Shown here: in pieces, positions 1 through 64,000 of the stretch
Layout of the letters: each line of letters starts with the position of its first letter
Position numbering within the stretch: the first letter of the stretch is position 1
Program-made: the position numbers and the translations under genes
The notes under the pieces: generated by a model
Databases searched by the model: none
What the model saw: the letters and a program-made list of their open reading frames with translations, nothing else
Told to the model about the DNA's origin: nothing
From: Eledone cirrhosa
Lineage: Eukaryota
Assembly (NCBI GenBank): GCA_964016885.1
Contig: OZ024742.1
Coordinates: 61,814,001 to 61,878,000 of the forward strand
Reading direction: 5' to 3'
Length of the DNA stretch: 64,000 nucleotides

Positions 1-199
1 GAATGTCAGACAATAAATAAGGTGAGTAGGTTTAGTTACATGTATAATTTAGGTTAACTTTACTAACATCGTTTCGACAATTATATTATTCAATTCGGAT
101 TAGATAGAGACGGAAAAATGTCTGTAATGGATACGCGAAACATGGCCAGGTACATAGAGTCTTCCCACTTATCAATCTGTTATACGTACATACGTATAT

Positions 200-211
200 G
201 CATACATACAT

Positions 212-250
<39 letters not shown>

Positions 251-381
251 ATGTGTGTGTTTGTGTGTGCGTATGTGTGTGTGCGTGCATATCTGTGTGT
301 GTATACATTGACATTCTTGTCTTTGGGAATCTCTATTTTTTCTTCATTCTTCATCTTTCATTCTATCTCTTATTCACATGC

Positions 382-415
<34 letters not shown>

Positions 416-418
416 ATG

Positions 419-509
<91 letters not shown>

Positions 510-528
510 ATATATATATATATATACA

Positions 529-616
<88 letters not shown>
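200..616. repeat. Compound (CA/TG)n and (TA)n microsatellite tract
   Basis: Directly visible dinucleotide runs, which produce the YIYI/CVCV ORFs. Confidence 0.95.
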
Positions 617-617
<1 letters not shown>

Positions 618-1689
618 TAGCAGTGGTACCTGGGGTTGCATGGGATAAGGTGTTTTGGGACGCGGGCCGTCAACAGATATAATCGTGGAAAAACTACATG
701 CCTCGACAATATGTAAAGAAAATAAACCGAATACTCTGATGTAATTAGTATTAGGTATGCTTCTCCTTCCACGTGGAGAAAATCGGCTTGGTGCTTTTGT
801 ACTTTAATAAAGTGGCATGAGTCAGCAGGACAGATGTCACCACTTATGTCAGAGGGAAGTCTGCAATGCTTGAGCAAGGCATGACGTGCAATCGGACAGC
901 ATGTAGAGCCTTCTCGAATGAGTCCACCGCACCTTAGTAAGTAAACGCAACTGGACAAACGTTTACCAAACTGTGGGTATAATTTAACAAATTTAAAGAG
1001 GAATGGTGCAATAAAATGGGCCCCGATGTGTGTGCGCGTTCACTGGCAGCCCTAAACGAAAGGGTCGCCATCAGCTATTTCAAGGGCCCTTAAAAGGGCC
1101 GTGTAAGCCGTTAACTGACACTCCAGTAAGGAGGGGTAACCATCAACAATTTCAAGTGGTGGCCCTAAAAAGGGCCATGGGAGCGTTCACTTGTAGCCCT
1201 TAATAGTGACTTTGACTACGTTCTATGACATTTGAAGGAGGGTGTTACGGTTGCTTCCACTGGTAGCCTTTAGAATGAATCAGAATGCGTTCGCGGTCCG
1301 TTTAACAGCCATACATTGACGCGCCGAGTGCGATGCAGACTGCCAGACATACAGACAGATATTATAAGGGCGCGTTCTGGACGCAAATGGAATTGTGGGA
1401 AGTGACGTAATGCAGACAGCCAGATATACAGACAGATATTATAAAGGCGCGACGTTATATGTATGCATCTATCTAAAAAAAGAAAGACTAAGAATTAGAG
1501 AGAGAGATCGCTAAATCGCCTAATGCGGTCCCTAGAGCATTGAAAGTTTGAAATTGTTTTTGCTCAGAACACTCCCTGAAACATAAGTATTACATGTGTA
1601 AAGTTTGAAAACAGTAGGTTGGGTGCTTCTCGAGTTTTAGGGATTCAAACTCACACACAGACAGACATCCTCAGTTTTATATATATAGA
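617..1689 (-). mobile_element. Non-autonomous Helitron
   Basis: On the minus strand it starts TCTATATATATAAAA (1689) and ends with a GC-rich imperfect hairpin (CCCATGCAACCCCAGG) followed by CTGCTAG|T (617). This is the canonical 5'-TC...CTAG-3' pattern. It contains internal short direct repeats at 1020-1270 and 1335-1450. Confidence 0.7.
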
Positions 1690-2320
1690 CTAGCAGAAAA
1701 CCGCCCACAGGTATGTGTATATATATATTTATTTATTAGACATACAGAAATGTATATATATTTCTGTGTGTATATATATATATATTACACACACAGAAAT
1801 GTATATATATTTCTGTGTGTATATATATATATTTCTGTGTGTGTATATATATATTACACACACACAGAAATGTATATATGTTTCTGTAGCACTCCTCAAT
1901 TCCCCCTCTCTCCCTCCCGCTATCCCCCTCTTGTAGTCTGTCTCTTTCTTTCACTCTCACTCTCTCTCTACGCGTGCGCAAAAAACATTCGCATGCGCGC
2001 ACGTGTTTTAGCGTCTATTCACTCTCTCTCTTTCCCTCTCTCCGTCCCGCTATCCCCCTCTCGTAATCTGTCTCTTTCTTTCACTCTCACTCTCTACGCG
2101 TGCGCAAAAAACATTCGCACGCGCGCACGTGTTTTAGCGTCTATTCACTCTCTCTCTCTCTCTCCCTCTCTCCCTCCCGCTATCCCCCTCTCGTAATCTG
2201 TCTCTTTCTTTCACTCTCACTCTCTACGCGTGCGCAAAAAACATTCGCACGCGCGCACGTGTTTCCACTGTCGGACAGACAGACAAACAGAGAAATTGCT
2301 GGTTATATATTATAAGGAGA
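1690..2320 (-). mobile_element. Second non-autonomous Helitron with internal minisatellites, joined head-to-tail to the first
   Basis: The minus strand reads A|TCTCCTTATAAT (2320) ... GGGCGGTTTTCTGCTAG (1690), abutting the TC of the previous element. It contains palindromic CACAGAAAT...ATTTCTGTG units (1710-1890) and three ~120 bp units (1900-2265). Confidence 0.7.
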
Positions 2321-3185
2321 TATGAGTGTGTGTATGTATATTGATGAACGTGCGAATGCGTACTCAATACGGAAGTGGAGTTTAAATATTCTTTATTATA
2401 GCTAAGTGATGAGTCCTATTTCTCTGGAGTTTCCCTAGTTATGTGAGTACAGGACAGGTGTTCTCACGAGACAGGTGAAACTCCAGAGTAACAAGCTGTG
2501 TTTGACTTTACCTTTCCCTTAGACAACATCATTGGCGTTTATATGTAAGACGTGCATGCATGTGCAGCTGCAGAACTTCAATAAAAAGAAAACAATTTCC
2601 TTAAGCTAGAGCCTTGGAAATGAGTTTTCCGACCACAGATTGATGTTTTAAGAAATCATGTTGTAATCTAAGGACATCTTTTACTGTTGTTTCTATTAAC
2701 TCAAATAAGCCCCACTTACTAAGCTTCCCTCGTTGATGTTTACAATTTTACATTATTTTCGGTGTGTGTAACACAGAAATGTTTGCTTTAACATGTCCTA
2801 CTGGAATAGTTTGAGAACATTTTTATTGCTTTTGCTGTTGGTTTTGTTGGGTTTTTTTATTTGTTTGGGGGAGGGGGGTTCATTTCTTCTTTTTTTTTCC
2901 TCGGTTTATTTGATTATTATTTTTATTTTTATTTTAAATTACTGATTTATTTGAATATTTCTGCAGATTGACATGGGGAAGCTTAATTATGTTCTTAACA
3001 AATGTTCATGACTGACCATTAAATTGGAATAGCGGGTTGTCAGTTATCCACCTTCAGACATATGATAGATGAAAAGTGATATGCAGATATAAAAAGAAAG
3101 GAGGCCATTGAAATACTAATCTTCAGAAGTATAGCTTTTATTAAAACGGAACAAAAACTGGGCAGAAATTTACTTTGTACGTAAG

Positions 3186-3246
<61 letters not shown>

Positions 3247-3649
3247 ATGCATATAAATATATGTATGTATGTATATACATATAAACCATTCTTTGGGGAT
3301 TTATATATTCCTGTTGATATGAACCATCCATTAGATTAACACAATACAGTGAAATTTGAATCCAGACAGAGATAACTCTATAAAACCGTCATGTGTTTCT
3401 TCTAAAGTCATTTTTATTGTGTAAATTTTGCAATTTCATCAAGAGGGAGAAAGTATGATAGAGACAGAGAGAGAACAAGGGAATGAAAGAGAATAGATTG
3501 GGAAGAGGGTGTTTGGTATGTTTTATAATTCTAAACACGTATCTTTAAACTTGGTTCCATGAGACATTATTTTTTAAAGTTGATCTTTGATATTATTTTT
3601 ATTTTATTAGCACTTACTAAAATCTGGTCATTTAAGATTCGAACATCTA

Positions 3650-3955
3650 AATTGGTAAAATGGTGTCGGATAGAATGTGTTGTAGTATTCATTACGGATT
3701 TCTGTGTTCAGCGCTCTGAATTCAAATTTCACCGAGGTCAACTTTTATTTTTCATCCTTCCAGAGTTAATCAATAAACTACATTGTATTGCGATTGAGAA
3801 TAAAATGAAACGAGTTGGCCTGTCGTTAGGAGAAAAGCATTGGATAGAATACTTTATGACATTCATTCCAGGTTATCTGGCCTCTGAGTTCAATTTCCTC
3901 AAGAGCCAACTTTGCCTACCCTCCTATTGGGGTCGATACAATAAAATAACAGTGG
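3650..3955 (+). mobile_element. Two degenerate tRNA-derived SINE copies
   Basis: B-box-like CTGAATTCAAAT / CTGAGTTCAAT followed by the GTCAACTTT...TCATCCT...GGGGTCGATA core seen in the other SINE copies. Confidence 0.6.
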
Positions 3956-5019
3956 AGAGAATTTGGGGAATTTTTTTGAGGAATTAAAAAAAATGTTTAA
4001 GTTGTGTGAAATTGTTTAAAGATTGTTACACGATCTGGCGAGCTCAGGCTAGTGAAATGGATAGGATGAAAACTACTAAGCCCTTGACCTCATTGAAATA
4101 TGTATCATGGTAAAAATAAACCTGAATACAACTGTATATGGCCTTCGGTGTATTTAATATTCTATAATGCTCCGGCCTCTACCATTTATACATTTCGTTG
4201 AACGCTTCATTTTACTTGCATCACAGTTGACCGACTAAAATGTAGATTGCACATCCCTGGTCTGTTAGCTCCATATTAAAATAATTAAATTCTCCTTGGA
4301 AGTTGAGTGTCTTGCTGACGCAATAAATACGCGATGGCTTTATCTTCTCTGCCCGAATCAGACAGCACAAAGCAACGGACTGAACTTAAATATCCACTTC
4401 AATATATCTACCAAAGCTTACCTGAGGACCGAAGTTATCCATTTAGACTGGCAAAACACGGAAAGTAACATCATCGTTAAAAGACGGACATTTACAGAAT
4501 CCAACCCGCGGCTATCCATATGTATGGAAACACTTTTGGAAAGAAAATCTCCCCCTGTTACACACAAACTGGCAAAATCAATAGAGGTCCCTCTATGAAC
4601 GCTATGAACTCTGATCCTATCCCCATCTTCATATAACTCTCTGTATCATTTCCCATTCCATTCTCTTTCATTTAATTCTATATATATGTAGACACATTTG
4701 TATCTAAGTTTAGTTCCCTTGTGCAGAATCTCAGGCTATTTTATTGCATTGTATTGCATCTATTTTATTACATTTATTATATGTACATTTTCATTTACTT
4801 CTCGTATGACCACAAGTTATCCATTGTTACTTTTATATTTTTTGTCTTGTATAGTTTTATATTTTATACCATTCTGTTTCCTTTATTATATTGTACGTTT
4901 CTGGCCATACTTTAATTTAATTCATCTTTAATTTATCTTTCCGTTTCACATTTTTATATTTACCTTAAGTTACTGGGTCAGCTTACAAATGTTAGTTGTT
5001 CACGGCACTTACTAATAGT

Positions 5020-5280
5020 TTCTTATCGGTTAGACACGTCGGCCCGGAGATATCGATCGGTCTCATTGCAGTCTACAGCAAGAAGTGGGGAACATTCCTA
5101 CTATCCTCACCATGGAAAGTAAATCAAGACAGACCCACACATCTGCCTCAGCTCTAGGGGTCATACAGGGGCCAGTTCGTGTCTCCCTCACCATCCTCCG
5201 CGGAAATGCTTTCTCCATTCTGTCCGCCGAGGCCTCGGAAGCGGCCAGCGCGTGGGCCCCCATTTGCTCATAATAGTGAG
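5020..5280 (+). mobile_element. 3' remnant of a CRE-like RLE non-LTR retrotransposon
   Basis: The translation RVSLTILRGNAFSILS resembles the conserved C-terminal (Q)RLSxxIQRGNAxxIL motif of CRE-type elements. Confidence 0.5.
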
Positions 5281-5732
5281 AGATGGGAAGAGCAGGAGAG
5301 ACGGAGGCAGTAACAGTGGGAGTTTCGGTCTTTTGTGTTCGGACCTTGCTTATGTGTATATGTTTCACGGATACATACTCATATAAATATACATACTCAT
5401 ATAAATATAAACTATGTATATATGATTATAAGAATGATTTTACTTCTATGGACAGTTTATTTTACAACACTCCAGTTACTACATCGACACGTACCGCTGG
5501 TCCCTTATGTCATAAAAAGAAAAGAATTTTCTAGGGAATATTTTGAATTTTTCGGAGGGATTTAAAAAAAGATTTTAAATGTGTGAATTCACATATTTTT
5601 TTATACCATCTGACAAGCTTGGGCTAGTGAAATGGGTAGGGAAATACCTACCTAGCCCTCGACCTCACCGAAATAAACCTGAATACAGCTGCAAATGGCC
5701 TTCGATATATTCAATAATATCTCTCTCTCTCT

Positions 5733-5803
<71 letters not shown>

Positions 5804-5804
5804 C

Positions 5805-5845
<41 letters not shown>

Positions 5846-6081
5846 GTTGGCAGCTGAGATACCGAAGTGGATATTTAATATTCCTTTTATTTAGGCAGAA
5901 TAGGGAGTCTTGTTTCTCTGGAGTTTCGCCTGTTTATCACAGAGTCATCGGGTGATAAACAGACGAAAATCCAGAGTAAGGCATGGTGACGTGAATAGAC
6001 GTGTTTTTCTCTAGAAATGATTTCCATTTTGCCACTGCCCAGTCTCCTCTATCATTCCATTTCTTCTTTAATTTCTCATCC

Positions 6082-6120
6082 TATTTTCTGAAGAAGGACT
6101 ATCGTACGAAACGTTAAGAC
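6082..6120 (+). ncRNA. Minimal type I hammerhead-like motif (Penelope pLTR type), degenerate stem II
   Basis: CTGAAGA-A-GGAC-TATC-GTAC-GAAAC-GTTA. Confidence 0.55.
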
Positions 6121-6209
6121 ACTTTTCCTACTATATCAAGTGTAAAACTAATAATATATTTCTTCATTTTACTGTGTCATTTGCTTTATTTCTGTTTGCC
6201 TTTTGTACA

Positions 6210-6525
<316 letters not shown>

Positions 6526-6774
6526 CAGACCCTCTATCTCAATTCTACTTTTGAAAAGCAGAAGAACTGCGAAACCGGTAAAGGAACCAAATAAATACAT
6601 ATATTTTTTTAAAAAAAGACTCCAGTTGCATTTTCGATTTCATTTTTTTCCTTATACTTTCACTCATGTAGGACACCTCGGTTATTTTTCATTTTGTAAA
6701 ATAAACCTCACTTTCTAATATATATATATATATATATGCCCCGCCCGCCCTTTAATAGTTTTAATTTCTCATTC

Positions 6775-6813
6775 TTTCTCCTGATGAAGGACTAACGTCC
6801 GAAACGTTAAGAC
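6775..6813 (+). ncRNA. Minimal type I hammerhead ribozyme motif (Penelope pLTR type)
   Basis: CTGATGA-A-GGAC-TAAC-GTCC-GAAAC-GTTA: intact core, perfect 4-bp stem II and palindromic AACGTT helix III. Stem I is weak. Confidence 0.7.
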
Positions 6814-6898
6814 CCTCTTCTGCTATTTCAAGCGTTAACCTAATATATTACTTCCATATAATGTACCGACTGTGTTGTTATTTCTGTTTACATTTTAC

Positions 6899-6948
<50 letters not shown>

Positions 6949-7014
6949 GAATATATATATACATATATATACAAACATATATATACAAACATATATATAT
7001 ACACATATATAAAG

Positions 7015-7342
7015 TGAAAAGACACCCTTCGGTCTCAAATGACCATAGGATTTTCACCTAGAAAGTTTCCCTTTGAGGTACAAGTCCGGGCAATATTGTT
7101 TGTGGAAGACCAGCAGTTCCAGTCTCCCCTCTCCACGCCACCGATGTTCTCCATGGAAAAGGTAAAGGCCGATACAGCTTGGCAACAGTGACGTCGCAAC
7201 TCATTTCTACGGCTGAATGAATTTGATCAACGTGAAATAAAGTGTCTTGTTCAAGAAGACAACGCAAAGCTCGGTCCAAAAATCGAACACACAACCTCAT
7301 GATTGTATGCCCGACGCTCTAACTACTAAGCCATGCGCCTTC
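7015..7342 (-). mobile_element. tRNA-derived CORE-type SINE with RTE-like tail
   Basis: The minus strand has A-box TGGCTTAGTAGTTAG, B-box GTTCGATT, then CORE-like TCTTGAACAAGACACTTTATTTCAC. Related copies lie at 22365-22555, 35945-36210 and 36410-36700. Confidence 0.7.
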
Positions 7343-7396
7343 ACATGTATATTTATGTTTCTGTGTGCATAGCAGTAGATCATACACACACACATA

Positions 7397-7428
<32 letters not shown>

Positions 7429-7606
7429 TGTGTGTGTGTGTGTGGTGTGTGTATGTGGTATGTGTGTGTGTGTGTGTGTGTGTGTGCGGGTGTGTGGTGT
7501 GGTGTGTGTGCGTGTGTGTGGTGTGGTGTGTGTGTGTGGTGTGTGCATGTGTGTGTGTGTGCGCGCGCTCTACTGCTATGCATGCACACAAATATATATA
7601 TATATA

Positions 7607-7659
7607 ACTAGACAACAAAATATTTTCATTATAAGATATATAAATATAATTTAGCAATA

Positions 7660-7696
<37 letters not shown>

Positions 7697-7746
7697 CTAA
7701 ATTATATTTGTATAATTTATAAGGAAAATATTTTGCTTGTCTAGTT
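7607..7746. repeat. Imperfect palindrome (about 50 bp arms) centred on (TA)n, MITE/foldback-like
   Basis: AACTAGACAACAAAATATTTTC...AAATATAATTTAGCAATA pairs with TATTGCTAAATTATATTT...GAAAATATTTTGCTTGTCTAGTT. Confidence 0.8.
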
Positions 7747-8239
7747 CCAAATGTTTTAAATATTTATATAAATATTAACAATAACAAATCTCAAGATGTC
7801 TGTTCACTCAGAGCTTTATGAGTGTGTGTTTGGTTTATGCTTTTATCTTAATTTCTCACAACTTAAAACATTTTTTGGGACGATGATGCTGATGATGGTT
7901 GTGTTGCTGTTACTGACAAAATATATTCATAAAAATATTAACATTGTGTGTAGAATGGAATTATTTACGCCAAATAGAAAGAGAAGACAGAATCCCATAT
8001 TTCGTATCAGAGTAAGAAAAGAAAAGAATGAGAAAAAAAAAGTGCAGGAACAGTACTGATCTACAAAACAGCTGTTGTTTGAAGGGCTACATCCTGTAGA
8101 ATGGTAGGAATTTGACTGTTACGATAGGAAGTAGACAAACGCACGCGGTGGTAGTATTTGAAGCAGATAGGACTAAGTGTTGGACTAGGTGGTAGTTCGA
8201 ACTCATCGGGAGAAAAAGTTATATATATATATATATAAT

Positions 8240-8353
8240 GGAAAATTTGAACAGGAACAAAACAGAGAGGCAGTACAACGAATGTTTATTAATTTCACGC
8301 TCTTGAGAGTGGGGTGGTGGTGGGGAACGACGTTTCGGGCATAAGCCCTTCTT

Positions 8354-8358
<5 letters not shown>
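8240..8358 (-). ncRNA. Degenerate hammerhead motif and downstream pLTR-like sequence
   Basis: The minus strand reads CT-AAGA-A-GGGC-TTAT-GCCC-GAAAC-GTC, with the core G missing. The downstream sequence resembles that following the 6088 and 6781 motifs. Confidence 0.55.
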
Positions 8359-8380
<22 letters not shown>

Positions 8381-8384
<4 letters not shown>

Positions 8385-8680
8385 GGAGCATATATTGCAA
8401 TAGCCTTGGGTTCAAAGGCCCACATCTCTTTAATAAGGTGACAAGAAACTTGAGAGTTTCTGAATAGCGTGGACGTGGATGTTTTCAAGAAACATCTTGA
8501 CACTCTGCTCTCCAAGATCCCAGATGAACCCACAGCACGGAATCAAACTAAGGGCAGCAGCAACGAACAACTCCCTCCCACATCAACAGCCAGCCAACGC
8601 AGGCTTAATATAGAAAGTGAAGCAACAAGGGCGGTGCCCCAGCATGGCCTCAGCCGGATAGCTGGATCAGGTAAAAAGTA
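8381..8680 (+). mobile_element. 3' remnant of a CR1/L2-group LINE
   Basis: Translation YCNSLGFKGPHLFN...VDVFKKHLDTLLSKIPDEP is typical of the C-terminus of CR1-like ORF2. Confidence 0.7.
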
Positions 8681-8928
8681 AAAGGATATATACATATACA
8701 CATATATATATATATATATATATACAAAGCCCCCCTCACACACACACACACACACATATATATACATATATTTCTCAATGGAAATCCGCTTGGATTATCT
8801 ATTTGTTTGGGATCTGAAACCGCGGTCAAGGCACATATAGTAAGTACAGTGAATTTTATTTTAAAATGTTTTCCTTATTTGCTTTCCCTTGATTTTATAT
8901 ACATATATATACATACATACCCCCCCCC

Positions 8929-8985
<57 letters not shown>

Positions 8986-9074
8986 TGTATAGCAAACCAT
9001 GTCACTCTTCTTTCTTGATTTATATATATATATATACTCGTACATATATATATATATACATATATATATATACA

Positions 9075-9145
<71 letters not shown>

Positions 9146-9720
9146 AATACCTACATATATATATACATATATATATAAACACATGCATATATATGCATAT
9201 ATATTTACATACATGTATATATATATGTGTGTGTGAGTGTGTGTGCGTTTTTGTGTGTGTGTTCGCGCGTGTGTGTGTGCGGGTGTGTGTGTGTTGTATC
9301 GTAAATCTCCTTCCCAACTGACCACTTACTGAGCTGCGGAGGAGTAATTAACCGATTACTTGTATTACAGATAGCTTGTATTAAATGGATGGCATTTAAC
9401 TTGGAGATAGCGTGAAGATCGTTAGCTGGATAATCTTAATTGGTTATGTTAATAACAGTTTCCAGAGTTCCATTTCAACTAGCAGACATGGCTGAATTTT
9501 ATATTCAATAAGATTACATCCATAAACATTAAGCATTTATTTGCTTCTATATTTACATTTCAAATTATATTGTTACCACAGCCCCCTTTTTGCTTTATCG
9601 GGACACTTGACTGGAATTACAATTACATCATAAATACACAAAGATTTTGAATTTCATCGACGCTATAATAAATTTCTTTGAATTAATGAATTAAATTAAC
9701 TCAAATGTTATATAATAATA

Positions 9721-10036
9721 ATAATTGCTTCTACTTTTGGCACAAGGCCAGCAATTATCCCAGTGCATCACTGGTACTTTATTTTATCGACCCCGTAAGG
9801 ATGAAAGGCAAAGTTAAGCTCGGCGGGATTTGAACTCAGACCATAATGGGCTGTAACTCTTTGCTGCAAAGCATGGCGTCAGACCCTCTACCGATACTGC
9901 CAATCCACCGCCTAATAATAATAATATAATAATAATAATAATAATTGTTTCTACATTTGGCACAAGGCCAGCAATTATCCCAGTGTATAACTGGTGCTTT
10001 ATTTTATCGACCCCGTAAGGATGAAAGGCAAAGTTG
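9721..10036 (-). mobile_element. Two tandem tRNA-derived SINEs with (ATT)n tails
   Basis: The minus strand has A-box TGGCAGTATCGGTAG, B-box GAGTTCAAATCC, core CTTTGCCTTTCATCCTTACGGGGTCGATAAAA and 3' end GGCCTTGTGCCAAAAGTAGAA. Both are flanked by (TAA)n, and the second copy is 5'-truncated. Confidence 0.85.

Positions 10037-10085
<49 letters not shown>
10037..10085. repeat. (TAA)n microsatellite
   Basis: Directly visible. Confidence 0.95.
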
Positions 10086-11009
10086 GGGAAGAAGACGCAC
10101 GAGGTGACGGAGGTCATGAAATCGCTCCCGTAAGTTTTGAATTTTTAACATATTTAAACCATTTGTGAAATAACAACTCTTAGTACAAATGCTACGTAAA
10201 GCACCCGGCTTGAGCCCCAAAAAATTCGGACCCAAAATATATTGTTATAAGGCTCAAATATTCAAATATTCAACTTTGTATTGTACACTGTATATCCAAA
10301 AAAGAAAATGGCTATAAATGGAAGAAGAACCCCCCCCCCCCCCTCCTCCTCTGTATACACTATATAGAACAGCCAAACTCACCAACACCAGAAACTAGAT
10401 ACACCACCCACCCTATCACCTGTGTACACTAAACCACCACCGATCACTACGGCCATCATTACAACCATTATCCCATCACCGCCGCCACCACCCCTTCACT
10501 CCTTCACTGCTGCCACCGCTACAGCACCATCGCTACAGTAATACGGTCACATCACCGCCACCACTGTCTCGGTATCGACATCACCACCACCACTGTCTCA
10601 GTATCGCTACCGCCGCCAGTCTCCCACTTCTTCTTTTAGCTGGCTGCTGCCACCACATTATAGAATCCCTACTGCTAAAAAAGAGGAAGGCATCAAAATA
10701 TATAGATAGACTCAAAAGAAAAAAGAAAAAATAAACAACAAAAGCAGCACAGCAACAACAGTAAAAAACGAGAAAAACAGAGAAAAACAAAAACAAAAAA
10801 AGAAACCCCCAAAACGTAAAGAAAATAAGAATGAAGAGAGAGGCAGGCGGACGGACAGAGAAGAGGGGGGAAAAAGTAAAACTTAAAAAACAAAAACTAA
10901 GTCAGACATTCGAATACTACATTACAATGAAACTTATGCTTATTCATTTTTGGGGCCCTTTCTGCCCGTGTGTTTGTTTGTTTATGTGTGTCCGTATACA
11001 GCGTGGTGA

Positions 11010-14000
11010 TAATGCCACACAAGGGCCAAGTGGGATGGCGGATCCACAGATGGCTATGTAAACATACATTCGCCAATCCTCGATAAGAGTGTTTAAATAT
11101 CGAACATAAACAGTTCGAATAACGGTGAAATGGAGACTAGAACGTCATGTGACAGACTCTCACCCAACAGGTGCCCCCTGGCTCAGCAGCAGGAACCTGA
11201 CTGTCAACGAAATACTGCTGATGTTGGAGGAAGAAGAAGAAGGAAAGGGGCCAGAACCAACTGGACGAAAGAATTGAATAGAACTGTTATGCAATGCTAC
11301 CTGAAAAGTAACCCCAAGGAGAGGGGCTACAGGAGACGGATGCATAACATCTGGAACGAGATTGGTTTATTTAAATTAGATGAACAAAAATTGGCCGGGC
11401 AGGCTCGGGTAATAAGAACTAATGGGTGGATAAGCGAGCTGGAACTGGAGGAACTGAGCAGAGAGAATGGCTTGGAGATGGCGGGTGTAGTATGCCAGAC
11501 AAGCGAGCCGGCGGGAAATGAAGGTGAGGAGGTCCTGAGAGCGGAGGAACCACCCGAAGCAGACAATGATCTGAATACTGAGATAAATAATACCTGGAAC
11601 AGAGATACGGCCACTGAGGAGATGAATGCTGACGGGCTAGGACAAGATTCGGTTGACATCCTAAATTTAGTGGTAGATGAGTTGAACAATGATAGTGGGA
11701 GACCTATGAACCTAAGATTTGTAGACAGGAAAAAGTTAAAAGAAACAACAGCTAAGGTAAACAAAGTCATCCCATACCTTGAGGCGAGGAGTCTTCACCA
11801 GTGCAACAATATCCTCAAAGCAACAGCAAATACGGTGAGGAAACTACTTGGTATAAAAGCGAGAGGAAACAACAGACAAGAAAGAGCAGAGCCGTGGTGG
11901 AAGAAGCGACTGAGTGGGCAAATCGGGGAAATGAGAAATGACATAGGAAAGCTTGAGTCACTACTGAATGGGACACTAAAAAACATAGGCACTAAAAATA
12001 GACTGGAAATAAAATACAAAACTAGGAGTAAAAAGCTAAATATTATCATAGAGGAATTGAAGCAACGCATTGTAGCAAAGAGTGCCAAAATCAGGCGATA
12101 CGAGAACAGAGTCAGTCAGTATAAACAGAACCGCATGTTCGACAACAACCAGAAGATGCTGTTTGGACAGCTTGAGGGGAAAGAAAGAGGCACCGACTTG
12201 ATCCCTGGGGCGGAACAAGCTAAAACATTCTGGAGAGGAATATGGGAGCAGGATGTTAGACACAATGCCCAGGCAGGGTGGATTGAGACAGTACAGAGGG
12301 AGATCGGTGAGCAGGCACAGCAACAGACTGATTTGAGTATCACAGTTGAAACTCTTAAGGGGCAAGCCAAAAAACTAACCAACTGGAAATCACCAGGCCC
12401 AGATGGTGTGCAGGGGTATTGGATTAAACATTTAACATCCCTCCACCCGAAGCTGACGGCCATGTTCAATGACTGCTTGGTGTCGGGTGAGGTGCCAGAG
12501 TGGTTGACAAAAGGTACCACAGTTCTGATAATGAAAGACCGAATCAAGGGTAATGATGTTACCAACTATAGACCTATCACATGTCTGCCCGTAATGTGGA
12601 AACTGTTGACGAGCATTGTGTCTGAGGAAATCTACCATCACCTCCACACAAACAACTTGTTGCCGGACGAACAGAAAGGATGCCGAAAGAAGTCACGTGG
12701 TACAAAGGACCAGTTGCTTATTGATAAGATGGTAATGGGGAATTGCAGGAGGAGACACACTGATCTTGCCATGGGATGGATAGACTACAGAAAGGCATTT
12801 GACATGGTGCCTCATTCCTGGATCACCAAAAGCCTGGAGATCTTCAGGGTGGCAGATAACATCAGAGAGTTGCTGGGCAGGAGTATGGGGTCCTGGGAGA
12901 CAGAGTTGACATCAACTGGAGTATCCTTGGGAAGCGTGAAGATCAAGAGAGGTATCTTCCAGGGAGATAGCCTGTCCCCTCTGTTGTTTGTCCTTGCCCT
13001 GATGCCCTTGACCATTATGCTGCGAAAAGTGAGAGCAGGATACAAGTTGGGAAGGGGAGAGCTTACCATCAATCACCTCCTCTTCATGGACGATCTTAAG
13101 CTCTTCGGGAAAAGTGAGAAGGAGTTGGATGTGCTTGTTGACACTGTCCGTATTTTCAGCAGTGATATATGTATGCAGTTTGGTATTGGTAAATGTGGAG
13201 TCATTGTGATGAGGAGGGGTAGGTTGAGCAGAAGTAACGGGATCCAGATACCAACAGGTGAGATGATAAAGGAAATTGACTCTGAGGAAGGATACAAGTA
13301 TTTGGGCGTTCTGGAGGCTGATGGCATAAAGAACAAAAAAATGAAGGAATTGTTAAGAACTGAATACATTCGGAGAGTAAGGAGCGTATTGAAGTCACAT
13401 CTGAACAGCAGAAATGCCATAAGCGCAGTAAATTCCCGAGCTGTGTCTATTATTAGGTACAGTGCGGGAATTCTGAGATGGAATGTTGCTGAACAAAAAG
13501 AAATGGATAGGAAGACTAGGAAGCTATTGACTATCTACAACATGTTCCACAAGAGGAGTGATGTCGATAGACTCTACCTAAGGAGATCTGAGGGTGGAAG
13601 AGGTCTTATCAGCATAGAGGACTGTGTTCAGATGGAGAAAAACAACCTATACAAATACGTGACCTATAGTAAGGAGCCAATGCTCAGAGCTGTACTGAAG
13701 GAGGGGAGAGTAGGCCAGGGGATACCCAAGGAGGAAATAACATCAAGGAGGAAGAGCAGCCTTAAGGGAAAATCCCTTCATAGTACCTTCTTTGAGAAAA
13801 CTGAATTTAGAGATCCACAGACATGGAACTGGTTGAGAAGAGGAGACCTCAAAAAGGCTACAGAAGGAATGCTAATGGCTGCGCAGGAGCAGGCCCTCAA
13901 AACGAAGTGGTTGAAGCACCATATCTACAAGGAGGAGGCTAGCCCACTGTGCAGGATCTGTGGAGAGAGAGAGGAGACTGTGGCTCACATTGTGTCCGAG

Positions 14001-14629
14001 TGTAAACACCTAGCCCAGACCCACTATAAGGGCTGGAGACACGATGTGATGGGCAGGGTGATCCACTGGCACCTGTGCAAAGTAAACAATCTACCACATT
14101 CTGAGAAATGGTATGAGCATAGGCCAGAGGCGGTGATGGAGAACAGTCAGGTGAAGGTGCTGTGGGATTTTAGGATACAGACGGACAAAAAACTGGAACA
14201 CAATAGACCTGACCTGGTGGTTGTGGACAAAGAAAAAAGATCGTGCCTGATTGTGGATGTGGCCTGCCCGTTCGACACGAGAGTGCAAGAGAAGGAGAGG
14301 GAGAAAATTAACCGATACCAGGACCTAAAGTGGGAGGTGAAAAGGATTTGGAACTGCCATGAAGTCAAAGTGATCCCGATTGTCATAGGCGCACTGGGGA
14401 CTATCTCCAAAGGTTTCCAGGGATGGTTAAAGAAAATCGGCCCCTTCACGCTTTTTGGAACGCTTCAAAAGGCATGCTTGCTTGGAACGGCAAGAACCCT
14501 CCGATACGTCCTGAATATCTGAGGCTGCAGGTAGTGGCTTGATATTCAATCCAACGGACTTTCCAGTTAACCAACATCAATGACTGAGATTCAAGGAATA
14601 ACAATAACAATAATAATAATAATAATAAT
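11010..14629 (+). mobile_element. Apparently full-length Dong-like element with short 3' UTR and (TAA)n tail
   Basis: The ORF above is followed by a ~75 nt 3' UTR and AATAACAATAACAATAATAAT... Dong elements are known to target (TAA)n. The 5' boundary is uncertain. Confidence 0.85.
11130..14522 (+). CDS. Intact single ORF of an R4/Dong-clade non-LTR retrotransposon (RT + CCHC + restriction-like endonuclease)
   Basis: Uninterrupted 1130 aa. It has the R4-type N-terminus WTKELNRTVMQCY..RGYRRRM, RT motifs KSPGPDG, NYRPITCL, DYRKAFD, GIFQGDSLSP and FMDD, then CRIC..ETVAHIVSEC, RHD and the RLE motif RPDLV..D..IVDVACP..EKINRY. Confidence 0.95.
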   Translation: METRTSCDRLSPNRCPLAQQQEPDCQRNTADVGGRRRRKGARTNWTKELNRTVMQCYLKSNPKERGYRRRMHNIWNEIGLFKLDEQKLAGQARVIRTNGWISELELEELSRENGLEMAGVVCQTSEPAGNEGEEVLRAEEPPEADNDLNTEINNTWNRDTATEEMNADGLGQDSVDILNLVVDELNNDSGRPMNLRFVDRKKLKETTAKVNKVIPYLEARSLHQCNNILKATANTVRKLLGIKARGNNRQERAEPWWKKRLSGQIGEMRNDIGKLESLLNGTLKNIGTKNRLEIKYKTRSKKLNIIIEELKQRIVAKSAKIRRYENRVSQYKQNRMFDNNQKMLFGQLEGKERGTDLIPGAEQAKTFWRGIWEQDVRHNAQAGWIETVQREIGEQAQQQTDLSITVETLKGQAKKLTNWKSPGPDGVQGYWIKHLTSLHPKLTAMFNDCLVSGEVPEWLTKGTTVLIMKDRIKGNDVTNYRPITCLPVMWKLLTSIVSEEIYHHLHTNNLLPDEQKGCRKKSRGTKDQLLIDKMVMGNCRRRHTDLAMGWIDYRKAFDMVPHSWITKSLEIFRVADNIRELLGRSMGSWETELTSTGVSLGSVKIKRGIFQGDSLSPLLFVLALMPLTIMLRKVRAGYKLGRGELTINHLLFMDDLKLFGKSEKELDVLVDTVRIFSSDICMQFGIGKCGVIVMRRGRLSRSNGIQIPTGEMIKEIDSEEGYKYLGVLEADGIKNKKMKELLRTEYIRRVRSVLKSHLNSRNAISAVNSRAVSIIRYSAGILRWNVAEQKEMDRKTRKLLTIYNMFHKRSDVDRLYLRRSEGGRGLISIEDCVQMEKNNLYKYVTYSKEPMLRAVLKEGRVGQGIPKEEITSRRKSSLKGKSLHSTFFEKTEFRDPQTWNWLRRGDLKKATEGMLMAAQEQALKTKWLKHHIYKEEASPLCRICGEREETVAHIVSECKHLAQTHYKGWRHDVMGRVIHWHLCKVNNLPHSEKWYEHRPEAVMENSQVKVLWDFRIQTDKKLEHNRPDLVVVDKEKRSCLIVDVACPFDTRVQEKEREKINRYQDLKWEVKRIWNCHEVKVIPIVIGALGTISKGFQGWLKKIGPFTLFGTLQKACLLGTARTLRYVLNI

Positions 14630-14881
14630 GTTTTCTTTATTAACCACAAGGGACAGTACAGGACAATACAGGACAGTACAAATGGGCATTTCTGCGTGTA
14701 AAAAAAAAACAGAGGATGTAATAAAAATAACAATGAAAAATTCCCCAATATGGGGGAGACTTCCTAGGGACATTTGTGGAGAAAGCCCATTAAAAGACCA
14801 CAGTGACCCTGACCACCAGGGCAAGTGCCCTCTCCCAGTTTTCCACCTTTAATTTACAGACACATACTCAGAGTAGGTCCA
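14630..14881 (-). mobile_element. 5'-truncated Tx1-like LINE, mainly 3' UTR
   Basis: Homologous to 14896-15165. The minus-strand end is CCCTTGTGGTTAATAAAGAAAAC-(ATT)n. Confidence 0.85.
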
Positions 14882-14895
14882 TTAATAATAATATT

Positions 14896-17800
14896 GCTTT
14901 CTTTATTAACCACAAGGGTTGACACAAAGTATAACATTAAGGACAACACAGGACAATACAAATGGGCATTTCTGCGTGTAAAAAAAAAAAAAACAGAGTG
15001 TGACAAAAGGAAACAGTGAAAAATACCCAATATGGGGGGAGACCTCCGAGGGTTGCTCGTGGTGAAAGCCACAAGAAAAGCCACGGTTACCCTGACCTCT
15101 AGGGCAAGTGGTCTCTTCTAGTTTTCCTCCTACAATGCTACAGGCACAGGCTCAGAGTAGACCCATTCACACGGGCCATTCTTGCCTCTCTCTCCTTCCT
15201 TTCAACAAACTGGCTGGAGGTCAGCACTTCCCTCTCCACCCTGATTTTCCTCTTCAGGTGAAACCTAAAAAAGTTAATGAGGGCGTCACCGAAGAGCAAA
15301 GTACCGGTCCTCAACCCTTTCAGATGTGTCCACCATACAATCTCTTTTACCATGGCCACCAGGCAGATAAAAACTGCCTGCCCTTCTCGGCTAAAGGAAG
15401 TCGGCGGGGCAATCTTCACGATGGACTCAGCTGATAACCGGATCCGTTCTACATGTGACAGCAGGTGTTCGGCATAAACCCACAAATCAGCAATGCTCGG
15501 ACACTGGACGAGTGCGTGCAGGACAGTTTCATCGCCCAGTGCGCATCTCGGACAGGCTCGGCTGACGCACTTCCATTCCTGTAGAGTTTATCCCGAACTG
15601 GCAAGGTTCCTCTGTAGCACTGCCAGGCCAGGGATTGCTGGAAGTTCTCCATGGGCCCCGGCCCGAAAGTTCTCCCGAAGAGATTGGCTAGTTGATTTTC
15701 ATCGACGCCTAGAGTCTCCCCAAGGACGTCGTTGCTCTTTCCTTCCACTAATCCTCTATAGAAATCCAAGGTGGAGTTTCCAGCGATTGTATTGCTCGAC
15801 TGGTCGAGGGCTCTGAGCGCCTGAAGACATTCTAGTCTCCAAGCGCTTCATCTCGGTCTTCGCTTCACCCAGGACTGCAGCTCCGCCAAGGAGACAAGCT
15901 GGGAAAACATGTGTATAGCAAAGGGCGACCACACCTTATCACCGTCGAGGAAGAGGTGGAGATGCCGTAGCCTGAGCGCATGTCTGCGCATCATCAGCCA
16001 CGGCATGCCCAGCCCTCCGCGTAGCGGGTGTTGACAGCAGATGGACCGCCTGACCATCGGAGCACGAAAGAGCAAACGCTCCCGTGCAGTCAGGCGAGGC
16101 TTAGGACAAGTCACGACGGTCAGGAGGTAGTAGATGACGGACGCGATGTACGCATTCACCACCTCCGCTCGACCTCTCCGCCCATTTCTGGGTGAGAGAC
16201 GCCACCCTGCTCGTCACCTCCTCCCAGTTTTTGTCCGTCTGGAGGTCCGGACCGAACCAGACCCCTACCAATTTAACCGGTCCATCCGTTCAGCGCCCGA
16301 TGACGCCGTTCAGGTGCCGAGTTGCAGGCCTACTGATTTTTCCTGGTTGATCATTGCTCCTGTCACTACCTCGTATCCTCCAATTGCCTCGATGTGTTTG
16401 GTGTTCGACATCACTACGGTGATGTCGTCTGCATAAGCTGACACTATTCTTCCGCATCATAGTTCGCGTGGGATCCCCCTCAATGTCTCCAGTTTGTGCA
16501 GTAATGGCTCAAGAGTCAATACGTACAACAAGGATGAGAGAGGATATCCCTGGCGGATCGAGCGCATTATGTTGAACGGTTCCGAAAGGTGACCGTTCGC
16601 TCTCACCACAGAGCAGATGTCGCTGTGCATGGCAGCAATCCAGCCTCTGAAGACAGGCCCAAAGCCAGCTGCTCTTAGAACTGCTGCCAGATAACGATGA
16701 TCGACCCTATCGAAAGCTTTTGACTGATCTAAATTGATCAAAGACCCACCCATGCCAGGTTCCCTAGATACCCTCTCTACGATGTATCGCATGAGGTGGA
16801 GGTTTTCGTGGATGGATCTGTCTGGAATGGCGTATGTCTGCGCCTCTCCCACCAGACCACCAGCGACAAGCGCTGACCTCTTTGCTAGCACCTTAGCCAA
16901 AATCTTGAAGTCTGTGTTTAGCAGAGTTATGGGCTTGAAATTTTCTATGTTATCCCCCTTGCTCGGATCCTTTCTCAGCAGCGCCACCGCTCCTCGGCTC
17001 ACAGAGCTGGGAATTCTCCCGTTCTGCTGCCAGTTGCAGTAGACGTCCGCCAAGAGGTCTTCGAACAAGTCTGGCATATGTATGTAAAATTCGTAGGGCA
17101 GACCATCCAAACCAGGCGATTTACCCATTGTGCAGCTAGTCATTGCCTCCCGTACTTCAGCAGCTGTTATCGGCCTTTCGCAACCCTCCGCCTCAGTGGC
17201 CAACAGCCGCGGCAGTCCGTCGAGGTAGGCACTGAAGTCCATCCCACGATGCGGCTCGCCATTGCCCCCTGAACAGCTGAGCAAAGTGCCGCTGAAAAGC
17301 CGCACACATCTGCCCGGGATCGAGTATCATGTGCCCGTCGTGGTTCGCCAAAGACCGGATCGTAGCTTTGTTGCCACGATGCGCCTCCGCCACCCGGGCC
17401 CATTGAACGGCTTTTGTCCCCTCGTGTCTGAGAGCACGCACCCTAGCTCTGACAACGCAGCCTTCGTGCTTAGCGTTGAAAAATTGGTCGAGAGCCAATT
17501 TTGCCGCAAGCACGTCGGTCGCGATGCCTTTACTAAGCGCCTCGTCTAATTTCTTAACTCGATGTCCTTATGATTTCGTCACTGTGGAGTGGTGCAATGG
17601 AGTGTGCTCTGGCTTCTTCTGGTGTAGCGAAGAGCACATCCACAGTGCCATATCTCGACCCCCGGGCTACGTATCTTTTCTGTGCCCAGACGATGCCCAT
17701 AGCTCTTTGGACCTGTGACTCCGTTGCCCGTTCAACTCGCCGCGATTTTGATCCGATCGTGCGATAACTGACCGAACACAAAAGCTTGTTTCTTATTATC

Positions 17801-18109
17801 TCAAATGGGTGGGTGAGACTTACCCTGTGTCCGGTCTTTTTAACCAAGACCGTTGCTTGTTTTATTTCTCTGTTAGTGATGTATTCTTGTTCAAAATTGT
17901 TTGTCGCTTTAGCGAAAGACGTGTTTGTTTTGATTTGTGTTGACTCATCACTAGTTTTGTCTTTGTTGCCGTCGTTGGTGTTTTTATTTTTTGTTTTTTT
18001 CCTCTGTGTTGTTGTTCTTTGAGTTCTTTATGGCTGTTGCTGTTGTTATTGTTGTTATTGGGGTGGTGGTGGTGGTGTTTGATTGTTCTAACATAGAGAG
18101 GTTTTCGTT

Positions 18110-18110
<1 letters not shown>
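14896..18110 (-). mobile_element. Degenerate Tx1/L1-clade LINE: ORF1 N-terminus fused by internal deletion to the ORF2 RT and C-terminus
   Basis: ORF2 pieces are KSPGLDGLPYEFY, DQSKAFDRVDH, RQGYPLS, AYADD and GGLGMP. The ORF1 piece at 17570-18094 is homologous to 60552-61400. The APE domain is missing. (TAA)n lies on both sides. Confidence 0.9.
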
Positions 18111-18170
<60 letters not shown>

Positions 18171-18173
<3 letters not shown>

Positions 18174-20457
18174 CCATCATGGCTAGTTAACGGCATTACA
18201 TTCCTGCTTCCGAAGAATGATGAGACAAACAATCCCAAAAATTACAGACCGATAACTTGCTTGACCACAACGTATAAAATTTTAACATCAGTCCTAACTG
18301 AATATACATATGACCACCTGATAACAAATGACCTATTTCCCATTGAGCAGAAAGGGTGTAAACGAGGCTCATATGGCTGTAAGGATCAGCTTTTGGTTAA
18401 CAAAATGATACTGGAAGATTGTCATAATAGACACAAAAATCTATCAATTGCTTGGATAGATTATAAAAAAGCATTCGATAGTTTGCCACACAGTTGGATT
18501 GAAAAATGTTTAGAGATTTTCAAAATATCCCCCGTTGTCAGGAGGTGTGTGTCATTCAGTATGAAGACATGGAAAACGACACTCCTTTTGAATAGTGAAA
18601 CAAAATCACTGGAAGCTGGAGAAGTTAATATTAATTGTGGAATTTTTCAGGGTGACTCTTTATCACCGCTTTTATTCTGCATCGCACTTATACCATTAAG
18701 TAAAATGCTCAATGAAACAAAACATGTATATAAAGTCTATAACAAAACCATTAATCACTTGTTCTACATGGATGACCTGAAACTATTTGCAAAAAATTAT
18801 GAACAATTGCAAGGGCTATTATCCACTGTGGAGCAGTTCAGTGATGACATTAAAATGGAGTTTGGACTAGATAAATGCGCCAAAGCAACGTTCACCAGAG
18901 GAAAGCTGCTGAAGAGTTCGGACATTAACCTTGATCGGGGGAATGTGATAAGAGAACTTGATCAAGAAAAAACTTACAAATATCTAGGTGTTTGTGAAGG
19001 AGACGGAATCAAGCACTCGACAATGAGGGAAAGGATAAGGAAGGAATGTTACCGCAGAGTAAGAGCAATCTTAAGAACGGAATTGAATGCAAGGAATAGG
19101 ATCGATGCCATAAACACGCTTGCCATACCAGTAGAAACTTACAGTTACAATGTCATCAACTGGTCAAGCACAGAGATCCGTAGGCTCGATACAAAAATTC
19201 GAAAATTCTTAACCATGCACAGAATGCATCACCCTAAGGCAGATACAGATAGAATATATCTCCCTAGGAAAGAAGGAGGACGTGGGTTAATCCAGTTAGA
19301 CATTGCGTTGAAAACTGCAACAATTGGATTATCTACATATCTAAGGGAATCACATGATTGGATGATCAAACTCGTTTTGAAACACGAAAGCATCAAAAGA
19401 TCATACTCCATTACAAAAGATGCACAAAGATACAGTAATGGACTACAAATTTCAGAAGTCCCATTTACTGCTGAAATGGAAAACACAGAAAAAGCAAAGC
19501 AGGTAAAAGTAACTGCAAAGAAAGAACTGCTACAGAAACTGGCTAAGAAATGGCAAGAAAAGCCTCTGTATGGAAAATACCCAGAACGAGCTAACAATCC
19601 TGATGTTGACAAAACTTTAACCCATCAGTGGTTGGCATCCTCTGGACTGAAATCGGAGACTGAAGGACTGATTATATCAGCACAAGATCAGTGTCTGCCA
19701 ACAAAAAATTACCAAGCCAACATAATAAAAAATGGATGCAGCCCATTATGCCGTGTATGCAAAAAACAACCAGAGACCATTGACCATATAATTTCAATGT
19801 GCAGTCCTATAGCTCCAACCGAATACCTAAACAGGCATGACAGAGCTGCACAATACATACATTGGATAATGTGTAAGCTTTTGACCTGCCCCATCAAAAG
19901 AATTGGTGGGAGCATCAACCACCTCCCATACTTGAAAAAGATCACATCTCAATCTTGTGGAACTTTAGCATCCAAACAGACCGAAAAATAGATGCAAATA
20001 GACCTGATATAATATTGAAGGACTTTAAAAAGAGGGTATGCCTGCTAATTGATATGTCCGTTCCAATAGACAAGAATGTATCTATAAAAACATTTGAAAA
20101 ATTGAGCAAGTATAAGTACCTGGAGATAGAAATTGGAAAAATGTGGAAATTGAGAACTAAAACAATACCAGTGGTTGTAGGCGCTCTGGGAATGATACCT
20201 AAGGGGTCTAATGATTACTTATCGCAAATCCCAGGAAACCCGCGTATAGGAGAAATACAAAAGATAGTACTAATGGGAACTGCCCATATACTAAGGAAGA
20301 TTCTGTCAATATAAGTACATCACAAGTCTAAACACTAAAGATGCATGTGTGAGTATGTATGTTCTTTCTTGAACATGGCGGACCTTGTTCTCTCTTGAGG
20401 TCACTGGTTGTGACTTGGTGATAACTCGTATGAACATAAAGCAAGATAAATGCAACT

Positions 20458-20458
<1 letters not shown>
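18171..20458 (+). mobile_element. 5'-truncated second R4/Dong-family element with one frameshift
   Basis: Begins IPSWLVNGITFLLPK..NYRPITCL directly after (TAA)n. It contains YMDD, CRVC..ETIDHIISMC, RHD and RPDII, in ORFs 18261-19991 and 19955-20314. The (TAA)n tail is at 20459-20519. Confidence 0.92.
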
Positions 20459-20519
<61 letters not shown>

Positions 20520-20520
<1 letters not shown>

Positions 20521-20648
20521 CTTTCTTTATTAACCACAAGGGTTTACATAAAGTAGACATTAAGGACAGTACAAGACAATACAGGACGGTACAAATGGGC
20601 ATTTCTGCGTGTAAAAGATAACAGAGGATGTAATAAAAAATAACAATG
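20520..20648 (-). mobile_element. Tx1-like LINE 3' tip
   Basis: Near-copy of 14630-14735, between (TAA)n runs. Confidence 0.85.
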
Positions 20649-20657
20649 ATAATAATA

Positions 20658-21659
20658 ATGAATGCTGACAGGCTAGTACAAGATTTGGTTTATATCCTGA
20701 ACTTAGTGGTAGATGAAATGAACAATGATAGTGGAAAATCTATGAACCTAAGATTTGTAGACAGGAAAAGGTTAAAAGAAACAACTTAGGTAAACAAAGT
20801 CATCCCATACCTTGAAGCGAGGAACCTTCACCAATGTAACAATATCCTCAAAGCAACCGCAAGTGCGGTAAGGAAATTACTTGGCATAAAAGCGAGAGGA
20901 AACAACAAACAAGAAAGATCAGGACCTTGGTGGAAGAAACGACTGAATGGTCAAATCAGGGAAATGAGAAATGACATTGGAAAGCTTGAGTCCTTACTGA
21001 ATGGGACATTACAAAACATAGACACTAAAGATAGATTGGAAATAAAATACAAAACTAGGGGGAAAAGCTAAATATTATCATAGAGGAACTGAAGCAACGC
21101 ATTGTAGCAAAATGGGCAAAGATTAGGCGGTATGAGAACAGAGTCAGTCAGTATAGACAGAACCGCATGTTTGACAACAACCAGAAGATGTTGTTTGGAC
21201 AGCTTGAAGGGAAAGAAAGAGGCAACGACGTGATCCCTGAGGCGGAACAGACTAAGACATTCTGGAGAGGAATATGGGAGCAGGATGTTGAGCATGATAG
21301 TCAGGTAGTGTGGATTGAGACAGTACAAAAGGAGATTAGTGAACAGGCACACCAACAACCTGATTTGAGTATCACAGTTGAAACTCTTAAAGGGTAGGCC
21401 AAAAGACTAACCAACTGGAAATCACAAGGCCCAGATGATGTGCAAGGGTATTGGATTAAAAACATAACATCCCTCCACCTGAAACTGACAACCATGTTCA
21501 ATGACTGCTTGATGTCGGGTGAAGTACCAGAATGGTTGACAAAATGTACCACAGTTCTGATAATGAAAGACCGAATCAAGGGTAATGATGTTACCAACTA
21601 TAGGCCTATCAGATGTCTGTCCGTAATGTGGAAACTGTTAACAAGCATAGTGTCTGAGG
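20658..21659 (+). pseudogene. Internal fragment of the Dong-like family at 11130 (matches about 11622-12627), with stops and frameshift
   Basis: Colinear nucleotide similarity, e.g. ATGAATGCTGAC and MFDNNQKMLFGQLEGKERG. It begins in (TAA)n and is truncated at both ends. Confidence 0.9.
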
Positions 21660-21716
21660 GAATATGATGGATAGATTACAAAAACCTACTTGTATATTGC
21701 TAGATATATAAAATAT

Positions 21717-21768
<52 letters not shown>

Positions 21769-22364
21769 CAGATACATACATACACATATGTAAGTATATC
21801 GATACATATAAAAGTGTCCATGAATTATATGTCTTAATTACTTTACTGACGACGACGTTGTTTCTGACTCCTGCCGAGCCAGCCGATAGCGCTATATGCA
21901 AGTGAGGCTAATCAGCCCATGTACATAGGTGTCAAACTATATGTTTGGGCCTATATTTTGGCTTATATTAATTACTTTACTTTACCACCTCAGATAGAAC
22001 ATAAAAACCAGTAACTAATTAGTGATAAGTAGGAAAGAGAAAATAAAAAAATGCATAGATATATATACAAATAAATAAATAGAAACACACACACGCCGAT
22101 GTAGCACATACGCAGTCCAAGTACACTGTTCACAAAGAGGAGACACAGAGTAACAATTATAGTCACTGAGGTCACAAAATGTGTGACGAAACAGCTTTGG
22201 CAATCAACAAATAAACAATCATGCAGTCATTAAACTAACCGACTGGGAAATTATAATAATAAATTGAAGGGTAAAAACTGTGCGCGGTTTTGTGGGCAAC
22301 ATGACTCTCCCAAAGTAGAACAATATCTGAAAACACACGTTTTCATGTAAAAGATGTCGCAAAA

Positions 22365-22555
22365 CAAATACAGTTTTGCAGCTAGAAAGTTTCCTTCTGA
22401 GGCACATCCGGGCAAGATGTGTTGTGCACGACCAGCAGTCGCCATGCATACCAGTATCCCCTCTCCACCCCACCGAAATAAAATGTCTTGCTCAATGACA
22501 CAACACTCCGCCTGGAGTAAGTCAAACGCTCTAACCACTAAGCTACGCGCCTTCA
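22365..22555 (-). mobile_element. Internally deleted CORE-type SINE
   Basis: The minus-strand head GAAGGCGCGTAGCTTAGTGGTTAGAGCG and its tail are shared with 7015-7342. Confidence 0.65.
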
Positions 22556-22634
22556 CAGTAAATGGGTCGGGAGTTGGTAGCCTGCTACTTCTAGTGCTGA
22601 AGTTGGTTTGTTGTTTGTTAGGAAGTCGTCAACA

Positions 22635-22900
22635 CTTGCAGATATGTAGATGACATATTCATCCTCACACCTTCTCATGAAGAAGCCAACAAAATATTCG
22701 GAATATTCTCTAACGTGAGTGATAACTTAACATACTTCAGCATAGAACACCCCGATGACATTGGATCCGTCCTTGCTCGACTTCCAGCTAGGGATGACAG
22801 AAAAGCCCTTCTCCTCAATACTAGAACCGGATACGTACGGAATGAAGTCACACTCATCCGAAATAAATGCAGCAAAGTGAAGCACTGCGTTATACATACT
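22635..22900 (+). pseudogene. Penelope-like RT fragment
   Basis: The frame from 22640 reads RYVDDIFILTPSHEEANKIFGIFSNVSDNLTYFSIEHP, which is the YVDD region typical of Penelope-like RTs. Confidence 0.6.
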
Positions 22901-23314
22901 ATACATTTATTAAGGTGTGTTGAGGTCCAACGGATATCCAGAATTCACTGGAGTCACGTGAAATGAAGTGCTTTGCCTCTTCTGATTATGAACCCAACAC
23001 TCTAACCAACATCACATGCGCCTTCATCATTCGGAATTTGATTTTTAAAAAAAAAACAGGTATATTTCAGTTTCAATCAGTTTTTTTTTTGTTTTTTTTT
23101 ATTTGATCGTAGATTCGTCTAGAACAACCTATATCAAAATATTTGTCTACTACACACGGGATTACTAAATCATTAAAGAATGTTTATTATACAGAAATGC
23201 CAAATATTGAATTATATCGAACCAGTTAGTAGTACCACAGAGATCACACCTCTTCGCAGGTATTCTAGAGAACCAACCTAAATTATGTGGACGTATAAAT
23301 TTATAAAATGCGAT

Positions 23315-23720
23315 TGGATTGGCAGTATCAGTAGATTGTCTGTTAAATTACCTTGCAGCATTTTGTTTAAATCCCTTGGAGGTCAACGTTGCCTTTCATA
23401 AAATAACGTAATGCTATTCATAAAATAACGTACCAGTTAACTACTGAGGTCGACTTAGTCAAATTTTCGCACCCCTTCAAATTGTGTCAAAAGTAGAAAC
23501 AACTATAAAATGCAGTTGGATTGGCAATATTAGTAAAGCCTCGAATAGCATGCTTTGCGGCATACAGTTACAATCCCTTGCATTCTGAGTTCCCGTCGAG
23601 TTCTACTTTACCTTTCATCCTCTCAGGGACAATAAAATAAAGTACAAGTTACGTACTATGGTCAATATAATCAACTTTCCCCTTCCCTCAAATTGCTGGC
23701 CTTGTACCAATGCTAGAAAG
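23315..23720 (+). mobile_element. Two tandem degenerate tRNA-derived SINEs
   Basis: TGGATTGGCAGTATC heads, CCTTTCAT core and CTTGTACCAATGCTAGAAA / GTGTCAAAAGTAGAAAC ends. Confidence 0.7.
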
Positions 23721-24449
23721 AATATAGAAACGATCCTAATGCTGAAAACATATTATTTTGTTCATTTCGCCTGTAATATAATGTGATAGAAAATAAATAT
23801 AGGTAAAGAGATTCACTAATTTTTATTCAGGTGAATAAAAATCTATTTTAGGTTTATCACTTTCACTTTCTATTAATAAAATTCAATTTAATTAATTAAT
23901 TACTAAGTTGTTTATCAGAAACGTAGATTTTCTCCGTTTTTGAGTTATACTTTTGTTTTTGTTGCCGCACCAAATATATTTCACTCTTGTTTTTTGTTGT
24001 ATTTTTTCTATTAAAGATTAAATTAAAAAATTTAAATAAACAAATAAATATGCATACAATGTTGTCATATTTTGCGAATTACAATATATATATTTCTTTC
24101 TCTTTCTCCGTAAACCAACGGCTTATTTTAAAAATAAAAATATCCAATACTAATAATATAATTAAAGCTACAACTCTACTATCCGGGAGCTTCCAACAGC
24201 AATGGATGCATTCTTTAAGGGTATGTCAATATTTATTTATAAAACTTATCTATATTATATTTTATCTGATGAAAGCACACCATAATTTAACTTGGTGTCC
24301 TTGAAATATGTATAATGAAATAAATATGGTTTTATAAATATAGTTTCCATTTGTTAATATCGTATTTTTACTCCAAATATTTGTTGAGTGCTTTATATCA
24401 GTTATAAAAATATTTGCTTGTTGTATCCCAACAATTTAAATAGAACTTT

Positions 24450-24541
<92 letters not shown>

Positions 24542-24726
24542 CACAGTTCAAGAGTAACCAATCTTAAAGAGAGAGATGGAGATAGAAGAGGAGATATGAG
24601 AGGAGAGATTGGTGAATTAGTTAGAAGCCAAAGCGTAAAGGCATGTGCTCAATGTGCAATATGCAGTAGAAAGCAGCTAGGTGGCTGGGTTCATGCAGAA
24701 GTTAGGTGCGCAGAGCTGGAAATATT

Positions 24727-27498
<2,772 letters not shown>

Positions 27499-29111
27499 GT
27501 GTGTATGTGTCCTGGCGTAGGTTAGCGCATATTTAAGCAGAGGCTCAGTGATAGTGTCATAATATTCTTCTATATCGAGTTGTAGGAAGCAGATGTCGCG
27601 CTTATTGTGTATATTTGGAAAACATATTATAACCTCAGATGTTTTGTTCCATAATTGGAGTCATGTGGCGCCTCCGAACATTTGGAACGATCCTACCGAG
27701 GATCTTTTTGCTGATGGACCATATGTCTGAACGTCCGGTCATCGATTTTCCTGGTTTCTGTAATCTCCTTAACACTGAAAATCGACGACCAGACGGGACG
27801 CTTAAGAGTGAAACCTCCATAAATAATAAACGGGCCCACAACCACTCTAGATTATCTAACAATAAAAAACAATATGGTTTGACTCTTACAACATCGCTTC
27901 TTCAGACATATACAAACACAAACTGAGTCAAAACGATTCTATCGCAAGAAAGGAGTGGGTCTCATTTATATATCTCGAACAACATTTTCAAAAACAAAAA
28001 TAAAAGTTAGAGCTAGAAAGAAAAAGAGTTTATTTAAGAAGCTACATCCTTCTCATCATCTTAAAAACGGAATTGGTGGCCAGTGGCACTTTAGCATAAT
28101 GATACTTACTCCCCTGGTACTAGAAAGATGCAGTGTTCGTGTCTCACAGGTGCCCAGGTGTCGTTCATGTCTTTCTTAATGTTATTGCTCCTACTTAAGG
28201 TCGACTTCTAAATCATTTGGTTGTTCCATAACTACATCCTCGTTTTGTTTCACATCTATCTAGACTATATTTTAACCTGTAATCCATGTTTCATTTCTGT
28301 TGCACCTCATTTCTCCCCCTCCTTCATCACTAATTGATTTGACAGATGTCTATAACCCATTGATACCAAATATTATTTGGTCTGTAGTTCGTGTGTAAGT
28401 ATATAAATATATATACTTACATACATATGCTTGTGTGCCTGTGTCTATATATGTTTATATATGTTTGCATGCATGAATGAATACACTTAGCTTTAGATAT
28501 AGTAGAATGTACAACCACTGATTCCAGCTATTTGCGCTATGGTATATATTTGGTTTCTAGTAATTCACTGGGGATTTGGTTGACCAAATGCTTTGTTTAA
28601 TTGTTTTATTTATTTAAGCATTTTTTTCTTTCTCTTCGATTTCAGGTATTTTTTTAAAGCAAAGCATTGGCCCCTAAAATACTACAGTGGGCCCTGAAAT
28701 GCTATTATGGGCTGTTGCAATGCTACCGTGGGCCCCCTGGGGCACACTTGCCACTGGGCAACCTGGCCAGTCCGCCATTGCATATATGTATAAACCGTTA
28801 TGTTGGAGCACCAATACAATTCTTTTGCAGTTTAAACCTCCGCTTGCAAATGAGTTTCATTAGCTTATAAATATAACCACAAATCTATTAGATTCTAGCT
28901 TATTTTAACCTCAGCGGAAGTGGGGAGATATGTAGTCTTGATAAAGGCAAAACAGCGAGAAACGATACATGGCTGATTTCTTTTTTCTGCTTTTGCTGAG
29001 GTTCTGTGTGTGTGACGTTGGTTACAACCTTAAACATTCATAGCGAATGACCTTCAAATGCTTTTCATGAATATTCCGTATGTTATTCAATATAAAATAC
29101 GCACGCGCACG

Positions 29112-29172
<61 letters not shown>

Positions 29173-29713
29173 GCGCGCACATATATATATTTACATGTAT
29201 ATTTATATAGGAAAATTACGGAAGTCACCGAATTTATTTTAGTGATCAGCGGCCATAGTTCACATGCTCAATCAGATAACAAATGTGTAGTTGATAGGCT
29301 GCATGTAGCCTTACAGAACGAACACAATTAGTTAGTGAGTTTTATGCCAATGTGCAGGTATTAGTCACACTGTTCTATCACCTGGGCGGAATTCTGTTTC
29401 ATCCTAATCATCCGCCTATAACAGTTATTAGATGCGATATATGCAGATGATTGTGTAATATCGGCAAATGTTACGCAATCCAGGCTAATTTCGACTCATT
29501 AGCAGGATGCCCGCACAATAACATATCGGTCTATAGAGTGTAACCGATTAGCGAGTCCACTAGCTGCCCAATTCTACTGGTTCCCTATCTTGCTATCACG
29601 TGACCTCCAAAATTGTGGAAGACAGTTGTGGAAAGAACACACTGATTGGTTAGTAGAACTCAAACAAATAGAATTCCCATCAACAATTAATTCCACCATT
29701 TATTTTCAAACAT

Positions 29714-29747
<34 letters not shown>

Positions 29748-29769
29748 TCGGTGGGCTATAGTTTGTACT

Positions 29770-29947
29770 CATTTGGCATAAGACCAGAAATTTGAAGGGA
29801 AATGAAAAGCCGATTGACTGCTACATTATTTTATCAATTCCGTAAAGGCAAAGCTAATCTCCGCGGGATTTGAACTCAGAACGTAAAGGGTCATATTTGG
29901 ACACTGCAAATCATGTTGTCCAACGCTCTACCGATACTGCCAATCCT
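29770..29947 (-). mobile_element. tRNA-derived SINE, same family as 9721
   Basis: GGGATTTGAACTCAG and CTCTACCGATACTGCCAATCC. Confidence 0.75.
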
Positions 29948-30594
29948 TAATTTTTACTCATAATGAAATCGGTACTATTTCTTGAAATGCCGGGTTCAAA
30001 TGGCTCTTTTGGGTGGTGTTGATTTTTAAAAACATTTTAAAGCAAGCAAGAAGCTGTGTGTATAACTAACTCAAGATATATTCTTTCATAGTTAGCACTT
30101 TTCCTGTTATACTATATTGAATACTGCTGACGTTTTGATTATCATGCTTAACCACGTAGAAAAAATGTCAAATGAGAATTTGTTCTTAAGCAGCATGACA
30201 TAATGCTGCAACTTATATATAATTCATCTATTCATTGAATCATAGTTCGCTACAATTGAACATACATATATGAACATGGGCACATTAAAAATGCATTGAT
30301 CATTGGATAATTTCTCCTTGATTCTTCTCTAAGGAGTGAGCCACTTTTATGTCGCTAATTCAATTTCATTTAGGCTTTCGAACGATATGCATCCATCATT
30401 ATCATTCCTGTTTTGCTTTGCAAAAGTTTCGCATCTTTATGTCCCACTCATCTCTTCGTTTTCACTAATATGTAAGATATAACTGTTATATATATATAGC
30501 AAAAGAGTCTTTTCCTATTACCCACTCTACTACCCAAAGTATCGAGTACTCTGGTGCCTTATGGTTCACCTGGTTCCTTACCACACTTCCTTCG

Positions 30595-30705
<111 letters not shown>

Positions 30706-30770
30706 ATTTGTTTTGCGAGGTTTTTGATATGAAATCGTGTGTCGAAACAAATATTGTTATACTTGGGGAG

Positions 30771-32895
30771 GGTCATATTTTTGTAATAATATTGCCAGAA
30801 TTAATAACAGAACACACTCACTGTTTGGTTGGTTTTCGCTTCTGTATCTTTTATATCAGTTAATTTATTCGGTCCTCAATGTTTACCATTGACTGATCAA
30901 CGGTCAAAAATACAGATATAATATAGATATAAACGTATATATATAGTCTAACAAAGTTCTTTCGTTGCACATCTGCAACATCGTCATTGGGGCTATTATG
31001 TTCCTCCTGTTGTATTGTATATCTACGCCATCTTTATTTTATCTGTTTATTTATTTATATATTTATTTATTTTTGTCTTCTCTGCGCATGCGTTTGCGTG
31101 TGTGTATAGTGTTTGGTGTGTGTTTGCGTTTGGGTGACTGTGTTTTGGTTATTGTATTCTATCTTAGTTTACTAGTGTGTGCTTATATGTGTTTGTTGTT
31201 ATTGTGCTTGTGTATATATTTATTTATTTATTTCTTTATTCATATTTGTCTTAAGTCAGTATTGTTTGTTTGGGTATTGTTATTCCATTCATTTTTTTCT
31301 GTTTAGCTTTGGCCTTCTAAGTTCTATTTCACTGGCCTCTCTGATTTGCCTATCTGCTGGGTCATTTCTATGTTTAGATATTATTTTAATTTCTATATTG
31401 TCTATGTTACCGTCATGTTGTTTGGCGTGTTCGTATAGTACTGAACCGTTTTTTCGTCCTTTTAGTTCCTCCCAGTGTTGGTCTATCCTTTCACCTATGC
31501 TACGAGCTGTCTCGCCTATGTATGTTGTTGTCATGTTTCTGCAAGTACCCTCTGTACATCTTATGCTATAGACTACGTTTCTAGTTTTACAGTTTATCCG
31601 GGGGTTTACTTTACATATAATACATTTCCTATTAGTACAGTGGGTTTTCTTAAAGGGGTAGGTTTTGCTGATCAGGGATTTTATGGTAGATCCTGGCTTT
31701 TCTACCACTTTAATCTTTAAGTGGGTCTTTCTCAGGGCCTTTCTACACTGGTTAGCAAATTTCCCTCCAGGAGTAGTGGCTTTCCCTATCTTATGTTTAG
31801 TCCTATCTAAGCTATTCCCTGATTTGCTCCTGTATAATGGGCAAAGTCCTTTCATGTCCAGTTCTATGAGGGTCTTATACTTCTCTGTGGCTCCTTCGTA
31901 TACTCTGATACTGTCTCTTTGGTTGTAGCCAGAGAACTGCATGCGGTTGATGAAGTGTTGGATGTGTCTTTCCATTTCTGTTGGGTCGCACATGCGGGAC
32001 ACGTTCTTCATCACTCGTACCAAGTCTGCGATCAGAATATGAAACTTAGCACTACTGGACATTGCTGAGTTTTTTAGTATCAGGTATTTGGAGGCCATGG
32101 GTTTGGCGTAGTGTGAGTGGAGAATTTGGGCCCTCTCGTCTACAGTGTTAATCAAGAATTTCGTGTCTAATACAGGTAGTCTACTGTTAGGGTGTTTGGA
32201 AGGGAAGTCGATAGTTACAGTTATACTCTGGTGTATGGAATTAGTTATCTGCTGGATGCTTTCCATTGTGTTACATTCTAAATCATACTTGTTAGTACTC
32301 TCTTGTGGGGGTGTCCTTATTACTATATTAATGTTGTCTACGTAACGAGAGTACATGATGAGGTCTATGGAGCTCTCATCAAGGAGATCTTTGAGTCTCC
32401 TTTCCCACCATACCATAAAAAGGTTGGCAACGTCACCAGCTATGCTGACGCCAATGGCTGCTCCCTCATTCTGGGTGTAGATCTCGTTGAATTTGAATAT
32501 GCGGCCCTTTAGGGTAGTTTTAATACTAGCCCCTATTGCATGCGCGACCATTTTTCTTACCTGATCATTCTCTTTGGGGATCCGTATGGCTTTGGTCCAC
32601 CCAATCCACCATCCTATGGGAGTATTTTTTGCCATTGTTTGAGTATTTGTTGCCTCTTATGGGTCTACTGGGGCAGAAACGGCTAAGGTCATGGCTGTCT
32701 AGGTAGTCAGTGTCATAGGTAAGTCTAAGTAGGAGGCCCAGTTTGTCGCAGAACTCCACCTCACTCTCACTGATCATCTCTACACATTTTTCCACAGCAA
32801 AATCAATGTTAATGGATAGGTATAGTGATACCACGTCCATACTGCCTATTATGTTCTGTTATTAATTCTGGCAATATTATTACAACAATATGACC
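30771..32895 (-). mobile_element. 5'-truncated Penelope-like element (RT + GIY-YIG) of a second family
   Basis: Motifs SMDVVSLY, GAAIGVS, RYVDN (decayed YVDD), PVLD, C..C..C and NVVYSIRC..TYIGETARSIGERIDQH..RQIREA. A 44 bp inverted repeat lies at 30771-30814 and 32852-32895. Confidence 0.9.
30943..30997 (-). ncRNA. Degenerate hammerhead motif in the Penelope 3' pLTR
   Basis: The minus strand reads ATAGCCCCA-ATGACGA-T-GTTGCA-GATG-TGCAAC-GAAA-GAACTTTGTTA-GACTAT. Stem II is a perfect 6 bp and the first core C is mutated. Confidence 0.5.
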
Positions 32896-32898
32896 TTG

Positions 32899-34015
32899 AT
32901 GCCTGACGATGCGTAGACACGCATTAAGGCTACGGCACCTCCAGGTATTCCTCACCGGTCAGCCGGTGTGGGCCCTGTTTGTGAGGCGAGCCTTTCCGAG
33001 ACTCGTCTCACTCACCGAGCTGCAATCCTGGGTCAAGCAAAGACCGAGAAAAGTGGGCGACTGGCACATTGAATGTGCCCAGGCGCTCACGGCCCTCTGG
33101 CAAGCGGATCCGGAAATCAGTGGAGACTCAACCTCAACATTCTATAGAGGGTTGGTGCGCAGTAAGTGCGACGACGCTCTCGGAGAGGCTCTGGGTATGG
33201 AGGAAGATGAGCTGGCCAGTCTGTTCGGTAGAACGTTTGGCCCGGGACCGATGGACAACTTCCAAAAGTCCCTGGCTTGGCAATGTTACCGAGGAGCTCT
33301 ACCCGTTCGGGACAAGCTCTACAGACACGGGCGCCCGGGTAGGGACCCCTCGAAGAAGATCTGTCCGAGATGCGTGCGTGACGAGGAAACCGTCGCACAC
33401 GCATTCGTACACTGCCCGGGCGTTGCTGACCTGTGGGGCTATGTAGAACGACTACTGTCGCGGGTGGGACCAATCCGGTTGACCACCGAGAACATTGTCA
33501 CGATCAAACCGCCTCTCCCTTTCAAAAACGAAGGAGAGGCGGTTTTCCTCTGTGTGATAGCTATGGCGAAAGAAGTTGCATGGTGGACAAGGTTGAAAGG
33601 GCTGAGGTCAGACACCTTTCTCTCCGGCCAACAACTGGTCTTTTTTTTCAAGTACCACTTTAGAAGAAGGATCAGAATGGAGAGAGAGGTGCTCTACCCC
33701 AGCAAGTTTTATGAAAGGTGGGTGAAAGTAGCGAGAATGGCCGGAGTGAATGGGCCTTCTCTCTATATCAGCCTGTAGGTGAGAGAAGAGAAGAATGAGA
33801 AGAGGAAGGAAGCACCCGCTCTTTGTGCTCCTGAAGAGGAGGGTTGCACATTTTTTCAGGGGGGGGGGCCCCATGTCAAGCCCCTCCCTATTGAGGACAT
33901 CGATTGTTAAATTTAATTTGTTATATGTTTTTTACACGTCTTTTTAAATGTATGTAAACTCCCCCCTTTATATTTGTCCCAATCTTTGATGCCCTGGTGG
34001 CAAATAAATAGAAAT
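32899..34015 (+). mobile_element. 5'-truncated Tx1-like LINE (ORF2 C-terminus and 3' UTR)
   Basis: ORF 32909-33778 has WQCYRGALP and CPRC..ETVAHAFVHC. It ends CCCTGGTGGCAAATAAATAGAAA-TATATATC, like the copies at 53-60 kb. Confidence 0.9.
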
Positions 34016-34324
34016 ATATATCAATTAACGCTAAACATTCCCCTCTGTATATCTACTACACGGAACTCTCTTCAAATTCCTCTCTCTATAAACATCAATC
34101 TTTCCCCCCTCTCTATATCTAATATACAACACACTCTTCCAACCTTCCTCTCTATATCAATTACCACTAAACTCTCCCCCTCTTCACCGTCCCTGATATG
34201 TATGAAGTAAAAAGGAAAATGTCTATGCGATACCTCGAACTATTAGAGATATTAGCAAAATTCCCTTCAAACCACAGCCAATTGCCTTACACACAAGCAT
34301 ATAAAGTAAGACCAGTGGTTGACT

Positions 34325-34826
34325 ACCAGGCTGCTGTTGGAGATGCTACTCATCATGCTTGCCAAACATGTGGTAGAGAATGTAAATCAGCAGGAGGGCT
34401 CAAGCGACATGCAAAAGTACACGAACTCCAACCACAGCCGACTATTCCCAGTGAATGTTTTGGTTGCCGACTCTGTGCAAGACATTTTAGATCATTGGCT
34501 GGGCTAAAAAGCCACATTCGATCGCAGCGCTGTTAGTTGCAATCGTGTGTGTGTGTGTGTGTGTAGATATGCTTATGTGTGTGCGTGTGTGTGTATATAT
34601 ATATGTATATGTATATTATTATTGTTGTTGTCGTTATTATTATTGTTGTTATGATTATTATTATTATTGTTATTAATGTATGTGTGTGTATGTGTGTGTG
34701 TGTGTGCGTGTGTGTGTGTGTGTGTATATATATTTTCTTTTTCTTTTTATTTATCTATTATTTTTTTTTATTTTTTATTTCTCCTCGTGCAATGGCCATA
34801 CTCGATAACGAGGGGGCAGCCATCAT
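34325..34826 (+). mobile_element. Probable RTE-clade LINE 3' end encoding two C2H2 zinc fingers, with its UTR interrupted by microsatellites
   Basis: CQTCGRECKSAGGLKRHAKVH and CRLCARHFRSLAGLKSHIRS, with no TGEKP linker. The terminus GGCCATACTCGATAACGAGGGGGCAGCCATCAT is repeated at 35300-35343. Confidence 0.55.
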
Positions 34827-34987
34827 GTATGTATGTATGTATGTATGTATGTATGTATGTATGTATGTATGTATGTGTGTATGTATGTGTGTGTATATAT
34901 GTATGTGTGTGGGTAAATATTTATATGCATATGTACATATGTGTGTATGTATATATGTATATAAACGTATACATATGTATATATATG

Positions 34988-35343
34988 CGCGGGGACATAG
35001 AAATAATCGGGCTGGATGCCCGATCGTGCGGTTAAACCACTGGGAGTGATGGACCCCCAGCCTTTGTCATTGCATTCTCCTAGGAGAAGGCAACTCAAGA
35101 AACTGGGATAACTCCGACATAAAACCTGCGGCTCAGTAGTTACCGATGATGTTGAACTTTTCTTCTTTTCGGGTTAAGCTACTGTCGCTCAGAGAATGGG
35201 ATTGGCCCAGTGCATAGTCTTTCCTCACTTTAAAAAAAATCTTCACGCACAGACATTGCAACATAGCATTAATTGATAATTATTAATAATGTTATATCGT
35301 GCAATAACCATACTCGATATCGAGGGGGCAGCCATCATCATCG
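34988..35343 (+). mobile_element. Short non-autonomous RTE derivative (5' UTR-like head plus RTE-like tail)
   Basis: CTAGGAGAAGGCAACTC...AAACCTGCGGC resembles RTE 5' UTR motifs. It ends CCATACTCGATATCGAGGGGGCAGCCATCATCATC. Confidence 0.5.
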
Positions 35344-35869
35344 TGTACGTATGTATGTCATGGGAGCCACTATAACAGTTGGTATATCTAAGAGAAATAG
35401 AAAACAATTCTCCCTCAAACACGATCCTACTACCTTTGAGACAAAGGTGGGCGAAAGCTACAGTGTAGAAATCTAAATACACTTTCCTGAATTACAGAAA
35501 TGAATAAGCCAATGCTAACTTTATTTTTTATTTCATTTTATTTATTGTTTTTAAAATAGCCTTTGAATGTTGTTTTGAATTTCAGAGGTTCTGATTGTTT
35601 AAAAGAGAAACAAAAAAATATCATATTGTATTTTTTGGTCATGCCCTTTTCACTGACATACCTAATGAATCGTCTATCGGTAAACCATATACTGACTGTA
35701 AAAGGGAATACTATTCCAAACAACACCACTGGACAAAACTAATAACTTTTTTTCTAGATGATTTGCATTGAACAAGTGACAATGAATATTCTGCTACTTT
35801 AGTTAAAATACAGCAATCATATTTCATTGGTTAAATATTTTATATGTGCCAGAATATGTTGTTACTTTC

Positions 35870-35905
35870 ATAAAATACCGGGGCGTTGCCGGGTACTTCT
35901 GCTAA
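35870..35905 (+). mobile_element. Helitron-like 3' terminus
   Basis: Hairpin CCGGGGCGTTGCCGGG followed by TACTTCTGCTAA|T, a CTAG variant, with the same layout as the end at 617. Confidence 0.45.
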
Positions 35906-35944
35906 TATATATGTGTGTGTGTGTGTTTACGTGTATATATGTAT

Positions 35945-36700
35945 TAGTGGCGAAGTGGTTAGGGTGGTTGGCGTACCATTGTAAGGTCTTGAGTTCGTTC
36001 CCCAGCGGTATGTTGTCTTTGAGCAAGACACTTTATTTCATGTTACTCCAAGCCTCTTAGCTAGCAAAAAAGAATCGTACCTTGTAATTGAAAGGATCGA
36101 CCTTGTATCTATGGAATGTTCAGCCATCTGCACGTTAATTTCACTATCAGGATGTTCCGTTAATCAAATCAACTGAAACACTCATCGTCATAACAGACGT
36201 AGTGCCAATTTATCTTATGCATGTGTATATATAAATATATATATTAAGAGCTTCCGCTACAACTTCCTTCTACCGAATTTCAATGACAATGTCTTGTTCA
36301 AGGAGCTACGTAGCAGTATGTCTGAATACACCCAAAATGACGTGGTTGCTAAGAGAGCTCCTTAGCCACATAGCAATCTTGCCTTCGTAAAAATGTATAA
36401 TAAAAATGAAGTCACGTGAACTAGTGATTATCGTTTTCAGCTCAAGATATTGAGTTCGATTCCCGGCAGCGCAGTATGTCCTTAATCAAAATAACTTATT
36501 TTACGTTACTCTACTTTATTCAGCTGGAAAAAAGCAAATTATTTAAAGAGCCAAGCTTATCACACACACACTGAATTTCCCTGAGAATTACGCTAAGGAT
36601 GCGCGTATTAGAAGAATACTCAGCCACTTGCACATTAATTTCACGAAGTGGTTGTTCTGACAACTGTAACAATCGTCCTCAAATCCGACGGAGATCCAGC
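35945..36700 (+). mobile_element. Cluster of degenerate CORE-type SINEs
   Basis: TGGCGAAGTGGTTAGG..GAGTTCGTTCC..GTCTTTGAGCAAGACACTT, a second copy at 36410-36700 and a minus-strand piece between them. Confidence 0.65.
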
Positions 36701-37591
36701 AATACAAAAAAGAAAACAATTTTGGTTAGAGGTCACGCAATATCATAGGAAGAAACGTAGATGCAAGCAAAGAGAAGGTATAGATTTCTATTTTATGAGC
36801 AAGATAAGATTAAAGTGATAATGTCTGTTGAAAATTACAAATCAATGAGGAAATAGTGTTTGGCTGATAATAATCAGGTTTCAAAACGCGTCTTAATATG
36901 AAAAATGTCTAAACCAACCGATTGGATGTTGTCAGTGTTGAAGCTATTTATGAATACATTCTTATACTCAAATGTAATTTGTATGCGCAAAATTACATGT
37001 ATATATTATATATTTATGCATATTTTTCATATAGATTTTATATACATTCATAAAATTATATAAAATATATATTATATGTGTGTATATATGTATACATGAT
37101 TAGAACTGCTTCATTCGTATGAAATCAACAGGAATGAACAGTTCTAGTCTTGTAGAAATCAATTCTTGTTACAATAAAAATATATATATATATATATGGG
37201 GGGGGGTGTAATATATGTGTATAATATATACATTCATATTCTACTCAGTTAAGACATAACCCTAGTGTAGATATGAATATCCCATCGAAGCAAACGGAAT
37301 TTTGTTTTTGTGGAAAATTGGTATGGTAGGATATTCAAAAAGTAACGCCTCATATATATTTGAACAAATAAAACAAGGTTTAGTACTTATTCATCGATTG
37401 TTTCAAAGGGTAAAATAATCTGAGATTACATCCATATAGTGATTAATCGATAGCAAATTATGCAACTCCATAATATTATCTCGACGAAATACATGCATTC
37501 TGCAGTACATCCTCAGAAACATTCAGTTCTATAGTATTACCCTCGACAAAAGCAGTTATGTATAAGAGTGTGTGTGTGTGTGTGTCTGTGT

Positions 37592-37660
<69 letters not shown>

Positions 37661-37689
37661 ATTGAACGAGATTCATGACCATAGGTCGA

Positions 37690-40600
37690 ATTGAAGGTAG
37701 TGAGTTTGGCTTTTATACCAACCTACCTCTACCTTCTTCTGATCCCTGAATGCTGATGCTGGCACAATACTATTCCAGCTTCTACATTTCTTGCACCACA
37801 TAATTCAGTCTCCTGCCTTCCGATCCCGAGATATTTGAATTGTTCCACCTGCTTCAGTGGAACTCTACTCACATGTAGAGTGCATTTCGCAGTCTTCCTT
37901 GAGAGGACGAGTGTCTTGGTCTTCGCAGTACTTATTTTCATTCTTACCTTACTGCATTCGGTTGCAAACCTATCGAGTGCACGTTGGGGACCACTTTCTC
38001 ACGAGTTAAGTAAGACCATGTCGTCAACAAATTTCAGCCCACTGATCCTACACCTGCCAATCTTGATACTGCTTCCATCCCAGCCGTACAGGTCAAACCT
38101 GTTCATGAAAATTATGAACGGGAGAGGTGACAGCATGCATCCTTGGTAAAGTCCGACACACACATTTATCCGAACACAAATACTATGGGGGGGGGGTGTT
38201 GAAAGAAGCTCCCTATTGTAAATTACTTATAACTTTGGGCCTACTGTGACCACTTGTGACAACATTCATGACCGCATATTAATGTAAGATGAAGGCCCTC
38301 CTCTTTTTGCACGCACTATCCGTGAGTGGTTTAGTGTCTAATTTCCATGACCCTGGATGGGTCATCGAAGTCTGCATGATCTACCATCAAGATGCTCTGA
38401 TTTAACCCCATGCGATTTTTCCTATAGGGTTGGACGAAGGAAAAAGTTTAAAGTTCAAAACCAAACGCTCTGATTCGATTGGAGGAACGTATTAGTCATA
38501 TACTCACCAACATATCATTAATGAAGTCAGTTGAGGATATACCCAGACGATTACAAACGCTGGTAGACAACGCTGGTGCTTTTGTAAAATTTTAACACTA
38601 CCATTATACTGTTCAAAATATAACATTTTATAAAAATCGATCAAGAGTTGATAAAGTTATTAACGATTTTAGATAGAGAGTTTCTTTCCACCCACCCTGT
38701 AGACATCAGAGCAAACAAGGAACTGTCCATCGATCCCATTTCCTGCAGAATCTTCCACAACAGATCCCATGGAACGCGGTTATATGCCTTTTCGAGGTCT
38801 ATGAAACAACCATACTTCTCTTGGTAATACACCCACGATTTCTCAAATAACTGCCGAGGCAGTCAATATTTGGTCGGTTATGCTGCGTCTGGGAGGAAAA
38901 CCACACTGTTCGGAAGCTAGACGATCTCTCTACATATCTTTGTCAGACACTTAGCATAGAGTTTACCGGGGAGGCTTAACAGGGAGATCCATCTGTAATT
39001 GGAACAATCTCTATTGACCCATTTTTTTTTAAATTGGGATTATCACTCCCAATTGCCATTCCTTAGGAGCTGTTCAAGAGATCTAGGCCACCCGGCACAC
39101 ACGAGTAAGTCAAGGAATACCATCTCTATTTAAGGCTTTTAACATCTTATTACGATGTCAGTGGATGGTCTACCAGAACATTTTATTTGCTTATCTGAAG
39201 TCAGATTCCAGCTTAACACCAAAGTCCTACCATATCTTACCTTTCGACGCCTTTTCTGTCTCGGCTGTGACCTTTTGAGTCTGGTTGTGCTGCAAGAACA
39301 AGAAGTGGGACTTATTTCCAAACCAAGCTTCGTAAGCTTTCGTTTTTGCTCGAATGGCATATTTGACCTCTTGATTGATTGAAGGGTCTTCCTACCATTC
39401 GATGTCACACCAAGCCGCTTTCGCCCGCAGTATTTAACAACGGAAGCAGGGACTGTCAAGTTAAACAGTCTCCACTCCGTTTCAACGCTCTCAGTTTGCT
39501 CATGGAATCCTCCGATGCAATAGTATCCACAAACCTGGTCCTGACTTCCTTATCTGCGTGCGCTTCCAAATTTATCCTGTAGGTCGAGCTGGATCAGCAA
39601 GTTTTGTGGGCTTCGTTGGCTGATAACTATAATCTGCAGATTGTGATCAGTTGACAGCTCGGCTCCTCTCTTAACTGGAATATCCAGCAAAGAATCAAAG
39701 AGATCTGAAACAATAGCAAAATCAATTATTGATCTCTGTCTCGGAGTACCCTTATACCATGTCTAATTAAGGATGTCTTTGTGTCAGAAAAAGGTGTTCA
39801 TAATAGAGAGTCCATTACTAGAACAGCAGTTTAATAAGGCATCCCCATTCGTATTTAGATCAGGATGGCCTTTCCTCACAATCACTCCATTCCATGTCAA
39901 GTGATCAGTGCCAACATATGATTTGAAGTCTCCCATCAGGATATATGACTCTTAACTACATTTCACGCTGCAGTGACTTCCTCACGGAAGGACTTATATT
40001 CAGACTCTCTGTTTCGCGCATATCTTTCAGCCTAAATTTCAACAAGCAAATCCTCGCTCTTAATGGATCCAGTCCACAACACATTCTGGCTGTCGGAGGC
40101 TTTTGATTATCCCCACTTCCGCCTATACAGTCATTTCTAGTGCCACACCTTATTAGTGGAGTTTTCATCTTTCATCCAAATCTAAAATACCAGAGCCGTG
40201 GAACTTTTTTGAGGAAACCCCGACTATATCTAACCGGTAGCATCTGGCCTCCTCCATCAGTCCATGCTCCTTACCTGTGGGGGTTGTAATGTTCCAGTAG
40301 CCAATTGTTAAAATCTGTTCTCTACCGGACCCTCTTTGAGTTCTCGGGAAACACTACCTTTGTTCGTCCATCCCTCGCTTCCCAGAACAAGTTACAAGCC
40401 CATTGCTAATTCATGCAGCGTTGTATGTATACTATAATATATTTTTTGAACAGGCCGCTCTACCTGGGGCCTAAACGTGTCCCTTGTTATACCGTGCGAA
40501 GTACGATGCGGTACGATTGCCTTTATTTCGTCTAACGATACTGCTATGTTTTATTGGCCTTATTTGCGCCAATCACCAACGAAGACAAGGCTTTTGTAGA

Positions 40601-40800
40601 GGCGACCTTTACACGCCTCATTATAGCCACATCACTAAGTTGTGAGAGTTCTCTTGGGAGCTAACCGTGTCACCCATTTCTCCATCTCCCTTAGTTGTTT
40701 ACCGGGTTGGTCGTTAGTCCGGCAGGAGCCCGCTTATACCTCAACTAACAATCAGGTCTGGTGGTCGTGTAACTATCCACCACCTGCGACCCGTTCTCTA
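37690..40800 (-). mobile_element. Decayed RTE-clade LINE (Expander/Rex3-like), APE + RT
   Basis: The minus strand from ~40307 reads IGYWNITTPTGKEHGLMEEARCYRLDIVGVS (APE start), then MGDFK, CFIDLEKAYNRVP, QGCMLSP and KISTAKTKTLV..VEQFKYLG. There are many stops. Confidence 0.85.
38185..38701 (+). mobile_element. Internally deleted Tc1/mariner element nested in the RTE
   Basis: Decayed transposase C-terminus ..DEGPPLFARTIREW..PSRCSDLTPCDFFL.GW (cf. QDGAPPH..WPxRSPDLTPCDFFLWG). It has imperfect TIRs (GGGTGTTGAAAGAAGCTC vs reverse complement CAGGGTGGGTGGAAAGAAACTC) and TA flanks. Confidence 0.8.
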
Positions 40801-41455
40801 GCAGAACAGCTCTGTTGAGAAGAGTTCTCAATATGTATATTAAGCATAAACGTCTGAATGATCAAACGTGCTTTTTGTGTCTGTGAAAATTTGATTAATG
40901 TGATTCTGAGTCAAACTGTTAATACAAATATAGATATGTATGGGGGGGGGGAGCTACGACGAAACTACCATATATATGTGTGTATGAGTAGAAGAATGTA
41001 TATGTATTTATATATTGATACATATATAGATGCGTTTAACTGAGTCTACTTTCTTGAAAACATTCAATCCAAATCTCCGATTTGAAGATATCTTTCCTCT
41101 TCCGTCCAACCAATCTCTGAGGCCTTGAAATAGGTCGTGAGCCATGTCTTTCCCTACCAGACTAAATAATAAAGAAAATAAATTCAATTCTTTCTGTTTG
41201 GAAAACTTCACTTCGGCATTGTTACATCAGGTATGCTATAGATAATATTTGTAGTAATTTATAAATAAGCAAGGTTGAGTTAAAGAGATGAAAACGACTT
41301 CAGTTCCATCCAGCGGAACAAGGATCAAGGTGAATGCATAATTTGGGGCACGGTCTTCGGAATAGCTTAATAATGCTTGAAACTACTTTTTGGCAACAAA
41401 TCTAGAAAATATTCATGGCCTTGAAATGATATCAAATTATCGCATGAAGAATGCG

Positions 41456-41501
<46 letters not shown>

Positions 41502-41522
41502 ATATATATATGTTTATATATA

Positions 41523-41631
<109 letters not shown>

Positions 41632-42433
41632 GGATGGATAGATAGAGTCTTTTATTACAACTAGGATTTTCTTAAAATTTTGACAGCCATTAATATAGTG
41701 TGTACAATCACCACTACTCCATTGCATACTTACTCCATCCTACCCAACCACTAAAATATAAAATAACAAATGTAATTTTAATTAAGAATTAAAGTTTTAG
41801 TGCAGCCACAATATATGACACGAGCAGATATTATGAGTATCCTTAATAAATCTTACTAAATTTCTGACTTAAATTGATGAATTAAATTGCGGGTGAAATT
41901 TCCTTTAAATGGCACTATCTCGAAGACAAACAAAAGAATAATAAAACAAACAAAAATTCTTAGCTGTCATGGAATTGTTAAAACTAATGAGATTTTAAGA
42001 TCGTATTTAGAAAGCGAAAAAAATAGCTTGTAGTTTAATATTGGATGCAACGTACTTGTTTTTATTTTGTTTTTTTCATGATATTTTGTTTTTGTATTTT
42101 TTTTTCTACAGCCTGTGGAAAATAAAACATTGGAATGTTTTGTTTTGTTTTTTGTTGTTTTTGTTTAGGGGGCGGGAGATAGTTGGGGATGTAGAATTAT
42201 TTTTTCAACTACACAAAATGTCATATTTGATATGAGCTAATTCGTCTAAGGCAGTGGATTAGCATAGTTGTTAGGGACATCCATTGGCGTTGGGGAATGT
42301 TTTATAGGTACCTGTTTTGAATCTCTGTGTTCAAAGTTGTTTTTTTTCTGCTGATGTCAAAATGTCAAATTTGTAATTCATACTTTCGAGGTCAAAATAT
42401 AAAGTACGAATCCAGTACTAGCATCGATTCTCC

Positions 42434-42465
<32 letters not shown>

Positions 42466-42629
42466 CTCTCCCCCCCTCTCTCTCTCTCCCTCTCTCTCAT
42501 CCTCTCTCTCTCTTGTTCCGTCGGAACAAGAACGTTTGTGGTATTTATCTTGCTTCTCTGTGCTCTGAGTTTAAATTCCGCCGAGTTCAACTTTGCCTTT
42601 CATCCTACCATGATCGGTATGATAAGTAA

Positions 42630-43158
42630 AAATTGATTCCTGGGGTCATTCTAATCGATTGCGGTTTGATGTATTGATATATCATCAGTCACTTAGACTT
42701 TCCTCCTTGGGAAATCGATAAAATAATGTATAGATGTAAAATTAGTAAAAAGTCTAAAGTCTATCTGAAGCCCGGGGGCTCATTAGACTTATCTTGGTGT
42801 CCTTGGTGTTAAGCAACTGAGAGTACAAGACTTCCCTCTCCACTAGACAGAACACCAGACATCTGCGGGATTAATCCCTGGCTACCATTGGTACTCATTT
42901 TTAGTTGAATGTACTGCAGCAACGCGAAATGAAGTCAAGACTTCCCACCCCACTGGACAGGACGCCAGTCCATTGCAAAGTTACACCCCCCCCCCCCCCC
43001 CAAGTGGTGCTAGGACTCATTTTTAGCTCAGTGTACTGGAACAACGCGAAACGAAGTGTTTTGCTAAAGAACACAACACACAACTCGGTCTGAAAATCGA
43101 ACGCACAACATTATAATCATAAATCCAAACCCTCAGGCACTAGGCTACGCACCTTCAC
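42630..43158 (-). mobile_element. SINE with CORE-like and V-domain-like segments and an (AGACTTT)n tail, plus adjacent degenerate SINE sequence
   Basis: The minus strand has a tRNA head GAAGGTGCGTAGCCTAGTG and a V-like TGCAATGGACTGGCGTCCTGTCCAG. Related copies lie at 44295-44695 and 53000-53262. Confidence 0.65.
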
Positions 43159-43746
43159 AAAGTCGTAAAGCCGTACAATGTGACGATTCCATATCCTGCT
43201 GCAGTCAACTTTGCCTTTCGTACTTTATGGGTCAAAAGATAAAGTACCAGTCAAGGGCAGTGGTTTAGCGGTATTCTTAGAGTATCGGACAAGATTACTT
43301 GCGGTATTTGTTCTAATGGATAACTGTTGCAAGCATTCAGGCTGTTTTAAGAATATCTTCATCCTTCCTTTCTACCAGACTTGGTGGCCTTTCTTCCCTG
43401 TCTAAGCTGCCTAAACATTTTTATATACCAGTCAACTACTGAGGCTGGTTTATTATTTCTATAATGCACACTTAAGAAGAAGAAGAAGAAGAAGAATTTC
43501 TTTCAATTCAGTTTAATTTCACACAGTTTGAAGGATTCTCCATCGATTTTGACTATAAGAGTTCCGTTGTTTGATCACCTGGACCGTTCAACTCATTAAT
43601 TAACGAGTAAATGGTTGAGTATCCCACAGTAATATGTTCTTTTAATGTAATTCCCAAGCTGAATCAGTGTGGTACAATATGTGACGAGAAAAATGTTTTT
43701 AATTAATGATACAATCTTCTCATTGTGTTATAGTATAAGTGGATAG

Positions 43747-44180
43747 GCGGTAGATTGGCAGTATCGGTAGAGCGTCGGACAACATGCTTTGCAGCATACA
43801 GTTACGATTCTTTACCTTCTAATTTCAAGTCCTGCCGATGTTAGCTTTGCGTTTTATCCTTACAGGGTCGATAAAACAAAGTACCCGTAACGTACTAGGG
43901 TTGATTTAATGGACTTTCCCATCCCAAACATTGTTGGCCTTGTGCCTATATCAGAAGCCATGATAGTGTATATGGTTAAAGCGGTGTGTTGGGCAACATG
44001 CTTTGCGGCTTATAGTTATGACCCTTTACGTTTTGAGATCAAATTTCGCAGAGGTTAGCTTTATCTTTCATACTTACGAGGTCGATAAAATAAAATACCA
44101 CTAACGCACTGGGTTCGATTAAATGGACCTTTTCCTTCTCTTCAAATTGCTGAGCTTGCACCAAAAGTAGAAACAATTAT
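43747..44180 (+). mobile_element. Two tandem tRNA-derived SINEs
   Basis: GCGGTAGATTGGCAGTATCGGTAGAGCGTCGG head, with ends GGCCTTGTGCCTATATCAGAAG and CTTGCACCAAAAGTAGAAACAATTA. Confidence 0.8.
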
Positions 44181-44294
44181 AGAGTGAGTGGTTGAGTATT
44201 CCACAGATACGTGTATCCTTAGTATAATTAAATTTCAAGCAGAATCAGCGTGATATGGCTGGAACTTTGAATTACATTCTATCCGTCTACCGTA

Positions 44295-44695
44295 CAAATT
44301 GACTCCTAAGGTCATTCTAATCGATTGCGGTTTGATTTATTGATATATCGTCAATGACTTAGTCTTTCATACTTCGAAAATCAAGCAAATAATGTATGGA
44401 TGTAAAATTGGGGGAGTTGTCAAAGTCTAAAGTCTGTCTGAAGCTCGGAGGCTCATTAGACCGGCACTTGTCCCGGTTTCCTTGGCGTTAAGCGACTGAG
44501 AGTACAAGACTTCCCACTCCACTAGACAGGACACCTGTCATCTGCGGGATTAATCCCCGGCTATCGGTGGTACTCATTTTCAGTTGAATATACTACAACA
44601 ACACGAAATGAAGTCCCTTGCTCAAGGACACTACAAGACAACCTGTCTGGAAACTGAACCTACGAAGCCCAACACCCTAACCACTAGGCTACCAT
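44295..44695 (-). mobile_element. Second copy of the 42630 composite repeat
   Basis: Shared GGTCATTCTAATCGATTGCGGTTTGAT and AAAGTCTAAAGTCT..GGCTCATTAGAC blocks. Confidence 0.75.
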
Positions 44696-44948
44696 TTCAA
44701 ATTTGGCTTTTCATTTTATTATAGTCCATCATATATCAAAAGATCCCCAATAACAACTTCACTTAATCCCCCTTTAATATATGCTACTGATAGAGAAATG
44801 CCAAATATCGAACTGTAAGTAGAACAACGAGAAAATGTAATCAAATGTTTGAGAGGAAATATTATAATTTTTCGGACGATTAAACTTATCTTTAATTTAC
44901 AATGTTTATTTCTACGTTGTGATGTTTCTATTGATTTCATCTCCTCTG

Positions 44949-45093
44949 ATCATCATCATCATCATCATCATCATCATCGTCGTCGTCGTCAGCATCCTCA
45001 TCATCACCATCCTCATCATCATCATCATCGTCATCACCCTCATCAACATCTTTATCATTATCGTCACCATCTTCATAACAAACATCATCCTCA

Positions 45094-45167
<74 letters not shown>

Positions 45168-45240
45168 GTCGTCGTCGTCGTCGTCGTCGTCGTCATCATC
45201 ATCCTATCCATCGTCGTTGTACACCATCATCATCGCCATC
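44949..45240. repeat. Mixed (CAT)n/(CGT)n trinucleotide tract
   Basis: Directly visible, and the source of the poly-His/Arg ORFs. Confidence 0.95.
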
Positions 45241-45344
45241 TCGGTCTTTATCGAGAGTGTTTAGAAAATGATAAAAATGTATCTTCAAACTGAAGACCTG
45301 GTTCCAATACTTGCAATAGATTGGACACCCAATTGCTAAGTGAA

Positions 45345-46280
45345 GGTATTAAACCAGCGATGACGTACGTCTATTAACCTTGTAGTTCACAATGGGGTTT
45401 GAAATCAGAATGCAAAGAATCGGAGCAAATAACACGAAACATTTCGTTCGACTCTCTAACAATTCCCCCAATTCGCTGTCCTGGACCGGTTCTTTATTTT
45501 TACCACCCCTCGAAATAATTGTTTTTACTTTTGGCACAAGGCCAGCAATGATCCAGTACATTACTGGTACTTTATTTTTTATCGACTCCCGTAAGGATGA
45601 AAGACAAAGTTAACCTCGACGGGATTTGAACTCAGACCATAAAGGGACTTAACTATGCTAGAAAGCATGGAGTCCGATCCTCTACCGATACTGCTAATTC
45701 ACCCCTCGAAATAATTGTTTCTACTATTGGCACAAGGCCAGCAATTACCCAGTGTATTACTGGTACTTTATTTTATCGACCCCGTAAGGATGAAAGGCAA
45801 AGTTAACCTCGGCGGGATTTGAACTCAGAATGGCAAGGGCCGTAACTCTATACGTCAAAGCATGGCATCCGACTCTCTACCGATACTGCCAATTCACCGC
45901 CCTTCGAAATAATAAAAGGAAATATTGATTTTAGTGAGATTTGAACTCAGAACGCAAAAAAAAAACAGGATAAATGCTACATGGCATTTCTTCTAGAGCT
46001 CTAACGATTCTGTCAATCTACCACCCTGGACTGGTCATGTCATGCACACTTGACGCCTGGTGGAGTCATACGGTGCCGGGCATTTAAAATCCAGTGGAAC
46101 CCATCTCTTCTTTAGAGAAAGAGGAGTGATAGAGAGAAAGTATAAAAGAGATATAGAAGAAGAATCGAACCCAGTACTAGACTGATACTTTCTTATCGAC
46201 ATCGGAAAAAAGAAAGTCAAAGTTGATCTCAGTGGAATGTGAACTCGGGGCGCAGAGTTGGAACAAATACCACAAAGCAG
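45345..46280 (-). mobile_element. Run of tRNA-derived SINE copies; the best preserved are 45517-45703 and 45713-45900
   Basis: Repeated TTTCTACTTTTGGCACAAGGCCAGCAAT...GGGATTTGAACTCAG...CTCTACCGATACTGC. Confidence 0.85.
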
Positions 46281-47313
46281 TCTATGTAGGGATGTCTTGG
46301 TGATAAACGTCATGGGTATTTCTAATCTGGTGGAACCCAACACTTTTCCAGTCTGAACACAGCCGATATCTTTCACGACTGGAAAGCAAACATTAATCGT
46401 TGGTCTGTTAGATCGGAGATTACTTAGGGCTAAACAGTAACAAAGGGAAGATCACATTTGATAATTTAGTTCTGGATACATTTTCTGAAAATAAAATGGG
46501 ATGATCGCAGCTGGAATATTTCTATCAGAGAGATCTGTCTGTTGGATCAAAACCGACCTCGGACTAAACAACAACAAAAGAACTATAACAGCAACTTTGT
46601 TACCTTGTACAAATGTAAAAAAAAAAAGAAAACAACTGCCCAACAAAACGAAAATAAAAACCAATAATATATAGAGAAATAAACAAATATAGAAATCAAA
46701 TATAATGGAAGAAAAACAATGCAGTGTCTAAATAAAATAGAGACAGAAAAAAAATAATGCACAAAACCAATCAGACACCTAAATAAAAGAAATGTGTTGC
46801 TATAGGCAACAGGTATGGGGGATTACACTATTCCTATAAAACACAGTTCACTCACACCTTTATATTTTATTTTAGTTTATTATTCATTTCGGTTTCTTTT
46901 AAAATAGATTATCAAATGTAGAAGTCAACAACGCCTACGACAAAATGTCCGCTGTAATTCCGGCACCGTAGTAATATATGGGACAATATCGTTTATTATA
47001 GAATTACAAAAGGTTGGACTGTGTTTTATATGTTTGGCTGGATTTAATAGAGAGGGGAAAAGGAGAAGAAAGAAAGGAAGAAATAAAGAGAGACAGAAAG
47101 AAAGAGAGAAAGAAAGAAAGCTACCGACAGAGATTGAGTGAGAAAGAGAGATAGAACAATAAAGAGAGAGAGGGACGAAGATTGTTTGTCCGTTAAATAA
47201 AAGATCAGTAGCGTAATGAATAGAGCGTGTTTAGCTGAAATTGCACACATATACGTACACGAACACATACACACAAACACAAACACACAGACACACACAC
47301 AGACACACACACA

Positions 47314-47458
<145 letters not shown>

Positions 47459-47889
47459 GAACAAACACACAAACACATACACAAACAAACACTCATGCAC
47501 TCTTGCACTCATGAACGCACAAAAATAAACTGACGCACGCCCACGAGCATACACGCACACACATACACTCACACACACACATACGTATTAGGTACATTTT
47601 ATGTTAGTAAATCAACTTACACTAGTGTATGTCTGTTTAGTGTATATTGGTATAACAATGAAGTAGAAGTCACCAGATTAGGATTTATACAATCGCTGTA
47701 TTTTGACGGTAACTGTTGTGTAACAATTAGGATCTCATCAGACGGCTATTACTGACTTCTACTTCGTTGGTATATATATATATATATATATAAGGTAAGC
47801 AAGTTCAAAGTCACTATTGTAGCAAATATATGAACTTTATTGGCATATTACAATCATTTTGATATCGATCATATCAGGGTTCAATCATA

Positions 47890-49030
47890 AACAATATGTT
47901 TGCTGTGTCTGTCCTAACACCAACGCTTGGAATACTCCATTAGACAACAGACGAAATCTCAGCTATTGATGTTAAAAACAGAAAAAGCCCAAGCACCGGA
48001 AACTTCCACATCAACAGTGATATAGACCGCCTCTACTTGAAAGACCTAACATCAGTCCAGACACCATTTTAGTGTCGCATCATATCTCTCTGACAACATC
48101 TACGAACCTCCAATAGTTAGCCTTTCTATTGAGCAAGTTTATCTACATAAGATAGGTAAGATCATGAGAGTTGGGAAGGAACTCCTTGAAAGATATTCCC
48201 TGCATGATAATCAAAAACTCACGCCCAGGGAAATTGCCCAGTAATACCGCAGTGAATCCATAGATGAAAAACTGCATGCTTATCAGCAAAAAATCATGTA
48301 TGAGTATTTTGCCAGGAAGCTCCAGAGTGAGAGAAATGTATGTAAGCAAAGTAGTCTATCTTGGGCCAACAACCGCTATATTGGCTCTCACTTTGAAGTA
48401 TATGATTTTGCAACCCAAGAACAGGAATGCAATACAAAATACCTGATTGACAAAAGAGATAGTCATGCTGGCAAAACACATAGATGAGACAACAAATGCA
48501 GACTCTGCAGAATTGTCATCGAAGATGTCACCCATGTCATAAGCAGCTGTCCAAAGATGTCATCACGGTACTATCTGCTTATCAGGCATGATTTAGTGGC
48601 CAAAACACTATACAATGCAATTCGTAGAGATGATAGACCCGACAATAAATACATTAAAAGTTACAGCAATGTGGAAGACATACACATACATAATATAAAA
48701 GAGTACTGATGGAATGTTCCAGTCAAAACCCCAATAAAATGCAAGCATAACAGACCAGATATATTGGGACAGGGAAAAGATGGAATGCACAGTAGTGGAG
48801 GTTAGCTGCCCAGCAGATACCAGTATAATATTAAAGATTTGCGAAAAGGAGAATATTTATGTAGAACTAATGAGGTATCTTCAGATACTCCCCACTGACT
48901 ATACATTTCAGATTTATACCTGTGATTATTGAGGTATTGAGATATGTTAGTAACTGTCTCAGTACAAATCTTGAGAGGCTGGGCTTCACAGAACCAGAAA
49001 GAACATGCTTAATTAGGAAATTAGTTTCTA
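47890..49030 (+). pseudogene. Decayed 3' half of an R4/Dong-like RLE retrotransposon (third family)
   Basis: Fragments FHINSDIDRLYL, FATQEQECNTKYL, CRLCRIVIEDVTHVISSCP..RHD, KHNRPDI and VVEVSCP. Confidence 0.8.
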
Positions 49031-49664
49031 GACTCTCACAGTTTCATCGTCCGGATAGTTGTTGGGTTATTTTTACTGCCGCTTTTCTTGAAACTATATG
49101 TGTTTTATAAAGTTTTATGTCGTTATCAGTTCATCAACATTCTATAGCCTTCTTAGCGGAATTTGAATCCAAAAACTTGACCATTAGTCATGCACTTCAA
49201 AAACCATGTGTTCATGATTATATATATAATGCGCTTGTGGCCGACACCATTTTCGGTATCTTGGCGATATAAGTATCGCTTCTAAGATTAAGCACATGTA
49301 TGTCATTCCACAAAACAAAGCTAGATAGAGGAACATTACTGAGTAATACATTTGTAATATGCTAGCGTTAATCGGGAAAGCGATAAGTATATGTCAATTT
49401 ATATATAAATCAATATATATATATATATTTATATATAAACCTGTTTAAGCCAATTATACTTTATGTATTTTCATTTCTAAGACAAATGTCAGATTTGGGC
49501 TTAAATGCTCATTCGACAGTCTGGGTAGTCCTAGCAACCCTTGAGTAGAATTTATTGTTTGAAGCAGGCAACCTGCGAAACACCAGAACTAAACGGTTTG
49601 AACCCTAAAATGCTTGGTTGCGAAACCAACGTCCGCAACATTAACAACAATGACGACGACAAAA

Positions 49665-50358
49665 ATAATGGTTTCTAATTTAGGTTCAAAGCCAGCAATT
49701 TTTATGAAGGGAGAAATCGATCCCAGCACTTTACTGGTACTTTAATTTATCGACCTCGAAAGGATGCAAGGCAAAGTTGACCTCGGCCAGATTTGAACTC
49801 AAAACCTAAAAAGGTCGGAACAAATGCAACAAAGCTTTTTGTACGACACTCTACCTCTAACGATTCTGCTAATCCACCACCAACAATAATAATAATAATT
49901 GTTTCTACTTTTGGCACAAGGCCAGCAATTACCCACTGTATTACTGGTACTTTATTTTATCGACCCCGTAAGGATGAAAGACAAAGTTAACCTTGGCGGG
50001 ATTTGAACTCAGAATGGCAAGGACAGTAACTCTATGCGTCAAAGCATGGTGTCCGACCCTCTACCGATACTGCCAACCCACCTTCAATCATGATAATAAT
50101 GGTAACATAAACAAAACAACAACAACAACAGTAATAATAATAATGGTTTCTGATTTAGGCACAAGACCAACAATTTGGGGGGAAGGGGAAAGTCGATTAA
50201 ATCGACCCAAGTACATTACTGGTGCTTTATTTTATCGGCCTGTAAAGATGAAAGACAAAGTTAACGTCGGTGAGATTTGAACTCAGTAAGTATAGAGCCA
50301 TAAACAATATGCTGCAAATCATGTTATCCGACGCTCTACCGATACTGCCAATCCACCA
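49665..50358 (-). mobile_element. Three tandem tRNA-derived SINEs separated by (TAA)/(CAA) runs
   Basis: Same head, core and tail as 9721. Confidence 0.85.
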
Positions 50359-52999
50359 TCCTTAGTATTAATGGTGATAACAACAACAACAACAACAGCA
50401 ACAGCAACAGCAAATGATAAGAGCTGCAATTTAAACAGAATATCACAACTCAGTAATTTTATTACACTGCCTTCGATCCACCCTTCTACCCTTGCCACCC
50501 GGCAAACACATAAAATCTTGCGCATTTTTGGTTGTTGATTAATATCGATTATAGTCTATTTTCGAACGATGTTCTGCTTTTCTGACCAAAATAACATTTA
50601 ACCTTGTTAACAACCCGTTTGAATCGAGACCACTGTCCAATTAATATGGTTATGTAATATAATGCTCAGTCATGCTGAACTCCTGAGACCCCGGTATTAG
50701 ATATTTGCTCTTTCATAAATCCCCTCAATTAAACCCAACGTTATGGCAAATTCTTTTATCATTTACCCGGGGGTGGTAGAGCAAGGTACATGAGAGTATA
50801 TATTTTTCATAATCTCCAAAGCTATGAGAGAGAAGGGAGGTGTAAAAGTAAATATCCTCTAACCGGGTTCATGGTCTAAATGCTTGCAGCAGAGTGTGCT
50901 CTGCTAAAGGCATCCAAGGTTAAGAAAGTGGTATTAAACTCTGTGACAAATTAAGTCCATCACCCAACTAAGCCACAGTGGAATTTCTTTAGCAGCTGCT
51001 TTATTTTTACGAGCCGATGGGAGAGAGGGTGCCAAGGAGGAATATATCCTCAAACGGGAGACCTCTCCCGAATTCTTGAAACAGAGTTAATTCATCCCAA
51101 GGTCAGAAGAGCTGGATGGTACAGCAGGGCAGATAAAAAAAAAGAGCATACAAAATAAATATGTACAATCCACACTCAATGGGGAGAGAAACCCCATACT
51201 AGAAACTTGACAGGAACCCTTACAACAGAGTGGAGTTCGCTAAAGGCATCCAATGACCAGGTGATGCTGTTAGACATGAGTATTTAGTCTGCTTCATAAA
51301 TGGATCACAATGAGATTTGAACTCAAAACAAAGATTCGGAATAAATACTGCAATGCTCAAACGACTCTGTCAGCTGACCACCCTAGACTGCCGCTATTTT
51401 TTATCGACCCCTGAAGAACGAAGAATGAAAGGCCAAATGAACCTCAAAGAGGTTTGAACTCATAATGTAATGGGCCATAGTCCATAGTCCAAACGTTCCC
51501 AGGCACAACTGGGAATCAATGAGTTAATTCCAACATTTTGAATACTTTGTTTGAAACATAATATACACATCGACAAATCATTCCATGAATATATATATAT
51601 TGTATCCCATCATGCATAGAGTAATATTCTGATTTGTGGTCTTCCTGGTCTTCCTACCGCTGACACTCAATATATATATATATTGTTTGGATGATATACA
51701 CGCTTTCTGATGAAAGCCCAATTAGGTCCGAAAATCGATGAAACTTGTTTATCATTTTTTCAACTTACAGGGAAATTCGTATTTTCTGGCATGTCTCTGA
51801 GCAGAGCAATTCATTTTCCGTCGATCTAGTTTATTAAGCTGGCGACCCGGAGTTAATGTTGGCAAAGACTGGAGTCCAATCAAGAAATAGTCTTGCACTT
51901 TCAATCGCTTCACACTACATGAAACTGGAATAAGAGCAGGCCTTCCTCCAGCTAAGGCTAACATGGGCTGGAATAAAATGCCTGTAATTCCTGTAATTTA
52001 AATGATAAGCCTTTCATTGCCATATTTTTAATGAGATACACTGCCTATGATTCTCAAATAATTTTGAAAATAAACCAGAATTTTGAGAAATTTAGTAATA
52101 TAACTAACTTTCACAGTATTTAATTGGTGGATGGAGCATACCTTAACAACTTCTCTTACATGGTGGAAGGTTTTTAGATAAATATTAATATAAATACTTT
52201 AAACAAAACAATTTTGTAGAACCAGGAGCGGTTTGATATCAAATGGCTAGCACCACCATGATATCTTTCAGGACATTTTGGTGGAGTCCACATCGTTCCA
52301 AGAACTCGAGTCAGGTTTTTGTTCTAAAGCTAACTTTCTCCTTTTCTCCTTTCCCACATTATTCACGGTGTTTTTGAGAAATGTCATAAGCCATAAATAA
52401 ATATGGACTTGACCTGATTAGATTTCGACTATAAGCATTCAGGTGTTTGATCAACAACAAAAGCCTCAAGATATTAACGTGTAAGTAACTGAACATTTTA
52501 CAGACACGTATAACCTTAACGCAATTCTCAAGGAGATATAGTGTGACGCAGTGTTTGATAAATCTGGACTTTTGAATTACAGATACAGTCAATCCAACGG
52601 ACTTCCAGCTTGTTTCTGTCTACCCAGTTTTATTCACACGAGACTATGGTAAGTGAAACTTGCCCAAGATATCACGCAGTGACGTTGAACCCAGGACCTA
52701 ATGATTACGTCCACATATAAATATAACATACTTTAGTAGCAGCTTGAATATTATACAATTTTGATTCAGCTCACGTGTTCAGTAAATGTGGAAATTTTTC
52801 TTCATGTAAGAAATCAATATTCAGAGTATTATTCTTTTTGTCTTTTATTGGTTTTAGTCATTGAACTGTGGCCATACGGGGGTACCAACCGCTTTGAAGA
52901 TATTTAATCGACCACATCAGCCCCGGTACTTGTTTTTTTTTTTGTTTTTTTTTTTGTTTTTTTATGTCTGGTACTTATTGACCATTTTTTTCCGAACCA

Positions 53000-53262
53000 C
53001 GTCGCCTGGTTTAGGGTATTGGACTTATAATCATAATGTCGTACGTTCGATTCTTGGACCGGGTTGTGTGTTGTGTTATTGTGCCAAGCTCTTCATACTC
53101 AGCTGAAAATGAGTACCAGTAGTAGCTGGTGGTTTAACACTGCGATGGACTGACATCCTGTTCACAGGATGGGAAAGACTTATACTCCCAAGTTACTTAA
53201 AACCAAAGAAAGTGGGATAATCACCGGCTTAATGAGCCTCCGAGCTTAAGACAGACTTTGGA
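53000..53262 (+). mobile_element. SINE with V-domain-like segment
   Basis: GTTCGATTC B-box, CTGCGATGGACTGACATCCTG and AATGAGCCTCCGAGCTTAAGACAGACTTT tail. Confidence 0.65.
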
Positions 53263-53412
53263 CTAAGTTACAGGACATAAACAAACAGTTAATGTACATA
53301 CTGCCACGAAAAAACACTCATACACGCACACGCACGCGCACATACACACACAGATACACACACATACACACACATATATACACATATACACAAACAACAC
53401 AAGCATAGATAT

Positions 53413-53772
53413 GTTTCTTTATTAGCCACAGGGGCACAAAAGAAGGGGACAAATACAAAGGGGGAAGTTTACATACAATAAAAACGTGTAAAATATTATC
53501 ACAAATGCAATTTAAAAGTTAATCGATTTTCACCAATAGGGGGAGACATTTCATATGGGTAACACATACCAACGAAAAAATGTGCAACCCTCATCTCCAG
53601 GAGTACGAAGAGGTTGTACCCCTTTCCTCTCTTCCTCTTTTTCCTCAACCTACAGGCTGATATAGAGAGAAGGCCCATTCACTCGGGCCATTCTCGCCAC
53701 TTTCATCCACCTTTCATAAAACTTGCTGGGGTACAGCACCTCTCTCTCTCCATCCTGATTCTTCTTCCAAAA
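53413..53772 (-). mobile_element. Tx1-like LINE copy E (3' tip)
   Basis: Translation REVLYPSKFYERW..PSLYISL*. Ends CCCCTGTGGCTAATAAAGAAAC-ATATCTAT. Confidence 0.88.
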
Positions 53773-53788
53773 ATAGATAGATAGATAA

Positions 53789-55945
53789 ATTTCTTTATTA
53801 GCCACAAGGGCACAAAAAAAGGGGACAAATACAAATGGAGAGTTTACATACAGGTATATGAAAATAAAACTATTAATAAAATAACAAATAACAATTGAAA
53901 TCCCCAATAGGGGGGAGGTGTTACACAGGGGTTGTACACACCCCGAAAAAATGTACAACCCTTATCTTCAGGAGCACCAAGAGTGAGTGCTCCCTTCCTC
54001 TCTTCCTCTTTTTCCTCAACCTACAGGCTTATATAGAGAGAAGGCCGAACCGCTCGGGCCATCTTCGCCACATTCACCCACCTTTTATAAAATTTGCTGG
54101 GGTACAGCACCTCTCTCTCCATCCTGATTCTTCTTCCAAAATGATATTTGAAAAAACGAATCAGTTGCTCACCGGAGAGAAAGGTGTCTGACCTCAGCCC
54201 TTTTAACCTCGTCCACCATATAACCTCTTTCACCATAGCCATAACACATAGGAAAACCGCCTCTCCCTCGTTTTTGAAGGAGGGCGGCGGTTTGATCATG
54301 ACAATGGACTCGGTGGTCAACTGGATTGGTCCCACCCGCGACAATAGTCGTTCTACATAGCTCCACAGGTCAGTAACGCTCGGGCAGTGTACAAATGCGT
54401 GTGCGACGGTTTCCTCGTCGCGCACGCATCTCGGACAGATCTTTTTCGAAGGGTCCCTACCCGAGTGCCCGTGTCTGTAGAGCTTATCTCGAACTGGTAG
54501 AGCTCCTCGGTAGCACTGCCAGGCCAGGGACTTTTGGAAGTTTCCATTGGTCCCGGGCGGGAGGTCCTACCGAAAAGACTGGCCAGTTCGTCCTCCTCTA
54601 CGGCTAGAGTTTCTCCGAGCGTGTCGTCGCACTTGCTGCGGGCCAACCCTCTATAGAATGTCGAAGTGGAGTCTCCACTGATCGCCGGGTCCGTTTGCCA
54701 GAGGACTGTGAGCGCCTTTCAAGGATAGTTTGCACTCGGCCCACTTCTGGGTGAGCGCAAACACCTTGGCCGTCACCTCGTTCCAGTTCTTCTCCACCTG
54801 GAGGTCAGGACCAAACCAGACCCCGAGCAGCTTTACCGGTCCTTCCGTCCAGCGTCCGACGACGTCATCGAAAGGCATCGGTTTGCCTCTCTACGTTCCG
54901 AGTTGCAAACCGACGGATTTGTCCCGGTTCAGCTTCGCTCCTGTGAACCTTTCGTATTCCTCCAGTAAGGTGCAGATCTCCCCGATTTGCGAGGTGCTCG
55001 ACACCATTACTGTCACGTCGTCGGCGTATGCCGACGCCGCTTTTCGCAGTCCCGATTCCAAAGGGATGCCCTGCAATAGTTCCAACTTGAGCAGTAGTGG
55101 CTCGAGAGTCAGTATGTACAGAAGGGAGGAGAGAGGGCATCCCTGTCGGATGGATCGCGTGATATGGAACGCCTCCGAGAGGTAGCCGTTCACCTTGACC
55201 CTTGAGCAGATGTTGCTGTTGTGCATTGCAGCAATTCAGCCCCTGAACACGGGGCCGAAGCCTGCCGCCTCGAGCACCGCATCCAGGTAACGATGGTCAA
55301 CCCTATCGAAAGCCTTAGACTGATCCAAGTTGATCAGGGCCCCACCGAAGCCGGGTTTACACCCTACCCTCTCTATTATGTATCGCATGAGGTGGAGGTT
55401 GTCGTGTATGGACCTGGTCGGGATTGTGCATGTCTGCGCCTCTCCCACCAGGTTTTCGACGACAAGCGCTAGCCTCTTTGCCAACATATTGGCCGAAATC
55501 TGTAACTCAGTGTTGAGCAGAGTTATGGGCCAGGAAGTTGCCTATGTCGTCCCCCTTGTTTTCGTCCTTCCTGACTAACGTGATTACGCCCTTGGTCACA
55601 GAACTCGGAATTCTCCCGTTCTGCTGCCAGTTGCAGTAGACCGCTTCCAGGAGACCAGAGAACAATCTGGCATTGCTACATAAAATTCGTAGGGTAGACC
55701 GTCGGGACCTGGAGATTTGCGTTTGCCGCATTGGCTCAGCGCATCCCCTCTCGCAGCGGCCGAAATCGTCCTTTCGTAGAACTTCGCCTCGCTGTCCGAG
55801 AGTCGCGGTAGGCCGTCGAGGTATGAACCGAAATCCATAGGCCCTCCCGGCGCGCCGCACTGCCCGAACAGTTGAGCAAAGTGCCGCTGAAAGGCCGCGC
55901 ACATTTGCTTCGGCTCACGTATCACGCGTCCGTCTTGGTCCTTCA
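53789..55945 (-). mobile_element. Tx1-like LINE copy D (RT to 3' end, internal deletion near 54716)
   Basis: KSPGPDGLPYEFY, DQSKAFDRVDH, RQGCPLS and AYADD, with a (TATC)n tail at 53773-53788. Confidence 0.92.
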
Positions 55946-55952
55946 TAGATAA

Positions 55953-56632
55953 GTTTCTATTTATTTGCCACAAGGGCATAAAAGAAGGGGAGAAATACAA
56001 ATGGGGGGGTTTACATACAGGTATATGAAAATAAAACTATTAATAAAATAACAAATAACAATTGAAATCCCCAATAGGGGGGGCGTAACACAGGGGTTGT
56101 ACACACCCCGAAAAATATACAACCCTCATCTCCAGGAGCACCAAGAGTGCATACTCCCTTCCTCTCTTCCTCTTTTTCCTCAACCTACAGGCTTATATAG
56201 AGAGAAGCCCAACCACTCGGGCCATCTTTGCCACATTCACCCACCTTTTATAAAATTTGCTGGGTACAGCACCTCTCTCTCCATCCTGATTCTTCTTCCA
56301 AAATGATATTTGAAAAAACGAATCAGCTGCTCGCCGGAGAGAAAGGTGTCTGACCTCAGCCCTTTTAACCTCGTCCACCATATAACCTCTTTCACCATAG
56401 CCATAACACATAGGAAAACCGCCTCTCCCTCGTTTTTGAAGGAGGGTGGCGGTTTGATCATGACAATGGACTCGGTGGTCAACTGGATTGGTCCCACCCG
56501 CGACAATAGTTCGTCCTCCTCTACGGCTAGAGTTTCTCCGAGCGTGTCGTCGCACTTGCTGCGGACCAACCCTCTATAGAATCTCGAAGTGGAGTCTCCA
56601 CTGACCGCCGGGTCCGTTTGCCAGAGGACTGT
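55953..56632 (-). mobile_element. Tx1-like LINE copy C (3' part, internal deletion near 56508)
   Basis: Near-identical to the 3' part of copy D. Ends CCCTTGTGGCAAATAAATAGAAAC-TTATCTA. Confidence 0.9.
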
Positions 56633-56678
<46 letters not shown>

Positions 56679-56679
<1 letters not shown>

Positions 56680-57409
56680 TTCTTTATTAGCCACAAGGGC
56701 GCAACAAGAAAGGGGACAATACAAAGACATGCCGGGGATTTTACATACAGTCGTGTAAAAAATATAAAAACAAACAATTTCAACAATCGAAATCCCCAAT
56801 AGGGGGGAGGCGCCACAAATGGGTTGTTTAATACCCCGTCGATAGAACAACCCTCAACTCAAGGAGCGTGTTGTGCAAGTGCTCCTTTCTTCCTTTTGCT
56901 CTCTTCCTCAACCTACAGGCTTATAAACAGAGAAGGCCCAATCACTCGGGCCATTTTCGCTTCATTCACCCACCTTTCAGTAAATTTACTGGGGTGCAGT
57001 GCCTCTCTCTCCACCCTGATTCTCCTTCTAAAGTGATACTTAAAGAATGGAATCAATTGTTGTCCGGAGAGAAAGGCATCTGTCCTCAGTCCTCTCAACC
57101 TCGTCCACCATATAACTTCTTTCACCATAGCCACCGTACAGAGGAAAACCGCCTCTCTTTCGTTTTTGAAAGGGTCTGGCGGTTTGATCCTTACTATGGA
57201 CTCGGCAGTCAACTGTATTTGTCCCATACGCGACAGCAGTTGTTCTTCATAGTTCCACAGGTCGCTTACGCCCGGGCAGTGTACAATTGCGTGCAGAACT
57301 GTTTCAATGTCCTGCGCACATCTTGGACACGTCCTCTTGGAAGGATCCCTGCCAGGGCGTCCGTGCCGGTAGAGCTCCTCGGTAGCACTGCCAGGCCAGG
57401 GACCTCTGG

Positions 57410-57411
<2 letters not shown>
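56679..57411 (-). mobile_element. Tx1-like LINE copy B (3' part)
   Basis: CPRCAQDIETVLHAIVHC..PSLFISL*, flanked by (GATA)n at 56633-56678 and 57412-57467. Confidence 0.9.
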
Positions 57412-57467
<56 letters not shown>

Positions 57468-60210
57468 TCTTTCTTTATTTGCCACAGGGGCGTACAAAAA
57501 TGGGACATTACAAGATGTGACGGCGGGGTTTTACATAAAAATCATATAACTTCAACATTAATAAATAAGAATTAACTATATATAATAAAATAACAAATAA
57601 CAATTGAAATCCCCAATAGGGGGGAACGTTATTGCAGGGTTGTTTTACACCCCGTGGATAGAACAACGCTCAACACCAGGAACACGTTTTGTAGGTGATC
57701 CAGTCTTCCCTCTGTTTATCTTCCTCAACCTCCAGGTTTATATAGAGAAGGCCCATTCACTCGGGCCATTTTCACCACATTCACCCACCTTTCAGCGAAT
57801 TTACTGGGGTGTAGCACCTCTCTCTCCACTCTCACCTTCCTTCTGAAGTGGTACTTAAAGAAGAGGATAAGTTGTTGTCCGGAGAGAAAGGTGTTTTCCC
57901 TCAGTCCTTTTAACCTCGTCCACCATATTACCTCTTTCGCCATAGCCACCAGACAGAGGAAAACCGCCTCTCCTTCATTCTTAAGTGAAAGCGGCGGGGT
58001 GATCCTCACCATGGACTCGGCTGACAACTGGATGCGTCCCACACGTGACAGTAGCTGTTCGACATAATTCCACAGGTCGGTCACCCCTGGGCACTGAACA
58101 ATTGCGTGCAGAGCGGTTTCGATGTCTCGCATCTTGGACAGGTCCTTTTGGCAGGATCTCTGCCAGGGCGTCCGTGCCTGTAGATTTTGTCTAGAACTTT
58201 TAGAGCTCCTCGGTAGCACTGCCAGGCCAGAGACCTCTGGAAGTTATCCATAGGCCTTGGACTGAAAATCCTCCCGAACAGACTGGTCAGTTCGTCCTCC
58301 TCGATGCCTAGAGTTTCCCAGAGAACGTTGTCGCACTTATCCTCCACTAATCCCCTATAGAATGTCGAAGTGGAGTCTCCGCTGATTGCCGTTTCCGCTT
58401 GGTAGAGAGCTGTGAGCGCCTGAAGGCACTCGAGGTGCCAGGCACCCATTTTCGGTCTTCGCTTGACCTAGGACTGCAGCTCTGTTAGTGAGACGAGTTG
58501 TGGAAGAGCTTGTCTCACAAACGACAGCCACACCGGTTCACCGGTCTGGAATAGCTGGAGATGGCGTAGCCTCAGCGCGTGTTTGCACATCATCAGCCAC
58601 GGCATGCCCAGCCCTCCGTTAGAAGGGTGTTGACAGCAGATGGATCTCCTCACTAATGTAGCCTGTTTCTTCCAGAGGAATTTGAAGAGTAGGCGTTCCA
58701 TTTTGGCAAGGTATTCGCGGGGACAGGGCACGGCTGTCAAGCGGTAGTAGATGACGGACGCTATGTAAGTGTTCGCCACCTTCGCTCGACCTTTCAAGGA
58801 GAGTTTGCACTCAGCCCACTTCTGGGTGAGTGCAAACACTTCGCCGTGACCTCGTTCCAATTCTTGTCCACCTAGAGGTCTGGACCAAACCAGACTCCGA
58901 GCAATTTCACCGGTCCTTCCGTCCAGCATCCAACGACGCTGTCGGAAGGCATGGGATTGCCTCTCCATGTGACGAGTTGCAAACCGACAGACTTGTTTGG
59001 GTTTAGTCTTGCTCCTATCAACGTTTCTTATTCCTGTAATAGGTTGCCGATTACCCCGATTTCCGAGGTTTTCGACACCATTACGGTTATGTCGTCGGCA
59101 TAAGCCGACGCTGTTTTCCGCAGACCTGGTTCGATCGGGATGCCCTGCAACAGCTCCAACTTACGCAGTAATGGCTCGAGAGTCAGTACATACAGAATGG
59201 AGGAGAGAGGGCATCCCTGACGGATAGAACGCATGATTTGGAATGGCTCCGATAGGTAGCTATTCACCTTGACTGCCGAGCAGATGCTGGTGTGCATGGC
59301 AGCGATCCAGCCTCTGAAGACGGGACCGAAGCCGGCCGCCTTGAGAACCGCTTCCAAGTATTGATGGTGGACCCTATCAAATGCCTTAGACTGATCTAAA
59401 TTAATCAGAACCCTACTGAAGCCAAGTTTACACCCTACCCTCTCTATGATGTATCGCATGAGGTGGAGGTTGTCGTGTATGGACCTGGTCGGGATTGTTC
59501 TCATCTTTCCTGATCAGTGTTACTACGCCTCTGCCTACAGAACTGGGAATCCTCCCGTTCTAATGCCAGTTGCAGTAGACCGCTTCGAGGACGCCAGAGA
59601 ACAAGTCTGGCATGCCTATGTAAAACTCATAGGGTAGACCATCTAAACCGGGTGATTTGCGTTTCCCGCAGCGGCGTAGGGCATCTTCTATTTCGCCCGC
59701 TGTGATCGGCCTTTCGCAGCTCTCTGCATCCATGCTTGAGAGTCGTGGTAGGAACTGAAGTCCATCACCTCGCTCGACGTACCGCTTTGCCCGAACAGTT
59801 GTGCAAAATGCTGCTGGAAGGCCGTGTACATCTGCTTGGATTCAAGTAGAATGCGTCCATCTTTGTCTTGCAAAAACCGAATTATGGATTTGTTGCCACT
59901 TTTCGCCTCTGCCACTCGGGCCCAGCTAACAGCTTTGGCTCCCTCGTTTCTTAGAGCACGTGTTTTACTTCTGACAATACAACTTTCGTGTTTCACGTTG
60001 AAAAACTGGTCTAGTGCCGTTCTCGCCGCTAACATGTCAGCTGTACTTCCATTCCTAAGTGCCTCTTCTACTTTAGCTACCAGTTCCTTTTCAGTTTTGT
60101 TTTTTTCTAAAGCTACTTCCTTGCTAAATGCTATCGATTCTATTCTAATTGCTCTCTTGATAGAGCTCCACCACCTGTTGCTAACGATCGCCCCCGTCAA
60201 CTGGCACTTA
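57468..60210 (-). mobile_element. Tx1-like LINE copy A (post-endonuclease ORF2 to 3' end)
   Basis: WWSSIKRAIR, DQSKAFDRVH, RQGCPLS, AYADD and GGLGMP across frameshifted ORFs, with a (TATC)n tail. Confidence 0.92.
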
Positions 60211-60545
60211 ATCTATGTGGGATGGACACACGTGTGAAACTTGCTGAGTAAGTTCTGCTTAAATGTCTATAGAAATTCCTGACTGTGAGCCTTCGTTTTT
60301 ATACCAATTTGTAGAGGGACTGCCAGGTCAAATTTTGATCTGGTCAGTCTCTCAAAATATTCTACGCCTTTAGGCGAAATAGTTCATGAAAAACCTTTTG
60401 GGAAAAGTAACGTTTTAAAACATTCGAAGGAGGAAAAGGGAAGATATGCTTACAGCTTCCCCCTTCCACTGTCATAGTAGCAGATGTCTCAGACAAAGGT
60501 CAGAAAGAGGAAGGATTTTCTCCACCTGCTGATCGACAACTTGAC

Positions 60546-60559
60546 GTTGCCATGGCAAC
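60546..60559. promoter_or_regulatory. Perfect RFX X-box-like palindrome GTTGCCATGGCAAC
   Basis: Exact 14 bp palindrome matching the canonical X-box and overlapping the ORF1 ATG. Function is untested. Confidence 0.4.
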
Positions 60560-62113
60560 AAACCAAAACCAAAAGTGTAAAACAATGAACAAAACAACAC
60601 AACCGGCACCACCAGCAACAACAACAACAACAATGCTATGAATGAAAACAACACCAACAACAACGAAGACAACAACAATAACAAGAACAACAAAAACAAC
60701 TCCAGCACAAACGAAAACAACTAAACACACCAAAGAAAAAACGTTTGCAGAAGGCCTTGCCAAAGAGACAGAGTTTATAGAAATAGATCTGTCATACCAA
60801 GCGCAGCACCTAAAGGATGCTGCGCAACATATAGCTTTCGAAGGTAACGGCTTTCGAATAAGTACCCCACTGGAAATTCGGGCCGCGACCTTAAGAAAAA
60901 CAATTTTCTTCCGGACGATCTGCTCACAAACCAAGAAACTTATGGCTTTAAGCAATAGCCCGGTGGAAACCGCACTAAAGGAGGCAATGCCAAACATTGC
61001 TTACCTCCAGAGGGCCAAGCAGTGCGGGAGCATCTCGGTGCTCTTTAAAAGCGAGGCTCTCGCCCAGAAATATTCGGAGGCTCCAATTAGAACGAGCCAA
61101 CACATCTTCTTCCCAACATACATGGGAAGAAGATCCCATAAAATAAGGATCTCCCAGATCCCACCGAACACCAACATTTGTTGGATCCTGGGTGGTTTTT
61201 GGAGGGGGTGAAGACAACCTCCTATCTGTAAAAAAATCAATCCGACAGAACTGGAACGGGGCCTCAATGGAGTTTGTGGTTCAAATGAAACCGGAGAGGA
61301 TTGAAAAAATACCGGAAAGGGTGCCGGTGGAGGATAACCATGTTGTCCACATCGCAGTGGAGGGAAAAAGACCACAATGTTTCAAATGTGGAAAAACACA
61401 CATTAAAAGCATTTTGCCCAATGCTGGATGTGGAAAAACAAAAGAAGGCGTTGTTGCCAACCCCAAAACTACAACAGACACACCCGAAAACAAAAAACAC
61501 AAACCCCAAACCATCAACATTCACCCAACCATCACAAACCACAAAAGACACCACACCAAAAATTCCCCTTCCCGCTCTGTCCAACACCCCCCCCCCCCCA
61601 CACACACACACACACAAACACACACACAAACACTCCACCAACACACAACATACCCCTCCCACCTACCCACAATGATAACACCTCAGACACGGGAACCTCA
61701 ACATCTCCAAGTGAGGATGAAGAGGAACCCAAAAAATCCAAGAAGCAAAAAAGACAGAAAAAATACAACAAAAACAACAACCGAAAACACGCACACACCC
61801 AACACTGACATAAACATACCGCCACAAACGACAACCGCACCAACAACACAACCAGACACTTCCACCAACAAAACAAACACCCACACCACCACAATCACAA
61901 ACCCCAACCACAAAAAGAAAACTACAAACAGAAACAGTACACATAAAAAACAAAACACATTACACATACATAAAAACAAGAAACAAAGAAATGGTGGAAA
62001 CTGTCCGAAAGGACTCCACAGTACAAACAGAAGCGAAAACCTTCAACTCCAACGACCCACCCTCAAACCTCAAACTTATCAGGATAACAACCCTACAGTA
62101 CGAAACTTTAAAA
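60552..62113 (+). pseudogene. Tx1-like ORF1 (RRM-like region plus zinc knuckle), disrupted and inverted relative to the adjacent ORF2
   Basis: ATG 60552 is in frame with ORF 60642, with one stop at ~60639 and a frameshift at ~61200. It contains the knuckle CFKCGKTHIKS and aligns by eye with the ORF1 at 17570-18094 (TPLEI/HPFEI, FRTICS/YRTIGS, GSISVLF/GTVDVLF). Confidence 0.8.
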
Positions 62114-62153
62114 GATAGATAGATAGATAGACATACATATATATATTTACTTG

Positions 62154-62222
<69 letters not shown>

Positions 62223-62226
<4 letters not shown>

Positions 62227-62380
62227 TCATTCGAAGGAAATCGTCATGATAGCTTTCCTGATGATTTCCTTCGAATGAAACAGTGCTAGTCCTGTAGAAG
62301 CCATTTCTATATTAAATATTTATACTCTGCTATGTATTGAGTACCTTACTTACTGTGGTTACCCCCGATTGAACCCGGGA
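62223..62380 (+). ncRNA. Hammerhead-like motif within a long hairpin (Penelope pLTR-like module)
   Basis: CTGATGA-TTTCCTTCGAAT-GAAAC-AGTGCTA-GTC at 62258-62291, preceded by its own reverse complement (62223-62246). Confidence 0.55.
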
Positions 62381-62550
62381 TACACACACACACACACAGA
62401 CACACACACACACACACACACACACTTCCGTGTGTTAATCATCAATGCTGGTTGAACCAAGCAATCTACCACTATAATGTAATCAAATGTAAGTGCTCCA
62501 CGCCATGGATATCATAAGGTATTACGTATATAGTATCAGACGAGGCATAA

Positions 62551-62766
62551 ATATTAAGAGAAAAAAAGACGGATGGTCTCATTTATTCAACTTCAGTTTA
62601 TTACATCACACCTGTTATGGACGCTGTTTACACTCTCAATACCTATCTGACTACAACGTATTAGATAACTATTGCATAATGACATTTCAATGCCTTTGAA
62701 ATGTACGTAGCATGTGTGATGTAATAAACTGAAGTTGAATATGTGAAACCGTTTCTCTTCTTAATA
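62551..62766. mobile_element. MITE-like inverted repeat
   Basis: TATTCAACTTCAGTTTATTACATCACAC pairs with GTGTGATGTAATAAACTGAAGTTGAATA, with imperfect outer arms. Confidence 0.7.
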
Positions 62767-62774
62767 ATATATAT

Positions 62775-62935
62775 ACGCTAAGGGTTTCCACACAGTTTCG
62801 TCTCACAACTTTTACTCACAAAACATGGGTCAACTCGAAGCTATAATAGATGTTACTTGTCGAAGGTACCACCTAGCAGCGGGACCGAACCCGCGACCAC
62901 GGAGTTACCAAAGGAACTCTTTAACCAAACAGCCG
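62775..62935 (-). mobile_element. Degenerate tRNA-derived SINE
   Basis: Minus-strand GGCTGTTTGGTTAAAG..GGGTTCGGTCCC head. Related pieces lie at 36250-36375 and 52600-52705. Confidence 0.55.
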
Positions 62936-64000
62936 ATCTTTGTTTCATGCTTGCTTCCGTATACATGTTAGAAATATAGCACAATTAACAGTAAGTTCAA
63001 ATGAAGGTTGAATATATTTTCTCTCTCTTACTCTTTCACTCATTCTTTCTCCCTCACTCTACCTCTCTCTCTCTCCCTCTCTCTCTCCCTCTCTCTCTCT
63101 CTCTCTTTCTCTACATTTAAGTATATATACACATATAGTGTATGTGTGTTTGTACGTATGCATGAGCGCGTGTGTATGTATTTATATATATATATACTTC
63201 TATTTGCCATGGAGACAGTCCTTCAATTTCTTTTATATATATTGTATTGTGCACACTACAAGTTGTCTGACTAAAATCCTATATTGGCTTTTACTTATAT
63301 TTCCAATCTGACGTATTGGATATATAAATATCAGAGAACGGAAGTTTCTCATTATTATCTATCGTCTGTTATTAGTGATATTTTCAATGCTTTAAATAAG
63401 AATGGCTTTTTGCCTTTTGTCATCGCCGCATTGGTAAATAAGCTAAACGAATGCTTTTGTCATTGCAGCAATGCTAAATTAGTTAAATGAAATTTTTTTT
63501 TGTATATATACATATATATATATATGTGGGAGGGGGGGGGGGATATCATGACTGCAATGGTTGGTAAATTAGCTAAACGAAACCTTTGTTCAATATATCT
63601 ATGATACGGCGCGACGTTTAGAACATAGTCTGTGTGGCGTCATCAGGCGGTGTGGGAAAACCTGTAGGAAATCAAGCAGAAACTAGTTGCGAATCGAGAA
63701 GACAAAGGGGGAGATAATTAGTTGAGCGTTTCACTGAATTAAACTCCGTATCTTTGAATTATATAACAAAGCTAAATTAACATTTCAGTTCGTTTGTGGT
63801 CTATAAAACAAAATGAACTCTATTGATGGTATGTCTGTCTGGATTGTTGAAGAGTGAGTTATACATAAGGCTGATGGTCGATCCTCCGTCGGTTTCGGTG
63901 TTAAGTATTCAGTTATTCTGTCAAATAAATATCAGACTCATGAATTAACGTGTACGTGGTTGATTATTCCTTTATACGTACAGTTCATTTGAATCAGAGT

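Follow-up and report, generated by a model that had tools for sequence, protein, structure and literature searches.

The closest described relatives of the elements analysed here are known from several hosts. Dong of Bombyx mori, DongAg, DongBg and Dong1/2 of Darwinula have a single ORF with a reverse transcriptase (RT) and a restriction-like nuclease, and insert into (TAA)n. According to the available text of PMC7998251, this target is usual for Dong in insects, molluscs and cnidarians; the accessible part of PMC3812793 also gives it for Dong-type elements, and recent activity of Dong-R4 in Octopus vulgaris is reported in the available sections of PMC13282606. Homing of APE-type Tx1 elements to microsatellites is described in the consulted portion of PMC4494074 for Kibi on (TC)n, Koshi on (TTC)n and crocodilian families on (TTCC)n/(TTTC)n, and the same portion holds crocodilian SINEUs, on the basis of a shared target, to be mobilised by Tx1-Mar. 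In B. mori, TRAS and SART are two non-LTR families that insert into the same tandem repeat with opposite orientations, and a swap of their endonucleases swaps the specificity (PMC7265360, in excerpt).

Precedent therefore exists for each part of what we describe: Dong on TAA, microsatellite-targeting Tx1, sharing of a repeat in opposite directions, and Tx1-driven SINEs. The locus differs from the known cases as follows. Two Dong families occupy one target, together with an APE element. The Tx1 targets are (ATT)n and (ATCT)n in an invertebrate host, and a target is held in common with an RLE element. TRAS and SART, as excerpted, both belong to the APE type and occupy telomeric repeats, whereas at this locus an APE element meets an RLE element on dispersed microsatellites. 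SINEUs, as far as the consulted portion goes, combine an snRNA head with a poly(A) tail, whereas the SINE here has a tRNA-type head, a Tx1 3′ hairpin and more than 120,000 copies. No ATT- or ATCT-targeting Tx1 was found in the literature searched; Repbase or Kojima and Fujiwara 2004 may already describe one, or an octopus SINE linked to Tx1, and the supplements of PMC4494074 and PMC13282606 could list ATT or ATCT targets.

Composition of the TAA chain

The window is the whole stretch of DNA that was analysed: 64,000 nt of the forward strand of Eledone cirrhosa contig OZ024742.1 (assembly GCA_964016885.1, positions 61,814,001-61,878,000). The initial annotation had read the order Dong(+), TAA, Tx1 tip(-), TAA, Tx1(-), TAA, Dong-B(+), TAA, Tx1 tip(-), TAA, Dong fragment(+), with two tail-to-tail junctions, and the window sequence bears out this order, the strands and the junctions (14598-14629 and 20459-20519; Table 1). 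The cluster does not begin at 11010, as annotated, but at 9713, because two antisense SINE copies (9725-10036) lie in the same TAA chain. All three Dong copies are on the plus strand, as claimed, but they are not one family: Dong-A and Dong-B share 36% amino acid identity. The spacer at about 20649-20660 comprises only ~3 TAA units, like that at 14883-14894. An Rfam search over 9600-22000 returned chance-level or low-complexity matches only. The six copies of the window are by themselves weak evidence for polarity; the genome-wide counts carry it.

Table 1. Features of the TAA cluster and of a separate Tx1 stack in the window
Feature	Position	Strand	Remarks
(TAA)4 array	9713..9724	+	left edge of chain
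tRNA-type SINE	9725..9912	-	A-/B-box-like motifs in sequence; ends in CUUGU hairpin, AGAA, ATTAT tail
Imperfect TAA array	9913..9944	+	
5′-truncated second copy of the 9725..9912 SINE	9945..10036	-	95% to 9712-9815
(TAA)16 array	10038..10085	+	5′ flank of Dong-A
Full-length Dong-A (R4/Dong type)	10086..14597	+	single open ORF 11097-14522, first ATG 11130
Dong-A tail / TAA array	14598..14629	+	tail-to-tail junction 1
Tx1 (ATT lineage) 3′ tip, ~250 bp	14630..14883	-	92% to L146 copy
Short TAA spacer, ~3 units	14883..14894	+	
Long Tx1, ATT lineage, older subfamily	14895..18110	-	5′-truncated; RT + zf-RVT remnants
(TAA)20 array	18111..18170	+	separates the 5′ ends of Tx1 and Dong-B
5′-truncated Dong-B	18171..20458	+	frameshift near 19878; 97.8% to full-length copy in L142
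(TAA)20 array	20459..20519	+	tail-to-tail junction 2
Tx1 (ATT lineage) 3′ tip, ~130 bp	20520..20652	-	
Internal Dong-A fragment, without 3′ end	20658..21663	+	89% to intact Dong-A; behind ~3 TAA units
Separate stack of sister Tx1 copies	53404..60230	-	~70% nt identity to ATT lineage

Element families and their polarity at the repeat

The Dong-A copy matches a copy at locus L142 at 97.4% from its first base, 10086, onwards. Its ORF contains an RT, a CCHC motif and a PD..D-type restriction-like nuclease, with CCHC and RPD..D motifs visible in the translation. A profile search with the Dong protein gave RVT_1 and no Exo_endo_phos, and the best relatives of solved structure are R2 proteins. Judged by the single-ORF domain layout and the TAA target, the Dong copies would belong to the R4/Dong clade. 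A Myb/SANT domain sought at the Dong N-terminus gave no Pfam match and only an atlas lead (Rap1-Myb cluster, 0.86, rank 7). A 3′ TAA run is present at 48/51 and 56/58 Dong copies and a periodic TAA 5′ junction at 25/32 and 23/29; all 60 pattern-found Dong ends continue into TAA-type tails. A recurring motif to the left of some arrays was considered as a third Dong family and rejected, the motif being the antisense 5′ end of a full-length Tx1.

The annotation of Tx1 as an APE-type element holds for full-length relatives, but not for the long copy in the window. That copy is dead: it lacks the first ~400 bp, its frames are broken, and an internal deletion of ~1.5 kb near 17565-17572 removes the APE domain. 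The full-length copy at locus L146 has Exo_endo_phos (9e-14), RVT_1 and zf-RVT, with an ORF1-like region upstream of ORF2, which gives a two-ORF layout. The protein scores 255 bits against Xenopus Tx1L versus 165 bits against human L1, and the copies nest among Tx1-labelled rows in a quick protein tree built without a true L1-clade row. The target preference, 82% at the 3′ flank and 21/61 at the 5′ flank, exceeds the >20% of flanks that serves as the criterion in PMC4494074.

Genome-wide exact patterns show that 8,155 of 9,913 Tx1 3′ ends are followed by ATTATTA; TAATAAT follows in 34 matches representing 29 places, 8 of which still start with ATT. From 119 evenly spaced 10-kb samples we obtained 79 TAA arrays of at least 4 units, among them 28 long arrays. 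At the 79 arrays Dong was always sense (12/12), and Tx1 (10/10) and the SINE (29/29) always antisense. Exceptions do occur: two SINEs and one Tx1 lie in the opposite orientation behind 30 Tx1 tails, and others are an inverted pair in L167 and a case in L055. The initial annotation had proposed that a Tx1 lineage converged on the TAA microsatellite in the orientation opposite to Dong; both the enrichment and the non-random orientation extend to the whole genome. It had also proposed that Tx1 primes on the other strand, and the polarity is consistent with this because, under standard TPRT geometry, it would imply opposite-strand priming.

Related Tx1 copies elsewhere in the window (53404..60230) are joined mostly at (GATA)n, that is, (ATCT)n on the element strand. 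Among 29 non-self ends of these sisters, 25 continue into ATCTAT and none into ATTATT. In the tree the ATT copies form one clade with support of 0.998; the endonucleases of the two lineages are ~56-62% identical and differ in a β-hairpin loop, which reads NR[I/V]GSS in the ATT lineage versus N[R/H]SG[S/Q/K/T]S in the ATCT sisters. These comparisons suggest that the Tx1 group may have changed target once, possibly through this loop.

Tails, pairing and SINE mobilization

Four of five full-length Tx1 copies carry 7-22 ATT units directly upstream, and ATT stands at the 5′ junction in 21 of 61 mapped copies, versus 12 of 5,000 random positions (0.24%). In the other 40 copies no clear ATT periodicity is seen at this junction; about 10 of these cases are alignment breaks inside the element, and many truncated copies are genuinely without ATT. 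The 3′ ATT run is longer than the 5′ run in 35 Tx1 copies and shorter in 10, and some of the ATT on the Tx1 side is therefore probably a tail made by the element. Dong shows no such asymmetry (13/18, 15/13). That all of it is such a tail, as in some other LINEs, with Tx1 inserting loosely into AT-rich DNA and Dong finding the tails later, would fit the truncated copies and the many SINE targets that are just ATTAT and unique sequence. We consider this improbable given the upstream ATT, the non-repetitive Tx1 target duplications that start with ATTA (two clear cases, L323 and L021) and the ATCT sisters, which have ATCT on both sides and visible duplications.

The initial annotation further held that the two families create insertion targets for one another. 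Exact patterns were used to count Dong-A 3′ ends, the words being too common for a DNA similarity search, which returned nothing; 1,064 of 9,451 ends (11.3%) face an exact Tx1 end. Co-occurrence is enriched about 3-fold over arrays of at least 4 units (3/79, p=0.03) but not over long arrays (3/28, p=1.0), both baselines resting on just three arrays. As 11.3% equals the long-array rate, no cross-family preference is needed, and since pairing is about that of any long TAA array, a shared, self-renewing target pool would suffice. Mutual seeding is thus weakly supported: repeats left on both sides and the 21 of 28 long arrays that touch one of these elements speak for it, whereas the pairing rate does not. 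A stronger version, in which Tx1 and the SINE write ATT tails at short ATTAT sites that become the long arrays Dong strictly needs, and Dong tails attract Tx1 above free arrays, is possible rather than probable. It would account for the longer 3′ runs of Tx1, the excess over shorter arrays and the occupied long arrays, and it would agree with the pairs counted when diverged ends are included (13/60 Dong ends, 9/30 Tx1 ends) and with the apparent age of 27 tail-to-tail pairs, in which Dong is younger in 20 and Tx1 in 6. The age measure, however, mostly mirrors family homogeneity (median 0.98-0.985 for Dong versus 0.945 for Tx1), and the 27 pairs include one duplicate and pairs with a SINE in between. 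The same-strand pairing control gave 0, a weak value that needs a very short Tx1 tip, and four contig sets yielded multi-copy pile-ups and no empty-site contig. Spread of the pairs as one composite, by 3′ transduction or segmental duplication, could be read from the 8 of 24 non-self Dong-B similarity matches that faced a Tx1 end, a figure biased to rare shared words and not taken as a pairing rate. It is largely refuted and has almost no plausibility left, as both Dong families take part in the pairs, with Dong-A ends of two kinds, Tx1 ends of several kinds and spacers of many lengths, truncation points differ in both partners, and the Tx1 copies that face a Dong occur in every ATT subfamily of the tree.

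The exact 3′ end of the SINE occurs at at least 123,857 places by genome-wide pattern. SINE and Tx1 ends have the same loop, the same 9-nt spacer, AGAA and ATTAT, and a CUUGU hairpin appears in the MFE fold of 6/6 ends. The stem shows changes on both sides at a level reached in 0/500 shuffles (best of 7 registers), a value that is not a probability, the 11 rows being hand-picked and related; the hairpin is short (3-4 bp), with weak folding z-scores of -0.2 to -2.1. Target duplications, found in 42 of 64 SINEs with a median of 15.5 bp, mostly begin at ATTAT; this signature resembles that of Tx1, with its ATTA start and the same polarity at TAA arrays. Because the hairpin is shared and the duplications start with ATTAT, the SINE is likely mobilised by Tx1 proteins through the common 3′ hairpin. 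Mobilization by RTE or another LINE, with a convergent end, is unlikely: RTE-BovB is abundant in octopuses according to the accessible text of PMC8967140, and the stretch shared with Tx1 is only ~30 nt, but RTE-like copies in 9-10-kb loci mostly run into (GAT)n or (CAT)n without such a hairpin, and hairpin groups with at least two members are all SINE or Tx1.

Proposed division of the TAA target by strand

Our preferred reading, to which we assign a probability of about 80%, is that target-specific retroelements form a polarised stack and share a TAA pool split by strand between Dong and Tx1/SINE, with a Tx1-driven SINE and one target switch. Both Dong families have TAA on their sense strand, and the Tx1 lineage and the SINE have ATT on theirs. 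The restriction-like nuclease of Dong likely nicks the TTA strand and the Tx1 APE the TAA strand, priming reverse transcription, with the strand of the first nick deduced from the polarity; this difference in nicking would likely explain the opposite orientations. Because the repeat would be left on both sides of each insertion, as the Dong junctions show and those of Tx1 follow more loosely, long TAA arrays, which are in limited supply, would be renewed beside existing copies and chains would grow. Tail-to-tail pairs would then arise from the common pool, with no recognition of one family by the other. The SINE would travel on Tx1 proteins. The sister lineages use (ATCT)n, so the Tx1 group would have changed target once.

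A broader possibility, which we regard as doubtful, is that one Tx1 lineage shapes much of the repeat landscape, through ATTAT specificity gained by the loop, a hairpin-driven SINE, ATT tails as the main source of arrays for Dong, and Dong read-through in antisense at more than 1,000 junctions. If true, read-through at those tail-to-tail junctions would yield antisense Tx1 and SINE RNA, and the families would feed and silence each other. The convergent transcription envisaged by the initial annotation finds no support in the window, where Tx1 contributes just 3′ tips to the two junctions and the long Tx1 lacks its start.

The ATT and ATCT endonucleases are a natural pair of related APE domains with different microsatellite targets, in which a loop or domain swap could test sequence choice, a matter relevant to site-specific retrotransposon tools for gene insertion. 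A likely motor can be named for a SINE that ranks among the most abundant in this genome; the available part of PMC12988792 discusses octopus SINEs as agents in the restructuring of genomes. An RLE and an APE element that divide one dispersed target by strand would build ordered multi-kilobase stacks of transposable elements without a selected function.

Element order and polarity at TAA arrays

The order and strands of the elements in the TAA cluster, where the initial annotation had placed Dong copies on the forward strand and Tx1 copies on the reverse strand, were borne out by reading of the region and by repeat and ORF maps. The chain extends further left, running TAA, SINE (−), TAA, SINE tip (−) and (TAA)16 before it reaches Dong-A. 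Dong-B, which shares 36% amino acid identity with Dong-A, is a separate family, and its copy in the window is 5′-truncated at 18171. The long Tx1 of the window aligns to a full-length relative only at positions 404–953 and 2472–5139 of the latter, and has therefore lost both the 5′ end and an internal stretch of about 1.5 kb that contains the endonuclease. A near-intact relative at another locus (L146:1408–7449) carries APE, RT and zf-RVT. The best named relative of this copy is Xenopus Tx1L (255 bits; human L1, 165 bits), with which an RT tree (quick version, without an L1 row) agrees; the closest named protein relative in a protein search comes from Argonauta hians (72%). Because the Tx1 partners are tips or have no 5′ end, the anatomy argues against the suggested convergent transcription at the cluster; read-through from full-length Dong-A into antisense Tx1 tips would be a likelier route to antisense RNA.

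Features in and around the TAA cluster and the second Tx1 stack
Feature	Position	Strand	Remark
SINE	9725–9912	−	left part of TAA chain
Full-length Dong-A	10086–14597	+	open frame, 1141 codons
Further SINE-family copies	23482–23728, 24820–24890, 29817–29946, 43744–44193, 45504–45913, 49643–50407		several in tandem, sharing ATTAT-starting duplications
Decayed RT-like frames	25606–27166, 31289–32656	−	C-terminal cysteine motifs, GIY-YIG-like endings
Truncated ATCT-lineage Tx1	32900–34024	+	atypical short tail, without GATA array
Second Tx1 stack	53404–60230		~70% identity to first Tx1; joined mostly at (GATA)n
ORF1-like Tx1 sequence	60500–62118	+	opposite strand to adjoining ATCT-type copy; ends at GATA run
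Weak match to ORF1 region of L182 (another locus)	61615–61987		

Element ends were counted as exact 3′-end matches across the 3.0-Gb assembly, which gave 9,451 for Dong-A, 2,397 for Dong-B and 9,913 for the main Tx1 type; baselines came from 10-kb samples taken at even spacing, 119 in all (1.19 Mb). ATTATTA lies within 1–3 bases after 8,155 of the 9,913 Tx1 ends, as against 34 matches to TAATAAT at 29 places, 8 of which still start with ATT. Each of the 60 Dong ends retrieved by pattern search leads into a TAA-type tail. At 79 sampled arrays of at least 4 units, written as TAA, neighbouring Dong copies were in sense (12/12), and Tx1 (10/10) and SINE copies (29/29) were antisense. Exceptions to the polarity occur elsewhere, among them two SINEs and one Tx1 in the opposite orientation behind 30 Tx1 tails. 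The opposite orientation of Dong and Tx1 in TAA is thus non-random genome-wide. By standard TPRT geometry, Dong would prime on the TTA strand and Tx1 on the TAA strand.

Target requirements and proposed mutual seeding

Dong requires long TAA arrays: TAA periodicity marks 25/32 and 23/29 of its mapped 5′ junctions, and its 3′ and 5′ runs are of similar length. The requirement of Tx1 is looser than that of Dong. A 3′ ATT run of at least 3 units is present at 78 of 97 Tx1 ends, and ATT-periodic 5′ junctions occur in 4 of 5 full-length copies and in 21 of all 61 mapped (about 10 of the 61 being alignment breaks inside ORF1), compared with 12 of 5,000 random positions; together with the ATTATTA tails, this upholds the proposed enrichment of the lineage at TAA. 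Two copies (L323, L021) have non-repetitive duplications beginning with ATTA. As the 3′ run is longer than the 5′ run in 35 copies and shorter in 10, Tx1 probably adds some ATT besides targeting it.

The initial annotation also held that each family seeds targets for the other. An exact Tx1 end faces 1,064 of the 9,451 Dong-A ends (11.3%, a lower bound) within 6–80 bases, against a chance of ~0.012% from position alone. Exact Tx1 ends were present at 3 of 28 sampled arrays of at least 6 units (10.7%) and at 3 of 79 of at least 4 units (3.8%), and Dong-A pairing compares with these baselines at p = 1.0 and p = 0.03, respectively. Extrapolating from the 28 long arrays in 1.19 Mb gives a small pool of ~70,000 genome-wide, and 21 of the 28 adjoin a Dong, Tx1 or SINE copy. 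The chains thus feed themselves in a general sense, each insertion leaving repeat at both flanks, but the counts do not demonstrate a preference of the two families for each other. Spread of a single Dong–Tx1 composite is rejected, since paired Tx1 copies are scattered over the tree and the pairs combine many end variants. Of 27 pairs, Dong is the apparently younger partner in 20 and Tx1 in 6, as judged by a rough nearest-neighbour comparison that family homogeneity confounds.

The SINE and the ATCT sister lineage

The exact 3′ end of the SINE occurs at 123,857 places genome-wide. A loop reading CUUGU (or CCUGU), a spacer of 9 bases, AGAA and a further two bases ahead of the tail are common to SINE and Tx1 ends. 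The hairpin is in the minimum free energy structure of all six folded ends, with weak z-scores, and its stem varies on both sides (C-G vs G-C, G-C vs A-U), as in 0 of 500 shuffles for the best of seven registers among 11 hand-picked, mutually related rows. Of the full-length SINEs, 42 of 64 have an identifiable duplication; the median length is 15.5 bases, and most of the duplications begin at ATTAT. RTE-like copies in the fetched loci are without a CUUGU-type hairpin. The shared end, the ATTAT-starting duplications and the hairpin-free RTE-like copies make mobilization of the SINE by the ATT Tx1 lineage likely. The RTE-like LINEs (for example, L068, L153, L064, L072, L111 and L129) are mostly followed by (GAT)n, a further microsatellite-linked family.

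The second stack belongs to a sister lineage that uses GATA, in which ATCTAT follows 25 of 29 other copies and ATTATT none of the 29, and duplications are visible in imperfect repeats. In a DNA tree of 88 copies, midpoint-rooted and so silent on the direction of target change, the ATT copies fall into a single 62-copy clade (support 0.998; 54 ATT, 5 unclassed and 3 labelled TAA, 2 of these 3 picked by opposite-strand pattern); the other 26 are ATCT or without class. Near-complete endonucleases of the two lineages are 56–62% identical. The loop before SRSYLD, which we take to be the specificity loop of L1-type endonucleases (a PDB listing gives the LTX and LR1 entries by name only), reads NR[I/V]GSS in all four ATT copies and N[R/H]SG[S/Q/K/T]S in all seven others, of which three are linked to ATCT tails and four were assigned by context or similarity only; the difference may simply follow ancestry. 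The ORF1-like sequence beside the second stack appears to be a 5′ inversion that arose by twin priming. Tx1 copies that are nearly identical yet lie at separate places (L298/L266, L312/L313) indicate that one ATT subfamily was recently active; the long Tx1 of the window belongs to an older one. At L167:4105–8051, two Tx1 3′ halves lie head to head with ATT tails outward, a fold-back structure.

Neighbouring repeats and known systems

The two decayed RT-like frames, which by eye we take to resemble Penelope-type elements, gave no Pfam match at E 0.01. A common repeat begins on the right side of a short TAA run and in many cases follows (TA)n (L059, L060, L073, L125, L134, L136, L143, L153, L225, L256), and is possibly a further TAA-group member or a family with built-in (TAA)4. 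Two sequences recurring directly behind Tx1 ATT tails (L005, L019, L026, L294, L299; L008, L017, L309) are probably ends of further TAA-targeting families.

Systems already described in the portions of the literature consulted are Dong on TAA (PMC7998251, PMC3812793), Tx1 families with (TC)n, (TTC)n, (TTCC)n or (TTTC)n as targets and a Tx1-driven SINE (PMC4494074), and the entry of TRAS and SART into one repeat in opposite directions (PMC7265360); general background is in PMC4640811, PMC4824008, PMC3747384 and PMC8869645. Dong-R4 and L1-Tx1 are given for octopus without targets in the portions consulted (PMC13282606, PMC8967140, PMC12988792), and the abundance of Dong-R4, L1-Tx1 and SINEs here is consistent with octopus papers (PMC13282606, PMC8967140); with the Argonauta match, this makes an octopod host likely. 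ATT- or ATCT-targeting Tx1 and a Tx1 partner for an octopus SINE were not found in the consulted portions of the literature searched, whose scope excluded Repbase and a 2004 screen. The element kinds themselves are known; the targets and the pairing appear new, and together they constitute a real, genome-wide and mechanistically explicable system.
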